Positions 1-64,000 of a DNA stretch of 64,000 nt are shown here, in pieces. Position numbers and translations under genes: made by a program. The stretch lies in assembly GCA_016218155.1 (NCBI GenBank), contig JACREQ010000032.1, forward strand, positions 195,506 through 259,505, given 5' to 3'. This DNA is from Bacteroidia bacterium (lineage in GTDB: Bacteria > Bacteroidota > Bacteroidia > Bacteroidales > GWA2-32-17). Below the pieces are notes generated by a model. The model saw nothing but the letters and a program-made list of their open reading frames with translations. It ran no database searches and was not told the DNA's origin. Within the stretch, counting starts at the first letter, position 1; the number at the start of each line of letters is the position of its first letter.

Positions 1-1
1 T

Positions 2-2065
2 GAAAAACAGAATAATTTAAAATATCCATTATCAAAGAAGGTTGATACAGTTGATAATTATTTTGGTACTAAAGTTCCCGATCCTTATAGATGGCTTGAG
101 AATGATACAGCTGCAGATGTAGCAGAATGGGTTAAAGCCGAAAATAAAGTGACTTTTGATTATCTGAACCAAATTCCTTTCCGCGAAAAAATGAAAGAAA
201 GGTTAACTGCTGTTTGGAATTTCCCAAAGCAATCGGCTCCATTTAAAAAAGGGGATAAGTTTTTTTGTTACAAAAACAATGGATTGCAGAACCAGAGTAT
301 TCTTTATATAATGAATTCATTAACTGATAGTGCACGTGTACTGCTTGATCCAAATACACTGTCTGATGATGGTACTGTTTCACTCGCTTCAATGGATATT
401 TCGCCTGATGGAAAACTTCTTGCATATGCAATTGCACGTGGCGGTTCTGATTGGAACGAAATTTATTTCTTAAATATTGAAACCGGAAAATTACTAGACG
501 ATCATTTAAATTGGGTAAAATTTTCAGGTATAGGTTGGTTTAATGATGGAATTTATTATAGCGGTTATACGCCGCCGGCAAAGGGTAAAGAACTTTCGCA
601 GAAAAACGAATACCATAAATTATACTACCATAAGTTGGGAACTGAACAAATTGCAGATAAAATCATTATCGAAAACAAAAAAGAACCTTTAAGAAATTTT
701 TATGCTTCTGTTACGGATGATCAGAAATATTTGATTATTAGTGAAGAAAATGCAGGTTCGATGGGAAATGCATTACATGTGTATGATTTGTTAAAACCAA
801 ATTCTAAAATAATAACAATCGTTCCCGGTTTTGATAGTGAGTTTGGAGTAGTGGATAATATTGATTCAGAATTGTATATCCGCACAAATCTTAATGCGAA
901 AAAATATAAACTAATTAAAGTTAATGTTAACGAACCTGATATAAATAAAGCAGTTGAAATTCTTCCTGAAACAAATGATGTGCTTTCAAATGTGTCTTTC
1001 TGCGGAAATACAATAATTGCTAATTATATGAAAGATGCACATTCAGAAATTAAAATTTATGAATATTCTGGTAAGTTTTTAAATAACCTTAATTTGCCTG
1101 CTTTGGGAACTGTAAATTCTTTTAATTCAGGGAAAAAAGATGCTGAAGCTTTTTATGATTTTACTTCTTATAATTATCCTACAACAGTTTTTCAATATGA
1201 TTATAAAACCGGAGTAAGTAAAGAGTTTTTTAAACCGGCTATTGATTTTGATGGAAGTGTTTATGAAGTAAAGCAGGTATTCTATGAAAGTAAAGACAAA
1301 ACAAAAATTTCAATGTTTATTGTTTCTAAGAAAGGAATTAAACTTGATGGAAATAATCCAACCTTATTATATGGTTATGGTGGTTTTAATATTAGTTTAA
1401 CACCTGGATTTAGCACAGGCAGAATTTTGTGGTTAGAAAATGGTGGAGTATATGCGGTAGCAAACCTTAGAGGTGGTGGAGAGTATGGAGAAGAATGGCA
1501 TCTTGCAGGAACCAAACTTAAAAAACAAAATGTTTTTGACGATTTTATTGCTGCTGCTGAGTATTTAATTAAGGAGAATTATACTTCTCCTGATTATCTT
1601 GCTATACAAGGTGGTTCTAATGGAGGATTATTAGTTGGAGCTGTTGCTAATCAACGTCCTGATCTTTTTAAAGTAGCATTACCTGCGGTTGGAGTTATGG
1701 ATATGCTACGTTATCATAAATTTACAATTGGGTGGAGTTGGGTTACAGATTATGGAAACAGTGATAATAAAGAAGAATTTGAATATATTTATAAATATTC
1801 TCCTATTCACAACATAAAAGAAAATGTTGAATATCCTGCAATAATGGTAACTACAGCGGATCATGACGACAGAGTTGTTCCTGCACATTCATTTAAATAT
1901 ATAGCAACACTTCAGGAAAAATACAAGGGCTCAAATCCGGTATTAATCAGAATTGAAACCAGTGCCGGTCATGGAGCAGGCAAGCCAACATCAAAACAAA
2001 TTGATGAGGCTGTGGATATTTATTCTTTTATCTTTAAAAACATGGGAATAACTCCTAAGTATTAA
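2..2065 (+). CDS. Prolyl oligopeptidase (S9A prolyl endopeptidase), 5' end truncated by the window edge
   Basis: The frame is open from nt 2. Upstream of the track's Met149 it reads ...YPLSKKVDTVDNYFGTKVPDPYRWLENDTAADVAEWVKAENKVT..., the canonical POP N-terminus, so 149 is not the true start. C-terminal hydrolase triad motifs are GGSNGGLL (Ser), ADHDDRV (Asp) and SAGHGAG (His). Confidence 0.9.
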   Translation, partial: EKQNNLKYPLSKKVDTVDNYFGTKVPDPYRWLENDTAADVAEWVKAENKVTFDYLNQIPFREKMKERLTAVWNFPKQSAPFKKGDKFFCYKNNGLQNQSILYIMNSLTDSARVLLDPNTLSDDGTVSLASMDISPDGKLLAYAIARGGSDWNEIYFLNIETGKLLDDHLNWVKFSGIGWFNDGIYYSGYTPPAKGKELSQKNEYHKLYYHKLGTEQIADKIIIENKKEPLRNFYASVTDDQKYLIISEENAGSMGNALHVYDLLKPNSKIITIVPGFDSEFGVVDNIDSELYIRTNLNAKKYKLIKVNVNEPDINKAVEILPETNDVLSNVSFCGNTIIANYMKDAHSEIKIYEYSGKFLNNLNLPALGTVNSFNSGKKDAEAFYDFTSYNYPTTVFQYDYKTGVSKEFFKPAIDFDGSVYEVKQVFYESKDKTKISMFIVSKKGIKLDGNNPTLLYGYGGFNISLTPGFSTGRILWLENGGVYAVANLRGGGEYGEEWHLAGTKLKKQNVFDDFIAAAEYLIKENYTSPDYLAIQGGSNGGLLVGAVANQRPDLFKVALPAVGVMDMLRYHKFTIGWSWVTDYGNSDNKEEFEYIYKYSPIHNIKENVEYPAIMVTTADHDDRVVPAHSFKYIATLQEKYKGSNPVLIRIETSAGHGAGKPTSKQIDEAVDIYSFIFKNMGITPKY

Positions 2066-2068
2066 AAA

Positions 2069-2132
2069 AGTACTTTAAGTGCCTTGAGTGCCTAAAGTAC
2101 TTAAAGTGCATAAAGTGTCTAAAGTTGCAAGG
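2069..2132. repeat. Intergenic 9-nt phased tandem repeat (GTRYNTAAA, 6-7 units) beginning with a 33-bp AGTACT-N21-AGTACT inverted-end element
   Basis: Read directly from the sequence: gtactttaa/gtgccttga/gtgcctaaa/gtacttaaa/gtgcataaa/gtgtctaaa/gttgcaagg from 2070. AGTACT occurs at 2069-2074 and 2096-2101. agtacttta (2069-2077) is the reverse complement of taaagtact (2093-2101). Confidence 0.8.
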
Positions 2133-2133
2133 A

Positions 2134-2772
2134 ATGTCTAAATTAAGATTTATTGTTATTGAGGGTAATATAGGTGTAGGAAAAACAACCTTATCAAAAA
2201 AAATTGCTGCCGATTATAATGCTAAACTTATTTTGGAACGTTTTGCCGAAAACCCTTTTCTTCCTAAGTTTTATGAAAATCAAGAAAGGTATGCTTTTCC
2301 GGTTGAACTTTCTTTTCTGGCAGACAGATACCATCAGTTAAAAGATGAACTTGCTAATCCTGATTTATTTCAGCCAATTACAATTGCTGATTATTACTTT
2401 ATGAAATCATTAATTTTCAGTAAGCAAACTTTGTCTGATGATGAATATAATCTTTATCGTCAGTTATTTGATATAATTCATAAATCGTTGCCTAAACCAG
2501 ATCTTTTTGTCTATTTAAGTATGTCAACCGAAAGACTTCTATATCAAATAAATTTAAGGGGTCGGGAATATGAGCAAAGTATTACAGCTGAGTATCTTGA
2601 AAAAATTCATGGTAGCTATTTGGAATTTATAAAGCATCAATCGCAACTTACCACTTTAATAATTGATGCCAATAATTTAAATTTTGTGAACAATCCCGAA
2701 CATTATCAAAAAATCACTAAAGCTATATTCAATACCGAATACGAGCAGGGATCAACAACAATAATTCATTAA
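2134..2772 (+). CDS. Deoxynucleoside kinase (dAK/dGK/dCK family)
   Basis: P-loop IVIEGNIGVGKTTL, then ERFAENPFLPKFY and the typical dNK length. The track start at 2125 is TTG, so I prefer ATG 2134 (MSKLRF...). Confidence 0.8.
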   Translation: MSKLRFIVIEGNIGVGKTTLSKKIAADYNAKLILERFAENPFLPKFYENQERYAFPVELSFLADRYHQLKDELANPDLFQPITIADYYFMKSLIFSKQTLSDDEYNLYRQLFDIIHKSLPKPDLFVYLSMSTERLLYQINLRGREYEQSITAEYLEKIHGSYLEFIKHQSQLTTLIIDANNLNFVNNPEHYQKITKAIFNTEYEQGSTTIIH

Positions 2773-2819
2773 TTAATAACAGATGTTAAAAAAACTGTTT
2801 TTTATTTACAAAACATTTA

Positions 2820-2827
2820 TAATTTTG
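2820..2827 (+). promoter_or_regulatory. Candidate Bacteroidota -7 promoter box (TAATTTTG)
   Basis: Matches the TAnnTTTG consensus described for Bacteroidetes sigma-A-type promoters. It lies 52 nt upstream of ATG 2879. Confidence 0.3.
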
Positions 2828-2878
2828 TACCTTTAAATTCATATAATTGAAATAAAACAATTAAACTATCAGATATTT

Positions 2879-4603
2879 ATGAAAAGAAGCAGTTTCATTT
2901 ATCTTGCATCCATTATGGTAGTAGCTTTTGCCTTAAGCAGCTGCACCGGATTAAAAAAGATGAAAAAAACCCAGGGAGTAATTACATACACCCTAAGTCC
3001 TAATCCAACAGAAATGCACGCTGACAGCGTAGTAATAAATGTTTCAGGAAAATTCCCTGAAAAATATTACAAGAAAAAAGTTACCTGTGAAATTACCCCG
3101 GTTCTTAAATCTGCTGGTGGAAATGAAATTGCTTTAAAAACAATAAAAGTTCAGGGTGAAAAAGTACAGGATAATAATTCTGTAATTAATATGCTTGCAG
3201 GTGGAAGTTTTACATACACAGATAAAGTTGCTTATACACAAGATATGCGTATGTGCGATGTGAATGTAAAAATTCATGCAGTTGTTAAGAAAAAATTTGT
3301 TGATTTTGATCCAGTAACTATTGGAAAAGGAACTATTGCAACTCCTGGATTATTAGAAAAAGATTCAAAAGCAATTCTTGGAAAAGACAAATTTGTTCGC
3401 ATTATACCAGAAACAAGAGAAGCTAATATTTTGTATGTAATTAACCAGTCAAACGTACGTCCTGGTGAAATGTCAAAAGACGAAATGAAAGCTTTGAAAA
3501 AATATTTGGCAAATGCTCAAACTAACCCAAGGAAAGACATTAAAGGTGTAAACGTTTCTTCATATTCTTCACCAGACGGAACAGAAGAATTAAATGCTAA
3601 ACTTTCTACAAATCGTGGTACAAGTGGAACAACTGCTATTAAAGGTGAATTTAAGAAATACGAAAAAGCAAAAACTCAGGGTTTCTTTAACGAGAAAGCT
3701 ACAGCTGAAGACTGGGATGGTTTCCAGAAGCTAATGGGTGAATCTGATATCGCTGATAAAGATCTTATTATTCGCGTACTTTCTATGTATTCAGATCCAA
3801 TTCAACGTGAAAAAGAAATTAAAAATATTAGCAAAGCATATACACAAGTTGCTGATAAAGTTTTACCAAAATTAAGAAGATCAGTTTTAACTGTTAATGT
3901 TGATAGTATTGGTCGTTCAGACAGAGAATTAGATTCAACATTCAATGCTAATCCTTCAATTCTTTCATTAGAAGAGTTGCTTTTTACTGCAACTTTAACT
4001 AAAGACCTTAACCGTCAGTTATCGATTTATCAAACAACTGCTTCACAAAATCCTAACGATTGGAGAGGTTTTAATAATGCTGGTATGGTTCTTTTACAAC
4101 AAGATAAAAATGCTGATGCAAAAGCACAATTTGAAAAAGCAAAATCTTTAGATGCAGGTAACACTATTATTTTAAATAACCTTGGAGCATGTGCATTACG
4201 TGAAGGTGATTTTGTTAAAGCTGAAGAATATTTTAAATCTGCAGGTGGTGCTGGTTCAGAAGTTAATTACAACTTAGGTATCTGTGCTATTAAAAAAGCT
4301 GATTATAATGGTGCTGTAACATATTTTGGTTCATACTGTACATTTAACGCTGCTTTAGCAAAATTATTAGCTGCTAACCCAGATGCTGCTTCAAAAGCTA
4401 TTGATTGTGCTGAAGATAAAGACCGCGATATGATGTATTATTTAAAAGCTGTTATTGGTGCTCGTCAGGCTAACACAGATTTAATGTATAACAGTTTACG
4501 TGCTGCAATCAGCAAAAATGCTAAACTTGCTAACGATGCAAAAACTGATATGGAGTTTGCAAAATATTTTAATGATGATACTTTCAAATCAGTTGTAAAA
4601 TAA
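2879..4603 (+). CDS. Lipoprotein with C-terminal TPR repeats and a degenerate OmpA-like motif
   Basis: Signal peptide plus lipobox (...FALSSC). An internal stretch SYSSPDGTEELNAKLSTNRG resembles the OmpA_C peptidoglycan-binding motif. The C-terminal third has TPR-like repeats (NNAGMVLLQQDKNADAKAQFEKA..., NNLGACALREGDFVKAEEYFK...). Confidence 0.5.
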   Translation: MKRSSFIYLASIMVVAFALSSCTGLKKMKKTQGVITYTLSPNPTEMHADSVVINVSGKFPEKYYKKKVTCEITPVLKSAGGNEIALKTIKVQGEKVQDNNSVINMLAGGSFTYTDKVAYTQDMRMCDVNVKIHAVVKKKFVDFDPVTIGKGTIATPGLLEKDSKAILGKDKFVRIIPETREANILYVINQSNVRPGEMSKDEMKALKKYLANAQTNPRKDIKGVNVSSYSSPDGTEELNAKLSTNRGTSGTTAIKGEFKKYEKAKTQGFFNEKATAEDWDGFQKLMGESDIADKDLIIRVLSMYSDPIQREKEIKNISKAYTQVADKVLPKLRRSVLTVNVDSIGRSDRELDSTFNANPSILSLEELLFTATLTKDLNRQLSIYQTTASQNPNDWRGFNNAGMVLLQQDKNADAKAQFEKAKSLDAGNTIILNNLGACALREGDFVKAEEYFKSAGGAGSEVNYNLGICAIKKADYNGAVTYFGSYCTFNAALAKLLAANPDAASKAIDCAEDKDRDMMYYLKAVIGARQANTDLMYNSLRAAISKNAKLANDAKTDMEFAKYFNDDTFKSVVK

Positions 4604-4624
4604 TTAACTGAAATAAATGATATT

Positions 4625-4656
4625 AAAAAGCTGCCTTAAATTAAGGCAGCTTTTTT
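4625..4656 (+). terminator. Rho-independent terminator
   Basis: The stem gctgcctt (4630-4637) pairs with aaggcagc (4643-4650). It is flanked by an A-run and followed by tttttt. Confidence 0.75.
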
Positions 4657-4704
4657 GTTATAATTTAATTTTTAACTGACTTTAGTTATCTTTGGTAAAT
4701 TATT

Positions 4705-7218
4705 ATGATAAGATCTATTAAAACATTCTCAATTGCAATTATTGCAATATTCAGCTTGCAATCTACCAATGCTCAAATAACTAAACTTATGGGGCATGTA
4801 AGCGATGCAAAGACAAAAGAAGCTTTACCATTTGTGAGCATATCATTTAAAGGTACAAAAACAGGTGCAATTACTGATTTTAATGGAAATTATAAATTAG
4901 AGACTACTTTACCTGTTGATTCAGTAGTAGCTTCGTATATTGGTTACAAAAGAAATGCAAAAAAAGTAATTAGAAATAAATTTCAAACCTTGAATTTTGA
5001 ACTAACGCCTTCATCATTAGAATTAGAGGAAGTTGTTGTAGCTGTTAAGAAACGTTCAAGAACTAGAGATGAACAAGCATTAATGCTATTAGATAAAATA
5101 TTAGAATATAAGGATAAGAATAATACAGAAAAACTTGATTATTACGAGTATGAAACATATAATAAAATTGAATTCGATTTAAATAATATTACAGAAGAGT
5201 TTAAAAATAAAAGAGTTTTAAAACCCTTTAAATTTGTTTTTCAATATATTGATACTTCTACAGTAAACGGTAAGCCGTATTTACCTGTGTTTATAATTGA
5301 ATCAGTTGCAAATTATTGTTTCAGAAAGCAACCTAAAGCCGAACGTGAATTTATAAAAGCATCACATGCCTCTGGTATTCAAAACCAGAGTATAAATCAG
5401 CTAATGGGAAATATGTTTATTAAAATGAATTTGTATGATAACTATATAGATTTATTTGGAAAAGGATTTATTAGCCCAGTTGCCGGAATAGGCAGAGTTT
5501 ATTATAAATATTTTTTAGTTGATAGCGGTTTTATAGATAATAACTGGTGTTACCACATGGTTTTTCACCCAAGAATTAAAGAAGAGAATGTATTTAATGG
5601 CGACTTTTGGATAGCTGATACAAGTTTTGCAATTAAAAAAATTGAAATTAAAATAGACAAATCGGTAAATATAAACTTTATCAATAGTGTTAATATAACT
5701 CAGGAATTTAATCATATTGATACTACAGTTTGGATGTTAGATAAAGAAAGTTTGGTAATCGATTTTAATTTATTTGAAAACCCAAATAGTGCAATGGGAT
5801 TTTTTGGACGAAAAACAACAACGTTCAGAGATCATAAAATAAATTTTGCTCGTGATGATGCTTTTTATGCAACAACAACTGACATATTAGTTGATCCGGA
5901 TGCAGGGAAGAAAGATACTGCATATTGGAATGAAGCCAGACATGATGAGCTTACACAAAAGGAAAAGGATATTTTCAGGATGGTAGATACCATTAAAACT
6001 ATTGGTGCATTCAGAACATACTATGATATTTTAAATGCTTTTGTTACTTATTACTATGTATGGGGAAAATTTGAATTAGGACCTTATTTTACTACATATA
6101 GTTTTAACAATATAGAAGGAAATCGTTTTAGGTTTGGACTTAGAACAAGTAATGCCATGAGTAAAAAATTTATGGTTGAAACTTATGCAGCTTACGGAAC
6201 AAAGGATGAGAGATTTAAATACGGAGGGAAATTTATTTACATGTTTGATAAAAACCCTCGGCGCGGAGTAACGTTAGCATACAAACACGATTTGGAGCAA
6301 TTAGGGCAATCGGTAAATGCATTTAAAGAAGATAACATTCTTGCGTCGGCATTAAGAAGAGGTTCAAGTGATAAATTATCAATGGTGCAAGAGTATAAAG
6401 CTAATTACGAACATGAGTGGTTTCAAGGATTTTCTAATAACTTAATTTTTAAACACCGCGAAATGTCACCAATGCCGGGTATTGCATTTGATATTAAAAG
6501 CGGAAATGAAATTATTAATGAAAAAATTCTATATACTTCTGATTTAATCTTAAATACCCGCTTTGCATATAATGAGAAATTTGTTATGGGCGAGTTTGAC
6601 AGAATTAGTCTGGGTACGAAATATCCTGTGCTTAATGTTAATTATTCTTATGGATTGGATGGGGTGTGGGATAACACTTTCCCATATCACAAACTCATTC
6701 TTACGGTTGACCATTGGTTTAATATTTATCCTTTCGGGTATTCTAAATATGTGTTGGAAGGCGGTAAAATATGGGGAACTTTGCCTTATCCGCTTTTAAA
6801 AATGCACGAAGGAAACCAGACTTATTTTTATGATGAGTATTCATTTAATTTAATGAATTATTATGAATTTGTAAGCGACCAATGGTTGAGTCTAACATGG
6901 ACTCATTATTTTGACGGGTTATTTTTAAATAAATTTCCTTTGTTACGAAAACTAAAATGGCGCGAAGTTGTTTGGGGAAAAGGATTAATAGGCAGCTTAG
7001 AAAGAAAAAATCTTGATGTTATGGTTTTCCCTGAGGGTTTAGGAACTTTAGATGGCAAACAAGATCTTAATCACTTAAAGCCTTATGTAGAAGGTGGAAT
7101 AGGTATTGAGAATATATTTAAAATATTGCGTGTTGATGGGGTATGGAGGTTTTCATATTTAGATAACCCAAATATTGCGAAGTGGGGGATAAGAGTGAGT
7201 ATGCAATTTAAGTTCTAA
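4705..7218 (+). CDS. CarboxypepD_reg-like domain / DUF5686-type outer-membrane-associated protein
   Basis: Signal peptide, then an N-terminal GHVSDAKTKEALPFVSISFKGTKTGAITDFNGNYKLE carboxypeptidase-regulatory-like fold. The ~830-aa length and aromatic-rich C-terminal body ending ...SMQFKF are typical of DUF5686 proteins. Confidence 0.55.
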   Translation: MIRSIKTFSIAIIAIFSLQSTNAQITKLMGHVSDAKTKEALPFVSISFKGTKTGAITDFNGNYKLETTLPVDSVVASYIGYKRNAKKVIRNKFQTLNFELTPSSLELEEVVVAVKKRSRTRDEQALMLLDKILEYKDKNNTEKLDYYEYETYNKIEFDLNNITEEFKNKRVLKPFKFVFQYIDTSTVNGKPYLPVFIIESVANYCFRKQPKAEREFIKASHASGIQNQSINQLMGNMFIKMNLYDNYIDLFGKGFISPVAGIGRVYYKYFLVDSGFIDNNWCYHMVFHPRIKEENVFNGDFWIADTSFAIKKIEIKIDKSVNINFINSVNITQEFNHIDTTVWMLDKESLVIDFNLFENPNSAMGFFGRKTTTFRDHKINFARDDAFYATTTDILVDPDAGKKDTAYWNEARHDELTQKEKDIFRMVDTIKTIGAFRTYYDILNAFVTYYYVWGKFELGPYFTTYSFNNIEGNRFRFGLRTSNAMSKKFMVETYAAYGTKDERFKYGGKFIYMFDKNPRRGVTLAYKHDLEQLGQSVNAFKEDNILASALRRGSSDKLSMVQEYKANYEHEWFQGFSNNLIFKHREMSPMPGIAFDIKSGNEIINEKILYTSDLILNTRFAYNEKFVMGEFDRISLGTKYPVLNVNYSYGLDGVWDNTFPYHKLILTVDHWFNIYPFGYSKYVLEGGKIWGTLPYPLLKMHEGNQTYFYDEYSFNLMNYYEFVSDQWLSLTWTHYFDGLFLNKFPLLRKLKWREVVWGKGLIGSLERKNLDVMVFPEGLGTLDGKQDLNHLKPYVEGGIGIENIFKILRVDGVWRFSYLDNPNIAKWGIRVSMQFKF

Positions 7219-7225
7219 TCTGTAT

Positions 7226-8203
7226 CTACTTTTTAGCAACTTTTAATAATTCATTTGTGTAGGTCAGCCAGATTCTTTGACCAAAGCTGTTCCAATGAGA
7301 ATCGTTACAGTAAAAAACAGGATTTGTTTGTTTCTTTAATATGTGGTATGCATTAATAAACGGAACTTTTAATTTCGGATTATTCTGAATCTTTTCTATA
7401 ATGTTATTATATGGTAGTTCCGATTGTTTATATATACTTGCCGAGTTCGGAATAATTGAGAAATATATTCTATCAAAACCCATTTTTCTTGCATCGTTTT
7501 GTAGTATGTTAATATTTTCAACAAGTTCGCTTACTTCAAAGTCGCCGACAGGATAATAACATGATGAGCTTAATTCCGGATTAACAGTTTCATCTAAATA
7601 TAATCTTCCGCTTCCATCTGGTTTGGCAACTCTTACGTCAAATCTGTCAAAGCATTTTAAGTACATATATGCTTTTAATTCTTTTAATGGCATTATAAAA
7701 TCTTTATTTGTAATAAGTGCTTGTAAATTATCTTCGGCACTTAATTTAATTTCAGTAATGTCTTCTTTCTTGCTATTTGTTACTCCAATAAAAATTGGAT
7801 TTTTTATTTTAAATCTAAAACGGCAATATCTTTCGGTTGTTTCAATTATTAATACATTGATTTTTGATTTATCAAGTTCAGGTATTGTGTCGGGTGCATT
7901 ATCCCAGTGAACAAACTGAAATTGTTTGGCGCAAAAGCTTGAAGAGTCATATGTTCTCATGTAGCTATCGCCAAGTATGGTAAGTGCAACATTTGTTTTT
8001 GTAGTATCATCGGTAACTATGTTATGTTTATATAGGGGTATTTGATAACCGGGCATACTTGAAAATAAATACAAGTCACCATATGGATATGAAGGGAGGT
8101 AAGAGCATAATTTTGTAAACCATTGTGAATTGCTCGATATAGTAATAATACAAATTATAAAACATCCCAAAAGAAAACTTAATATTTTAATCAATAGTTT
8201 CAT
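7226..8203 (-). CDS. Membrane-anchored SGNH-like partner of MBOAT (AlgJ/AlgX/DHHW-type O-acetyl transfer protein)
   Basis: N-terminal TM anchor, a GDS block (TILGDSYM) and a C-terminal NDSHWN motif (D-x-H-W type). Its ATG overlaps the MBOAT stop codon (TAATG on the minus strand at 8201-8205). Confidence 0.5.
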   Translation of the reverse strand: MKLLIKILSFLLGCFIICIITISSNSQWFTKLCSYLPSYPYGDLYLFSSMPGYQIPLYKHNIVTDDTTKTNVALTILGDSYMRTYDSSSFCAKQFQFVHWDNAPDTIPELDKSKINVLIIETTERYCRFRFKIKNPIFIGVTNSKKEDITEIKLSAEDNLQALITNKDFIMPLKELKAYMYLKCFDRFDVRVAKPDGSGRLYLDETVNPELSSSCYYPVGDFEVSELVENINILQNDARKMGFDRIYFSIIPNSASIYKQSELPYNNIIEKIQNNPKLKVPFINAYHILKKQTNPVFYCNDSHWNSFGQRIWLTYTNELLKVAKK

Positions 8204-9588
8204 TAAAACTGGAAATAAATAAATTGTTTAAAATAAAATTCTCCAAACAAATAACACAACAAAAATATACTGAAAGTTGTTAATATTAACATGCTTTTTC
8301 TTCTGATAAAATATCTTTTAATATATTTTTCTGTAATTAAAAGAATAATAATTAATAGGAATGCGAATATTAGTTCAATGTTGTTAAAAACCTTTGGTAA
8401 GCTTTCACTAAAGTCGAAATTTAATAAATGATTAAATGCAATAAATACATCATCTAATTCTTTAATTCTGAAAAATAGCCAAGCAAAACATGCAAAACTA
8501 AAAGTGAATAGTAGTTTTATTACAGTTGGAATTTTGAATTTGAAATTTATTTTTGCCAACAATTTCTCAATAATAATCATGCTTCCGTGTAATAATCCCC
8601 AAATAATAAAATTCCAGCTGGCTCCATGCCACAGTCCGCTAAGTGCAAAGACAATGAAAATATTTAGCATCCATCTGGCATATGATGTTCTGTTCCCGCC
8701 TAAAGGAATGTATAAATAATCTCTGAACCAAGTTGACAATGAAATATGCCAACGTGACCAGAATTCATTAATTGATTTAGATGTATAAGGGTTTTTAAAA
8801 TTTTCAATTAGAGATATGCCCATCATATTAGAAAGCCCAATTGCAATGTCTGTGTATCCTGAGAAGTCGCAATAAATCTCAAAAGCGAAAAATATTGTTG
8901 CAACTAAAACCGATATTCCGTTTGAGCTTGATAAATCATTAAAAACAGGATCTGTAAACATTGCAAGTCTGTCTGCAATAACAACTTTTTTAAATAAGCC
9001 TAAAGATATTCTAAATAGACCTTTTGTAATATTATCATAATTGAAGGCTATCCTGGTTTTAAACTGATGAATTAAGTTTTGAGGTCGTTCAATTGGTCCG
9101 GCAACTAATTGTGGAAAGTAAAGTACATATAAGGCATAAGTAAAAATATTTCTTTCAGCAGGTTGTTTTCCCCTATATACCTCAATCGTATAGCTCATTG
9201 CCTGAAAAGTATGAAAGGATAAACCAATTGGTAATATAATTTCTAAAGCAGGAATTGGGTTTTGTGTGTCGAATAAGTTTAATAAGATCGAAATATTTTC
9301 ATTTAAGAAGTTGTAATATTTATAAAAAACAAGAATACCTATATTTGAGACTAAGCTGAGAATTAGCCATATTAGCTTGTTTTTCTTACTGTGTTCAATT
9401 TTTTTGCCTGCAAAAAAATCAATTAATATTACAGCTAAAAGTATAAGTAAATATACAGGTTTAAAGACCATGTAAAAATAGCAACTTGCTATTAATAACC
9501 AGTATTTACGTGTGTTTGCGGGTATGCTAAAAAGAATAAAGAAGAATGCAAGAAAAAATAATATAAATTGAAGTGAATTAAAAAGCAT
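8203..9588 (-). CDS. MBOAT family O-acyltransferase (AlgI/DltB-like)
   Basis: Polytopic membrane protein carrying the conserved MBOAT His motifs (FWSRWHISLSTWFRDYLYIPLGGNR and LSGLWHGASWNF). Confidence 0.85.
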   Translation of the reverse strand: MLFNSLQFILFFLAFFFILFSIPANTRKYWLLIASCYFYMVFKPVYLLILLAVILIDFFAGKKIEHSKKNKLIWLILSLVSNIGILVFYKYYNFLNENISILLNLFDTQNPIPALEIILPIGLSFHTFQAMSYTIEVYRGKQPAERNIFTYALYVLYFPQLVAGPIERPQNLIHQFKTRIAFNYDNITKGLFRISLGLFKKVVIADRLAMFTDPVFNDLSSSNGISVLVATIFFAFEIYCDFSGYTDIAIGLSNMMGISLIENFKNPYTSKSINEFWSRWHISLSTWFRDYLYIPLGGNRTSYARWMLNIFIVFALSGLWHGASWNFIIWGLLHGSMIIIEKLLAKINFKFKIPTVIKLLFTFSFACFAWLFFRIKELDDVFIAFNHLLNFDFSESLPKVFNNIELIFAFLLIIILLITEKYIKRYFIRRKSMLILTTFSIFLLCYLFGEFYFKQFIYFQF

Positions 9589-9742
9589 ATTGTTACAGAA
9601 GGTGAGTTTATCACCGTATAAACATTAATTGAACTTAGTTTCAGTTCAAAAATATATAAAAAGTTTGGATTGTAATAAATTGACAGAAAATTTATAGTCT
9701 ATTATTTTCTGTTTTATTTAATATTTAGTAATGAAAACTGAA

Positions 9743-12070
9743 TTAATTGATAAACAAAATCTTTGTAATAAAGGTTTTAGATCCATCTTCATTTGAGCAA
9801 AAAACAAGATAAACTCCAGTCTGAACTTTTTCACCATTAAATTTTCTACCGTTCCATGTTGCTTGACCACCTTCTGATTTTGTTTGGTATACAACATTTC
9901 CGACAATATCAGAGATTTTTATATCGGCATTTGATACTAACCCGTTTATTGCAATTATACCATCATATCCTGGTTTTACAGGGTTAGGAAAAACTGTAAC
10001 ATCGTGAAAATATTCTTCCGGCTCAGTTGAAGTTGAGCGGTAAGAAATAATTCCGTTTTCGGTTGCAAAAAATACTTCACCTGATACTGGTTCTATAGCA
10101 ATGCTTATTATGGAATTAGCTAAAAGCGGACTATTTTCTTTAGTAAAGTGCAGAATTTCTTTAGTTCCATCAGGCGACATTAGAAAAGCGCCACCACTTT
10201 CGGTACCAAACCATTTTTGATTTGCGCCGTCAATGGCAATGGCTGTAACAGTTTCGGCTTCCAAAAGATAATTTGCTTGTCCTGGATTTTCATTCGGAAT
10301 TTTTACCTGCTGAGCATAAAAATTGGAATTGAAAACATTTTCGGGATTATAATAAAATGGAACCCCTTTATTTGTTCCTACCCAAATAATGCCATCCTTA
10401 TCAACAGCAATAGAATAAACCGCATTTGATATCACATCGCCATTTTCATCAGAAACACTTATGTATTTTTTTTGATCGTCACTAATATTATCAATTGTTC
10501 CATTTTCGTTAAAGGCAAGTAAACCACGTCCACGTGGCAGAATCATCCATTTTGTTTTGTATTTATCTATAACAATCTTACTAATATCATTTGAAATTGC
10601 TTCACTGTATAATGAGAAACTTTTCCATTGTCCGTTTGGCTTTTTTACACTTAATAAATTTGGATAAATCTGACTACCTGAATTTGTAACCCATAAATTA
10701 TTATCTTCATCAACAACAATACCCCCTATAATAGTTACAAGAAAGCTTGGATCGTAAGGTTGCAAAGTACTATTTGTGTAATCATATTTAGCTACAAAAT
10801 TTCCATTGTTAAATTCGAAAACACCTCCTCCATATGATCCGTAAAACACCTGACTGGAATTATTTGAATTAATTGCAATCTCAGTAATATCAGGTGCTGT
10901 ACTTAGTTCAGGAATTTGATTCGCAGAATAGTTTGTCCATTTTTGGTTTTTAAAACTATAAATTTCACCGTTATTCCATAAATTTCTATAAGAAATATCG
11001 TGCCCACCTGGTACAGCATAAACTTCATTTTTTCCGGCGACTATAGAAAAAGTTGTTTTTTTGCTTGGACCGTTTGGTGTTGTATATTCATAATTATACA
11101 TCCCAGCATTTTGCCAAACTAATCCTAAATTATTATCTGCAATCCAAAGAGTTCCATTATTTGAAAGTTCTGCATCTCTAGGTAAAGAGTTTGTTGTAGG
11201 TGAAAAACCATAATAATTTGTGCCTGTTAAATCATTAAATGAATTATAGGTTCTTAAATGAGAGTAGCTACAAATTATTAATTTATTCCCAGATACAACC
11301 ATGTTGGTGATTTCTTTCATAGATGTGTCAAATTTTGTCCATGAAACATTATCGTATATATAGGTAGTATCTTTGTTCCAACCATTGTTACTGTATGTTG
11401 TTAAAATATGGTTATCGAAATAAACTATGTGGTCAAATTTTTTATCGTGATTTGGAATGTTTGCAATTAAAGACCAGTTTGCAAAATTTACAAGATTTTG
11501 ATTGCTTTCAAGGGCTTTATAAATTCCTGTTGTTGTTGCAGCATATAAATATGTATTATCTGAACACATTTCCAATACATCAATGTAGGTCCCATTTGAG
11601 CCTATATAATATGTATCTTTAATCTCATTTCTATCAACATCAAGTACAATTATTCCAAATCCACAGGATAAATAAGTTTTTCCGTTTATGTAATTAATGT
11701 TATTGATAGATTTGCTACCTGTTATATGTTTTCTAAAAATGTCGGATATGTTATAAACTGTATTGTCTTTAATTAAATCAATATTGCCATTTTCATATCC
11801 TATTACAAGTGTATTTTTTTCCGGTATAAATTGTAATGCACTAATTACAACATCTGATAATCCATTTATCTTAGTAAGAGTAGTTGTAGAATTATCATTT
11901 AATGAATATACAAATAAGCCACCGGTTGACAAGCAATAAACTTTGTCATTTGCAGGTTCTACATTTATTCCGGTTGAATAAGGTAAGTGAGCTCTCCAAT
12001 GACCAACAGCAACCTGACTATTGACTTGAGAAGCAAATAAAATTAAAAAAGCACAAATTAAGTTACGCAT
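9743..12070 (-). CDS. Beta-propeller protein with T9SS C-terminal sorting domain, PorZ-like
   Basis: Signal peptide and two-component-regulator-propeller-like repeats throughout. The C-terminal CTD reads VTVFPNPVKPGYDG...IKISDIVGNVVYQ...GVYLVF. At 775 aa it is close to the ~776-aa P. gingivalis PorZ as I recall it. The PorZ assignment itself is tentative. Confidence 0.55.
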   Translation of the reverse strand: MRNLICAFLILFASQVNSQVAVGHWRAHLPYSTGINVEPANDKVYCLSTGGLFVYSLNDNSTTTLTKINGLSDVVISALQFIPEKNTLVIGYENGNIDLIKDNTVYNISDIFRKHITGSKSINNINYINGKTYLSCGFGIIVLDVDRNEIKDTYYIGSNGTYIDVLEMCSDNTYLYAATTTGIYKALESNQNLVNFANWSLIANIPNHDKKFDHIVYFDNHILTTYSNNGWNKDTTYIYDNVSWTKFDTSMKEITNMVVSGNKLIICSYSHLRTYNSFNDLTGTNYYGFSPTTNSLPRDAELSNNGTLWIADNNLGLVWQNAGMYNYEYTTPNGPSKKTTFSIVAGKNEVYAVPGGHDISYRNLWNNGEIYSFKNQKWTNYSANQIPELSTAPDITEIAINSNNSSQVFYGSYGGGVFEFNNGNFVAKYDYTNSTLQPYDPSFLVTIIGGIVVDEDNNLWVTNSGSQIYPNLLSVKKPNGQWKSFSLYSEAISNDISKIVIDKYKTKWMILPRGRGLLAFNENGTIDNISDDQKKYISVSDENGDVISNAVYSIAVDKDGIIWVGTNKGVPFYYNPENVFNSNFYAQQVKIPNENPGQANYLLEAETVTAIAIDGANQKWFGTESGGAFLMSPDGTKEILHFTKENSPLLANSIISIAIEPVSGEVFFATENGIISYRSTSTEPEEYFHDVTVFPNPVKPGYDGIIAINGLVSNADIKISDIVGNVVYQTKSEGGQATWNGRKFNGEKVQTGVYLVFCSNEDGSKTFITKILFIN

Positions 12071-12126
12071 GTTTACTGATTTAATTTACCAATAACTAAA
12101 AAATCAGATTTTTATTATTAAATCAG

Positions 12127-12174
12127 AAACTTAAATTTTAGCAAATAATGCATTATTTGCTAAAATTTAAGTTT
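12127..12174. repeat. Perfect 48-bp palindrome (24-bp arms, no loop)
   Basis: aaacttaaattttagcaaataatg|cattatttgctaaaatttaagttt. I checked every one of the 24 pairs by hand, and pairing breaks at 12126/12175. It lies between the ilvE stop (12184) and the PorZ-like start (12070). Confidence 0.95.
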
Positions 12175-12183
12175 AAAAAATTA

Positions 12184-13239
12184 TTAATTAAATTCTATTA
12201 CTTCTGTCCAACCATGATTATCGGAAATATTCCCAAACTGAATATCAACAAGAGTGTTATAAAGCTTAGTCGAGATAGGTCCCGGTTTTCCATCTTTACA
12301 AAAATTATAAACTCTGTTTTTATCAGGATCTATAATTTCACCAATAGGGGTAATAATAGCGGCCGTTCCACATGCTCCCACTTCTTCAAAACTATCTAAT
12401 TCGTCGATGTCAATAGGTCTTCTGATAGTTTTTAATCCTAGATCATTTGCTAAATCAATTAAACTCATATTTGTTATTGAAGGTAAAATTGATTCAGATT
12501 TTGTTGTTATATAAGTGTTATCCTTAACAGCAAAAAAGTTAGCAGCGCCAATTTCATCGATATATTTTTTTTCTTTAGAATCAAGATATAATGGAGAACC
12601 GCAACCTAAGTCGTGTGCTTTTGCAATACCTCTTAAGCTTGCTGCGTAGTTTCCGCCTACCTTTAATGTTCCTGTGCCAAGTGGAGCTGCTCTGTCACTG
12701 TCTCTTACTATCGCAATTTTTACAGGATTAAAGCCTTCTTTAAAATATGGTCCAACCGGGCTAACAAATACTATAAATGTATACTCTGAAGAAGGTTTTA
12801 CACCAATTTCGCCACCAGAGCCAAATAACAATGGTCTGATATATAGTGCTGCGCCTGTTCCAAATGGAGGTATAAATTTTTTGTTTAATTGAATAGCCTT
12901 AACTACAGCTTCATGAAAAAGTTCATCAGGAACTTCTGCCATAAATGTACCTTTAGCAGAACGTTGCATTCTTTTTGCATTTTCTATCCACCTAAATATG
13001 CGCACTTTGCCGTCTTTTCCCATATATGCTTTCATGCCTTCAAAAGCTTCCTGTCCGTAATGTAAACCGGTAGCTGATATGTGAATAGGCATATATTCGG
13101 AATCTGAGACTTCCAGTTTGCTCCAAGATCCATTTTTGTAAACGCTTCTAACATTAAAGTCAGTTTTCAGATACCCAAATGGTAATTTCCCCCAATCAAT
13201 GTTTTCCATAGATTCTATTTCTAAAGTTTTTTGTAACAT
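12184..13239 (-). CDS. ilvE: Branched-chain amino acid aminotransferase (fold type IV)
   Basis: Motifs HYGQEAFEGMKAY (catalytic Lys region), IRPLLFGSG, GGNYAASL, GAANFF and ACGTAA, at ~350 aa. An alternative start is Met at 13209. Confidence 0.85.
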   Translation of the reverse strand: MLQKTLEIESMENIDWGKLPFGYLKTDFNVRSVYKNGSWSKLEVSDSEYMPIHISATGLHYGQEAFEGMKAYMGKDGKVRIFRWIENAKRMQRSAKGTFMAEVPDELFHEAVVKAIQLNKKFIPPFGTGAALYIRPLLFGSGGEIGVKPSSEYTFIVFVSPVGPYFKEGFNPVKIAIVRDSDRAAPLGTGTLKVGGNYAASLRGIAKAHDLGCGSPLYLDSKEKKYIDEIGAANFFAVKDNTYITTKSESILPSITNMSLIDLANDLGLKTIRRPIDIDELDSFEEVGACGTAAIITPIGEIIDPDKNRVYNFCKDGKPGPISTKLYNTLVDIQFGNISDNHGWTEVIEFN

Positions 13240-13293
13240 AACAATGTTATTAAAGAATTTTTAAATGAAATGTGGCTAGAAACCTGAAGTCTT

Positions 13294-13680
13294 TTAGTCT
13301 TCTACTTCCAATGGTACAAAAGTAAAAGGCACTTTGATTATTTCTGAATATTCTTCGCCTACATCAAACATGTCTTCATCATCTACAAGGTATTGCCAAA
13401 CTACTTCAACTTTGTGACCAGCTGTTACTGCATTTTCTAAAACTAAGAATAGCGAAAGAAGTGATTTGGATGAAGCTGTATTTAAGTAATCTAGGTTAAA
13501 AACCAGAATGGTTTTTGGATTTGGGTTTTGAAAATATTTGTCGAACCATTCAAAAACTGGTTCATAAAAAGTGTTTACATCTTCTGGTAAGCTTTTACCT
13601 GATATCTCAAATTGATTATTGTCTTTGTTAAGAATAATCTGAGGAGTATCATTTGTTGATTTAATATTTAGTGCTTCCAT
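13294..13680 (-). CDS. SiaC-like / DUF1987 small regulatory phosphoprotein
   Basis: 128 aa. ...TPQIILNKDNNQFEISGKSLPEDVNTFYEPVFEWFDKY...FNLDYLNTASSKSLLSLF... matches the DUF1987 pattern. Thr68 sits in a Thr/Ser cluster. Confidence 0.65.
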   Translation of the reverse strand: MEALNIKSTNDTPQIILNKDNNQFEISGKSLPEDVNTFYEPVFEWFDKYFQNPNPKTILVFNLDYLNTASSKSLLSLFLVLENAVTAGHKVEVVWQYLVDDEDMFDVGEEYSEIIKVPFTFVPLEVED

Positions 13681-13687
13681 AGGATAA

Positions 13688-14263
13688 TCATTTAGTTATA
13701 GTGATTTTTAATGCAAAAAAAGAAAGTTCACCTTCTAATGGAAAGAAAGCAAAGTGCAGTGGATTTCCGGTTTTTCTTGACATGTCGATAAAACCCAAAC
13801 CAGCACCACCTTTTTCTGACAACATTCCATTTTCAAGTTGTTTTTTATATAAATGTCTAAGATCTTCTTTTTTCCTAGATTGTAAATTATTTATTATAAC
13901 TGTTAGGGCTTCCATTTGTTTTTTATCAACCGGATTACCAGCTAAAATACAATATGAGTCTGGGTATTCAGCAACTAAAATGGCTCCTTTTTTTGTTAAA
14001 TAATTTTCTGTTACAGCAAATTCCAGAGCATGTTTATCAATATTCTGAAGGCACTCAATCATTACATTAAACAATTTTTTCTGAATCATTCGATTCTCTG
14101 CATTATCAATAAGATGCTTTTCTGTTGTGAAAGTCAATGCCTTGGTAATTTCATGGTTAACTTCACCTTCGTAAAATAAAATAGTGTTTGAAATAAGAAC
14201 TGTAGGTTCAAATTCCTTTAACAATGAGAGAAAAGAAAGTTGGTTAGATGTTTCAACAGCCAT
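13688..14263 (-). CDS. SiaB-like GHKL-fold protein kinase (anti-sigma-factor-like ATPase)
   Basis: 191 aa. It has an N-box-like NVMIECLQNIDKHA and a G2-box-like EKGGAGLGFIDMSRKTG. It sits 7 nt upstream of the DUF1987 gene, as in siaB-siaC pairs. Confidence 0.55.
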   Translation of the reverse strand: MAVETSNQLSFLSLLKEFEPTVLISNTILFYEGEVNHEITKALTFTTEKHLIDNAENRMIQKKLFNVMIECLQNIDKHALEFAVTENYLTKKGAILVAEYPDSYCILAGNPVDKKQMEALTVIINNLQSRKKEDLRHLYKKQLENGMLSEKGGAGLGFIDMSRKTGNPLHFAFFPLEGELSFFALKITITK

Positions 14264-14315
14264 CTTTCGTATAATTTTGGCTTAAAGTTATAGAAAAGTT
14301 TTTAAATAAGGGTAA

Positions 14316-14888
14316 TCAAATGTTATATGATATAAAATTTTGTATTTCTTTAATAATTTCTTTTACTGTAAGTATTTTATCTGTACTCTTATTATTAATA
14401 CACGATAATGGCATTACAGATACTTCACATTCATCTGGTTCTTGTGCTATAGTTGAACCTCTATTTTCTTTTATTTTAAGAAATCCATTTGCGCCGTCAT
14501 CATTGGCTCCCGATAAAATTATACCAAGTAAGTTATTATTATAGTACTCTGCTGCTGTAAAAAAAGCTAAATCAATTGAAGGTCTTGAATGATTTATTTC
14601 TTCTTCTACTGATAGCCCAATGCTTCCATTTTTTAAAATGTACATATGGTAATTGGCTGGAGCAATGTAAATGTTATTGTTTTCAATAACTTCTTTATCA
14701 TTAGGTTCAATTATTTTTAAAGAGGAATTAATTTGCAGTGTTTCTGCAAAGCCTTTTCTTGCAGAACGTAGTCTATGTAAGCAAATAAATATGGGCATGT
14801 CGATTTTCTTAGGAAGTATTGAAATTATTTTCATTACAATTTTAAAACTTCCAGCCGAACCACCTATAATTATTGTTTTATTTGTCAT
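14316..14888 (-). CDS. cheB: CheB-type protein-glutamate methylesterase domain, stand-alone (no receiver domain)
   Basis: Motifs IIIGGSAGS (Ser11), FICLHRL (His38) and ILSGANDDG (Asp131). The spacing (27 and 93 residues) is close to the CheB Ser164/His190/Asp286 triad. The gene overlaps the upstream gene by 4 nt. Confidence 0.75.
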   Translation of the reverse strand: MTNKTIIIGGSAGSFKIVMKIISILPKKIDMPIFICLHRLRSARKGFAETLQINSSLKIIEPNDKEVIENNNIYIAPANYHMYILKNGSIGLSVEEEINHSRPSIDLAFFTAAEYYNNNLLGIILSGANDDGANGFLKIKENRGSTIAQEPDECEVSVMPLSCINNKSTDKILTVKEIIKEIQNFISYNI

Positions 14889-15730
14889 TTGCTTTTTTTA
14901 CAAAAAATTTTTTCATTATTTGAAATAACATTAAACATAGTAGAAAATTCTTTGGGTAAATTTTCATTTGTACCAATAACAAAATAGCCTTTTGGTTTTA
15001 TTAGTGATATAATATCTTTAAAAACAGAATAGGTGTTTACATCGGAATAAACTAAAGTTTTATTTCTGCATATCACTAAATCATATTCAACTTTATTAGA
15101 TATATGGTCTTTGTAGTTTAATATATGCACGTTGTTGGTTAAATAATCCTTTTTAAATGATAATATGTTGTTATTTAATTCAAGATATTTTGTAACGTCT
15201 TTATTTAAAGTTAGTACCTTAAAATTTAATAAAGAAGACCGGTTTTTTGGTTGAGCCAGTATTCCTTCATTAATTTTACTTATAGAAAAATTTGATGGAC
15301 TTGATATGTGAACATTAATATTATTATTAGGAAAATATTCGTTAAGCAGAATTAACATGCTATAAAGTTCTTCCCCAGTAGTAGCATTATAAATTAATAT
15401 TTTTGAATTTTCTTTAATTAAAATTTCTTTTAAAATTTTATCGCGTAAATATATCCAAGTGTCTGTATCACGAAATAATTCGTTTTCACCCGGAAATAAG
15501 AATCCGGTTAAAATATCTATTTTCTCAGTATCTAATAATGCTGGTTTCTCAATTACTTGCTCAGGTAATAATTTAAGAAAAGAAAATGCATCTGATAATC
15601 TTTTTCTTAAAACAAAATTATCAAATTGATTTAGATCAAAATATAATTTGTCTGAAATAATTTCTTTAATCGCCTGAACTATATCTTCATTAAGAATATT
15701 GAGAGTTGTGTTATAGTTTTTCTTTAACAT
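14885..15730 (-). CDS. CheR-fold paralog with degenerate SAM-binding motifs
   Basis: Colinear with CheR (ELFRDTDTW, TGEELYSMLILL, DLVICRN). However AGC-S/T-GEE is NATTGEE, GTDI is ISSPS and CRNVLIYF is CRNKTLVYS. Confidence 0.55.
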   Translation of the reverse strand: MLKKNYNTTLNILNEDIVQAIKEIISDKLYFDLNQFDNFVLRKRLSDAFSFLKLLPEQVIEKPALLDTEKIDILTGFLFPGENELFRDTDTWIYLRDKILKEILIKENSKILIYNATTGEELYSMLILLNEYFPNNNINVHISSPSNFSISKINEGILAQPKNRSSLLNFKVLTLNKDVTKYLELNNNILSFKKDYLTNNVHILNYKDHISNKVEYDLVICRNKTLVYSDVNTYSVFKDIISLIKPKGYFVIGTNENLPKEFSTMFNVISNNEKIFCKKSK

Positions 15731-15738
15731 ATAATTGA

Positions 15739-16578
15739 TTACATGTTTAAAGGCTTTTTAATGTAACATTGTCCTTTTTTAGTAAATTTAGAAGATGCTG
15801 GTCCCATAATACTTTCATGAAGACCAATTACTAAAAATCCATCATCATTCAGATTCTCCCAGAATAAATCAAATATTTTATTTTGCAAGTTGTTGTTAAA
15901 ATAAATTAAAACGTTTCTACATATTATAAAATCGAACTTTTTGCCAAAAATATTTTTGTCTTTAACTAAGTCATGTTTTAAGAATGAAGCTTTGTTTAAT
16001 AAAAATGGTTTAATTCTAATAGTATCTTTAGCCTGATCAATATCCATATATTTAGAATATGGAATTTTCTCTTTCTCGGAGATTGTATTTAACACCTGAT
16101 CAAAATTGGGCAGATATTCTACATTAAAGCGGTATTTGTAATTGCCTTTTGCTGCTTCTTCTAATATTTCGGTATTTATATCAGTGCCAATAGTGTTAGT
16201 TTTTTCAAGTAATCCGTTTTCGTTCATAAACATTAACATCGAGTACAATTCTTGTCCTGATGAACATCCTGCATGCCATAAATTAATCGAATCAAGAGTT
16301 TTTAGTTTGGGTATAATTTCTTTTTGAATTTCGAGCCAAACTTTTGGGTCTCTAAAAAGCTCAGTAGTATTAACAGTTATGTCGCGAACAATTTTTTCTA
16401 AGAAAGTAGAGTTGTTTTTTGCTTTCTTAATTATTTCGGTTAATGTGCAATTGTTATCATTTACAATTTTTTCCATTCTTCTTCTAAACGATTTCTCGGA
16501 GTAATCAGAAAAATTATAAGTAGAAAGTGATGCAAAGATTTCTATAAACTCTTTTATTTCCTCGTCACGAATTTCCAT
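15739..16578 (-). CDS. cheR: CheR-type protein-glutamate O-methyltransferase
   Basis: Motifs TELFRDPKVW, LWHAGCSSGQELYSM, IGTDIN and FDFIICRNVLIYF, with a canonical N-terminal helical domain plus SAM-binding domain. Confidence 0.85.
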   Translation of the reverse strand: MEIRDEEIKEFIEIFASLSTYNFSDYSEKSFRRRMEKIVNDNNCTLTEIIKKAKNNSTFLEKIVRDITVNTTELFRDPKVWLEIQKEIIPKLKTLDSINLWHAGCSSGQELYSMLMFMNENGLLEKTNTIGTDINTEILEEAAKGNYKYRFNVEYLPNFDQVLNTISEKEKIPYSKYMDIDQAKDTIRIKPFLLNKASFLKHDLVKDKNIFGKKFDFIICRNVLIYFNNNLQNKIFDLFWENLNDDGFLVIGLHESIMGPASSKFTKKGQCYIKKPLNM

Positions 16579-16756
16579 TGAAAAGCATTTAACTGTTCAA
16601 AAATACTATTTAAAAATAAACTCCAATCAATTACATTAATAACTTTTTTACTATTTTATATTTTCTCAACAAAATCAGCAAATTAAGCAGTTAAATATTT
16701 TTTGTAAAAAAACTCAAAAACTCAAAATCTTAAAAATTTTCAGGAAAAAAAATTTC

Positions 16757-16764
16757 TATCTTTG
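16757..16764 (+). promoter_or_regulatory. Candidate -7 promoter box (TATCTTTG) for purQ
   Basis: TAnnTTTG match 25 nt upstream of ATG 16789. Confidence 0.35.
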
Positions 16765-16788
16765 AAACAAAGCAAAAAAATATTTTAC

Positions 16789-17478
16789 ATGAAATTTGGA
16801 GTTGTTATTTTTCCGGGATCTAATTGTGATCATGATATGATTTATGTTCTTAAAGATATTATGAAGCAGGATGTTACTGAGCTTTGGCACAAGGATACAA
16901 GTTTAAAGAAAGTTGACGCTGTAATTTTTCCCGGTGGTTTTTCATTTGGCGATTATCTTCGTTCAGGTGCTATAGCCAGATTTTCTCCGATTATGGAAAA
17001 AGTAATAACATTTGCCGAAAACGGAGGATTTGTTTTTGGTGTTTGTAACGGATTTCAGATTCTTTGTGAAACACAATTATTACCAGGTGCTTTATTAGCA
17101 AATACAAATCAAAAATTTATTTGTAAAAACACATTTATTAAAGCAAGTAACAATAATACTGCTGTTACCAAATTAATTAAAAAAGATTCTGCGCTTAAAA
17201 TACCTATTGCACACGGGGAGGGGAGATACTATGCAGATAGCGAAACGCTGAAGTCAATGAGATTAAATGAGCAGATTCTTTTCAGGTATTGCGATGAAAC
17301 CGGAAATATCGGATGCGAGGCAAATCCTAATGGTTCAATAGAAAATATCGCAGGTATTTGTAATGCAAAGAAAAATGTTTTTGGCATGATGCCACATCCT
17401 GAGAGAGCTTCTGATAAAGAACTTTCAAATACAGATGGCAAAATTATTTTTGAATCAATTCTTGCAAGTTTTAATTAA
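16789..17478 (+). CDS. purQ: Phosphoribosylformylglycinamidine synthase, glutaminase subunit
   Basis: Motifs MKFGVVIFPGSNCDHD, GGFSFGDYLR, GVCNGFQIL (nucleophile Cys) and MMPHPER. The track start 16762 is TTG, and ATG 16789 gives the usual N-terminus. Confidence 0.9.
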   Translation: MKFGVVIFPGSNCDHDMIYVLKDIMKQDVTELWHKDTSLKKVDAVIFPGGFSFGDYLRSGAIARFSPIMEKVITFAENGGFVFGVCNGFQILCETQLLPGALLANTNQKFICKNTFIKASNNNTAVTKLIKKDSALKIPIAHGEGRYYADSETLKSMRLNEQILFRYCDETGNIGCEANPNGSIENIAGICNAKKNVFGMMPHPERASDKELSNTDGKIIFESILASFN

Positions 17479-17481
17479 ACT

Positions 17482-18240
17482 TTAACCCCGTTTTTGTTTA
17501 ATCATTTTTGTTAATTCTGCTGCAAAAATAAAGTCGTTAAGTTCTTTATTGTCAGTGTCGAATATTTGTGTTTTGTCACCTTCCCACCATTTGTGCCCTT
17601 TATAAATGTAAACTACTTTATCCCCTATCTCCATAACTGAGTTCATGTCATGCGTATTTACAATAGTTGTTATCTGATACTCTTCAGTTATTTCTTTAAT
17701 AAGGTTATCAATAAGTATTGAAGTAACAGGATCTAAACCTGAGTTTGGTTCATCGCAGAAAAGGTATTTAGGATTTAAGGCAATTGCCCTTGCTATTGCA
17801 ACACGTTTTTTCATTCCACCACTAATTTCAGATGGAAATAATTTGTTTTTATTTATAATATCTACTCTTTTTAAACAGAAATTAGCTCTTTCTAATTTAT
17901 CAGATTGTGATAATTTAGAAAACATCTGAAGAGGAAACATTACATTCTGAATAACTGATAATGAGTCGAATAAAGCACCTCCTTGAAAAACCATTCCAAA
18001 CTCTTGTCTTACAAGTTTTCTTTCATTAAAACTCATTGTTGTAAAATTTCTATCATCAAAATTTATACTTCCCTCATCTACTTCGTGAAGCCCAACAAGA
18101 GTTTTAAGTAAAACAGTTTTTCCTGATCCACTTTGACCTATTACTAAATTTGTTTTACCGGTTTCGAAAACAATGTTTATGTCGTCCAGAACCTTATAAC
18201 CATCTTCAAATTGTTTACTAATATTTTTAACTTCAATCAT
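17482..18240 (-). CDS. mlaF: ABC transporter ATP-binding protein, MlaF-like
   Basis: Walker A GQSGSGKT, signature SGGMKKRV and Walker B LFCDEP. It lies immediately downstream of an MlaE-type permease. Confidence 0.7.
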   Translation of the reverse strand: MIEVKNISKQFEDGYKVLDDINIVFETGKTNLVIGQSGSGKTVLLKTLVGLHEVDEGSINFDDRNFTTMSFNERKLVRQEFGMVFQGGALFDSLSVIQNVMFPLQMFSKLSQSDKLERANFCLKRVDIINKNKLFPSEISGGMKKRVAIARAIALNPKYLFCDEPNSGLDPVTSILIDNLIKEITEEYQITTIVNTHDMNSVMEIGDKVVYIYKGHKWWEGDKTQIFDTDNKELNDFIFAAELTKMIKQKRG

Positions 18241-18243
18241 ATT

Positions 18244-18987
18244 TTAATGAGTTAATAATAATTGAGTTAATATTACATTGAAAAGTAAAATAATGAGACT
18301 ACTGTATACAACAGCTTTTGTACTTGCTTTTCCAACTTCTAATGCACCACCAGAACAAAAGAAGCCTTCGTATGACGAAACTGATGTTATAATAAAAGCA
18401 AAAAATAGCGTTTTAATTAATGAGTATGTAACATAAAATGGTTCAAATGCATACTGAACACCATAAATGTAATTTTCACTTGATACTGCTCCTGATAATA
18501 CACCAGATAACCAACCACCAAAAATTCCAACGAAAATACTTATGATAGTAAGAAACGGATTAATAAAAACAGCAGCAATAATTTTAGGCAGAATTAGATG
18601 ATTTGCAGAATTTATTCCCATTACTTCCAATGCATCAATTTGTTCGGTAACTCTCATGGTACCAATCTCTGAAGCAATATTAGAACCTACCTTTCCGGCT
18701 AATATTAATCCGCATATTGTTGAAGAGAATTCCAGTATCATTGAATCTCTTGTGCCTAAACCAATCAAATAAAGTGGAATGAATGGATTTTCAATGTTAT
18801 AGGCAGTTTGAAGAGTAATAACTACACCCATGAAAAATGCAATTATTATTACTATTCCAAGTGAGTTTATACCAAGTGAATCTATTTCTCGTAATATCTG
18901 AGTAAAAAAAATACGGGACTTGGTCGGTCTCGAAAACACCTTTCCCATTAATTTAGTGTACCTTCCAAGATGAAAAAATAAATGCAT
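18244..18987 (-). CDS. mlaE: MlaE-family ABC transporter permease
   Basis: ~247-aa polytopic protein with MlaE-like motifs (RDSMILEFSSTI..., EIGTMRVTEQIDALEVMG). Confidence 0.75.
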   Translation of the reverse strand: MHLFFHLGRYTKLMGKVFSRPTKSRIFFTQILREIDSLGINSLGIVIIIAFFMGVVITLQTAYNIENPFIPLYLIGLGTRDSMILEFSSTICGLILAGKVGSNIASEIGTMRVTEQIDALEVMGINSANHLILPKIIAAVFINPFLTIISIFVGIFGGWLSGVLSGAVSSENYIYGVQYAFEPFYVTYSLIKTLFFAFIITSVSSYEGFFCSGGALEVGKASTKAVVYSSLIILLFNVILTQLLLTH

Positions 18988-19037
18988 TAATTAGTATATT
19001 TGATGGCTAAATTACAAAAATTTACTTCTAAATATTA

Positions 19038-19667
19038 ATGGGTACAGAAGAGAGTTTAAGTTTCCAGAAAAACTTAGCAAAATATATTGGTGAAAGTGCA
19101 GCAATTTTTATAGAAAGAGAAACTCGCGGACTTGTTTTTCATTTAAAAGTTACAAAAGCTAGAGAAACGAAATATGGTGATTACATGGAGTCTTTTGCTG
19201 GTAAAAAACAAAGAATTACAGTTAATGGCAACCTGGATATCTATTCTTTCTTGATAACATTATTACATGAGCTTGCTCATTTAAAAGCTTTTCAAGATTT
19301 TGGAAAAAAAATTAAACCTCATGGTATTGAATGGAAAAAAACATTTTCGAATTATTTGGTTTTGGCAATTCAGAATGAGTTATTTCCAAAACCAATAGCT
19401 GAAGCAATTCACTATTACTATGTAATTAGATATGATTATTCTTTAAATTCCAGAAGTAAGATTGTTGACAGAATTAATAATCATTTTAATATATCTATTC
19501 CAAAACGATTAGATGGAACTCCTATTAATTCTTGTGTGAGTTTAAAAATGGGTATGACGGTTAAAATTATTGAAAAAAGAAGATCAAGGTATTTGTGTAA
19601 AGATTTATCTAACAATAAAATGTATTTAATACATAAAGAAGCTGAAATTGAAGAAACAAATATTTGA
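19038..19667 (+). CDS. SprT-like zinc-metalloprotease-domain protein
   Basis: HExxH motif in LLHELAHL with the surrounding SprT-like context, at ~200 aa. Confidence 0.5.
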   Translation: MGTEESLSFQKNLAKYIGESAAIFIERETRGLVFHLKVTKARETKYGDYMESFAGKKQRITVNGNLDIYSFLITLLHELAHLKAFQDFGKKIKPHGIEWKKTFSNYLVLAIQNELFPKPIAEAIHYYYVIRYDYSLNSRSKIVDRINNHFNISIPKRLDGTPINSCVSLKMGMTVKIIEKRRSRYLCKDLSNNKMYLIHKEAEIEETNI

Positions 19668-19773
19668 AAGTGACTACTTCTAGTTCTCAGATTTTAAGAC
19701 TTATACTGCAATTGTTTATATCATTTCCTTTATCTTTTAATTAACATTGGTCGGTATTATTATTATATTTTCC

Positions 19774-19781
19774 TACTTTTG
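19774..19781 (+). promoter_or_regulatory. Candidate -7 promoter box (TACTTTTG)
   Basis: TAnnTTTG match 33 nt upstream of ATG 19814. Confidence 0.35.
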
Positions 19782-19813
19782 CCTACCATAAAAACAAGTT
19801 GATATATAATTAC

Positions 19814-20899
19814 ATGAATACTAATAATTTCTGTATAATTATGGCAGGTGGCATTGGAAGTAGATTCTGGCCATTAAGCCGAACTAATAAACCCAAGCAA
19901 TTTTTAGATATTTTAAATACTGGCAGAACATTTTTACAATCAACTTTTGATAGGTTTAAAGATATTTGCCCTGTTGAAAATATTTATATTGTTACTAACA
20001 AAGATTATAAGGATTTAGTTTTGGAACAACTTCCTGAGCTTACACAGGAACAGGTTTTATTAGAACCTCAAAGAAAGAATACTGCACCATGTATTGCATA
20101 TGCTAATTATACAATTTTAAAGCGCAATCCTAATGCAAATATTGTTGTTGCCCCGTCTGATCATTTAATAATAAATACTGAAGAGTTTAAAAGAACTATT
20201 TTAAAAGCTTTAGATTTTACAAATAAAAATGATGCATTACTAACTATTGGTATAAAACCTTTAAGACCTGAAACAGGGTATGGTTATATTCAGGTTAATA
20301 ATGAAGAGAAATATGATGATGGATTATTAAAGGTTAAAACTTTTACAGAAAAGCCAAACCTTCAGATGGCAAAAGTGTTTTGTGAAAGCGGGGAGTTTTT
20401 CTGGAATAGTGGAATATTTATCTGGAGCTTGAAATCAATAATGAGTGCATTTGAGGAACATCTTCATGAAGTAGATATTTTATTTAAAGAAGCACTTCAC
20501 CATTTTTCAACTTATAAGGAGGATTACGCAATTTCTTCAATATATTCCGAGTGCAAAAATATTTCGATTGATTATGGGGTAATGGAAAAAGCCAAAAATG
20601 TTTTTGTGATTTCTGCAGATTTTGGTTGGTCTGATCTTGGAACCTGGGGTTCGCTTTACGAGAATTTACCTAAAGATGAGAATCAAAATGTAATAAAAGG
20701 TAACGATACTGTTACTTATGATACAAAGAATTGCATAATTAATACTCCGGAAAATAAATTAGTCGTTATAAATGGATTATCAGGTTATATTTTAGTTGAT
20801 ACAAATGACACCTTGCTAATTTGTAAGAAAGAAGATGAGCAACATATCAGACAAATTGTTAATGATATTAAAATTCAAAAAGGAGATACTTTTATTTAA
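19814..20899 (+). CDS. manC: Mannose-1-phosphate guanylyltransferase
   Basis: N-terminal NTP-transferase motif IMAGGIGSRFWPLSR, then FLLEPQRKNTAPCIAYA, GYGYI and WSDLGTW. The track start 19799 is TTG, and I prefer ATG 19814. Confidence 0.75.
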   Translation: MNTNNFCIIMAGGIGSRFWPLSRTNKPKQFLDILNTGRTFLQSTFDRFKDICPVENIYIVTNKDYKDLVLEQLPELTQEQVLLEPQRKNTAPCIAYANYTILKRNPNANIVVAPSDHLIINTEEFKRTILKALDFTNKNDALLTIGIKPLRPETGYGYIQVNNEEKYDDGLLKVKTFTEKPNLQMAKVFCESGEFFWNSGIFIWSLKSIMSAFEEHLHEVDILFKEALHHFSTYKEDYAISSIYSECKNISIDYGVMEKAKNVFVISADFGWSDLGTWGSLYENLPKDENQNVIKGNDTVTYDTKNCIINTPENKLVVINGLSGYILVDTNDTLLICKKEDEQHIRQIVNDIKIQKGDTFI

Positions 20900-20919
20900 A
20901 AGTAGAAAATCTATAAAAT

Positions 20920-20947
20920 AAAAAAACCGCTGATAAGCGGTTTTTTT
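20920..20947. terminator. Bidirectional rho-independent terminator between convergent genes
   Basis: aaaaaaa-ccgc-tgataa-gcgg-ttttttt. The A-run/T-run symmetry would serve both strands. Confidence 0.75.
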
Positions 20948-20962
20948 ATTTTATTAATGCTA

Positions 20963-21847
20963 TTAATATTCCCACAAATCGTGTTCGAATTTGAAGATAA
21001 AATCTTTAATATTATCCGATTCTGTTAAAGCATCTAAACCATATTTAAATTCACCAATACGACGGTTGTCGTATACATTGGTTTCTTTAAAAATATAGCT
21101 ACTAAAACGACGTTTAAAAAAGATATCATCAAATGTACGACGTTCTGAATCAGTATTAGAATTGAAAACTTCATGGTTTGCTAATAAAGGACGTGCAGCT
21201 GGAAAATAAACCCAGAAAACTTGTTTCATTTCAAGATCTTTTTCTTCAGTTTCACCTTCAGTAGGAGCTGTTACTTCCTGATTAACAGTAGCAGTTCTTT
21301 CATACATTCTGATAGGACACATACCTACAATTCTTACTTCTAACATTGCTCTCTGTTTATCAAAGTACCAAACTTCTTTTAGTAATAACCTTGTAACTTC
21401 AGAAGTGTTTCTTTCAACTTTAAAAACTTTTTGCACTTGTTCTCCTGTTTCAGGATCATCAACATAAGCTGTGTCATTTTTTACACCAAACTTATCATCT
21501 AATTCTAAAGCAGTCATAGGAGTTGTGAATTCATCATCACCTGTATTATAAACTACAAGTCCTTCTGATTCAACCCCGTAAAGCAACAAGTCAATTAAAC
21601 TATATCTATCATCCATTTTTTGAGTGGGATAATAAATAGGATGATTAATTTTTTCACGTAGATCCAACATTCTCCATATTTTTTTAGACCACATCATATC
21701 TGCTTCACGCAAATGATGATAAGGAACCGGTTTACGGGCAGGAACATGTTCCTTTACATAAACACCGTCTAATACATCGCTTACTTGTGCTTTAGCAAAA
21801 GGAACGATAAAAACGGCAATTGTCAGAACTAAAATAATCTTTTTCAT
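20963..21847 (-). CDS. gldN: T9SS/gliding protein GldN (PorN family)
   Basis: Signal peptide, GldN-like sequence (...WSKKIWRMLDLREKINHPIYYP...) and position directly after gldM. Confidence 0.8.
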   Translation of the reverse strand: MKKIILVLTIAVFIVPFAKAQVSDVLDGVYVKEHVPARKPVPYHHLREADMMWSKKIWRMLDLREKINHPIYYPTQKMDDRYSLIDLLLYGVESEGLVVYNTGDDEFTTPMTALELDDKFGVKNDTAYVDDPETGEQVQKVFKVERNTSEVTRLLLKEVWYFDKQRAMLEVRIVGMCPIRMYERTATVNQEVTAPTEGETEEKDLEMKQVFWVYFPAARPLLANHEVFNSNTDSERRTFDDIFFKRRFSSYIFKETNVYDNRRIGEFKYGLDALTESDNIKDFIFKFEHDLWEY

Positions 21848-21864
21848 AACCTTTAATTATTAGG

Positions 21865-23535
21865 TTAATTTAATTTAAATGAAATTGTACCAATATCACT
21901 TACAGTACCATCTGGTCCTTTAGCTTTTACATTTTCAATATAAACTTTTTTACCCTTTGGTACTTTGTTAATTAAGTCAATTTGCTGAGGTGTAAATCTA
22001 CCACCATTTGATGGAGCATCCTGAGTAAAACCTCCAATACTTGCTGAAACGTTGAAACTTACAACAGAGAATTTTAATTCAAAGTCAAAGTTTTCAAGTG
22101 TTGCAGCAGGACCAGCTTGTGCAGATAATAATCCTTTACTAATTGTACCGCCTTTTTGACCACCACAAGTAGGAACTGGAGAAGGTACTCTTTTAATACG
22201 GAACTCTTTTGATCCCATTGATTTAGAGCCACCTTTATCATCTTTTGCAGATACTGAAATATTGCATTTTCCTACTTTTGTAACTCTGGCAACCCAACCT
22301 TTTCCGGATTTAACTAATGAACCACCTGAACAGTTTGCAGAAATTTGGTCATCTCTGAAACCTGGAACAGATATTTCAATAGGATTGTCAACACCAATAT
22401 ATAAAACATTCATTTTAGTAGGAGATACAACTGCCATAGGAGGTGCAACATTATACTCGATACCATATTTTCCACCTGATTTTACAGGATAACTTGTCAT
22501 TACACCGGTTGTTGCATTAAAAACTCTGATTAATGCTGAATAAGTATGACTTCCACCACCGGCGTTTGGTACTATATATTTACCAATTCCATCTTTAAAA
22601 TTAATAGTTTGAGATGGATTAATAATTTCATTTTTAACTGAATCATATGCTTCACCAATAACAACCTGAGAAGTTGTATCAGTAGAACTATATGCAGCAA
22701 TAAATAATTCTGCTTCATAAGAGTCACCTTGAATTATGTAATTACTTTTAGGAATTACACGTGGTGCTACAACGTCAAATTTAATATCCTCAGAACCAAT
22801 ACCACCTAATAGTGTTTGAATTACTGTTGCTTCAGCATTTTTAACCTGATTTTGAATCTGAGTTAAAAGAGTTAAAGTTGCAGCACAAGGGATTTCGGCA
22901 AATAATTTAGTTTCCCAATATTTTTCATCTGGTTTGTCAGGATCAAAGTTCTTATCATCATCAGTATTAATACCTAATTCACCTAACTTTTTAATTACAG
23001 TATCCTTTTTATTAAGAATAATTTTAGGATCTCTTAATAAATCCAAAGCTTTCTTTTTAAAGTCAATTAATTTATTTTTAAGATTTCTGGCTTCGCCTTG
23101 AGAACCGTCACCAGCTTCACCTAACATAAATAAATGAGGAATATCACGATTATCTTTTGCTTCAAATTTCATCATGTCTTCCTCTCTAATAGCAGCTTCA
23201 GCATCAGTTGCACCGTCAGCTTTTTTGATAATCTGAATTTTCAAATCTTTGATATAAGCATCAAGTTCATTTGAAAGTTTTTTTACATTTTCTGCTGCAT
23301 CGTAGTATGGAGTTACTTTTTTAGGATCGTTACCTTTTGCAAAAGCTAATGATTGATAAGTAAATCCATTTCGTTGTGTAAAATTGACGTTTGTTTGCTG
23401 AAGTCCTTTATTTACAACAACGAAGGCATTAAGTATTTCTTTTGAAACGTTCAATGCAAGCATCGCCGTTAAAAAGAGATACATCATTCCGATCATTTTC
23501 TGCCTCGGGGTTTCGGGACAATTGGTTGCACCCAT
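21865..23535 (-). CDS. gldM: T9SS/gliding protein GldM (PorM family)
   Basis: Canonical N-terminus ...ETPRQKMIGMMYLFLTAMLALNVSKEILNAF with a single TM helix. A long periplasmic Ig-like region follows. Confidence 0.9.
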   Translation of the reverse strand: MGATNCPETPRQKMIGMMYLFLTAMLALNVSKEILNAFVVVNKGLQQTNVNFTQRNGFTYQSLAFAKGNDPKKVTPYYDAAENVKKLSNELDAYIKDLKIQIIKKADGATDAEAAIREEDMMKFEAKDNRDIPHLFMLGEAGDGSQGEARNLKNKLIDFKKKALDLLRDPKIILNKKDTVIKKLGELGINTDDDKNFDPDKPDEKYWETKLFAEIPCAATLTLLTQIQNQVKNAEATVIQTLLGGIGSEDIKFDVVAPRVIPKSNYIIQGDSYEAELFIAAYSSTDTTSQVVIGEAYDSVKNEIINPSQTINFKDGIGKYIVPNAGGGSHTYSALIRVFNATTGVMTSYPVKSGGKYGIEYNVAPPMAVVSPTKMNVLYIGVDNPIEISVPGFRDDQISANCSGGSLVKSGKGWVARVTKVGKCNISVSAKDDKGGSKSMGSKEFRIKRVPSPVPTCGGQKGGTISKGLLSAQAGPAATLENFDFELKFSVVSFNVSASIGGFTQDAPSNGGRFTPQQIDLINKVPKGKKVYIENVKAKGPDGTVSDIGTISFKLN

Positions 23536-23581
23536 ATTCTAATATTCTTTTTATATCAATTACAACTCTGTTTTGAAAAAA

Positions 23582-24580
23582 TTATTTTGAAAAATTCATA
23601 GCAGAAAGCATATTGCCATAAATTGTATTCATTGCTGTTAGGTTTTGTCCTAACTTAGAGATTTCCTCACGATATTTTTTAACATCGCCGGCAGACTCTT
23701 TCATATTTACCATAATTTCTTCCATACCGCTAAATAATGTTTTTGCGGATTCTAGATGTTCGTTTGTACCTTGAAGTTGTAGTTCATATACTGAATTTAA
23801 TGCAGTTAAGTTTTTAGACATAAGGTGAAGTTGTTCTGCATAACCTTTTGAACCAGTTTTTGTGTTTTCAAATTCTGCATTCATTGCTTCAGCCAATCTT
23901 CCATAAGATTCTGATAATTTTTGACCTGATTCAGTAACCATCACAGCTACTTTTGTTCCGCTTTGTGACATAGTATCAGCAAATGTTCCAACTGATCCGG
24001 CTACAATTTCAGCAGATTTTTCATATGATTTAGCTAGTCCGCTTGCTGAATTATTTAATTCCTGTGCTGATTTACCATATAAATCAGCAAATTCATTTAC
24101 TTTATTTGAAGCTTTTTCAAAACTTGCAACATAGTTATTTGTTGCAACAGAAGCCTCAGAAACATCTGAAAGTTTTTCAGTAGTTTCATTTAAAGAACGT
24201 AAACCATTGCCTAATTTTTCAAAAAGCTCAGGTGTTATTTCTGCATTATTAATTAATGCATCAAATTTTTCAAGAGCGGTTTTCTTTGTATCAATTTCTT
24301 TTTTCTTTACATCATGGTCTTCAATTTCGTCATGCATACCTGCTAATTCTGGATAAGCTAAACTCCAATCCCATTCTTGGTGAAGGGGCTCAAAAGCAGA
24401 TGTGAAAAAGATAAATGCTTCCACAGAAAGACCAATTACAAGCATAATACCTGAACCAGGCCAGTGCATAATTTTAAACATAGCACCTACGAGCACTACT
24501 GCTGCTCCAATGCCATATACTTTTGACATGAAGTTTTTCCAACCTCTAGTTTGAACAAGTTCGCCAAAATTAAATCCCAT
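23582..24580 (-). CDS. gldL: T9SS/gliding protein GldL (PorL family)
   Basis: Two N-terminal TM helices (YGIGAAVVLVGAMFKIMHWPG, MLVIGLSVEAFIFF) followed by a long helical cytoplasmic tail. At 332 aa it is nearer PorL size. Confidence 0.85.
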   Translation of the reverse strand: MGFNFGELVQTRGWKNFMSKVYGIGAAVVLVGAMFKIMHWPGSGIMLVIGLSVEAFIFFTSAFEPLHQEWDWSLAYPELAGMHDEIEDHDVKKKEIDTKKTALEKFDALINNAEITPELFEKLGNGLRSLNETTEKLSDVSEASVATNNYVASFEKASNKVNEFADLYGKSAQELNNSASGLAKSYEKSAEIVAGSVGTFADTMSQSGTKVAVMVTESGQKLSESYGRLAEAMNAEFENTKTGSKGYAEQLHLMSKNLTALNSVYELQLQGTNEHLESAKTLFSGMEEIMVNMKESAGDVKKYREEISKLGQNLTAMNTIYGNMLSAMNFSK

Positions 24581-24641
24581 TGTGTTAAAGTTTTTAAAGT
24601 TTAGACAATAATTAATTATTTATTTTACAGCCAATAATGAA

Positions 24642-26051
24642 TTAATATACTTGTGATCCTGAACCACCATCGCTAAAGTCGCGTCCTAAGTACTGACGTA
24701 CGCAACGGAAACCGATATATGATTTTGCAGAATCCTGATATTCAAATGAACGTGTACCACATTGCATATAATATGAAATATCTTTCCATGATCCACCACG
24801 AATAATTTTACGTTTACGTACTGGTGGGTCATCAGGTAAAGCTTCATATTGATAATCTGGGTTTAAATCATCTGTCCAACTATATGCAGATTCATCAAAT
24901 GCATTATTTGTCCATTCTGATACATTCCCTCCCATATCATATAAACCCCATTCGTTAGGATCGTTACTAGCAACAACTAATGGATATATTCCACCATCAG
25001 CTGTGTAATTACCACGCATAGGTTTAAAGTTTGCAATATAACAACCTTTATAATTTTGAGTATAGTAACCTCCCCAAGGATACATTGAACCTTTTAGCCC
25101 ACCTCTTGATGCATATTCCCATTCTGATTCTGTAGGAAGTCTGTAATCCTGAACAAAAGTTTCACCCATTGATTCAAGGAAGTAGCTATTTAATAATTGT
25201 GTTCTCCATACACAGAAAGCACGTGCCTGTCTCCATGAAACACCAACAACAGGGTAATTATCAAAAGCAGGATGCCAGAAATAACTTGCCATTGGTTCGT
25301 TAAATGAATATGTAAAGTCACTAATCCAGCAAAGTGTATCAGGATAAATATTTACAACATCACGAACAATATATGATGAACGATCTTTTACTGCAATTCT
25401 CTGACCTTTGGTAGCACTTTTATAATTATAGTCAGTAACTTCACCATCATATTTGTTTTCGTCTGCATTCCAAGCACGGCGTGCTTCATTATTGAAATCA
25501 TATTTTTTTGCAGCCTGTCTTAAGTCTAGCCAGAAATACTCGAAATTTAACTTTCTTGTATCTAACTCCTTACGGCGATAGAAACGTTCATGTTCAGGTA
25601 AGAACATTTCGTTAAGAATTTCTCTTTGTTCAGGATCATTCCATTTAATTTGTTCTTCCCAATTAATAAATGGAGGATTTACTTCTTCACCAAAATCATT
25701 TTCAGTTCTTAGAAACTGTTCTAATTGCGCACCAAGTAGCTTTGAAGCTATGGAGTCGCGAACCCAGTTCACAAACTGACGATATTCGTTGTTTGTAATT
25801 TCTGTTTCGTCCATCCAAAATGGAGCAATAGAAACTGTTTTGGTTTCAGCAGTCATAGCCCATGGAACATCCTGATCATCAGGACCCATATTGTAACTAC
25901 CTGCTTGGCAGAAAAGCATACCATAAGGTTGCGGTTCAAACCATGCCTCGCGATTGGGAACTCCTACTAATTCGCCGTTACCGGTATTAGAGCAGCTGTT
26001 TAGACCAACTATTGCAAGGAAAAGAAACAAAATTAACACTAAAGTTTTCAT
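24642..26051 (-). CDS. gldK: T9SS/gliding lipoprotein GldK (PorK family, FGE-sulfatase fold)
   Basis: Lipoprotein signal MKTLVLILFLFLAIVGLNSC, then motifs PVVGVSW, GGNVSEW, RGGSW and GFRCV. The track ORF extends to ATG 26087, but 26051 gives a normal signal peptide. Confidence 0.85.
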   Translation of the reverse strand: MKTLVLILFLFLAIVGLNSCSNTGNGELVGVPNREAWFEPQPYGMLFCQAGSYNMGPDDQDVPWAMTAETKTVSIAPFWMDETEITNNEYRQFVNWVRDSIASKLLGAQLEQFLRTENDFGEEVNPPFINWEEQIKWNDPEQREILNEMFLPEHERFYRRKELDTRKLNFEYFWLDLRQAAKKYDFNNEARRAWNADENKYDGEVTDYNYKSATKGQRIAVKDRSSYIVRDVVNIYPDTLCWISDFTYSFNEPMASYFWHPAFDNYPVVGVSWRQARAFCVWRTQLLNSYFLESMGETFVQDYRLPTESEWEYASRGGLKGSMYPWGGYYTQNYKGCYIANFKPMRGNYTADGGIYPLVVASNDPNEWGLYDMGGNVSEWTNNAFDESAYSWTDDLNPDYQYEALPDDPPVRKRKIIRGGSWKDISYYMQCGTRSFEYQDSAKSYIGFRCVRQYLGRDFSDGGSGSQVY

Positions 26052-26093
26052 AGGACATTTATTTATATGAGAACTTCCAATTTTCATTATTAA

Positions 26094-27041
26094 TTATAAA
26101 AATCTAACACTACGTGATGTACCTCTTGGACCAGCTTTCTTAAGATTAAAGCAATATTTTGCCATAAACTCAACAGAGCCACTTTCATATGATTTAAGTT
26201 TTGAGATCGTAAAATCATATGCTAAAGCAAAGGTTATATTTGATTGAGTTGTGAATCCTACCATTGCGACAATTGCATCACCAAATCTGTAAGAAATTCC
26301 ACCTCTGAATTGTTTGCGGTATTCTATCATAGCATTTAAATCATATTGATTTGTTTTACCATCTGATTTAATAAATGCAGAAGGAATTAAACCCCAGTTT
26401 TTATCTGGTAACTGAATAAAAGATCCAACTATAACATAATAATGTCTTGCAACGAAAGGCATTTTTCCTGCTTCATACTTCAAATCTGGTTGAGTTAAGT
26501 GAGTTGACGATATTCCACAATAAATTTTATCGCCTTTTGCTCTATAGAAAACTCCAAGATTTGCATCAAAAACGAATTTGTTTTCTGAATGAGGAATCAA
26601 AGGGTCTAGGTATGGATTTGTACCTGGGTTATTTAACTGATCAGGAGTTTTCCATTCTCCATCTAATGATTTATTTAAGAATCCAAAACCTAAACCTATT
26701 CCTAATGAGCCGTCGCCTATTTTTAATTTATAAGCATAATTCAGATTAAGAAATGTATTCTTCTCAAATCCAAGTTTATCACTCATTACATTTATTCCAA
26801 CTCCACTGCTAATGCTTGGAATTGACATGTCGCCACTAAATATCATCGTTTTAGGCGCTCCGTCAAAACCCATCCATTGTTGACGATAAAGTAATGAAGC
26901 ACAAATAGCTTCATTACTACCAGCAAATCCAGGATTAACTGGTAAAATATTGTATTTATTTAAACTTAATTGAGGATCTTGCTGTGCTAACAGGCTAAAA
27001 CCCACAAAAACTAAGATAAAAAGAGAAATTAATTTCCTCAT
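26094..27041 (-). CDS. porP: PorP/SprF-family T9SS outer-membrane protein
   Basis: Signal peptide MRKLISLFILVFVGFSLLAQ, then QDPQLSLNKYNILPVNPGFAG, the PorP/SprF hallmark. The beta-barrel-like C-terminus ends ...VRFL. The track start 27083 is also possible. Confidence 0.8.
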   Translation of the reverse strand: MRKLISLFILVFVGFSLLAQQDPQLSLNKYNILPVNPGFAGSNEAICASLLYRQQWMGFDGAPKTMIFSGDMSIPSISSGVGINVMSDKLGFEKNTFLNLNYAYKLKIGDGSLGIGLGFGFLNKSLDGEWKTPDQLNNPGTNPYLDPLIPHSENKFVFDANLGVFYRAKGDKIYCGISSTHLTQPDLKYEAGKMPFVARHYYVIVGSFIQLPDKNWGLIPSAFIKSDGKTNQYDLNAMIEYRKQFRGGISYRFGDAIVAMVGFTTQSNITFALAYDFTISKLKSYESGSVEFMAKYCFNLKKAGPRGTSRSVRFL

Positions 27042-27335
27042 ATTCAAATATTTACTTCTCGGTTTGTTATGTTTAAACATCACTTTATCACTTGGTAAAG
27101 TAAATAAAAATATTCTTTACATCCAAATATTACCAACACTTTTCGGTTAATAACTCTCTAAAATTTTCAACTTTGTACGATAAGACTTTAGAAAGGTTTT
27201 AATTTGTTGGCATTTATCTGATATTTTTTTTTATATTTTTATTTTACTTGTTGATATTATTTTTTTAGAACTTTAATATATTTTCAGAATTATTAACGAT
27301 GGATTGTTTTAAATTGTTGTGTTATGTATTGTTTT

Positions 27336-28472
27336 TCAACATATTTTTTGAAAATATTTCCACCATCTGTCAGGAACTTCACCATTACAAGCTTTGTTAT
27401 AGTCTGAATAAGAGCATGATATTATTAAGCTTTTTGAAAAACCAGATTTAGGATATGGTACTTCCATCCACCATCTTTCGGTTTTAGAACTTTTAAAAAA
27501 TGTAATTGAGGTATCTTTTCCAACTTCAACATGAAATTTTAATAGTGATTTGACTTTTTTTGAAGGAGATTCATGTATTCTTTGTGAAAATCCTTCTAAA
27601 AAATACCATATTGCCTGTGCTGCAAGCATTGCTTCATTATTATTATTACTTAACCCATATATTCCAAATGAAGAAGTTCTATCACCTGAACCTGCATATC
27701 TGGATAACTGACATACTTCACGACCATCTAAACCGTTGGGTGAATTAATATTTTCTTTATAGTTATAATAACCTTGAATAGAATTTAAGTGCAAAGCAAA
27801 AATATCTGCATCTCTTATTAATGGCTCAATCTCAGAAATGTTTGATTTTACAATTCCTAATCTGATAGTATCAAAGTATAATTTGTTAAGAGTATTAATA
27901 TCTTCAGGAGAAACAAAGTAGGATTGATACCCTATTAATGAAAAATTAAACAGACAATTGTTATTTCTCATAACAATTTTAGGCAGATAATGTGTTTCCT
28001 GATCTTTAGTTTCTTTTTGTTTTAACGAAATTGCAGAATCGATTGAAACAATGTTCACAGGATTTTTTGTTTCCTCAAAAGACAAATAATTAGCAAAAGG
28101 TAGATTATTGTTATCACCAATAATAATGGATGTTATCTTTTTTGTATGTAGATAACTTATAACTTCCCTAACACCATAAATAATATCATTTTTAGTTTTC
28201 CCTATTTTTAGATTTCCTAAGTCAGCTGCACTTATATTATAAGGTGTGAAAAATGAATATAAAAATTTTCTGATCAGATTGCTTGCATTTGATTCCTGAT
28301 TTTTATCTGACCAGACTCCAAAAATCGCAACTTTAGTTTTACCTAAATCAGATAAAGGTTTTTTAGTAGAATTAATTAATATTTTATTTTCAAATCTCGA
28401 TTTTTCGCTAAAACTTTCGTTAGTGATATTTGAGATATTTACAGGATTAAAAAAATCTTGTAGTTGATACAT
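27336..28472 (-). CDS. Arginase/formiminoglutamase-fold protein with unrecognisable metal-binding motifs
   Basis: The layout is colinear with ureohydrolases. VAIFGV comes first, then IIIGDNNN where GGDHS is expected. VSIDSAISL stands where DAHxD is expected. DADIFALHLNSIQG...SPNGLDGRE stands where S-D-D-DP...P-GL is expected. This assignment is by eye only. Confidence 0.4.
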   Translation of the reverse strand: MYQLQDFFNPVNISNITNESFSEKSRFENKILINSTKKPLSDLGKTKVAIFGVWSDKNQESNASNLIRKFLYSFFTPYNISAADLGNLKIGKTKNDIIYGVREVISYLHTKKITSIIIGDNNNLPFANYLSFEETKNPVNIVSIDSAISLKQKETKDQETHYLPKIVMRNNNCLFNFSLIGYQSYFVSPEDINTLNKLYFDTIRLGIVKSNISEIEPLIRDADIFALHLNSIQGYYNYKENINSPNGLDGREVCQLSRYAGSGDRTSSFGIYGLSNNNNEAMLAAQAIWYFLEGFSQRIHESPSKKVKSLLKFHVEVGKDTSITFFKSSKTERWWMEVPYPKSGFSKSLIISCSYSDYNKACNGEVPDRWWKYFQKIC

Positions 28473-28478
28473 TATTTT

Positions 28479-30914
28479 CTACTTTGCTTTCTTTTTTACT
28501 GTTGTTTTCTTTTTTGAGCTAGCCTTTTTTGCAGGTGCAACTTTTTTTGTCTTTTCTGTTTTCTTTATTGGTGTTGATTTTTTAACCACAGCTGCTTTTT
28601 TCTGGGGCTTTGGCTTTTTCTCGGGACTTTGTTTAATTATTTCGATAAAATCATTGTAGGTCAGAGTATTCCAGTCAGTTTTTGAAGGAATTCTATAGTT
28701 TTCATCCTTATATTTAATATATGCACCGTATCTACCTTTTATAATATGTAAATCAGGATCTTCTTTAAAATCGCGTAAAGCAGCTGCTGCAGCCTGATTT
28801 TGTTTTTCAATAATTACTTCAATTGCTCTTTCTAAATTAATTGTATAAGGGTCATCAATACCTTTTTTTAATGAGCAGAATTTACTGTCATGTAAAACGT
28901 AAGGGCCAAATCTTCCAATATTTACTGAAATTTCCTTTCCATTATATAATCCTAATTTTCTTGGTAGTATAAACAATGAAAGAGCTTCTTCAAGTGTTAT
29001 AGTTTCTAAATACTGGCTTTTTTGTAAACTTGAGAAACGAGGTTTATCGTCTTCGTTATTGTCACCTAGCTGAGCAAGTGGTCCGTATTTGCCAAATTTA
29101 ACATAAACAGGCTTTCCTGAAACTGGATCTGTACCTAATAATCTTTCGCTTATATTTTTTTGATTTTTTCCTGTACTTTCAACAATCTTACTATGGAAAG
29201 TTTTGTAGAAAGTTTTAATCATTTTTGCCCAATCTTTATTTCCTTCGGCAATTTCGTCAAACTGAAGTTCTACTGAAGCAGTAAAATTAAAGTCGAGTAT
29301 GTCTGAAAAATTCTCTAAAAGAAAATCATTAACAATTATACCAGTATCGGTTGGAAATAATTTTGATTTTTCGTAGTTAAAGTTCTCTTTTTTAATTTGT
29401 TCTGAAATGTTATTGTTGCTTAATGTAATAACCACAACTTCTCTTTCACTACCTGCTCTGTCTTCTTTAATAACATATCCACGGTTTTGAACTGTAGAAA
29501 TTGTTGGGGCATATGTAGAAGGACGGCCTATTCCAAGTTCTTCTAATTTTCTAACTAAGCTGGCTTCAGAATATCTTGGAGGATGATGATTAAATTTCTC
29601 AAAAGCAGAAATGTTTTTCATTTCAATTTTTTGATTCTTCTGCATAGGAGGTAATAATGACCCAACTTCATCTTCAGTTTCATCATCAGTCGATTCCATA
29701 TAAACTGTTAGAAAACCGTCAAATTTTATTACTTCACCTGTTGCAATAAAGCTTTCTGATGCATTTGATGAATTGATCGTTACTATAGTTTTTTCAATTT
29801 GAGCCTCACTCATTTGTGAAGCAATAGCCCTTTTCCAGATTAGTTCATACAATCTTTTTTCGTTACCAGCAACAGCTATAGTGCTATTATTAAAGTATGT
29901 AGGTCTGATTGCTTCGTGAGCTTCCTGAGCACCTTTTGATTTTGTATTAAATTGGCGGGTTTTTGAATATTCTTTACCGTATTTTTCGTCAATTTCTTTT
30001 TTTGATGCAGCTATTGCAAGGTTTGACAAATGAACCGAGTCGGTTCTCATATATGTAATATGTCCTGCCTCATATAATTTTTGAGCTAAAGTCATTGTTT
30101 GGGCAACTGAAAAACTAAGTTTTCTGCTTGCTTCCTGTTGAAGTGTAGAAGTAGTAAATGGTGGAGCAGGAGATTTTGTTGAAGGTTTTGTTTGAATATC
30201 TGTAATTGTAAAGGTTGAGTTTTTACATTTTTCAAGAAATGCATGAGCTTCCTTTTTAGTATTAAAACCTTTTTGAATGTCTGCTTTTAATTCATATTTT
30301 TTTCCGTCTTTATCAGTAATAATAAATATTCCCGAAACTTTATACTGTGAAACAGCTGTAAATGCAAATATTTCACGCTCTCTTTCTACTATTAATCTTA
30401 CTGCAACTGACTGAACTCTACCTGCTGATAAACTTGGACGAATTTTTTTCCATAACAATGGTGAGAGTTCAAAACCTACTAATCTGTCAAGAATTCTGCG
30501 TGCTTGTTGTGCGTTAACTAAATTATAATCAATACCTCTTGGATTTTTAATAGCATTATTTATAGCCTCTTTAGTAATTTCATGAAAAACTATTCTTTTT
30601 GTATTAGCTTCTTTTAAATCTAATGTTTCAAAAAGATGCCACGAAATTGCTTCTCCTTCACGGTCTTCATCAGATGCAAGCCATACGAATTTTGCGCCTT
30701 TTGCAAGTTTCTTAAGTTCATTAACTGTTTTAACTTTATCTTCCGGAACTTCATAATTTGGCTTAAAGTTATCGTCGATGTCAACGCCAAGATTTTTTTT
30801 TGCTAAGTCGCGAATGTGTCCAAAACTTGATTTAACGAGGTATCCTTTTCCTAGAAATTTCTCAATAGTTTTGGCCTTTGCAGGAGATTCTACGATGACT
30901 AAATTTTCTTCCAT
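28479..30914 (-). CDS. topA: DNA topoisomerase I
   Basis: Toprim N-terminus LVIVESPAKAKTIEKFLG and active-site Tyr in GHITYMRTDS. The C-terminal Topo_C-type repeats lack Cys (GKYGPLAQL, GRFGPYV, GRYGAYIKY). A Lys-rich tail follows (...KKPKPQKKAAVVKK...KKKAK). Confidence 0.95.
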   Translation of the reverse strand: MEENLVIVESPAKAKTIEKFLGKGYLVKSSFGHIRDLAKKNLGVDIDDNFKPNYEVPEDKVKTVNELKKLAKGAKFVWLASDEDREGEAISWHLFETLDLKEANTKRIVFHEITKEAINNAIKNPRGIDYNLVNAQQARRILDRLVGFELSPLLWKKIRPSLSAGRVQSVAVRLIVEREREIFAFTAVSQYKVSGIFIITDKDGKKYELKADIQKGFNTKKEAHAFLEKCKNSTFTITDIQTKPSTKSPAPPFTTSTLQQEASRKLSFSVAQTMTLAQKLYEAGHITYMRTDSVHLSNLAIAASKKEIDEKYGKEYSKTRQFNTKSKGAQEAHEAIRPTYFNNSTIAVAGNEKRLYELIWKRAIASQMSEAQIEKTIVTINSSNASESFIATGEVIKFDGFLTVYMESTDDETEDEVGSLLPPMQKNQKIEMKNISAFEKFNHHPPRYSEASLVRKLEELGIGRPSTYAPTISTVQNRGYVIKEDRAGSEREVVVITLSNNNISEQIKKENFNYEKSKLFPTDTGIIVNDFLLENFSDILDFNFTASVELQFDEIAEGNKDWAKMIKTFYKTFHSKIVESTGKNQKNISERLLGTDPVSGKPVYVKFGKYGPLAQLGDNNEDDKPRFSSLQKSQYLETITLEEALSLFILPRKLGLYNGKEISVNIGRFGPYVLHDSKFCSLKKGIDDPYTINLERAIEVIIEKQNQAAAAALRDFKEDPDLHIIKGRYGAYIKYKDENYRIPSKTDWNTLTYNDFIEIIKQSPEKKPKPQKKAAVVKKSTPIKKTEKTKKVAPAKKASSKKKTTVKKKAK

Positions 30915-31014
30915 CTATTTTTTGTAATTTTGGGGTGCAATTTAAATATTTTCTTTTTAGGATTACTTTTATCCTTTTTTTAATAATAATATATATATAA
31001 TATTGGACTAAATC

Positions 31015-33357
31015 ATGGAAAAAAAAACAGTCAATAATACTGATCAGAAGGCTTTTAAGAAATATATAAAAATTTTATGGTTTATTTTTATTTTTCCAAT
31101 TATCTCTATTTTTTTATTATTCTTCTTTATTTCTGAAGGTTATTTTGGCTATATGCCGAGCTTCCCTGAGATGGAAAATCCGAAAAACAATCAGGCTTCA
31201 GAAGTTATTTCGAGTGATGGAGTTGTTTTGGGAAATTATTTTTTAGAAAACAGATCGAGTGTAAAATTTGAAAATCTATCTCCATATTTAGTTAAAGCAT
31301 TGGTAGCTACTGAGGATGCCAGGTTTTACTCTCATTCAGGAGTTGATTTAAAGGCAATTGTAAGAGCTGTAACGGGAATAGGCAGCAAGGGTGGTGGGAG
31401 TACAATTTCTCAGCAGTTAGCAAAAATGCTTTTTCCACGCGAGAATTTCTCGAATTTCTTTTCAAAAATAATAAGAAAGCTACGTGAGTGGGTAATGGCA
31501 GTTAAACTTGAGAAAAGATATACTAAAGAAGAAATTATAACAATGTATTTCAATAAGTTCGATTTTTTAAACTTAGCAGTTGGAGTAAAATCAGCATCAA
31601 AAATATATTTTAATTCAGATCCCGACTCACTTAGATTAGAACAGGCAGCTATGCTTGTTGGAATGGCAAAAAATCCTTCTTTATATAACCCAATTCGTCG
31701 CCCCGATTTAACTAAAGAAAGACGAAATGTAGTTTTAAGTCAGATGAAGAAGTACGATTACATTACTGAAGCACAGTTTGATTCGCTTAAACTTTTACCA
31801 TTGGATATTCACTTTCAAAGAGCTGATCATAAGGAAGGTATTGCAACCTATTTCCGAGAATATTTACGAACCATTATGGATGCAAAAGAGCCTATCGAAG
31901 AAAATTATATTGACAAACAAAAATATTATGAAGATTCGTTGAATTGGGAAACTAATCCACTTTACGGTTGGTGCAATAAAAATTTAAAGCCTGATGGAAC
32001 TCCTTATGATATTTATAAAGATGGTTTAAAAATTTATTCAACATTAAATTCCAGAATGCAGAAATATGCTGAATATGCTGTAGCAAGACATTTAAAAGAC
32101 GAAATGCAACCAAAGTTTTTTAAAGAACAAAAAGGGAGAGATAAAGCACCATATGCATGGAATATGAGTAAAGATCAGATTGAAGAAACAATGAACCTAT
32201 CAATGAGGCGAAGTGAGAGATATAGAGTTTTAAAATCACAAGGGTTGTCTTCAACTGAAATTGAAAAAACATTTCATGAGCCTACACAAATGTCAGTCTT
32301 TTCATGGAAAGGAGATATTGATACAGTTTTAACTCCATGGGATTCAATAAAGTATTATAAATATTACTTACGTGCAAGTTTAATGTCAATGGAGCCACAA
32401 ACTGGTTTTGTAAGAGCATATGTTGGAGGTTTTAATTATAAGCATTTTCAATATGACATGGTTGAATCCGGTAAACGTCAGGTTGGCTCAACTTTTAAAC
32501 CATTTCTTTATGCATTGGCTATGCAGGAAGGTTATTCTCCTTGCTATGAAGTTCCTCTTATTCCGGTAACTTTTGAATTACCAGATGGAAATATCTGGGT
32601 GCCTAAAAATAGCGGAAAAACAAAACGCGATGGACAAATGGTAACTTTAAAATGGGCTTTAGCAAATTCTGTAAATTGGATTTCTGCATGGCTAATGAAA
32701 CGTTATAGCCCAGATGCAGTAATTAATGTGGCAAGAAAAATGGGAGTTAGAAGTAGAATTGATGCAGTTCCATCTATTTGTCTTGGTACCCCCGAACTTA
32801 GTTTAGCAGAAATGGTCGGCGCATTCACTACTTTTTCAAATAAAGGAATTTATACTCAGCCAATATTTGTGACAAGAATTACAGATAAAAACGGTAATGT
32901 GTTATCAACTTTTAAACCTACAAGAACCGAATCTTTTAGTGAAGAAACTTCTTATTTGATGATAGAATTATTAAGAGGAGTTGTTTCATTTGGTACCAGT
33001 TGGCGCGTAAAAGGAAAATATAAAGTTGAAGGTGATATAGCAGCAAAAACCGGTACTACACAAAATAACTCTGATGGTTGGTATATTGGTTTAACTCCTC
33101 GTTTGGCAACAGGTGTTTGGGCAGGTGGCGAGGATAGGGGGATTCACTTTGCCAGTACTGAGAACGGACAGGGTGCAAGTATGTCTTTACCTATTTGGGC
33201 ATATTATATGGAAAAAGTTTATGCTGATAAAAAACTAGGTTATTCTACTTCCGATAAATTTGAAAAACCTAAAAGCATGAAAGTAAACGCTGATTGTAGT
33301 AAATCAAAAGACGAGGAACAGCCCGGAGGTGATATTTTAGAAGGGGTGGACCTTTAA
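31015..33357 (+). CDS. Penicillin-binding protein 1A (bifunctional transglycosylase/transpeptidase)
   Basis: GT51 motifs ATEDARFYSHSGVD, GGSTISQQLAK and RKLREW. Transpeptidase motifs STFKP, SVN and KTGT. Confidence 0.9.
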   Translation: MEKKTVNNTDQKAFKKYIKILWFIFIFPIISIFLLFFFISEGYFGYMPSFPEMENPKNNQASEVISSDGVVLGNYFLENRSSVKFENLSPYLVKALVATEDARFYSHSGVDLKAIVRAVTGIGSKGGGSTISQQLAKMLFPRENFSNFFSKIIRKLREWVMAVKLEKRYTKEEIITMYFNKFDFLNLAVGVKSASKIYFNSDPDSLRLEQAAMLVGMAKNPSLYNPIRRPDLTKERRNVVLSQMKKYDYITEAQFDSLKLLPLDIHFQRADHKEGIATYFREYLRTIMDAKEPIEENYIDKQKYYEDSLNWETNPLYGWCNKNLKPDGTPYDIYKDGLKIYSTLNSRMQKYAEYAVARHLKDEMQPKFFKEQKGRDKAPYAWNMSKDQIEETMNLSMRRSERYRVLKSQGLSSTEIEKTFHEPTQMSVFSWKGDIDTVLTPWDSIKYYKYYLRASLMSMEPQTGFVRAYVGGFNYKHFQYDMVESGKRQVGSTFKPFLYALAMQEGYSPCYEVPLIPVTFELPDGNIWVPKNSGKTKRDGQMVTLKWALANSVNWISAWLMKRYSPDAVINVARKMGVRSRIDAVPSICLGTPELSLAEMVGAFTTFSNKGIYTQPIFVTRITDKNGNVLSTFKPTRTESFSEETSYLMIELLRGVVSFGTSWRVKGKYKVEGDIAAKTGTTQNNSDGWYIGLTPRLATGVWAGGEDRGIHFASTENGQGASMSLPIWAYYMEKVYADKKLGYSTSDKFEKPKSMKVNADCSKSKDEEQPGGDILEGVDL

Positions 33358-33465
33358 GTTAAAAAGTTTAAAGTTCTTGGGTTATTAAGTTTTTAGGAAG
33401 CTTTAGCAGTTAGGGTGGATGGTAATTAAAAAGTTTTATTTTTTATGTAAATTAATTACGAAGAT

Positions 33466-33969
33466 TTATTTTTTACCATACTTATTAATAATATCTTCGA
33501 TTACTTTTTCTGTTAATTCAAACCCTTCTAGTAATGGAAAGCCCTGCCAGCGTACAATCCCGTCGGGGTCAACTAAAATTACATGAGGAATACCTTTTAC
33601 TTCCAAAGTCCTTTCCATTTGTCGCGTTGAGTCAATTGCCGAGTAATATTCAATTTCAGGAGTTTTCATTCTTTTAATTACTTCTTCTTTTTCGCCAGAA
33701 ATGCCAATTACTATTAAATCTTTTTTAAAGGTTTTACTATACTTATTTAATTCCGGAATTGCCTTACGGCATGGTCCACACCATGTTGCCCAAAAATCAA
33801 TTAATAAAAATTTACCTTTCATTTCTGGTTGATTTGTTAACCATTTTGTTACGTGAAATTCAGGTGCTTTTTTATCAATATAGGATTTAGCATATAGGTT
33901 TTTTTCAATTAGCTGGCTATAACCTGCAAAATTAAATAACATTACAAAAAATATGAAAAATGTTTTCAT
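33466..33969 (-). CDS. TlpA-like periplasmic thiol:disulfide oxidoreductase
   Basis: Signal peptide and a thioredoxin fold with FWATWCGPC. Confidence 0.75.
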   Translation of the reverse strand: MKTFFIFFVMLFNFAGYSQLIEKNLYAKSYIDKKAPEFHVTKWLTNQPEMKGKFLLIDFWATWCGPCRKAIPELNKYSKTFKKDLIVIGISGEKEEVIKRMKTPEIEYYSAIDSTRQMERTLEVKGIPHVILVDPDGIVRWQGFPLLEGFELTEKVIEDIINKYGKK

Positions 33970-33981
33970 CTGATTTATTTT

Positions 33982-35340
33982 TTAATGAAAAAGAATTTTA
34001 AATGCTTCTTCAACTTTAGCAACGGTAAAAATTTGAATTTTGTATTTTGAAAGGTCTATTCCTTTTAAACCATATTTTGAGATAAGCATTTTTTTAAATC
34101 CTAATTTTTCTGCTTCTCCTATTCGCTGTTCAACACGAGATACTGGACGTACTTCACCTGTTAAGCCAATTTCGCCTGCAATACAAATATCTTTTGAAAC
34201 CGGTCTGTCTAAATCAGAAGAAAGAACTGCTGCAATAACTGCTAAATCAATTGCAGGGTCGCTTACTTTTAATCCACCAGCAATATTTAAAAATACATCT
34301 TTTGCAGAAAGTCGGAAACCTGCTCTTTTTTCTAGAACAGCTAACAACATGCCTAGTCTTCTTAGGTCAAAACCCATTGAAGATCGTTGCGGGTTACCAT
34401 ATGCGGCTGAGCTAACCAAAGCCTGAACTTCAATTAATATTGGTCTTATTCCTTCAATAGTAGCAGCAACAACGGTTCCACTTAAAATTTCGTCAGTATG
34501 TGATAATAAAATATCAGAAGGATTAGGAACTTCTTTTAAACCTGTACTTTGCATTTCAAAAATTCCGATTTCGCTTGTTGAACCGAAACGGTTTTTGGTT
34601 GAACGAAGAATTCGGTATAAATTATTTAAATCACCTTCAAAAGCAAGAACTGTATCAACCATATGTTCTAAAACTTTTGGACCTGCAATATTTCCTTCTT
34701 TATTTATATGTCCGATTAAAAATATAGGTTTGTTGTTTTCCTTTGCGTATTTGAGTAACGAGGCAGTGCATTCGCGAACCTGAACAACAGTACCAGGTGA
34801 AGATTCTATTCTTTCTGATTGAATTGTCTGAATGGAATCTATTATTATTATATCAGGATTTACTTTGTCAAACTGAAGAAGAATATTTTCTAATATGCTT
34901 TCGCAATAAATATAACAATTTTCACCTTTACCTCCAATTCTGTCGGCACGTAATTTAAGCTGCTGTTCACTTTCTTCGCCCGAAACATACATTATTTTAT
35001 ATGAACTGACTCTAAGTGAAAATTGTAACATTAGTGTTGATTTTCCAATGCCTGGTTCACCGCCTATTAATATTACCGAACCTGGAACCAGACCTCCGCC
35101 AAGAACACGGTTTAGTTCAACGGATTTTGTGTTTAATCTTGGCTCAGGAGCAATTGTAATGTCAGTTACAAGTTTAGGACTAGCAGCATCTCTGGTTTTT
35201 CCGCTTGCAGATTTTACAGATTTTATTACCGGTTCTTCTATATATGAATTCCATTCTCCACATGAAGGACATTTACCAATCCATTTGGAAGATTCAACAC
35301 CACAGTTACTGCAGAAAAAAGCTGTTTTTTGTTTAGCCAT
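33982..35340 (-). CDS. radA: DNA repair protein RadA/Sms
   Basis: Zinc-finger motif CSNCGVESSKWIGKCPSCGEW, Walker A GGEPGIGKST, the KNRFG motif and a Lon-like C-terminal domain. Confidence 0.95.
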   Translation of the reverse strand: MAKQKTAFFCSNCGVESSKWIGKCPSCGEWNSYIEEPVIKSVKSASGKTRDAASPKLVTDITIAPEPRLNTKSVELNRVLGGGLVPGSVILIGGEPGIGKSTLMLQFSLRVSSYKIMYVSGEESEQQLKLRADRIGGKGENCYIYCESILENILLQFDKVNPDIIIIDSIQTIQSERIESSPGTVVQVRECTASLLKYAKENNKPIFLIGHINKEGNIAGPKVLEHMVDTVLAFEGDLNNLYRILRSTKNRFGSTSEIGIFEMQSTGLKEVPNPSDILLSHTDEILSGTVVAATIEGIRPILIEVQALVSSAAYGNPQRSSMGFDLRRLGMLLAVLEKRAGFRLSAKDVFLNIAGGLKVSDPAIDLAVIAAVLSSDLDRPVSKDICIAGEIGLTGEVRPVSRVEQRIGEAEKLGFKKMLISKYGLKGIDLSKYKIQIFTVAKVEEAFKILFH

Positions 35341-35341
35341 T

Positions 35342-35740
35342 TTAATTAGCTTTTACAAATTCAATTCTGTTAAATGCACCCTCAGAGCTACCATTATCAA
35401 GCATAATTCTTTGAATTATCAGATATTTTCTGTTAAGTGTTAAAACTTTATAAGTTCCATCAATTTCTCGTTTTATGCCATTAATTTTTAATAAGGTTGG
35501 CGATAATGCTTTTGCAGAAATTGACCAGTTAGCAGTATCGTAAACAACTGTATCTGTTGTTATTTTTGTAATAAATTTAAAATCTTCAGTAAAATTCCAG
35601 ATCTGTGTTGTGTTACCAACATTAGTTAAGTAAACATATTGCCAGCTGCCTAAAATCTTTTCTTCTTTTTTCTTTTGACAACTGATAAAAAATATTGAAC
35701 AACTAATAAGTATTGCAAAGATAAAAGCGAATCGTTTCAT
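35342..35740 (-). CDS. Small lipoprotein, lipocalin-like (paralog of the next gene)
   Basis: Lipobox ...FFISC, then KILGSWQY, at ~130 aa. The architecture matches 35746-36132. Confidence 0.45.
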   Translation of the reverse strand: MKRFAFIFAILISCSIFFISCQKKKEEKILGSWQYVYLTNVGNTTQIWNFTEDFKFITKITTDTVVYDTANWSISAKALSPTLLKINGIKREIDGTYKVLTLNRKYLIIQRIMLDNGSSEGAFNRIEFVKAN

Positions 35741-35745
35741 AAGAA

Positions 35746-36132
35746 CTATTCCTCATGACGTGTAAATTCTTTACGATTATAAGGTGATTGACACTGTAAA
35801 ACAAGAATTCTATTATTTAATTTTTCAATATAATAACTTGCATCTGTATATGCATCAACATTTCTCATTACAATATAATACTTTGTAAAATCAGCCTTTA
35901 ATTCATAATCTGCAGTGTCAACAATTGTATCTGTAATAACATATAGCTTATTGTCGGAATCAAATTTATATACAATTTTATTTCCTTGTTGGGCAGCGGT
36001 TTGAGGCAATAAATCCCATGAGCCTGTTAGTTTATTTTGTTTAGATTTTTTGCATCCAACAAAAGTTATTGAAGCTATTATTAAGCAAATAAATAGAATC
36101 CTAGCTCTCATGACAGTTTGAATTTTAAACAA
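35746..36132 (-). CDS. Small lipoprotein, lipocalin-like (paralog of the previous gene)
   Basis: Lipobox ...TFVGC, then KLTGSWDL. The likely true start is Met at 36111 (MRARILF...). Confidence 0.45.
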   Translation of the reverse strand: MFKIQTVMRARILFICLIIASITFVGCKKSKQNKLTGSWDLLPQTAAQQGNKIVYKFDSDNKLYVITDTIVDTADYELKADFTKYYIVMRNVDAYTDASYYIEKLNNRILVLQCQSPYNRKEFTRHEE

Positions 36133-36187
36133 ATCTACATTTTTTTACTAAAACAACAAAATTTATTTAAAGATTGAAATTATAAAA

Positions 36188-36685
36188 CTAATTTGAAATT
36201 TTGTTTATAATTGATGATGAAGAGTATCCGTCAATAAAGTCAATGGTTTTTACTTCACCTCCGTTATTAATCACAATATCGCTGCCAACTATTTTATCAA
36301 TAGTGTAATCACTTCCTTTAACAAGATATTTTGGTTTTATTACTTCAATCAGATTATAAGGAGTTTCTTCTTCAAAAATAACAACTGCCCCAACAAATTG
36401 CATTGATGCTAATATGATAGCTCTGCTTTGTTGATCCTGTATTGGTCTGTTTGCTCCTTTTAACTTTTTTACTGATTCATCGCTGTTTAGACCAATAATT
36501 AAATAATCACCCAACTGAGCTGCCTGTGCTAAATACTCTATATGCCCACGATGAATTATATCAAAACAACCATTTGTAAATACAATGCTTTTATTCTTAA
36601 AATTCAAAAATGAAAGTATTCTCTTGAACTCTATGTCAGAGCAACTACTATAAATTTTAGATTTAATAGTTTCAAGTTTTTCCAT
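36188..36685 (-). CDS. rfaE2: D-glycero-beta-D-manno-heptose 1-phosphate adenylyltransferase-like cytidylyltransferase
   Basis: Motif FTNGCFDIIHRGHIEYL (HxGH nucleotidyltransferase), at ~165 aa. Confidence 0.7.
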   Translation of the reverse strand: MEKLETIKSKIYSSCSDIEFKRILSFLNFKNKSIVFTNGCFDIIHRGHIEYLAQAAQLGDYLIIGLNSDESVKKLKGANRPIQDQQSRAIILASMQFVGAVVIFEEETPYNLIEVIKPKYLVKGSDYTIDKIVGSDIVINNGGEVKTIDFIDGYSSSSIINKISN

Positions 36686-36691
36686 ATCAAT

Positions 36692-37693
36692 TTATGATTG
36701 AGAAAGTTTTTTCTTTTGAGCAAAGAAGACTAGTAGTAGAGCAATCGGACCGGTAAGCAAAACCATTAAAGTTTGAGATTCATGGCATATTGTTGCATAT
36801 AATAATCCGTCAGCTTGAGAAATACCATAAAGCATTAAACCAAGAGAAACAATCCAATGATAGGCTCCAAAACCATTCTGAACAGGTGCCGACATACCTA
36901 ATCCACCAATTGTAAGAATAAAGAATGCGTCAAGAAAACTAAGGTTTTTTGTTGGTTCAATTGAAAAGAAAGCAACGTAGGTCATAAGAACATACATAGC
37001 CCAAATAAAAAATGTATGAAAAAAGAATAATCCGACTTTTTTCATTTTAAAAATAGATTTAAGACCATTTGCCAAACCTTTAATGAAATTATTTATTTTT
37101 TGAAAAACAGTAATTTTCATTAATTTTTTTTTCATAAAGAAAATAAGAGCTATCAGTATAACTATTGATGAAATTGAAATAACCCAAAAGGTAGGCGAAG
37201 AAAAGTACTTGTCATATAGTGGATTGAATATTTCTTTAGCAAAGAATCCACCCACTTGTTCAAATTTAACAATTAGCACAAATGCGATTATTAAAAGCAG
37301 ACAAAGAAAATCAACAACTCTTTCTGTAATTACTGTTCCGAATAGCTTGTCAATTGGTATGTCGTCAGTTTTATTAAGTGAACCGCATCTGGTAATTTCT
37401 CCTAATCTTGGCATGGCAATGTTTGCAAAGTATGCAATAAAAACAGCAAGAATAGCATTTTTATTTGACGGTTTATAACCTAATGGTTCAATTAAAAGTT
37501 TCCATCTTAATGCTCTGCTAACAAAGCCTAAAAGAGCAAAAACCAACGATAAACCTACCCAATAAAAATTAGCATCTTTAATATCATCCCATAATTTATG
37601 AAGATCAACATTTTTAAAAGCTAAATACAAAAGAATAATTCCGATTAATGGAAAAACTACAAAGTTTAGAATTATTCGGAATGTTTTTTTCAA
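36692..37693 (-). CDS. Lysylphosphatidylglycerol-synthase-TM-region (UPF0104) family membrane protein
   Basis: ~330-aa polytopic protein with the ...SRALRWKLL... and ...ITRCGSL... patterns typical of this family. Confidence 0.55.
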   Translation of the reverse strand: MKKTFRIILNFVVFPLIGIILLYLAFKNVDLHKLWDDIKDANFYWVGLSLVFALLGFVSRALRWKLLIEPLGYKPSNKNAILAVFIAYFANIAMPRLGEITRCGSLNKTDDIPIDKLFGTVITERVVDFLCLLLIIAFVLIVKFEQVGGFFAKEIFNPLYDKYFSSPTFWVISISSIVILIALIFFMKKKLMKITVFQKINNFIKGLANGLKSIFKMKKVGLFFFHTFFIWAMYVLMTYVAFFSIEPTKNLSFLDAFFILTIGGLGMSAPVQNGFGAYHWIVSLGLMLYGISQADGLLYATICHESQTLMVLLTGPIALLLVFFAQKKKLSQS

Positions 37694-37698
37694 TGTGT

Positions 37699-38049
37699 TT
37701 ACAATAAGCGATTTGTGGAAGTGTCTGGAAAAACTAGCCAGGGTTTGAAGGTTTTGGCTTCGTTAAAATCTATTGAGCAATACGATAAAATTATAACTAT
37801 ATCACCAACATAAAATTTTCTGGCAGCTGGTCCGTTTAGACAAATTACACCTGAATTTCTTTCACCTTTAATAACATAGGTTTCAATTCTTTCACCATTG
37901 TTTAGGTTTATTACCTGAACTTTTTCATTTTCCAGTAAGTTTGAAGCTTCTAAAAGTGCCTCGTCAATGGTAACGCTACCAACATATTGCAGGTTCGCTT
38001 CAGTAACAGTAACTCTGTGAATTTTTGATTTTAATACTTCGATTTTCAT
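37699..38049 (-). CDS. panD: Aspartate 1-decarboxylase
   Basis: [30 protein letters not shown] contains the Gly-Ser self-processing site. At 116 aa from ATG 38049, the track's longer N-extension is unlikely. Confidence 0.9.
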
Positions 38050-38093
38050 CGTTAAGTTTTTAATTAAACTGTCTTTTTTTAAAGCGCACAAAA

Positions 38094-38942
38094 TTACAAA
38101 TTAATCTGAATATTATCTATCAGTCTTACATCTCCACAAAAAACCGCAATGCAGCAAGTTATTGATTTGTGATTTTTTATGTTGGTAACAATTTTAAGTG
38201 ACTCTGAATCTACAATTTCAATATATTCAATTTTAAATAAATTATTTGAATTAATTTGTTTAGCTGCCCAAATTTTAAATTCATTTAACTTATTCTCATT
38301 TAGAAAACCACCTATCTGCTTTAAAGTAGAATAAATTATTGCAGCTTCTTCAAACTCTTTGGTAGAAAGTCTTTTATTTCTAGAGCTCATTGCAAGTCCG
38401 TTACTTTCTCTTACAATAGGACATGAAATAATTTTTACAGTTGAGTTTGTTATTTTTACTAATTGCTTTATTATAGCTAATTGCTGAAAGTCTTTTTGAC
38501 CAAAATAAGCGTTATCAGGCTTAATAATCGAAAAAAGTTTATCTACTATTAATGCTACCCCCTGAAAATGTCCTGGTCTGTATTCGCCTTCCATAATACT
38601 TTCTAAGTAACCTAATTCAAATTTTGTGTTAACATTTTCTGGGTACATTTCTTTTTCACTAGGCATAAATACCAAGTCGCAATCAGTCTCAATAAGTTTA
38701 TTTAGATCTTCTTCAGGTTCTCTTGCGTATTTTATAAAATCTTGCTTATCATTAAACTGCGTAGGGTTTACAAAAATACTTACAACTGTAATATCGTTAT
38801 TTTCTTTAGAAGTTTTAATTAAAGATAAATGCCCAAAATGCAAAGCTCCCATTGTTGGCACAAATCCAATCTTTTTACCATTACTTTTTAAAGTACTTAA
38901 GTAAGAAGTGATTTCGGAAATTGTATTTATTACTTTCATCAT
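38094..38942 (-). CDS. panC: Pantoate--beta-alanine ligase
   Basis: Motifs [14 protein letters not shown] (HxGH), FGQKDFQQ and GLAMSSRN. The start is taken at the MMKVIN Met pair. Confidence 0.9.
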
Positions 38943-39058
38943 AAAATTTAAGGGAAGCAAAATAAGTCTAAAGTTTACTTACTATCAAAATAAAATCAAT
39001 CAATTTTAGTTTAAGTTATAATTGAATTTATTTAATTGATTAAAATCATTATTTTTCT

Positions 39059-39066
39059 TACCTTTG
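39059..39066 (+). promoter_or_regulatory. Candidate -7 promoter box (TACCTTTG)
   Basis: TAnnTTTG match 29 nt upstream of ATG 39095. Confidence 0.35.
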
Positions 39067-39094
39067 CAATTAATTAATACCTTTTAAGCTGCAC

Positions 39095-39919
39095 ATGGAA
39101 AAAGAGAGAGTATTGTTTGTAGCTCAGGAAATTACCCCTTACTTACCTGAAACCCCAATGTCCACAATTGGACGCTACCTTCCGCAAGGAATTCAAGAAA
39201 AAGGTCGCGAAATACGCACCTTTATGCCACGTTTTGGTAATATAAATGAGCGACGAAATCAATTACATGAAGTTATTCGTCTTTCCGGGATGAATCTTAT
39301 TATTAATGATACTGATCATCCGCTGATAATTAAAGTTGCTTCAATACAATCAGCTAGGATGCAGGTTTATTTTATTGATAATGAAGATTTCTTTCAAAGG
39401 AAATGCATAGTTTCAGATGATAGTGGAAATTTTTATCCGGATAATGACGAAAGAGCAATCTTTTTTGCAAGGGGAGTGTTAGAAACTGTTAAAAAGTTAC
39501 GATGGGCACCACATCTTGTTCATTGTCAGGGATGGTTTACTTCACTTGTTCCTTTGTACATTAAAAAAGCATTTCGTGAAGATCCTTTATATAATGATAC
39601 CAAAGTTGTTTTTTCTATATATGATGATGAGTTTAAGGGAAGTTTGTCAAAAGATTTTAAGAAAAAAGCAATAATTGATGGTGTCTCTGAAAAGGATATG
39701 CAAGTAATGTCATCATTAGATTATGTTAATTTAATGAAACTTGCAATTAATCTTTCAGACGGGGTAATCATGGGAAGTCCAAAAATTAATAGTAAAGTTC
39801 TTGAATATATTAAATCATCAGAAAAGCCATTGCTCGAATATCAGGACCCAGAACATTATATTGATTCCTATTCAGATTTTTACGATAGTGTTTTAACTCC
39901 AAATTGTGTTGAACTTTAA
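39095..39919 (+). CDS. Short glycogen/starch synthase-like protein (GT5 N-terminal domain only)
   Basis: LFVAQEITPYLPETPMSTIGRYLPQ... and HCQGWFTSLVPLY match the starch-synthase catalytic N-domain. The ~270-aa form next to panC is common in Bacteroidota. Confidence 0.65.
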   Translation: MEKERVLFVAQEITPYLPETPMSTIGRYLPQGIQEKGREIRTFMPRFGNINERRNQLHEVIRLSGMNLIINDTDHPLIIKVASIQSARMQVYFIDNEDFFQRKCIVSDDSGNFYPDNDERAIFFARGVLETVKKLRWAPHLVHCQGWFTSLVPLYIKKAFREDPLYNDTKVVFSIYDDEFKGSLSKDFKKKAIIDGVSEKDMQVMSSLDYVNLMKLAINLSDGVIMGSPKINSKVLEYIKSSEKPLLEYQDPEHYIDSYSDFYDSVLTPNCVEL

Positions 39920-39929
39920 ATAAAACAAA

Positions 39930-41198
39930 TTGAAATCAATACTGAATAGAAATCTGGCACTGGCTATAAGTTTATTAACAGTTTTGTTTTTCTCTTGCCA
40001 AAAAGATCCAACTACTTTAGGTTTGGATTTGCAGCCAGATAGTGATAGAATTAATGGAATCTCACTCGATTCGTCAACCGTAAAAGCTTTCTTTTTAAAA
40101 GAAGATTCTCTTACAACAGATGAAAGAACTTATGCGCTCTTAGGATCTTATTTTGATCCGATTTTTGGTAGAAGCGATGCGTCATTTATGACACATATCA
40201 GACTTTCCTCTTCAAATGTTAGTTTTGGAACTGTACCAGTGGTAGATTCTATAGTTTTATATTTGAAATATAGGAGTTATTATGGTGATACTAACACTGC
40301 ACAAACAATTTCAGTTTATGAAATTGATAAAGATTTTTATTTAGATTCTACTTATTATTCAAATATAAATCCTTCACAATATATTTTAAATAATACTTTG
40401 TTAGCAACAAAGAGTTATTATCCAAAACCAAGTGGTGAGCCATTAGCAATTACTTTAAGTAATAGTATGGCCGTTAAAATATTAGCTGGAACTTCAACTA
40501 ATTTGTCAACAAATGACGAGTTTTTAAAGTTTTTTAAAGGACTTTATGTTAAAACAGACAGCATTTCATCTGGTGGTGCAATAATTTATTATGATTTAAT
40601 TAATTCTAAGGTTACACTGTATTATAAGAATAATAATGATGATAGCTTAAAATTTGATTTTCTTATTAATTCAAGTAGTGCAAGAATTAACTTATTTAAA
40701 CATAATTATAGTAGTGTTACTATTAATTCTTCTATTGGTGATTCTTTAGCTTCTGACTCTTTGTTATACATTCAAGGTATGTCCGGATTAATGGCAAAAA
40801 TAAGGTTGCCGTATCTTTCAACTTTAAAGGATTCTGCTACAATAGCAATTGTAAAAGCAGAATTAATTATTCCAGTTGAGGATTATGATGCAACACTATA
40901 TAAAACTCCAGCCAATTTAATTTTGGTTAGTTATAATTCTTCTGGAAAGTATGAATTTTTACCTGATTACTGGGTAGGAGGAAATTCTTATTTTGGCGGT
41001 ACATATAATTCAAGCGATAAAACTTATAGATTTAATATTTCACGTTACGCACAACAATTAGTAGATGAAACAAGAATTGATTACGGTCTTGCTCTTTTTG
41101 TTGGAGATAACAGAGTAAGTGCAAATAGATTAATCTTAAGAGGACCAAAATGTGTTAATAATGGTATGAAATTATCAATAACATACTTGAAACCTTAA
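39930..41198 (+). CDS. DUF4270-type lipoprotein
   Basis: Lipobox ...LFFSC. Its position between the short glycogen synthase and glmS matches the conserved Bacteroidota neighbourhood I recall. It has a TTG start, with no in-frame ATG near the N-terminus. Confidence 0.5.
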   Translation: MKSILNRNLALAISLLTVLFFSCQKDPTTLGLDLQPDSDRINGISLDSSTVKAFFLKEDSLTTDERTYALLGSYFDPIFGRSDASFMTHIRLSSSNVSFGTVPVVDSIVLYLKYRSYYGDTNTAQTISVYEIDKDFYLDSTYYSNINPSQYILNNTLLATKSYYPKPSGEPLAITLSNSMAVKILAGTSTNLSTNDEFLKFFKGLYVKTDSISSGGAIIYYDLINSKVTLYYKNNNDDSLKFDFLINSSSARINLFKHNYSSVTINSSIGDSLASDSLLYIQGMSGLMAKIRLPYLSTLKDSATIAIVKAELIIPVEDYDATLYKTPANLILVSYNSSGKYEFLPDYWVGGNSYFGGTYNSSDKTYRFNISRYAQQLVDETRIDYGLALFVGDNRVSANRLILRGPKCVNNGMKLSITYLKP

Positions 41199-41210
41199 CA
41201 AATAACAAAC

Positions 41211-43046
41211 ATGTGCGGAATAGTTGGCTATATAGGACCTAAAGAAGCTTATCCAATTCTTTTAGCAGGATTAAAACGATTAGAATACAGAGGTTACGAT
41301 TCTGCAGGAATTGCTCTTTTAAATGGCGACAGCAGAATTTATAAATGTAAAGGAAAAGTTTCTGATTTAGAAGATTATGTCAAAGGAAAAAATGTTTCTG
41401 GAACAGTTGGTATAGGTCATACTCGTTGGGCAACACATGGTGAGCCTAATGATATTAATGCACACCCGCATATTTCAATGAATGGATTATTTATAATAAT
41501 TCATAATGGTATTATTGAAAACTATTCAAGACTAAAACGTAAATTAGAAGATAGAGGATATACATTCAGCAGCGATACTGATACTGAAGTTCTTGTAAAT
41601 CTTATCGAATATATTTACATGAAAGGTCAGGTTTCTGCAGAGATTGCTGTTAGACTTGCTTTAACAAAAGTTATAGGAGCCTTTGGAATTCTAGTAACGT
41701 GCAAAGAAGAGCCTGATATGATTATTGCTGCCAGAAAAGGTAGCCCTTTGGTTGTTGGTGTAGGTGATGGAGAATATTTTTTTGCAAGCGATGCTACTCC
41801 AATAATTGAACATACAAACAGAGTAGTTTATTTAAATGATAATGACGTTGCAGTCGTTCGTCGTGATGAAATTACATTTAAAACAATAATGAATGTAAAA
41901 ATTACTCCGATTATACAAAATCTAGACTTAGATATTGGAGAAATTGAAAAAGGCGGATTTGACCATTTTATGCTCAAAGAGATTTTTGAACAACCAAGAG
42001 CAATTGAAGATACTTTCAGAGGAAGAATTTCGCACAACCCACACAAAATTCATCTTGGTGGTTTGTTTAATGTTATGGATAAGCTTATTAATGCAAAAAG
42101 AATAATTATAATAGGTTGCGGAACTTCATGGCATGCTGGTTTAGTTGGCGAATATTTATTCGAAGAGCTTGCAAGAATTCCTGTTGAAGTTGAATATGCT
42201 TCCGAATTCAGATACAGAAATCCTGTAATCTTACCTGAGGATGTTGTTATAGCAATTAGTCAGAGTGGTGAAACAGCAGATACTTTAGCTGCAATTAAAC
42301 TTGCAAAAGAACAAGGTGCTACAGTAATTGGAATTTGTAATGTTGTAGGTTCAAGTATTCCTCGCGAAACTCATGCTGGTGTTTATACACACGCAGGACC
42401 AGAAATAGGCGTTGCCAGTACAAAAGCATTTACTGCACAGGTTACTGTATTGTCAATGATTGCAATGCTTTTAGGTTATGAAAGAAAAGTTATTTCAGAG
42501 AATGATTATCAGGCGTTGGTTTCTTCATTAATAGAAATTCCAAGTAAAATAGATATTATTTTAAAAGATATAACAAATATCCAGAAAATAGCCGACCTGT
42601 ATAAAAATTCGAACAATTGTTTGTATTTAGGCAGGGGTTATTTATTCCCAGTTGCTTTAGAGGGCGCACTTAAGTTAAAAGAAATTTCTTATATTCATGC
42701 TGAAGGTTATCCTGCTGCAGAAATGAAACACGGACCAATTGCACTTATCGATCAGCATATGCCGGTTTTTGTAATTGCAGCAAAAGATAAGTCATATGAA
42801 AAAATTGTGTCAAATATTCAGGAAGTAAAAGCCCGTAAAGGAATTGTTATTGCTATAGTTTCTGAAGGAGATACAGTAATTAAAGGTTTAGCAGATCACG
42901 TAATGGAAGTTCCGCTTACCGACGAAGCACTAACTCCACTGCTCGCTGTTATACCTTTGCAGTTATTGTCATATTATATTGCTGTAATGAGAGGTTGTAA
43001 TGTCGATCAACCAAGGAATCTTGCAAAATCTGTAACAGTAGAATAA
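41211..43046 (+). CDS. glmS: Glutamine--fructose-6-phosphate aminotransferase
   Basis: MCGIVGY Ntn nucleophile, two SIS domains and the C-terminal ...NLAKSVTVE. Confidence 0.95.
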   Translation: MCGIVGYIGPKEAYPILLAGLKRLEYRGYDSAGIALLNGDSRIYKCKGKVSDLEDYVKGKNVSGTVGIGHTRWATHGEPNDINAHPHISMNGLFIIIHNGIIENYSRLKRKLEDRGYTFSSDTDTEVLVNLIEYIYMKGQVSAEIAVRLALTKVIGAFGILVTCKEEPDMIIAARKGSPLVVGVGDGEYFFASDATPIIEHTNRVVYLNDNDVAVVRRDEITFKTIMNVKITPIIQNLDLDIGEIEKGGFDHFMLKEIFEQPRAIEDTFRGRISHNPHKIHLGGLFNVMDKLINAKRIIIIGCGTSWHAGLVGEYLFEELARIPVEVEYASEFRYRNPVILPEDVVIAISQSGETADTLAAIKLAKEQGATVIGICNVVGSSIPRETHAGVYTHAGPEIGVASTKAFTAQVTVLSMIAMLLGYERKVISENDYQALVSSLIEIPSKIDIILKDITNIQKIADLYKNSNNCLYLGRGYLFPVALEGALKLKEISYIHAEGYPAAEMKHGPIALIDQHMPVFVIAAKDKSYEKIVSNIQEVKARKGIVIAIVSEGDTVIKGLADHVMEVPLTDEALTPLLAVIPLQLLSYYIAVMRGCNVDQPRNLAKSVTVE

Positions 43047-43125
43047 GACGTTAATACTATTCCTGTAGTTCTCGATAAACTCGAACTAGCAACTTTATTA
43101 TTTCTAGTATGCTTTTTAAACTATA

Positions 43126-43162
43126 AGTACTTTAGTCACTTTAGTCAATTTAAGTACTCGAT
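43126..43162. repeat. Second copy of the 33-bp AGTACT-N21-AGTACT element with 9-nt phasing
   Basis: The sequence reads agtacttta/gtcacttta/gtcaattta/agtact. AGTACT occurs at 43126-43131 and 43153-43158, the same 27-nt spacing as at 2069/2096. The element ends 8 nt from the dnaG stop codon. Confidence 0.75.
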
Positions 43163-43166
43163 GTTA

Positions 43167-45131
43167 TCATCTAACAACTTGCCCATATATTGAATACATC
43201 TGTTGTAATACTTTTGTATTCTCATTATTCTTTAACAATAGTTCGTTTATTATTTCGGGGTTAGCGTCTACTTCTTGTGCCATTGCTAATTTGTCGTCAA
43301 TATCTTTATTTACTAATTCAAGAATTTTAATTTTATATCTAATAATTACTCTTGGTAAATTATCTAAAAGTTTAACTTCTTCATCTTTTACATGTATTCC
43401 AATTCTCTTATAATATTTTGATAAATAATCGCTCTGACCTTTAATTCTTGCTCTGTAATAGGGTGTATTTAACCTGTCGGCAGCTAATTCCTGTATAACA
43501 TCATCGTGGTGATATATTAATTCTTTAGGTTCAATATAACCATAGGTTTTAAGTTGTTCACAGAATATTTCAAAAACCTTATGGTGAACTAAATTTTTTA
43601 ATTCCAGTTCATCATTAACAAGTTCCTGAATTACATATTTTACAACGGTTTCCTCTATCTCATCTTCTTCAGGTTTCCCTTTATAAATTACTTTGTTACC
43701 GTATAAAAATAGTAACCTTAAAATCTCAAATTCTTGTTCCTCTGCATAAAAATCATCAATCATAGAAGGAATTTGAGGGGTAACCGGACTGTTACCAATA
43801 ATTTCAGCAGGTCTAATATTTGTAGAGAAGTCGGTTATTTTTCCAATTATTCTTTTTGCAACTTCGCTGTGTAATAGCTGTTCTTCTATTTTTAAAAGTC
43901 TGCTGCAGTCTTTAATATAAAGTGAGCGTAGAATGTTATCTGGAATAAGCGCAAGACTTTTAACAATATCATTTAAAACTTCGCTACGTTTTACTGGATC
44001 TTTACCTGCATCTTTTAATAATACTGTTGTTTTAAATGCAAAAAAATCTTTTTCCTCTTTATTAAGAAACTCAAAAAGCTCGGTCTGACTGTGTGATTGT
44101 GCAAAAGAATCGGGGTCTTCGCCTTCAGGAAGTAATACAACTTTAATATGCATACCTTCTTCAAGTAAAAGATCAATTCCGCGTATTGCTGCTTTTATTC
44201 CTGCAGGATCACTATCATAGAGTAATGTTATATTTTTTGTAAATCTTTTTATTAATGAAATCTGATCTATTGAAAGTGCAGTACCCGATGACGCAACACA
44301 ATTTTCAATTCCAGATTGGTGCATAGAAACTACGTCGGCATTACCTTCAACAAGATAACATTTGTCTTTTTCGGCAATAGATTTTTTTGCTAAATAAAGT
44401 CCGAAAAGTATTTTCCCTTTGTGAAAAATTTCTGATTCAGGGCTGTTATAATATTTTGCAGGACTTTTTTCTTTATTTAAAATTCTTCCTGTAAAACCTA
44501 CAACTCTTCCGCTTAAATTATGAATAGGGAAAATTACCCTGCCGCTAAATGAGTCAAAATTTCCTTTGTTTATTAATCCTGCTTTTAAAAGAAATTCAGG
44601 TTTATAGCCATTTTTTATTGCGTGATTGTAGAATGTTGTGGATTTGTCAGGAGAGTAACCAAGTTCAAATTTCTTTATTATGTCATCACGAAAATTTCTT
44701 TCGTGAAAATAAGCCATTCCTACAGCTTTTCCTTCTTCAGTTTTTTGAAGAGCATTTGTGAAAAATTCATGAGCGAAGGTAGTAGCAACAAATAAACTTT
44801 CACGTTCATCACGTTTTGCAATTTCTTCAACAGAAATTTCTTTTTCCTGAATTTCAATATTATATTTTTTTGCAAGCCATCTTAATGCATCTGGGTATGA
44901 CATGTGGTCATGTTCCATAAGGAAGTTTACAGAATTGCCTGCTTTACCGCAACCAAAGCATTTATAAATTCCCTTTACAGGCGAAACAGAAAAAGACGGT
45001 GTTTTTTCGTTATGAAATGGACATAATCCTGTAAAGTTTGCACCTCGTTTTTTAAGACTTACAAATTCCGAAACTACCTCGTCTATGCGGGATGTGTCAA
45101 TAATTCGTTGTATGGTAATTTCGTCTATCAA
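43167..45131 (-). CDS. dnaG: DNA primase
   Basis: Zinc-binding region CPFHNEKTPSFSVSPVKGIYKCFGCG, Toprim motif LVEGNADVVSMHQSG and DSDPAG. Confidence 0.95.
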   Translation of the reverse strand: MIDEITIQRIIDTSRIDEVVSEFVSLKKRGANFTGLCPFHNEKTPSFSVSPVKGIYKCFGCGKAGNSVNFLMEHDHMSYPDALRWLAKKYNIEIQEKEISVEEIAKRDERESLFVATTFAHEFFTNALQKTEEGKAVGMAYFHERNFRDDIIKKFELGYSPDKSTTFYNHAIKNGYKPEFLLKAGLINKGNFDSFSGRVIFPIHNLSGRVVGFTGRILNKEKSPAKYYNSPESEIFHKGKILFGLYLAKKSIAEKDKCYLVEGNADVVSMHQSGIENCVASSGTALSIDQISLIKRFTKNITLLYDSDPAGIKAAIRGIDLLLEEGMHIKVVLLPEGEDPDSFAQSHSQTELFEFLNKEEKDFFAFKTTVLLKDAGKDPVKRSEVLNDIVKSLALIPDNILRSLYIKDCSRLLKIEEQLLHSEVAKRIIGKITDFSTNIRPAEIIGNSPVTPQIPSMIDDFYAEEQEFEILRLLFLYGNKVIYKGKPEEDEIEETVVKYVIQELVNDELELKNLVHHKVFEIFCEQLKTYGYIEPKELIYHHDDVIQELAADRLNTPYYRARIKGQSDYLSKYYKRIGIHVKDEEVKLLDNLPRVIIRYKIKILELVNKDIDDKLAMAQEVDANPEIINELLLKNNENTKVLQQMYSIYGQVVR

Positions 45132-45251
45132 AACAAATATTTTTTATATCTCAAAAGTATTAAAACTAAAATGGAGAATAAAGAAATTTTGTATAAACTA
45201 ATTAACAAAATCACTAATTTTAAAATGAAATTAAATAAATAATATTTTTAA

Positions 45252-45938
45252 ATGAAAAAACTTGTAGTCCTTACCGGTGCAGGAATAAGTGCCGAGAGTG
45301 GCATAAAAACTTTTCGCGATATGGGTGGTTTATGGGAAGAATACGATATTGAAGAAGTTGCCAGTCCTCAAGGTTGGGAAAATAATATGGAACTGGTGCT
45401 CGATTTTTATAATCAGCGCAGAAAACAATTATTGGAATGTAAACCTAACCAGGCACATTATAAATTAGCCGAACTCGAAAAAGATTTTGATGTTCAGATA
45501 ATAACCCAGAATGTTGATGATTTGCATGAACGTGCAGGAAGTAAAAATATTCTTCATTTGCATGGCGAACTAAATAAATCAATGAGTACAGGCGATACTT
45601 CATTGGTATATAAAATGGATGGTTGGGAATTAAAAAAGGGTGATGTTTGCGAAAAGGGTTTTCAGTTAAGACCATTTATAGTGTGGTTTGGCGAGGCAGT
45701 ACCAATGATGGAGCAGGCAATAAGAATAACCGAAAAAGCCGATATTTTAGCTGTTGTAGGTACATCTTTAAATGTTTACCCTGCTGCTGGGTTATTAAAT
45801 TATGTAAAACCAAATATTCCGGTATTTTTAATTGATCCTAACGATGTTAACTGTTATAGAAAAGTTACCGTTATAAAAGAAAAAGCCAGCACAGGTATAA
45901 CCCGGCTGGCTGAAATATTAAAAACTCAAAACTTTTAA
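45252..45938 (+). CDS. cobB: Sir2-family NAD-dependent protein deacylase
   Basis: Motifs GAGISAESGIKTFR, QNVDDLHERAG, LHG and VVGTSLNVYPAAG. Confidence 0.8.
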   Translation: MKKLVVLTGAGISAESGIKTFRDMGGLWEEYDIEEVASPQGWENNMELVLDFYNQRRKQLLECKPNQAHYKLAELEKDFDVQIITQNVDDLHERAGSKNILHLHGELNKSMSTGDTSLVYKMDGWELKKGDVCEKGFQLRPFIVWFGEAVPMMEQAIRITEKADILAVVGTSLNVYPAAGLLNYVKPNIPVFLIDPNDVNCYRKVTVIKEKASTGITRLAEILKTQNF

Positions 45939-46654
45939 TGTGAAACTACTAAGCGGTTAGTTTTAGCAACTTTACCGTTAATATTTAAAGTGCAGAAATA
46001 AATTCCCGATTGTAAATCGGCAACATTTAAATTTATAAAACCATTATTGTCGGTTAAATTAACTTGTTTTTCAAGTTTACCGCAAATGTTATAAACCTGA
46101 ATGCTTGCTTTTGAATTTATACTAACATTATAATTTACTCTTGTTGTGGTTTTAGCAGGATTTGGATAGGGTGTAGAAATTGAACTTGAGAATTTGTTTT
46201 CAGTAATACCTGTTAAGCCGGCATATTTAACATTTACTTCAACCGAAGGACCGTGATATACTTTAAAATAATATTTAATTATCGAAGTTCCGTTAAGATT
46301 TTTTGGTTCATAATGCCCTGAAAATTCATTTGTTGTTACTCCTGCTGCAATAGATGCCATATTGGCTGAGGTCATTGTTCCTTCAGGGTAACAGGCACCT
46401 GCCCAGCAAAATGTATTTGTTGTGCCCGCAACAATATATACATATTCTTTTTCACATGTAACAGATAATGTTCCTGCAGTTACATTTTTTACTTTTATAT
46501 GAGCAACCATTTCATTTACTGTTGGTAAACTGTCGATTGTGATTGTGTCACCTGAATTAATCAGAACATCATTTTCGGTATATAATTCTAAAGATTGGGA
46601 TTTTGCATAAAACCCTAAAGAAATAAAAATTATTGCAAGTAAAATTTTTTTCAT
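45935..46654 (-). CDS. Secreted protein with T9SS C-terminal sorting domain
   Basis: Signal peptide, then the C-terminal CTD ...STPYPNPAKTTTRVNYNV...IQVYNICGKLEKQ...LQSGIYFCTLNINGK. Confidence 0.65.
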   Translation of the reverse strand: MKKILLAIIFISLGFYAKSQSLELYTENDVLINSGDTITIDSLPTVNEMVAHIKVKNVTAGTLSVTCEKEYVYIVAGTTNTFCWAGACYPEGTMTSANMASIAAGVTTNEFSGHYEPKNLNGTSIIKYYFKVYHGPSVEVNVKYAGLTGITENKFSSSISTPYPNPAKTTTRVNYNVSINSKASIQVYNICGKLEKQVNLTDNNGFINLNVADLQSGIYFCTLNINGKVAKTNRLVVSH

Positions 46655-46760
46655 AATTGTAAATATTTAATTGCGTTTAACATACTTATTATTAAATGTC
46701 AATTTCAAGAATTTTCATCAAAAAAAAGATCATATCTGGACAAAGGTAAGATATTTTTTT

Positions 46761-46768
46761 TATATTTG
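46761..46768 (+). promoter_or_regulatory. Candidate -7 promoter box (TATATTTG)
   Basis: TAnnTTTG match 24 nt upstream of ATG 46792. Confidence 0.35.
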
Positions 46769-46791
46769 TGCATCACTAAATCGATTTACCT

Positions 46792-48282
46792 ATGAAAAAA
46801 ATCAACTTTCTTAAAACTTTAGTTCTGGGTGCAACCATGCTATTCTGTGCTGGCACTAGTAATGCTCAGTTAGCAGATGGTACAATTGCTCCAAATTTTA
46901 CATTGACAGACATCAATGGAAACACTCACACATTGTATAACTATTTAGCAGCCGGTAAAAAAGTTGTTGTTGACTTTTCTGCTGTATGGTGCGGTCCTTG
47001 CTGGACTTATCATAATAGCGGTGCTTTAGAAAATTTATACACTCAGTATGGTCCAACAGGTACTGTAAATCAATCAATGCAGGTTTTATATATTGAGGCT
47101 GATGAGAATTCTTTATCATGTTTGCAAGGTGTTAATTCAGGTTGTACGGGTACACCTCAAGGTAACTGGACAACAGGAACTCCTTATCCACAAATTTTAA
47201 CTTGTCCAGCTCCATCAGGTAATGGACCAACAGTAAATTCAAATTTTAATATTACTTATTTCCCAACTGTATATACAATTTGTCCAGATCATACTATTTA
47301 TGAGTCAGGTCAGTTAACTACAGCAAATCACGTATCTTTTGCAAATTCTCATTGTGCTGCACTTAGTACAAATGCAAATGATGTAAAAGCTTTTGCTTGT
47401 ACAAGTCCTTCAGGTTCATATTGTGTTGGTACTGTAAACCCAAATTTAACAATTCAGAATTATGGAACAGCTAATTTAACAACATGTACAATATTGGTTA
47501 AATTAGATGGTACAACAATGCAAACAGTAAACTGGACAGGTAACCTTGCAATGTATGCAACTGCAGTTGTTGCTTTAAATCCTATTTCATCAATTACAAA
47601 TGGTTCGCATACAGTTTCAATTGAGTTAGTAGATCCTAATGGTGTAACTGATCAGAACTTAGCAAATAATACAATTAACAAAACTTTTACAGTTAATTCA
47701 GCAGGTACAGTTGTTAATTTTGACCTTTATACTGACATTTATCCTACTGAAACAACATGGAAATTAACATTACAGGGTTCTACAACAATTTTGTTACAGG
47801 GATCAGGTTATTCAGGTGGTCACCAACATTATTTAGAGAGCTGGTGCTTAAATCCAGGTAGTTGTTATACTATAACAGTAATGGATTCTTATGGTGATGG
47901 AATGAATAATAATACTACTGCAACAAGTGATGATGGAAACGTAACTATTAAAGTTGCTGGTACAACAGTTGCTACAGTTGCAGGTAATTTCACATCAACA
48001 GCTTCTGCTAATTTCTGTTTAACAGCTACAGGAATTTTAGAAGGAGATTTTAATGCAAGTATTAATGTATTCCCAAATCCATCAAATGGTGATCTTTATA
48101 TAACTAATGCAGAAAATTCTACAATTCAGATTATTGATATGTTAGGTAAAGTTGTTTATTCTTCAAGCTTGGTAACAAATAACGAACAATTAGATCTTTC
48201 CAATTTATCTAATGGAAGTTATTTTGCAAGAATAACCAACGAAAATAATGTTGCAACAAGAAATATTGTTTTAGCAAGATAA
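46792..48282 (+). CDS. Thioredoxin-fold (WCGPC) protein with CARDB-like middle region and T9SS C-terminal sorting domain
   Basis: Signal peptide, then APNFTLTDINGNTHTLYNY...KKVVVDFSAVWCGPCW (TlpA/AhpC-TSA-like). The C-terminal CTD reads INVFPNPSNGDLYI...IDMLGKVVY...LSNGSYFARI. Confidence 0.65.
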   Translation: MKKINFLKTLVLGATMLFCAGTSNAQLADGTIAPNFTLTDINGNTHTLYNYLAAGKKVVVDFSAVWCGPCWTYHNSGALENLYTQYGPTGTVNQSMQVLYIEADENSLSCLQGVNSGCTGTPQGNWTTGTPYPQILTCPAPSGNGPTVNSNFNITYFPTVYTICPDHTIYESGQLTTANHVSFANSHCAALSTNANDVKAFACTSPSGSYCVGTVNPNLTIQNYGTANLTTCTILVKLDGTTMQTVNWTGNLAMYATAVVALNPISSITNGSHTVSIELVDPNGVTDQNLANNTINKTFTVNSAGTVVNFDLYTDIYPTETTWKLTLQGSTTILLQGSGYSGGHQHYLESWCLNPGSCYTITVMDSYGDGMNNNTTATSDDGNVTIKVAGTTVATVAGNFTSTASANFCLTATGILEGDFNASINVFPNPSNGDLYITNAENSTIQIIDMLGKVVYSSSLVTNNEQLDLSNLSNGSYFARITNENNVATRNIVLAR

Positions 48283-48303
48283 TTTTTTAGTTCTTTAATT
48301 TCT

Positions 48304-48354
48304 GAAATCAGTAATTTGGAGCAATCTTTGCCACCGGGTTACTGATTTCTTTTT
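48304..48354 (+). terminator. Hairpin plus T-run terminator candidate
   Basis: gaaatcagtaa (48304-48314) pairs with ttactgatttc (48339-48349), followed by ttttt. The loop is unusually large (24 nt). Confidence 0.45.
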
Positions 48355-48365
48355 AAATTAATATT

Positions 48366-48881
48366 ATGAAGACTATTTATTTTATTTTATTTGCTTTGTT
48401 TGTTGTAAATTACACAATTGCGCAAACAACTGAATTTAAATTACCCTCTGTTGATGTTAAAACATTAGATGGTAAAAAATTTAATACATCAGAAATTAAA
48501 AATGATGGAAAGCCAATTGTAATAAGTTTTTGGGCTACATGGTGTAAACCTTGTGTAATGGAACTTTCTGCAATAGCCGAAAAGTATCAGGATTGGCAAA
48601 CTGAAACCGGTGTTAAACTTTACGCTGTATCAATTGATGATTCAAAAAGTATGAACAGAGTTTCACCATTTGTAAATGGAAAAGGCTGGGATTATGTAGT
48701 ACTTTTAGATGCAAACAGTGATTTTAAACGTGCAATCAATGTAATTAATGTTCCACATACATTTTTAATTGATGCAGCCGGAAATGTTGTATATCAGCAC
48801 ACAACTTATGCAGAAGGAGATGAAGATCTTCTTTATGAAAAAATTAAGAAACTTGCAAAAGGAGAAAAAATTAACGAATAA
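48366..48881 (+). CDS. TlpA-family periplasmic thiol:disulfide reductase
   Basis: Signal peptide and FWATWCKPC. Confidence 0.75.
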   Translation: MKTIYFILFALFVVNYTIAQTTEFKLPSVDVKTLDGKKFNTSEIKNDGKPIVISFWATWCKPCVMELSAIAEKYQDWQTETGVKLYAVSIDDSKSMNRVSPFVNGKGWDYVVLLDANSDFKRAINVINVPHTFLIDAAGNVVYQHTTYAEGDEDLLYEKIKKLAKGEKINE

Positions 48882-48890
48882 TTTTTTATA

Positions 48891-50531
48891 ATGCGTTTTA
48901 AAAATATTCTTGTTCCTGCATTAATAAGCATTTCTATTTTTTCGCAGGCACAAACAAATAACGAGGGGCAATTGCATGGAAATTTTCAGATAGACATGCA
49001 AACTTATAAAGAAGACAGCTTAATTGGAGCTCCAAAAATTCCCGAAAAAACACTTTTAAATTCTTATGCTAACCTTACATATTCCAAAGGTAATTTTACT
49101 GCCGGAATAAGATATGAGGCATATATGAATACTTTATCAGGATACGATGCCCGTTACAACGGGAATGGGATTCCTTACAGATTTTTAACTTATAAAGCAG
49201 ACGAACTTGAAGTAACAGCCGGAAGCTTTTATGAACAGTTTGGCAATGGGTTAATATTAAGAGCTTATGAAGAAAAAGGTTTGGGCTACGATAATGCTTT
49301 TGACGGAGTTAGAGTAAAGTATCAGATTTATAAAGGTGTTTCGGTAAAAGGTCTTGTTGGAAAACAAAGATTATTTTTTGATAAAGGACCTGGAATTGTT
49401 AGAGGTATAGATGGAGAAATAAATACAAACGAGCTTTTAAAATTTATGAGTGAAAGCAAAACCCAGATTATTCTTGGTGGTAGTTTTGTAAGTAAATATC
49501 AGGCCGATAAAGATCCATTGTATAAACTTCCCGAAAATGTTGGTGCTTGGGCTGCAAGAATGAATATAACAAGGGGTAATATAAATGTTAACAGTGAGTA
49601 TGCATATAAAATTAATGACCCTTCGGCAGATAATCTTAACATTTATAAACCGGGCGAAGCATTATTAATAAGTGCAAGTTATTCTAAAAAAGGTTTTGGT
49701 GTTTTGTTAAATGCAAAGAGAATTGATAACATGGCTTTTCGTTCAAACAGAAATGCCAGTTTAATAGATCTTAATATTAATTATTTGCCAATTCTTACAA
49801 AATCTTATACATATTCCTTTCTTAATTTTTATCCTTATGCTACCCAATCTAACGGAGAAATGGGTGGTGGTGCAGAAATTATGTATAAGTTTAAAAAGGA
49901 AACTTTCTTAGGTGGAAAATATGGAACTAATATTTCCATTAATTTCAGCAGGTTAAATAGTATTGATAAGTCAGCACCTTCAGATACTTCAGAAATTGGA
50001 GTGTCCGGAACATTAGGTTATCAATCGGAATTCTTTAAACCAGGTAATGAATTATATTTTCAGGATTTTAATGTTGAAATAAATAAAAAATTCTCAAAAC
50101 GATTTAGTGGTAATTTTATTTATCAAAACCTTATTTATAATTCTCCTGTATTAAGAAATGGATATGCTACTGTTTATGGTAATGCAGGAATAGCTGATAT
50201 GTTATATCGGTTAAATGATAAAAATGCTATTCACATTGAGTTAGGGGCACTTTTTACAAAACAGGATATGGGAAATTGGGTTATGGCTCAGGCTGAATAT
50301 TCTATTGCACCAAAATGGTTTTTTTCTTTATCTGACCAATATAATTATGGCAATGAGGATAAAGATAAACAACTTCATTACTACACTGTGGCGGTTGCTT
50401 ATGCAAAAGGAGGTAATCGATTACAGTTAGGTTATGGCAGGCAAAGACAAGGTATAATGTGTGTTGGTGGTGTTTGCAGAAGTGTACCAGCATCTAACGG
50501 TTTCATTTTAGCATTAAGTTCAAGTTTTTAA
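48891..50531 (+). CDS. DUF6029-type outer-membrane beta-barrel protein
   Basis: Signal peptide, then QLHGNFQIDMQTY, GNFTAGIRYEAY and FYEQFGNGLILRAYEEKGLGYDN. The terminal residue is aromatic (...SSSF). Confidence 0.5.
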   Translation: MRFKNILVPALISISIFSQAQTNNEGQLHGNFQIDMQTYKEDSLIGAPKIPEKTLLNSYANLTYSKGNFTAGIRYEAYMNTLSGYDARYNGNGIPYRFLTYKADELEVTAGSFYEQFGNGLILRAYEEKGLGYDNAFDGVRVKYQIYKGVSVKGLVGKQRLFFDKGPGIVRGIDGEINTNELLKFMSESKTQIILGGSFVSKYQADKDPLYKLPENVGAWAARMNITRGNINVNSEYAYKINDPSADNLNIYKPGEALLISASYSKKGFGVLLNAKRIDNMAFRSNRNASLIDLNINYLPILTKSYTYSFLNFYPYATQSNGEMGGGAEIMYKFKKETFLGGKYGTNISINFSRLNSIDKSAPSDTSEIGVSGTLGYQSEFFKPGNELYFQDFNVEINKKFSKRFSGNFIYQNLIYNSPVLRNGYATVYGNAGIADMLYRLNDKNAIHIELGALFTKQDMGNWVMAQAEYSIAPKWFFSLSDQYNYGNEDKDKQLHYYTVAVAYAKGGNRLQLGYGRQRQGIMCVGGVCRSVPASNGFILALSSSF

Positions 50532-50543
50532 AAAAAGAAAATT

Positions 50544-51431
50544 ATGAAAAACAATTTTCAGAAAATATTTATATTATTGTGCTCGGTGTTAATAATTGCA
50601 ATAATAGGTTGTGATAAAATTGAAGGTCCATTCACAGAGAATAATGAAATTATAGATACAACAAGATGTCCGGTACCACAGTTTCCGGCACTTGAAAATA
50701 CTTATAGGAAAATTCTTATTGAAGATTTCACTGGACATAAATGTGGTTATTGCCCACGAGCTCATGTTGCATTACATGATTTAATTGCTACTTATGGTGA
50801 CACTATTGTTTCATATGCTATGCATGTTAGTGATGGTTATGCTGCACCTGATGCAACCGGTTCTTACACTTATGATTTTAGAACTGAAGAAGGAACTTTT
50901 GTTGATAATGCATTTCATATTTCAGCAGGAGGTCTTCCCAAGGGAATGGTTAGCAGAGTTAAATATAATGGGAGTGAAGTAATAGATCATGGTTCTTGGC
51001 CAATTGTTGTACAAACTATGTTAAATGATATTCCAAAATTGGGATTACAGATTATTAATAATTATAATAGTACTGATAGTTCTTTTTGTTCTCACATTAA
51101 AATATCTTTTCTTGAAAATATTACTGATACACTAATGTTTTATTGCTGTTTAACAGAAGATAGTATTATAAAGCCGCAGAAAAATTATGATGTAACACCA
51201 AACACAATTCCAAACTATGTTCATATGCATGTTTACAGAGATGGATTAAATGGTAATTTAGGTGTAACAATTAACCCAAGTTTAGCAATTAAGGACAGCT
51301 CTATTGTAAAATCTTATTATTACAAGCTAAATGGTAAAGACTATGTACATAAGAATCTTAAAATAGTAGCTTATGTTTATAAGAGTTCTACAAATGAAGT
51401 TTTGCAGGCAGAGGATAAAAAAGTAAAATAA
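50544..51431 (+). CDS. Omp28-related outer-membrane lipoprotein with thioredoxin-like CxxC
   Basis: Lipobox ...AIIGC. LIEDFTGHKCGYCPRAH matches the Omp28-family N-terminal motif. Confidence 0.5.
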   Translation: MKNNFQKIFILLCSVLIIAIIGCDKIEGPFTENNEIIDTTRCPVPQFPALENTYRKILIEDFTGHKCGYCPRAHVALHDLIATYGDTIVSYAMHVSDGYAAPDATGSYTYDFRTEEGTFVDNAFHISAGGLPKGMVSRVKYNGSEVIDHGSWPIVVQTMLNDIPKLGLQIINNYNSTDSSFCSHIKISFLENITDTLMFYCCLTEDSIIKPQKNYDVTPNTIPNYVHMHVYRDGLNGNLGVTINPSLAIKDSSIVKSYYYKLNGKDYVHKNLKIVAYVYKSSTNEVLQAEDKKVK

Positions 51432-51448
51432 ATATTTAACGCTTATTT

Positions 51449-51481
51449 AAACCCAACAGGTTTCAAAAACCTGTTAGGTTT
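51449..51481. terminator. Bidirectional terminator hairpin between convergent genes
   Basis: aaacccaacaggttt / aaacctgttaggttt form a 15-bp stem with one mismatch and a 3-nt loop. A/T runs flank both sides. Confidence 0.7.
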
Positions 51482-51489
51482 ATAATACT

Positions 51490-54381
51490 TTAATTTCTGA
51501 AAAGAGATTTCTTCTTAACTATAACAACCTTCCCGTATTTAGCCAGTTCTTTCTGGTTAATTCTTTTTGCATCTCCTACTATTCCTATAACCATAGGTTT
51601 TGATTTAAGATTATCATCTGAGAATTTTTTAATGTCATCAAAGCTTAATTCATAGTAAACCGGTATTTTTACTTTTGATGGATCTTCTTTATAACCTAAT
51701 AATTTCCATTTAGCAATAGATGTACTAAGGTCTCTGAAATCGGGATGCTCAGCTACAGCAGATTGAGCCAGATATTCTTTTATCATGTTAATTCTTTCTG
51801 GTTTTAATGGCATTTTTCTAACAAGAGAATCAAATAAGCTTACTGCCTCAATTGTCTTATCACTCTGAGTTCCGATAAAACCATAAAAAACACTCTCTTT
51901 TCCAGATTGTTGTGGAACCGAATAACGTGCACCGGCTGAATATGCGAGTGATCTGTATTCTCTTACTTCCTGTAACACTAAACCAGAGAAATCGCCACCA
52001 AAATATAAATTAAATGCATCTATATATGGCTCGTCGTCATTGTAAAAAGGCTTTTCGTTAATTAAGAAATATATTTTGCTTTGTAAAGCTTTCGGTTTAT
52101 CCACTAGGTAAATTGTATTTTCATTATAATTTGTTACACTTAAACTTGAAGGTGCTAATGATTTTGATGGTCTTTCAGCAAAGCGATAGTCGTTTTTTAA
52201 ATATGAAATAATCTCATCAAAAGGTAAATTACCAACATAATGCACATCGGCTTCAAAATTTGTTGCAAGTTTGAAAACTGAAATTATTGAATCTACAGAA
52301 GTGTTTTTTAATTCTTTTATTGTTGGTCTGTCTATAAAGTTTGATTTATTACCAAATTTTATCCAACTAAATAGCGCAGTGGCAATATTATCAGGTTCTT
52401 TACTTTCAATTTTACGATTTGATTTTTCACCTTCAAGCAAAATGTTAAGTTTTTCGGTTTCACATACCGGGTTATGTATAAGTTTTCCTAATAATGTTAG
52501 TGCAGGTTTAATCTGACTTTCTTTTCCTTCTAATTCTACAATTGTGTAGTCTTTATCGCTGCTTATATTGTATGTACATCCTATTTTACTAAACTCGTTT
52601 TTTAGTTCATTTACTTTTAATTCGGAAGTTCCTGAAAGATTTGCAAGTTGTGTTGAGCTTGATAATAATGGATGATAGGTTTCGCCCATTCCATATTTAA
52701 TAGTGAGAGTAAAAATATCATTATATGGATTCTTAGTTTGATATATCCATATACCTTTTTTTACTCTGTTTTGTTGTACATCAGATCTGAAATCAACAAA
52801 TTTTTCTGAAATAGGTTTAGATGGTAATGTTTCTAAATGTTTTGCAAATTCAGATTTTGCATCAGTATTAGAAATAACGGGTTTATATCCTGGTTTATCA
52901 ATTTTTTCATTTTTAGGTAATCCCATTTTTGAGTAAAATGCAAGATAATTTTTACCATAATATTTATTAGCAGTATTAATAACATCCTGCTTTGTAATTG
53001 CCATAATTTTATCAGGAATAGAAAAAGCAACTTCGCATTCCTGATTTCTACCAAATAATTCTGCAAAATACATCGAGCGGTTTTCCACATTTTCCATGTC
53101 AAACATAAAGTCTTTATATAATTCTGCTTTTATTGCATCAACCATCCAGTCATCAAAATTTCCGTTTTTTAAATCTTCAATTTTTTGCATTACAAGTGCT
53201 TCGGCATCTTCCAATTTTTGACCTAATATTTTAGGAACAATTAATATTACATCTTCGCCATAGTCATTGTATTGCATTGGAAAAATTTGAGCACTTAGTA
53301 ATTTATTATCTATTGTTAGTTTATCTAATAATCCTGTTTGATTTCCATTTGAGAGTATTCTGTTACAAACCTGAATTGCAATTTCGTCTTTATCTCCGGC
53401 AGGAACTGTTCTAAAACCAAGTAATCCCAATTTAATTGGAGATAATTTCATCTCAACAGATTCGCGTCCATTAAAAGGTTCCTCTTTCCATTCTTTTTTA
53501 GCAGGAAGTTCAGCCTTTTTCCATCTTCCAAATTTTTCTTTAATTAATTCAAGGGTTTCTTGTGTGTTAAAATCACCTGAAAGAACAAGAGCCATATTGT
53601 TAGGGACATAATAAGTTGTAAAAAATTGAAACATCTTATTTAAAGAAGGATTTTTTAAATGGTCAATTGTTCCTATTAAAGGCTGTTGTCCGTATGGATG
53701 ATTTTTAAAAGATGCTTTGTTAAATTCTTCTAAAAGTTTAAAAATAAACATATCCGAATAAAGATTTTTTTCTTCATAAACAACTTCCAGTTCAGATTGA
53801 AATCCTCTGAATACAGGATTAATAAAACGTTGACTATAAATTTCCAACCATTTATTCAATTGATTAGAAGGAAATGCATTATGATATGCTGTTCTGTCAG
53901 GGCTAGTATTTGCATTTAAGTCAATACCACCAATACTCTTAATAACTTTATCCATTTCATTTGGAATAGCATATTTATTTGCTTCCAAGGATGCCTGATT
54001 AATATTTAATTGAATCTCTTTTCTTTTTTCAGGGTCTGTTGTTTTACCAAGTTCTTCGTATAGAGCAAATATTTTATCAATATGAGGTTTTTCGGCGTTC
54101 CAATCTGTAGTGCCTAATTTATCTGTTCCTTTAAAAAGCATATGTTCCATATAATGAGCCATACCTGTTGCATCTGCAGGGTCATTCTTCGAACCTGCTT
54201 TTGTAACAACTATGCCATATATCATTGGTCTTGAGTGATCTTCATTTAGAATAACAGTTAATCCGTTTTCTAATATATACTTTTCAACAACAGGTTTTTT
54301 CCATTCAATTATTTGACTTAATCCATTTTGAATGATAAATATTACTAAAAAAGAAAAAATAATACAGAATTTCATGGTCAA
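51490..54381 (-). CDS. M16 (pitrilysin/insulinase) family zinc peptidase, double-module
   Basis: Signal peptide and inverted zincin motif HYMEH in GMAHYMEHMLFKGT. The 963-aa length is consistent with two M16 active/inactive domain pairs. Confidence 0.85.
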   Translation of the reverse strand: MTMKFCIIFSFLVIFIIQNGLSQIIEWKKPVVEKYILENGLTVILNEDHSRPMIYGIVVTKAGSKNDPADATGMAHYMEHMLFKGTDKLGTTDWNAEKPHIDKIFALYEELGKTTDPEKRKEIQLNINQASLEANKYAIPNEMDKVIKSIGGIDLNANTSPDRTAYHNAFPSNQLNKWLEIYSQRFINPVFRGFQSELEVVYEEKNLYSDMFIFKLLEEFNKASFKNHPYGQQPLIGTIDHLKNPSLNKMFQFFTTYYVPNNMALVLSGDFNTQETLELIKEKFGRWKKAELPAKKEWKEEPFNGRESVEMKLSPIKLGLLGFRTVPAGDKDEIAIQVCNRILSNGNQTGLLDKLTIDNKLLSAQIFPMQYNDYGEDVILIVPKILGQKLEDAEALVMQKIEDLKNGNFDDWMVDAIKAELYKDFMFDMENVENRSMYFAELFGRNQECEVAFSIPDKIMAITKQDVINTANKYYGKNYLAFYSKMGLPKNEKIDKPGYKPVISNTDAKSEFAKHLETLPSKPISEKFVDFRSDVQQNRVKKGIWIYQTKNPYNDIFTLTIKYGMGETYHPLLSSSTQLANLSGTSELKVNELKNEFSKIGCTYNISSDKDYTIVELEGKESQIKPALTLLGKLIHNPVCETEKLNILLEGEKSNRKIESKEPDNIATALFSWIKFGNKSNFIDRPTIKELKNTSVDSIISVFKLATNFEADVHYVGNLPFDEIISYLKNDYRFAERPSKSLAPSSLSVTNYNENTIYLVDKPKALQSKIYFLINEKPFYNDDEPYIDAFNLYFGGDFSGLVLQEVREYRSLAYSAGARYSVPQQSGKESVFYGFIGTQSDKTIEAVSLFDSLVRKMPLKPERINMIKEYLAQSAVAEHPDFRDLSTSIAKWKLLGYKEDPSKVKIPVYYELSFDDIKKFSDDNLKSKPMVIGIVGDAKRINQKELAKYGKVVIVKKKSLFRN

Positions 54382-54605
54382 TTAATTATAAGTGATTACT
54401 ATGAACTCATTCTTTTTACCTATTCAAACTTACATAATATTTTTTGAACTTTATATTTTTTATTTAAAAAGTGATTTATCAATAGAAGATTTATGTTTTA
54501 TTTTATTCTTTATAAATTCTTAATGGCTTATTTTTTGAAGTCCGTTTTCATTAAATAAATTTGAGGGATTGGCATTTAGAATAAAAAAATGTTTAATTTC
54601 GTAAC

Positions 54606-54613
54606 TAAATTTG
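54606..54613 (+). promoter_or_regulatory. Candidate -7 promoter box (TAAATTTG)
   Basis: TAnnTTTG match 22 nt before ATG 54636 and 43 nt before ATG 54657. Confidence 0.3.
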
Positions 54614-54635
54614 AGTTTTTATGTAAAAAACTTGA

Positions 54636-57600
54636 ATGATATTATATGGAAGAATAATGATATTCAGAATATTAATTCTTTTTTGTTTTTTTAGTTTCTC
54701 CTGTGTTTATAACATCAATGCTCAGGATAAAGTTAAAACTACTCAGGATACTGAGTTGGAACAAAAAGCATTTACACTTTTCAGAGCAGAGAATTACATA
54801 GAAGCACTTCCATTATTTTCTCAATTACTAAGTCTTTATCCAAAAGAGCCAAATTATAATTTTGGTTATGCTGTTTGTTTAATAGAAACAAATCAACAAA
54901 TTGAAAAAGCTATAAAATATCTGCAATTTGCCGATAGTAAAAGTGATAATCCTTTAATAAAATTCTATTTAGGAAGGGCATTTCATTTAAGCTATAAGTT
55001 TGATGAGGCATTAACAAATTATGAAGCTTATTCAAAAAAAGCACTACCTGCAGACAAAAAGAAATATTTACTGGATAGCAGAATTGCTATGTGTAACAAT
55101 GGAAAAGAACTTATTAGGTATATCAGTGATTTAACTGTTGTTGATAATAAAAAAATTAAAAACGATAACTTTTATTATTCATATGAATTAAAAGATTTTG
55201 GTGGAAAACTTATTGTAAAACCGCCTGAATTTAAGACTAAGCTTGATAAAAAATATGAAACTGTAAATAATGTTATTTTTTTTCCGAATAACGGTAAAGA
55301 GGTATTTTATGGAAGTTTTGGTGAAAATAAAGCAAACGGTCGTGAAATTTTTAATATAAAAAAGAACTTAGATGGAACATGGAGTAAACCAGTGAATATT
55401 GGTTCTGTAATAAATACTCCATATGATGAGGACTATGCTTTTTTACAAGCCGATGGAAAAACACTTTATTTTTCATCAAAGGGGCATAATAGTATGGGTG
55501 GCTATGATATTTTTAAATCTGTATTTGATAGTACTGCAAATGCATGGACAAAGCCAATTAACCTAGATTTTCCTACAAATACTCCATATGATGATTATTT
55601 GTTTATTACAGATAAGGATGAGTTGTATGCTTATTTTGCATCAAACCGTGAAACCAATGGAGATAATATTTCGGTTTATAAAATTGTAGTTGATAAAAAA
55701 CCTGTTGAAAGACAATTTAATAACATAGATGAAATTTTAAATACCTCAAAACTTGAAGTATCAACTTTAGCTGATATTAAAAAGGCTGAAAATTCACATA
55801 ACGATGCTAACAATAAACAATTATTAACTAATAATGTTTCAAATAACAATAATCAGTTAACTTCAACTAATTATAAGTTTAAACCTATTACTTATTCACC
55901 AAATATTACAACTCAACAATTAAGTTCAGAGGTAGATAAAGATGAAAAGGAAATTAACAATCAGGCTAATAATTTAAGAAAACAAAGCGATATTGCTTAT
56001 CTGTCTGCTATTGAAAAAAATAATCAGGCAAATAACAAGAGAAAACTTGCAAGCGATAAAACAAATGAATTAAGTAAAATTACAGATATAAATTTAGCCG
56101 AAAAGAAAAAGCAAGAAATTTTTGACTTAATAACCGAGGCTGAAAATCTCGAGAATAATGCAGTTACGGCATATAATGTAGCAAAAAATCTGGACCAGGT
56201 TGCAACAGATATTGAAGAGGATGCTGCAAAAACAAAAAATATTAAGGAAGCAATTAATAATTCTGATAATGTAAATAATGAGAGTTTAGTTGAGATTGTA
56301 AATAAGAATAAAGACCAGCTTAACAAGAGTCAGAATAAATACACTACAATCGAAAATGAAATAGAAAACAGAACTAGTCTTGCTAACAGTAAGCAAAAAG
56401 AGTTTTTGCAAAACGAAAAAGAATATAATGCCAATTTAAATGATATTTCAAGCACTGAAGATGAAATTAATACTCTAAAACAACAGATAGATAACGAAAA
56501 TGATAATAATAAGAAAACAGAACTTGTAAAACAGTTAGAGAATAAAAATAAACAGCTTGAAGCATATAATTCTAAGGACTCTGTTCTGGAAGACAGCTAT
56601 GAAAAATCAAAAATCGTTAGTGAAAATTTACAGGAAGAAGTTAAATTTTTAAAAGGACTACAGAATAATGTGTCCGTTGATACACGTACAACACAGGATT
56701 TAGCTGTGCTAACAAAGAACATTAATAAAGATCAGTTACATAAAGATATTTTTGACAAAGAACTTACTTTTGACGTGAAGAATGCTAATGCAGTACTTAA
56801 CAATAATAATTTGACTGCAAATAATAACAAGCAGAATATTATTAAAAGCAATAATCAAGTAATAAATAATACCGAAGCAAATAATATAAATTCCGAAAGT
56901 CTATATGTTCAGGCAGAAAAAAACAAGAAAATAGCAGACTCATTACAAAATGTTATATCTGTAAAAGAGAAAGTAATGGCTTCAATTACAGATCCTAAAA
57001 AGCATGCTGCTGCATATAATGAAATTACTCAGTTAAATGATTTAAAAGAGTTAAAAACTAAACAAAGTGAAGAGTTGTTAAAACAAGCTAAGGCAAATGA
57101 TAAAACACTTGTTTCAAATAATACTAATACAAATATTTATAACAATAATTCTGTTTTTCCATTTAATAGCGATAATTCAACAAATACAAATCAGGATTCA
57201 AAGCTTGTAACATATCAGAAAGAAGTTTTGAATGCTCAGTATTATGAAAATTTAGTTCGTGAGCAAAGAACTAAAGTTGATATGTTAAAGTACAGTTTGA
57301 CAAATGCAACTGATGCAGATTCTAAATCTAATACTGAAAAACAAATTGCAGAATTAAATAAAGAGATTGAAAAGAATACTCTGATCAGAAACCAAAGTAA
57401 AGCCAATGTAGAAAAATTACATAAAGAGGCTGTTTCTGAAGTAGATGTTAATGCTATAACAAATGAACAGTTAGTATTGAATGCTACTCAATATAAAATG
57501 AAGAGTGAGCTAAATTTAACTAATGAGCAAAAACAGGTGATGAGCTTGGTTGAGAATGATAGAGAGTTTTTAAAGGGAATTCAGAAAAATTGTAACGAGA

Positions 57601-60600
57601 TTACTGCTGAGATTGAAGAGTTAATTAAAAGGCGCGAAACAGCAGATTTAAAAACTCAAAAACAAATAGATAAAGATTTAATTTCAAAACGTGAAAAACA
57701 AGCTGAACTTATTAAGAAATATTCTACAGTATCAATGGAGTCTAATCAGGATGCTGCAGTAATATATAAAGATGTAATTGATGTAAATAAAAAAGTTGAT
57801 ATAACTAATCCTGATATCAGATTAGCAAATATGCTTGATAAAGAAGCTGAAATATATTTCGAGAAAGCTGCTAATGTCCGCAAAGATGCTGAATTACTAG
57901 GGAAACCTGAAGAAACCCTTTTAGAATACAATAAAGCTGATAATATTGAGCAGATTGCAATTCAAAAACAAAAATATTCTATTGATTTATACAAAAAATC
58001 TCAAACAAACCTTACCGCTAATAATAATGTAGTAAATAATAGCAATAATGTAAATAATGTTTCAAATCCTAATACAAATAAGAATTTTAATACTGTTTCG
58101 GCAGATACAAATCTAATTCCTCGTACTGTTACAATTACATTAAATCCTGATGAAGAAAATCAACTTAAATCATATAATTCAGAAACCCATAAAGCAGATG
58201 TTTTATTAGCCGAATCAAAAAAGAGTTTGACTGATATTGAAACTAAAAAGAATAAAGCTGCTGCAACATTTTCTGCAAAGGAAAAACAACAATTACTAAA
58301 AGGGATTGATTCTAAAGAACAGAAAGCACTCGATCAAATGCTTAATGCCTATAATTATTACGGAAAGGCTGATAGTATGAAGTTTATGGTTTATAAAAAT
58401 CAGATTAAACAATTAGAAAATTCACCATCTGTTATTGGTAATAATAAGTCTATTGCTAAACAATATACAAGTGAAGCTGAATTTTATTTTACTGAAGCAT
58501 CAAAAATAAGACAGAATGCAACTGCTATCACAGATAAGAATGCTAGAGCTGATGAGTTAAAACGTGCAACCGACTTTGAAAGGAAAGCTCTTTCAAGTCA
58601 GGAATATGCTGTAGATGTATTAACTGATGTTAATCCTGTGTTCTTTGTTTCAACAAATGACCTTACAAAAATTGACCGACTTGATGTGCTAAATCAGCCT
58701 GTTGATGTAAATGAGATTGTTAGAATTAAAACCAGCCGAATTGTTGAGAAGTTAACTTTAACAGAAGAAGAATTAATCAGATTAGATGAGGCTGAAAAGA
58801 AAAGAGCTATTTCTAATCAATTGATAAATGATGCAAATAAATATCTGGCTAATCTCGACAGCTTAAAAAAAATAGTCGAATTACCTGCAAATGCAAAGGA
58901 TAAGAAAAAAGCTGAAAAGCAGATTCCTAAAGTAGAAAAGGACATGTTTGCTAGCCAGTTTACTTCTGCTGAGCTAAATGAAAGTATAAATGATGCTCGT
59001 TTTTATCTTTATAAAGAGAATTTTAAAAAGACACGTTTAAATGATAATACTACAGAGGCAAGACAGGGTAAACAGTTAGAGAAAGATGCTAATGCAAAGT
59101 ATTCTAAAGCAAAATCATTGAGAGAGAAATCTTACATGAAAGAAGATGCCCGTAAAGCATACGAAATAGCTGTTCAGGCCAATACTTTAGAGCAGGAAGC
59201 AATAGAAGATCAGGAGAGAGCTTATGGAATTTATCTTAATCTTAAGCCTTTAGATGATGAAATAAAAGAATACGCTTTAAAACATCAGGCGAAAAACAAT
59301 AATCAAAATCAAAACCTTTTAGTTAAGACAAATGCTGATATTACTCATATAGAAACTCCTGAAATTGATACTACAAGCCAGATTCTAGCAATTAATCAAA
59401 ATAATAATCCTGTTGACACAACAACTAAATCAAATTTGGTTGTCGAAAATATAACAACTCCTGTTGATACTGCAATAGTTAACAATAATGTAATCGAGAA
59501 TAAGAATACAAATAATAATGTTGTTGTAAATAATGTATCACCGGTTGACACAACAACAAAGTCAAACTTAGTTGTTGAGAATGTAACTGTACCTGTTGAC
59601 ACTACTTCAAAGGCTAGTAATCATGTTGTTATTAATAATGTGTCGCCTGTTGACACAACAACAAAATCTAATTTAGTAGTTGAAAACATAACAGTTCCTG
59701 TTGATACTACAACAAAAACAAATAACAATGTAGTTGAGAATAAGAATACTAATAATGTTGTAATAAATAATGTTTCACCTATTGACACTACAACCAAATC
59801 AAATTTAGCAGTAGAAAACATTACAGTTCCTATTGATACCACAACAAAAACAAATAACAATGTAATTGAGAATATTAATACAAATAATAATGTTGTAACA
59901 AATAACACTAATAATGTTGATAACCCACCTGTAAATAATAATGCAATTACCCAAGCATTAAATAAAACTGGTTTTGGTTTTTCAATTCTACCAGTAAATG
60001 CATATAGTGCTGCAAGTCCTATTCCAATGAATGTTCCTTTACCTGATGGAATTGTATTTAAAGTTCAGATTGGCGCATTTAAAGCCCCTGTTAAAAATGA
60101 AGCTTTTAAAGGATTAAATCCCATTTCAGGTGAAACACTTGCAGGTAGTCAGTATGTAAGATATTATGTTGGTTTGTTTTATTCTGAAGATGCTGCAAAT
60201 ATTGTTAGAAATCAGATTAAACCTATTGGGTATAATGATGCCTTTGTTGTTGCATATAAAGATGGAAAACGCATCTCATTATTTGATGCACGTAGGATGT
60301 TAAAAGAAAACGGTAAAACTGAAGAATATAACTTGTTAGCTCAGGCAGAGGTAGATAAAATAAAAAACAGAGTAGTTGAGAATCCAATAAACCAAAATGT
60401 AAATAATAATCAAACAAATAATAATCCAGTAAATCAAATTACAATTAAGCAACCTGTTAATACTACTAATGTTTCTAATGTGTCAGGGTTATTTTATACT
60501 GTACAGATTGGTGTTTATAAAAGTCCTGTTTCTTCACAGGATTTAAAAAATCTTACACCTATTTATGAAGAACAGGCATATGGATTTATCCGCTATACCA

Positions 60601-61112
60601 CTGGGAAATATTCAGATTTTAAAAAGGCCGATTTAGAAAAAAACAGAATTATTCAACTTGGTATACCAGATGCTTTTGTTTCTGCATATTATAATGGAAA
60701 GCGAATTAGTGTAGCTGAAGCAACAAAAATTGAAATGCAGAATCCTGCATCAGCTAGTGATCAGGTTGAAGTTAAATATCCGGAACAAAATGTTGAAGTC
60801 AATCAAAATGCTAATTTGCCGGTTGACAAAACTGCAATTCTTTTTAAAGTTCAGATAGGTGCATTTAAAGAGCAGATCCCTGTAAATAAAGTTACACAGT
60901 TTTTAGAAATGGCTGCTAACCACGGATTAGATCATGAACGCGATGAAACAGGTTCGAATGTTTATTCAGTAGGTAAATTCAAAACATATGATGAGGCTGT
61001 GAAAATGCGAGATGTTTTAATTAATGAAGGAGTTCAAGATGCCTTTGTTGTTGCATATAATGGAAAAGTTAAAATTTCTGTAAATGATGCAAAAAATATA
61101 CTGAATCAATAA
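54636..61112 (+). CDS. Giant envelope protein: signal peptide, TPR, PD40 beta-propeller repeats, ~1200-aa Asn/Lys/Glu-rich helical region, tandem repeats, 3 x SPOR domain
   Basis: Signal peptide MIFRILILFCFFSFSCVYNINAQ (likely start 54657). TPR-like helices occupy aa ~40-160. PD40-type motifs are DGKTLYFSSKGHNSMGGYDIFKS and ELYAYFASNRETNGDNISVYKI. The C-terminus has three SPOR-like modules starting FKVQIGAFKAP, YTVQIGVYKSP and FKVQIGAFKEQ. Confidence 0.8.
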   Translation: MILYGRIMIFRILILFCFFSFSCVYNINAQDKVKTTQDTELEQKAFTLFRAENYIEALPLFSQLLSLYPKEPNYNFGYAVCLIETNQQIEKAIKYLQFADSKSDNPLIKFYLGRAFHLSYKFDEALTNYEAYSKKALPADKKKYLLDSRIAMCNNGKELIRYISDLTVVDNKKIKNDNFYYSYELKDFGGKLIVKPPEFKTKLDKKYETVNNVIFFPNNGKEVFYGSFGENKANGREIFNIKKNLDGTWSKPVNIGSVINTPYDEDYAFLQADGKTLYFSSKGHNSMGGYDIFKSVFDSTANAWTKPINLDFPTNTPYDDYLFITDKDELYAYFASNRETNGDNISVYKIVVDKKPVERQFNNIDEILNTSKLEVSTLADIKKAENSHNDANNKQLLTNNVSNNNNQLTSTNYKFKPITYSPNITTQQLSSEVDKDEKEINNQANNLRKQSDIAYLSAIEKNNQANNKRKLASDKTNELSKITDINLAEKKKQEIFDLITEAENLENNAVTAYNVAKNLDQVATDIEEDAAKTKNIKEAINNSDNVNNESLVEIVNKNKDQLNKSQNKYTTIENEIENRTSLANSKQKEFLQNEKEYNANLNDISSTEDEINTLKQQIDNENDNNKKTELVKQLENKNKQLEAYNSKDSVLEDSYEKSKIVSENLQEEVKFLKGLQNNVSVDTRTTQDLAVLTKNINKDQLHKDIFDKELTFDVKNANAVLNNNNLTANNNKQNIIKSNNQVINNTEANNINSESLYVQAEKNKKIADSLQNVISVKEKVMASITDPKKHAAAYNEITQLNDLKELKTKQSEELLKQAKANDKTLVSNNTNTNIYNNNSVFPFNSDNSTNTNQDSKLVTYQKEVLNAQYYENLVREQRTKVDMLKYSLTNATDADSKSNTEKQIAELNKEIEKNTLIRNQSKANVEKLHKEAVSEVDVNAITNEQLVLNATQYKMKSELNLTNEQKQVMSLVENDREFLKGIQKNCNEITAEIEELIKRRETADLKTQKQIDKDLISKREKQAELIKKYSTVSMESNQDAAVIYKDVIDVNKKVDITNPDIRLANMLDKEAEIYFEKAANVRKDAELLGKPEETLLEYNKADNIEQIAIQKQKYSIDLYKKSQTNLTANNNVVNNSNNVNNVSNPNTNKNFNTVSADTNLIPRTVTITLNPDEENQLKSYNSETHKADVLLAESKKSLTDIETKKNKAAATFSAKEKQQLLKGIDSKEQKALDQMLNAYNYYGKADSMKFMVYKNQIKQLENSPSVIGNNKSIAKQYTSEAEFYFTEASKIRQNATAITDKNARADELKRATDFERKALSSQEYAVDVLTDVNPVFFVSTNDLTKIDRLDVLNQPVDVNEIVRIKTSRIVEKLTLTEEELIRLDEAEKKRAISNQLINDANKYLANLDSLKKIVELPANAKDKKKAEKQIPKVEKDMFASQFTSAELNESINDARFYLYKENFKKTRLNDNTTEARQGKQLEKDANAKYSKAKSLREKSYMKEDARKAYEIAVQANTLEQEAIEDQERAYGIYLNLKPLDDEIKEYALKHQAKNNNQNQNLLVKTNADITHIETPEIDTTSQILAINQNNNPVDTTTKSNLVVENITTPVDTAIVNNNVIENKNTNNNVVVNNVSPVDTTTKSNLVVENVTVPVDTTSKASNHVVINNVSPVDTTTKSNLVVENITVPVDTTTKTNNNVVENKNTNNVVINNVSPIDTTTKSNLAVENITVPIDTTTKTNNNVIENINTNNNVVTNNTNNVDNPPVNNNAITQALNKTGFGFSILPVNAYSAASPIPMNVPLPDGIVFKVQIGAFKAPVKNEAFKGLNPISGETLAGSQYVRYYVGLFYSEDAANIVRNQIKPIGYNDAFVVAYKDGKRISLFDARRMLKENGKTEEYNLLAQAEVDKIKNRVVENPINQNVNNNQTNNNPVNQITIKQPVNTTNVSNVSGLFYTVQIGVYKSPVSSQDLKNLTPIYEEQAYGFIRYTTGKYSDFKKADLEKNRIIQLGIPDAFVSAYYNGKRISVAEATKIEMQNPASASDQVEVKYPEQNVEVNQNANLPVDKTAILFKVQIGAFKEQIPVNKVTQFLEMAANHGLDHERDETGSNVYSVGKFKTYDEAVKMRDVLINEGVQDAFVVAYNGKVKISVNDAKNILNQ
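59409..59909 (+). repeat. In-frame tandem repeat inside the giant gene (periods 132, 105, 132 nt; ~44-aa unit)
   Basis: cctgttgac / ccggttgac / cctgttgac / cctattgac recur at 59409, 59541, 59646 and 59778. The protein unit is VSPVDTTTKSNLVVENITVPVDTTTKTNNNVVENKNTNNVVINN. Confidence 0.9.
60048..61083 (+). other. Three SPOR-like peptidoglycan-binding modules (domain block of the giant protein)
   Basis: Approximate module spans are 60048-60285, 60486-60715 and 60835-61083. Each has the xKVQIGAF/YTVQIGVY start and a ...DAFVVAYxxGKxIS end typical of Bacteroidota SPOR domains. Confidence 0.65.
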
Positions 61113-61118
61113 ATTTTG

Positions 61119-61126
61119 TAATTTTG
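61119..61126 (+). promoter_or_regulatory. Candidate -7 promoter box (TAATTTTG) for clpS
   Basis: TAnnTTTG match 26 nt upstream of ATG 61152. Confidence 0.3.
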
Positions 61127-61151
61127 TACCCTAAATTTTATTATTCAACGT

Positions 61152-61439
61152 ATGACGTTATTAGAAAAAATTAAATCAAAACCTTCACCAGTAGGTGTAA
61201 AAGATGAAGAAACAACACGTGATATGTTTCTTGTTCTTTATAATGATGAAGTTAATACATTCGAATTTGTTATTGAATCTTTAGTTGATGTATGTAATCA
61301 TATGCCAGAACAAGCCGAGCAATGTGCATTAATTACACATCTTAAAGGAAAATGTGATGTTAAAAAAGGATCATACAATTATCTGAAGTTAATGAAAGAT
61401 AGTTTAATTTCTAAGGGGCTTTCTGCTGTAATAGAATAA
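61152..61439 (+). CDS. clpS: ATP-dependent Clp protease adaptor ClpS
   Basis: 95 aa, reading LVLYNDEVNTFEFVIESLVDVCNHMPEQAEQCALITHLKGKCDVKKGSY. Confidence 0.85.
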   Translation: MTLLEKIKSKPSPVGVKDEETTRDMFLVLYNDEVNTFEFVIESLVDVCNHMPEQAEQCALITHLKGKCDVKKGSYNYLKLMKDSLISKGLSAVIE

Positions 61440-61486
61440 ATAATATATTTTCTTTCAAATAATTTTGTTGGTAGGTTTCAATTTTG

Positions 61487-61494
61487 TACTTTTG
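61487..61494 (+). promoter_or_regulatory. Candidate -7 promoter box (TACTTTTG) for tRNA-Ser
   Basis: TAnnTTTG match ending 11 nt before tRNA position 1. Confidence 0.4.
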
Positions 61495-61504
61495 CGACCT
61501 TTCA

Positions 61505-61594
<90 letters not shown>

Positions 61595-61617
61595 GAAAAT
61601 CCATTGTAAAAAGAAGC

Positions 61618-61651
61618 AAAACCCTGATTTTGAGAGAAGTCAGGGTTTTTT
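61618..61651 (+). terminator. Rho-independent terminator after tRNA-Ser
   Basis: aaaaccctga (61618-61627) pairs perfectly with tcagggtttt (61640-61649), and the T-run continues. Confidence 0.7.
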
Positions 61652-61833
61652 ATTTCTCTAAAACAACGCAAAAACACACCATTTTCGGGGTAGTTTGGTG
61701 TTCTATTCGGTTGCATAAGATTCCCCAAAAAAAAACAACCGAATAAGGTGCGATTTCTCTCTTATGCAGTACTTTACATTTCGTCTTTTTGAGCTAAAAA
61801 TTATACATTTAACCAAAAAAGAGGATGCAAATT

Positions 61834-63060
61834 ATGGAAAAAAGAACAACCATGGGCCTAATATTTTTCATTAAGAAAACTAGGCTGTTAAGAAACGGAG
61901 AAGCTCCGGTTTATTTAAGAATTACTATTAAAAGTAAAAGAGTTTAAATTGCTTTAAACAGAAGCATTTATGAAAAACTTTGGGGTAGTGAAATTGGAAC
62001 TGCAATAGGAAACAGTCAGGAAGCTAAAATGATAAATGGCTACATTGACAGTGTTCGAACACAGATTCATAATTACATGAAGATCCTGAGAGAAGACGAT
62101 ATTGAAATAACGGCTGAAAGTCTAAGAAATGCTTATCTGGGTATTGAAGAAACTGAAAAGGGAATTATTTAACTTTTTAAAGAGCACAACGAAAATGTAA
62201 AAAAACTTATTGGAAAAGACTTTGCACCTGAAACTGTAGAACGATATGAAACCAGTTTGATGCACACTGAAAATTTCATTAAATTATTTTATAAAAAAAC
62301 AGAACTCCCAATCTCACAAATCAATCACAAATTCATTACTGATTATGAATTGTACTTTAAAACTGAAAGAAATTGTTCACACAACACTACAATGAAGTAC
62401 ATTAAAAACTTCAGAAAAATTATTCGCATTGCTCTTGCAAACGGAATTATAAAAACTGATCCTTTCTCAAACTTTAAAATGACAATAAAAAAGGTGGATA
62501 GAGAATATTTGAACGAAGAAGAATTAGAAATTCTACTAAATAAAAAATTTGATTTTCAACGATTAGAACAAGTAAGAGACTGTTTCCTTTTTTCATGCTT
62601 TACAGGTCTTGCACATTCCGATTTAAAAAGATTAACAAAAGAAAATATAGTTACCGGAACAGATGGTAAATTATGGGTTAAAATTAATCGTAAAAAAACA
62701 AATAATTTAAGCAGCATCCCCATATTACCGATAACTAAAAGCTTAATTGAGAAATATGCATATAATGAATATTGCATGACTCATAATGTCCTTCTTCCAG
62801 TTTACACAAACCAAAGAATGAATGCATATTTAAAGGAATTAGCCCTAATTTGTAAAATAAATAAAAACCTGTCAAGCCATATAGCTAGGCATACTTTTGC
62901 TACAACTGTAACACTTAACAATGATGTTCCCATTGAAACTGTTTCTAAAATACTTGGACATTCTTCTATTAATATGATAAAAATTTATGCAAGATTACTT
63001 GATAAAAAGGTTGGAAACGATATTAAACATTTGCATGATAAGTTTTCAATTATTAAATAG
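61834..63060 (+). pseudogene. Tyrosine recombinase/integrase (Bacteroidota Arm-DNA-binding + SAM-like + catalytic type) disrupted by two in-frame TAA codons
   Basis: One frame reads MEKRTTMGLIFFIKKTRLLRNGEAPVYLRITIKSKRV*IALNRSIYEKLWGSEIGTAIGNSQEAK...EKGII*LFKEHNENVKKLIGKDFAPETVERYETSLMHTENF... and runs into track ORF 62257-63060. The stops are at 61945-61947 and 62170-62172. The catalytic motifs HIARHTFAT and LGHSSINMIKIYA are intact. Confidence 0.85.
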
Positions 63061-63184
63061 GAACATAAATTAATGCCTTTTAGAAGAATTTGTTATATAA
63101 GAAAAGTATTTTTCGGAAATTTTGATAATTAAATATAATAACTATTTTTGACATTTTATTTTAATTTTCAAAAGTAGATAAAAT

Positions 63185-64000
63185 ATGAAATTTTTAAAAA
63201 AATCAATATTCTTTTTAGGATTATTCATTTTAAGTCCATTAAGCAGTATTTTTGGACAAACTCCATTGAACGATCCCAATTGGATTCCAAGCCCTTTAGG
63301 TATAAGTAATGAATTTAATCAGCCTATTGGTTCTTCGCTACCAAGTACTTGGAAATTGTTTGAACAAACTCCACAAAATACTGTTTTTCACTCTTTTGTT
63401 TCTTGTAATGGAGGAATCTATGCTGGTACAGATTTTGGTGTTTTCTTTTTGGATACTATTGGAGTAACAAATCTCCATAAAATAGATAATAGTTGGATAC
63501 CCAAAAATAACGGTTTAACAAATTTTAATATAAATTGCATAAATAATAATGGTAGTAATATTTTTGCTGGTTCAAATTCTGGTGTGTTTTTGTCAACTGA
63601 TAACGGAAATAGTTGGATACAAAAAGGCTTGTCTACATATAAAATAATAGCAATAGCAACTAGTGGTAATAATATTTTTGCTAGTACTTACGGTTACGAT
63701 GGTGTGTTTTTGTCCACTGACAATGGAAATAGTTGGGTTGATATTAATAACGGATTACCAGAAACTAATATTCAAACTTTAACAATAAGTGGAAACAATA
63801 TATTTGCTGGTACAAATGAAAATGGTGTGTTTTTATCTACTAATAATGGAAGTAGCTGGACTCAAAAAGGTTTATTTGGTTATGGGATAACAGCATTAGT
63901 GGTAAACGGAAGCGAAATTTTTGCAGGTACAGTTAACAATGGAGTTTTTTATTCTGCAAATAATGGAAGTAGCTGGTCTCAAAAAGGTCTATTTGGTTAT
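63185..64000 (+). CDS. Secreted repeat protein (BNR/Asp-box-like S-x-D-x-G-x-x-W repeats), 3' end beyond the window; absent from the supplied ORF track
   Basis: ATG 63185 is followed by signal peptide MKFLKKSIFFLGLFILSPLSSIFGQ, and the frame stays open to nt 64000. It has ~40-aa (120-nt) repeats NIFAG(T/S)xxxGVFLSTDNGNSW..., with GVFLSTDNGNSW, GVFLSTNNGSSW and GVFYSANNGSSW. A TATTTTTG -7-like box lies upstream. Confidence 0.7.
   Translation, partial: MKFLKKSIFFLGLFILSPLSSIFGQTPLNDPNWIPSPLGISNEFNQPIGSSLPSTWKLFEQTPQNTVFHSFVSCNGGIYAGTDFGVFFLDTIGVTNLHKIDNSWIPKNNGLTNFNINCINNNGSNIFAGSNSGVFLSTDNGNSWIQKGLSTYKIIAIATSGNNIFASTYGYDGVFLSTDNGNSWVDINNGLPETNIQTLTISGNNIFAGTNENGVFLSTNNGSSWTQKGLFGYGITALVVNGSEIFAGTVNNGVFYSANNGSSWSQKGLFGY

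Follow-up and report, generated by a model that had tools for sequence, protein, structure and literature searches.

Five tightly packed genes in a 64-kb stretch of a Bacteroidia chromosome (the window, 64,000 nucleotides analysed as a whole) encode a CheR methyltransferase, a CheR-fold paralogue, a CheB methylesterase domain, a SiaB-family kinase, and a SiaC phosphoprotein. We judge it about an even chance that the five genes form one operon, a lineage-specific reduced version of a widespread Bacteroidota cluster, that works as the switch and methylation model set out below. The parts are already known; what is new is the combination of Che-type methylation with a partner-switch, and the reduced variant of it found here. 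The preliminary description, made from the sequence alone, knew of no characterised example, and the searchable literature likewise yielded no description of a coupling between Che methylation and SiaB–SiaC or of this cluster.

The five-gene operon

ORF calling places the five genes on the minus strand at 16578..13294, with successive spacings of 8, -4, 52, and 7 nt, as first described. Profile searches with Pfam and NCBIfam models uphold all five family assignments, and every motif quoted in the preliminary description is present in the proteins. From the gene arrangement, the operon promoter is presumed to lie in the 183-nt AT-rich intergenic region at 16579..16761, which is shared with the divergent purQ; a sigma-70 consensus scan of this region, which does not cover Bacteroidota-type promoters, scored no better than shuffles. 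The next gene after SiaC is ilvE, and the presence of gldKLMN, PorP/SprF, and PorZ in the window agrees with the gliding/T9SS-type context noted at the outset.

CheR1 (15739..16578, minus strand) is predicted to be a catalytically intact protein-glutamate O-methyltransferase. It matches Pfam CheR at 8e-38, its SAM motifs (TELFRD, WHAGCSSGQELYS, GTDIN, and CRNVLIYF) are intact, and residues 18–261 align to B. subtilis CheR (5ftw) with the motifs in register. Across 82 full clusters, 61 CheR1 positions are conserved at 90% or more, and the window protein retains 53 of them. Canonical CheR acts through a basic N-terminal helix on acidic receptor helices, and residues R33 and R34 of this helix are kept in CheR1.

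The paralogue CheR' (also CheR2; 14885..15730, minus strand) matches Pfam CheR at 7e-13, and its AF2 model (pLDDT 84) resembles the CheR structures 1bc5, 1af7, and 5ftw over the full length, with TM scores of 0.65–0.74. The erosion of its SAM site was correctly recognized: ISSPS replaces GTDIN, eliminating the SAM-ribose Asp of the ‘ATD(I/L)’ motif, and CRNKTLVYS stands where CheR has CRNV(L)IYF. Where two CheR genes are adjacent, the second lacks this Asp in nearly every locus (95/248 CheR ORFs; exceptions L111 and L142). The stop codon of CheR' overlaps the CheB start by 4 nt in the window, and the gap between the two genes has a median of 1 nt across loci, with 96% of 94 gaps at 20 nt or less. 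CheR' evolves ~4–5 times faster than its neighbours, yet its dN/dS is still 0.15–0.31. With a dead SAM site and translational coupling to CheB, CheR' would most likely serve as a non-catalytic adaptor.

CheB (14316..14888, minus strand; 190 aa) consists of the methylesterase/deamidase catalytic domain and matches Pfam CheB_methylest at 2.5e-46. In an alignment with T. maritima CheB (3sft), Ser11, His38, and Asp131 fall on the catalytic triad, and the protein also aligns to 1chd and 1a2o. It covers positions 167–353 of the 357-position model of full-length CheB and has no receiver domain, so that both the alignment and the catalytic-only length substantiate the earlier view of a triad kept without a receiver. 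The domain retains 55 of 67 conserved positions (82 full clusters). The receiver is absent from CheB in every cluster, the ORFs being mostly ~185–200 aa, and the enzyme is presumably constitutively active.

Only 52 nt separate CheB from SiaB (13688..14263, minus strand), a predicted GHKL-like Ser/Thr protein kinase of the SiaB family. SiaB scores 143 bits against NCBIfam NF038262 (SiaB_fam_kinase; cutoff 85), matches Pfam DUF6272 at 4e-35 and P. aeruginosa SiaB (6kko_A), and keeps the N-box residues E70/N74 and the G-box KGGAGLG; against the equivalog model NF038264, it reaches 71 bits, below the cutoff of 225. Conservation extends to 41 of 52 positions (82 full clusters). SiaC (DUF1987; 13294..13680, minus strand) matches Pfam SiaC at 3e-38 and scores 86 bits against the NCBIfam equivalog model, below the cutoff of 150, with 40 of 55 conserved positions retained in the same comparison. 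Its Thr68, within YLNTASSK, aligns with Thr68 of P. aeruginosa SiaC (6kko_C) and can be taken, as proposed from the sequence, as the counterpart of a phosphosite that has been shown experimentally and lies at the N-terminus of helix α2 (PMC7647112). SiaC is structurally STAS-like (PMC7647112, PMC8457831).

The full cluster in Bacteroidota

SiaB, CheR, and the TerB-ABC transporter served as three independent anchors for sampling species-representative genomes. Each anchor leads to the same dominant Bacteroidota cluster, in the order CheR - (membrane sensor) - CheR' - CheB - TM-GAF - TM-GAF-PAS-PAS-PP2C - SiaB - SiaC - TerB-ABCG - lipoprotein - small exported protein. TM-GAF is a small membrane protein; the PP2C protein is a SiaA-like membrane protein whose phosphatase domain scores 179 bits against the NCBIfam SiaA model; and the gene that follows SiaC encodes a TerB + ABC_tran + ABC2_membrane protein. 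At 50 transporter-anchored loci with the full 10 kb upstream, SiaB is found in 49, SiaC in 48, the long PP2C in 47, TM-GAF in 46, CheB in 45, and CheR in 44. From the CheR anchor, SiaB is present at 43/53 loci and the complete set at 32/53. CheR1, the Asp-less CheR', and the receiverless CheB keep the same order in ~90 loci, the window included.

The Che–Sia association thus holds for ~90% of transporter-anchored and ~80% of CheR-anchored loci, spanning several orders of Bacteroidota and varied genomic settings, and this recurrence bears out the earlier suggestion that CheR/CheB and SiaB/SiaC form a unit instead of a chance juxtaposition. Lower bounds on the counts are 590 loci for CheR, 565 loci for TerB-ABC, and 8000 protein clusters for the transporter. 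Hundreds of species-representative Bacteroidota genomes carry the linkage of Che enzymes, partner-switch, and transporter, and most sampled loci have no MCP, CheA, or CheW nearby. Cultured carriers include Labilibacter sediminis, Geofilum rubicundum, Chryseosolibacter histidini, and Fulvivirga lutimaris.

The window itself lacks the remaining partners, as the preliminary description had stated. Pfam searches of every ORF of at least 150 aa, together with tblastn using exemplar proteins, found no MCP, CheA/W/Y, PP2C, or GGDEF protein in the 64 kb, and tblastn found no homologue of TM-GAF or TM-GAF-PAS-PAS-PP2C there. The TerB-ABCG transporter, lipoprotein, and small protein do not follow SiaC; an MlaF ATPase is the sole ABC match in the window, and the 120 best TerB-ABC homologues all lie outside the window's 261-kb contig.

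These distributions bear on a conventional explanation, in which CheR1 and CheB are adaptation enzymes for MCPs encoded elsewhere and SiaB/SiaC form an output branch, with no new type of methyl acceptor. The retained R33 and R34 of CheR1 are consistent with it, and so are MCPsignal proteins located 6–8 kb from two reduced loci (L072 and L107). In Marinilabiliaceae, the cluster is immediately preceded on its upstream side by a complete MCP-CheA-CheW-CheY-CheR-CheD-CheB(full) system. A MAG containing the five-gene form (locus L006) also has, at L017, the order MCP-CheR-HK-CheD-CheB(full)-CheY-CheC-PP2C-SiaB-SiaC beside TerB-ABC. The preliminary description had accepted that a conventional che cluster with MCPs in the genome would weaken its case, and it is weakened in part: true MCPs do occur in related genomes, including this one. 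However, the MCP-containing clusters have their own CheR and full-length CheB, which makes an additional trio redundant. In Marinilabiliaceae, the CheR1-CheR'-CheB trio still sits beside the GAF/PP2C sensors, which argues that it serves something other than that MCP. In addition, at none of the 50 transporter-anchored loci did a local homology screen flag an MCP in the 10 kb upstream, the window lacks MCP, CheA, and CheW, and a receiverless CheB is out of reach of the normal feedback from CheA. On balance, we regard the conventional explanation as unlikely, though it is the strongest of the alternatives.

Origin of the five-gene form

Among the loci sampled, the five-gene form is confined to one freshwater/groundwater lineage. 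A neighbour-joining tree of concatenated CheR1, CheB, SiaB, and SiaC (90 loci, 761 columns; a midpoint-rooted distance tree without bootstrap support) places it as a single long-stemmed clade inside the CheR'-bearing full clusters. By sequence, the four proteins share descent with their full-cluster counterparts, and the nested position indicates that the five-gene form descends from a full cluster that lost the sensors, phosphatase, and transporter. The idea of a self-contained new system must therefore be abandoned: the five genes derive from a larger cluster by reduction. The closest relatives do share the five-gene order, but this is plain vertical inheritance, since their flanks are identical in arrangement too; the real evidence for association is the distant full clusters. 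Other reduced forms keep differing partners (TM-GAF only, SiaB/SiaC only, or neither), and co-location of the five genes consequently does not identify a substrate.

SiaC carries a trace of these losses. Near Thr68, the lineage shows K62N, F66L, and D76S, and in the C-terminal acidic helix, E106D, A107V, and E120x; the positions invariant across all transporter-linked SiaCs are those altered here, a pattern that fits loss of the transporter partner.

Could the five genes be a decaying remnant, functionless and adjacent by chance? CheR2 has fallen to 56% identity where its neighbours keep 85–90%, the stem branch of the clade is long, and in one metagenome relative (near-identical contigs L229 and L230), CheR1 is split into two ORFs. 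Nonetheless, 6 MAGs have the whole set of five ORFs intact, with SiaB identity down to 63%, and the genes are also uninterrupted in two Logan contigs (one partial) and in two of four further metagenome contigs. The catalytic motifs and Thr68 are all retained. Estimates of dN/dS, which are rough figures because dS is near saturation, span 0.03–0.31 for the five genes: 0.03–0.10 for four of them, including 0.03–0.07 for CheR1 and 0.07–0.10 for CheB, and the higher range given above for CheR2. By these substitution ratios, all five genes are under purifying selection, and we consider decay highly improbable.

A working model of switching and methylation

We propose a model by analogy with P. aeruginosa SiaABC. 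SiaB would phosphorylate SiaC at Thr68, and the PP2C phosphatase would remove the phosphate; unphosphorylated SiaC would then bind and control an output protein. In the full cluster, this output is probably the TerB-ABC transporter, whereas in the window lineage it would be some other, probably changed, partner. CheR1 and CheB would methylate and demethylate glutamates of a switch component, providing adaptation or gain control as they do for chemoreceptors. The most likely methyl acceptor in the full cluster is the membrane sensor/phosphatase complex; in the window lineage, it may be SiaB, SiaC, or an unlinked sensor, and the phosphatase would likewise be unlinked. With SiaC as the acceptor, methylation and phosphorylation would converge on one protein, as first suggested. 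Lacking a phosphatase, a SiaB/SiaC switch misses one of its parts, and this counts against the proposed mechanism, as does the finding that no linked protein contains an MCP-like helical hairpin domain.

In its boldest form, the model states that Bacteroidota recruited Che-type reversible glutamate methylation for a target other than a chemoreceptor, namely a component of a PP2C/SiaB/SiaC Ser/Thr partner-switch: the membrane GAF-PAS phosphatase complex or, in the five-gene lineage, SiaB/SiaC. Adaptation and switching would thereby be united in one device gating an ABC exporter, with CheR' as a pseudoenzyme adaptor for the receiverless CheB. We advance this tentatively, at somewhat less than even odds.

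Control might also run in the reversed direction, with unphosphorylated SiaC binding CheB or CheR'/CheR1, much as P. aeruginosa SiaC binds the product of a neighbouring gene, and regulating methylesterase or methyltransferase activity in place of the missing receiver domain, so that the Che enzymes would be the only output remaining in the five-gene lineage. The receiver is missing from CheB in every cluster, and exactly CheR1, CheR', CheB, SiaB, and SiaC were kept together under selection after the losses. The authors of the SiaC–SiaD structure proposed that DUF1987 proteins modulate adjacent proteins (PMC8457831). Yet the SiaC–CheB or SiaC–CheR contact is hypothetical, a separate methyl acceptor and phosphatase would still be required, and the conserved acidic helix of SiaC goes with the transporter, not with CheR/CheB. 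We think this reversed arrangement quite improbable and retain methylation of a switch component as the working model.

Comparison with known systems

Three known systems resemble parts of the cluster. First, SiaABCD of P. aeruginosa comprises the PP2C phosphatase SiaA, the kinase SiaB, the phosphoprotein SiaC, and the diguanylate cyclase SiaD. The window shares with it an adjacent SiaB-family kinase and SiaC in the same order, with the same Thr68 motif (YLNT[AS]S), and relatives have the SiaA-like membrane PP2C immediately upstream. Unlike SiaABCD, the window has neither PP2C nor GGDEF, and in relatives, SiaC is followed by TerB-ABCG instead of a cyclase. The phosphatase sensor of the full cluster is TM-GAF-PAS-PAS, the upstream CheR/CheR'/CheB genes have no Pseudomonas counterpart, and the NCBIfam SiaB and SiaC equivalog models match below their cutoffs only.

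Second, Che adaptation pathways, including those serving alternative cellular functions (e.g., Wsp), share the CheR fold and SAM motifs, the CheB triad, and the joint encoding of opposing enzymes; some relatives (Marinilabiliaceae and L017) even have real MCP/CheA/CheW/CheY alongside. In contrast to Che pathways, MCP, CheA, CheW, and CheY are absent from the window and from the 10 kb upstream of SiaB–SiaC in the transporter-anchored full clusters sampled. CheB is receiverless, a dead-site second CheR is interposed, and the linked GAF/PAS membrane sensors have no MCP signalling domain.

Third, RsbU/V/W, HptB-HsbR-HsbA, and BgrSTUWV follow the logic proposed here: a small switch protein is phosphorylated by a GHKL-type serine kinase, is dephosphorylated by a PP2C phosphatase, and binds its target in the unphosphorylated state. 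Unlike these STAS partner-switches, the cluster has no sigma or anti-sigma factor, its switch protein is DUF1987 and not STAS, and it is coupled to glutamate methylation enzymes and an ABC transporter.

The textbook enzymes CheR and CheB have, to our knowledge, only MCP-type receptors as established substrates; in this cluster they are firmly tied to a Ser/Thr partner-switch and an ABC transporter. The cultured carriers make direct testing possible, and the five-gene form, as a naturally occurring minimal version, narrows down the parts that must remain linked. If the acceptor is not an MCP, adaptation by glutamate methylation would extend to a new class of signalling machine, and an abundant, unnamed family of ABC transporters would gain a function.

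Operon composition and surroundings

The five-gene operon belongs, in reduced form, to a Bacteroidota cluster that has no name and is first defined in this analysis. Its ORFs lie on the minus strand (window 16578..13294), with intergenic gaps of 8, -4, 52 and 7 nt. Profile searches of the five proteins (Pfam, NCBIfam) identified CheR (CheR1; PF01739, 8e-38), a divergent CheR (CheR', or CheR2; CheR profile, 7e-13), a CheB methylesterase domain of 190 aa (PF01339, 2.5e-46), a SiaB-family kinase (PF19788 DUF6272, 4e-35; NCBIfam SiaB_fam_kinase, 143 bits, cutoff 85), and SiaC (PF09345, 3e-38). The CheB covers positions 167-353 only of the full-length CheB model, and its Ser11/His38/Asp131 align with the triad of the solved T. 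maritima CheB. SiaB aligns with its counterpart in 6kko, a SiaB-SiaC complex, and SiaC Thr68 aligns with Thr68 of the solved P. aeruginosa SiaC, shown experimentally to be the target of SiaB/SiaA (PMC7647112).

No MCP, CheA/W/Y, PP2C, GGDEF, or TerB-ABC gene was found in the window, either by Pfam (all ORFs of at least 150 aa) or by tblastn with exemplar proteins. Within these 64 kb, the operon differs from the SiaABCD system in having neither SiaA nor SiaD, and from the Che pathway in having no MCP, CheA, or CheW and a CheB devoid of its receiver domain. All five families are already known and named. Literature searches on Che with Sia, DUF1987, DUF6272, and TerB-ABC returned nothing relevant beyond the Pseudomonas SiaABCD papers, and no description of CheR/CheB coupled with SiaB/SiaC, DUF1987, or DUF6272, or of a TerB-ABC cluster, was found in the literature searched.

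The preliminary description, made from sequence alone, had proposed this gene order and spacing, the five families, a receiverless CheB with an intact triad, the correspondence of Thr68 to the Pseudomonas phosphosite, eroded SAM-site motifs in the second CheR, the lack of partner genes in the window, and a gliding/T9SS setting, and it knew of no characterised example. The profile, structure-alignment, and partner searches bear it out in every checkable detail, and the literature search likewise found no example.

The remainder of the window consists of housekeeping and gliding/T9SS genes (gldKLMN, PorP/SprF, PorZ, and Por_Secre_tail proteins). The gliding/T9SS core operon (window 20963-27083), located 4.4 kb from the module, contains a probable GldN, a 556-aa ORF at the GldM position, GldL, a GldK-like FGE-sulfatase protein, and PorP/SprF; profile matches behind the T9SS names were seen only for GldL_N, FGE-sulfatase, PorP_SprF, and PorZ. 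The proximity of this operon to the module is conserved in the lineage and may be a matter of position only. PorZ (9743-12070) lies 1.2 kb downstream of the module, and ilvE, a branched-chain aminotransferase gene (12184-13239), follows SiaC by 54 nt on the same strand. No terminator-like hairpin was found between SiaC and ilvE (12128-13293 region), and an inverted repeat with a 20-bp stem follows ilvE (12173-12128); in this organism, the module and ilvE may share a transcript. A sigma-70 promoter scan scored no better than shuffles, using a consensus unsuited to Bacteroidota. Other features of the window are a 2158-aa protein with TPR, PD40, and SPOR matches (54636-61112) and a tyrosine recombinase gene of the phage integrase family near the window end (62257-63060).

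Conservation across Bacteroidota

The closest relatives (loci L001-L007, L015, and L229-L232) come from 6 MAGs, namely CAILUD01, CAIQJL01, JAVHRE01, JAVHRJ01, MENF01, and JBBIRU01, from 2 Logan contigs, and from 4 metagenome contigs of JGI. They share the five-gene set and its flanks (purQ / module / ilvE, PorZ). We rejected this synteny as proof of coupling: purQ, ilvE, and PorZ are conserved as well, so it reflects no more than vertical descent within a single freshwater/groundwater lineage. More can be learned from distant genomes.

Species-representative genomes were scanned from three anchors, namely SiaB, a CheR1 profile (at least 590 loci), and an ABC transporter's TerB N-domain (at least 565 loci), and all three recovered one dominant architecture. 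In order, this full cluster encodes CheR1; an optional TM-HAMP-GAF-PAS sensor; CheR'; a CheB with the catalytic domain only; a TM-GAF protein (about 255 aa); a TM-GAF-PAS-PAS-SpoIIE/PP2C protein (about 870 aa, or about 1100-1170 aa in Cytophagales); SiaB; SiaC; a TerB+ABC_tran+ABC2_membrane protein (about 1020 aa); a lipoprotein (about 300 aa); and a small protein (about 145 aa). Against the NCBIfam SiaA model, the PP2C domain scores 179 bits. The transporter is ABCG/White-like, and its family comprises, at E ≤ 1e-100, at least 8000 protein clusters, named in their sources only as 'ATP-binding cassette domain-containing protein'. ORFs in the fetched loci were called mechanically and annotated with local phmmer, using exemplar proteins, and the locus sets overlap in a few cases (e.g. 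L003/L064, L010/L066).

Fifty transporter-anchored loci include all 10 kb of upstream sequence; of these, SiaB is present in 49, SiaC in 48, the long PP2C in 47, TM-GAF in 46, CheB in 45, and CheR in 44, with the lipoprotein and the small protein in 49 each. CheR1-anchored loci contain SiaB in 43/53 cases and the complete set in 32/53. The cluster ranges over Bacteroidales, Marinilabiliales, Cytophagales, and Sphingobacteriia, with some Flavobacteriales and Chitinophagales. Among cultured bacteria it is found, for instance, in Labilibacter sediminis, Geofilum rubicundum, Chryseosolibacter histidini, and Fulvivirga lutimaris, and CP070654.1 and OY762280.1 are complete genomes that carry it. These counts and this breadth of orders make the association of Che methylation enzymes with a Sia partner switch robust and old; the preliminary description had suggested checking whether the five-gene order is conserved across Bacteroidota.

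About 40 Bacteroidales/Rikenellaceae loci (L019-L055, L061-L063; e.g. L020 7935-8519) carry a SiaB-like (DUF6272) gene of about 194 aa amid housekeeping genes, with no SiaC, PP2C, or Che gene nearby; they represent an orphan subfamily without a known partner. Long-form SiaB-like proteins of about 373-381 aa (L057 1204-2712, L059 7914-9427, L060, the first pair of L067, and L106 4906-6429) pair with a divergent SiaC that has no acidic DDEDM..EAGEE helix and constitute a separate SiaB/SiaC subtype, which adjoins a CheR1-type gene in L106 and L067. In L145, L147, and L151, the cluster's small protein is directly followed by a response regulator and then by a large protein (about 1240 aa); this large protein matches both CheB and CheR and thus looks like a CheB/CheR fusion, and in L151 it is the sole Che-type gene near the cluster.

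Origin of the five-gene form

In a midpoint-rooted neighbour-joining distance tree of concatenated CheR1, CheB, SiaB, and SiaC (90 loci, 761 columns, no support values), the five-gene form is a single long-stemmed clade within the CheR'-bearing full clusters and is therefore derived. Its sister is the main Bacteroidales group; Marinilabiliales branch outside these two, and Cytophagales/Sphingobacteriia outside all three. The five-gene form has lost the TM-GAF and PP2C genes between CheB and SiaB, where 52 nt now remain in the window, and the transporter, lipoprotein, and small-protein genes after SiaC. None of the best 120 matches of a TerB-ABC protein search lies on the 261-kb contig that contains the window; in the TerB profile scan (best 80 of at least 565 loci), JBBIRU01 was the only five-gene-form genome among the matches listed, and a single-protein scan for TerB-ABC/PP2C in five-gene-form genomes returned one unrelated close relative. 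Other reduced forms consist of CheR1-CheR'-CheB-TM-GAF followed by housekeeping genes (L072, L100, L104, L107, L111), CheR1-CheR'-CheB alone (L065), or CheR1 alone, divergent from a sensor-PP2C-SiaB-SiaC-transporter array (L110, L113, L114, L124).

A rival reading takes the five genes as a decaying remnant, in line with one relative in which CheR1 is split into two ORFs of 200 + 103 aa (L229 1035-1897 / L230 1822-2684). This reading is disfavoured by the selection data: dN/dS is 0.03-0.10 for CheR1, CheB, and SiaC, 0.05-0.21 for SiaB, and 0.15-0.31 for CheR2, rough values given that dS is near saturation, and all five genes are under purifying selection. The split itself, found in two near-identical five-gene-form metagenome contigs that also have about 1.1 kb with an 80-aa ORF between SiaC and ilvE, may stem from a frameshift, from incipient decay, or from faulty assembly.

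Of the positions with at least 90% conservation in 82 full clusters, 73-87% are retained in the five-gene form, and every catalytic motif and Thr68 are among them. SiaC has changed at K62N, F66L, D76S, E106D, A107V, E120x, and Y124x, positions invariant in every transporter-linked SiaC with or without CheR/CheB nearby, which fits a changed or lost output partner.

A degenerate second CheR

CheR2 retains the TELFRD and GEELYS boxes but has ISSPS in place of the 'ATD(I/L)' box, whose Asp holds the SAM ribose in CheR-AdoHcy structures; its CRNV(L)IYF box is also degenerate. The loss is no local accident: this Asp is missing in 95/248 CheR-like ORFs of the fetched loci. In nearly every locus with two adjacent CheR genes (exceptions L111, L142), the Asp-less copy is the second, directly 5' of CheB, with a median gap of 1 nt; Cytophagales and Sphingobacteriia versions have one CheR, intact. 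The AlphaFold2 model of CheR2 (pLDDT 84, pTM 0.85) matches CheR structures across both domains (TM 0.65-0.74). The evolutionary rate of CheR2 is about 4-5 times that of the adjacent genes, with 56% identity where they keep 85-90%. We infer that it is a conserved pseudo-methyltransferase. The lowest G+C of the window (14001-16000; 0.261 vs about 0.30-0.33 elsewhere) spans CheR2, CheB, and part of CheR1, coinciding with the fast-evolving CheR2.

Proposed mechanism and methyl acceptor

In Pseudomonas, SiaB phosphorylates SiaC-Thr68, PP2C reverses this, and unphosphorylated SiaC binds and controls the product of the adjacent gene (PMC7647112, PMC8457831). By homology, SiaB would phosphorylate Thr68 of the Bacteroidota SiaC and PP2C would remove the phosphate, and the dephosphorylated SiaC would bind and control the protein encoded by an adjacent gene. 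This target, in the full cluster, is most plausibly the TerB-ABC transporter, which takes the place of SiaD in the Pseudomonas order.

CheR1, which is intact, and CheB would set the methylation level of a component of this switch. In canonical CheB, the receiver domain blocks the active site until phosphorylated (CheB structure 1a2o); the receiverless CheB of the window should therefore be constitutively active or otherwise regulated. In a rival reading, control runs in reverse: SiaC would regulate CheB or the CheR pair, standing in for the missing receiver domain.

If the methylation enzymes act on the switch, the acceptor in the full cluster would most likely be the membrane GAF/PAS sensor-phosphatase complex; in the window's lineage it may be SiaB, SiaC, or an unlinked sensor. 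The former is supported by Marinilabiliaceae, which retain the CheR1-CheR'-CheB trio beside the GAF/PP2C genes even though a complete Che system with its own CheR and CheB (MCP-STAS-CheY-Hpt-CheA-CheW-CheW-CheR-HK-CheD-CheB(full)) lies directly upstream. Labilibacter sediminis CG51 (L116 1-20718) has a same-strand supercluster of about 20 genes, in which this Che array, ending in [TM-GAF-PAS-PAS], is directly followed by CheR1-CheR'-CheB-TMGAF-PP2C-SiaB-SiaC-TerB-ABC-lipoprotein; in this cultured organism, the partner-switch/transporter cluster is thereby fused with an entire chemosensory pathway, and L123, L125, L131, L138, and L141 are similar. Two candidate methylation sites were rejected: the conserved acidic helix of SiaC, DDEDMEEAGEEY, is not Che-specific, being equally conserved in transporter-linked SiaCs without nearby CheR/CheB, and the N-terminal 'SEE' of the TerB domain is not invariant.

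Alternatively, the enzymes may serve unlinked MCPs. L017 encodes an MCPsignal protein, two reduced loci have such proteins at a distance of 6-8 kb, and L017 shares a MAG (JBBIRU01) with the five-gene locus L006. The preliminary description had regarded its coupling as weakened should the genome hold a conventional che cluster with MCPs that these enzymes plausibly serve and that has no link to the SiaB/C-like pair, and these MCPs weaken it in part. The L017/L144 array contains a second SiaB/SiaC pair with a different input, in the order MCP-?-CheR-HK-CheD-CheB(full)-CheY-CheC-like-short PP2C (323 aa)-SiaB-SiaC, and is convergent with TerB-ABC-lipoprotein-small protein. This arrangement indicates that the same output module can take its input from a Che phosphorelay or, in other loci, from a GAF-PAS sensor phosphatase.
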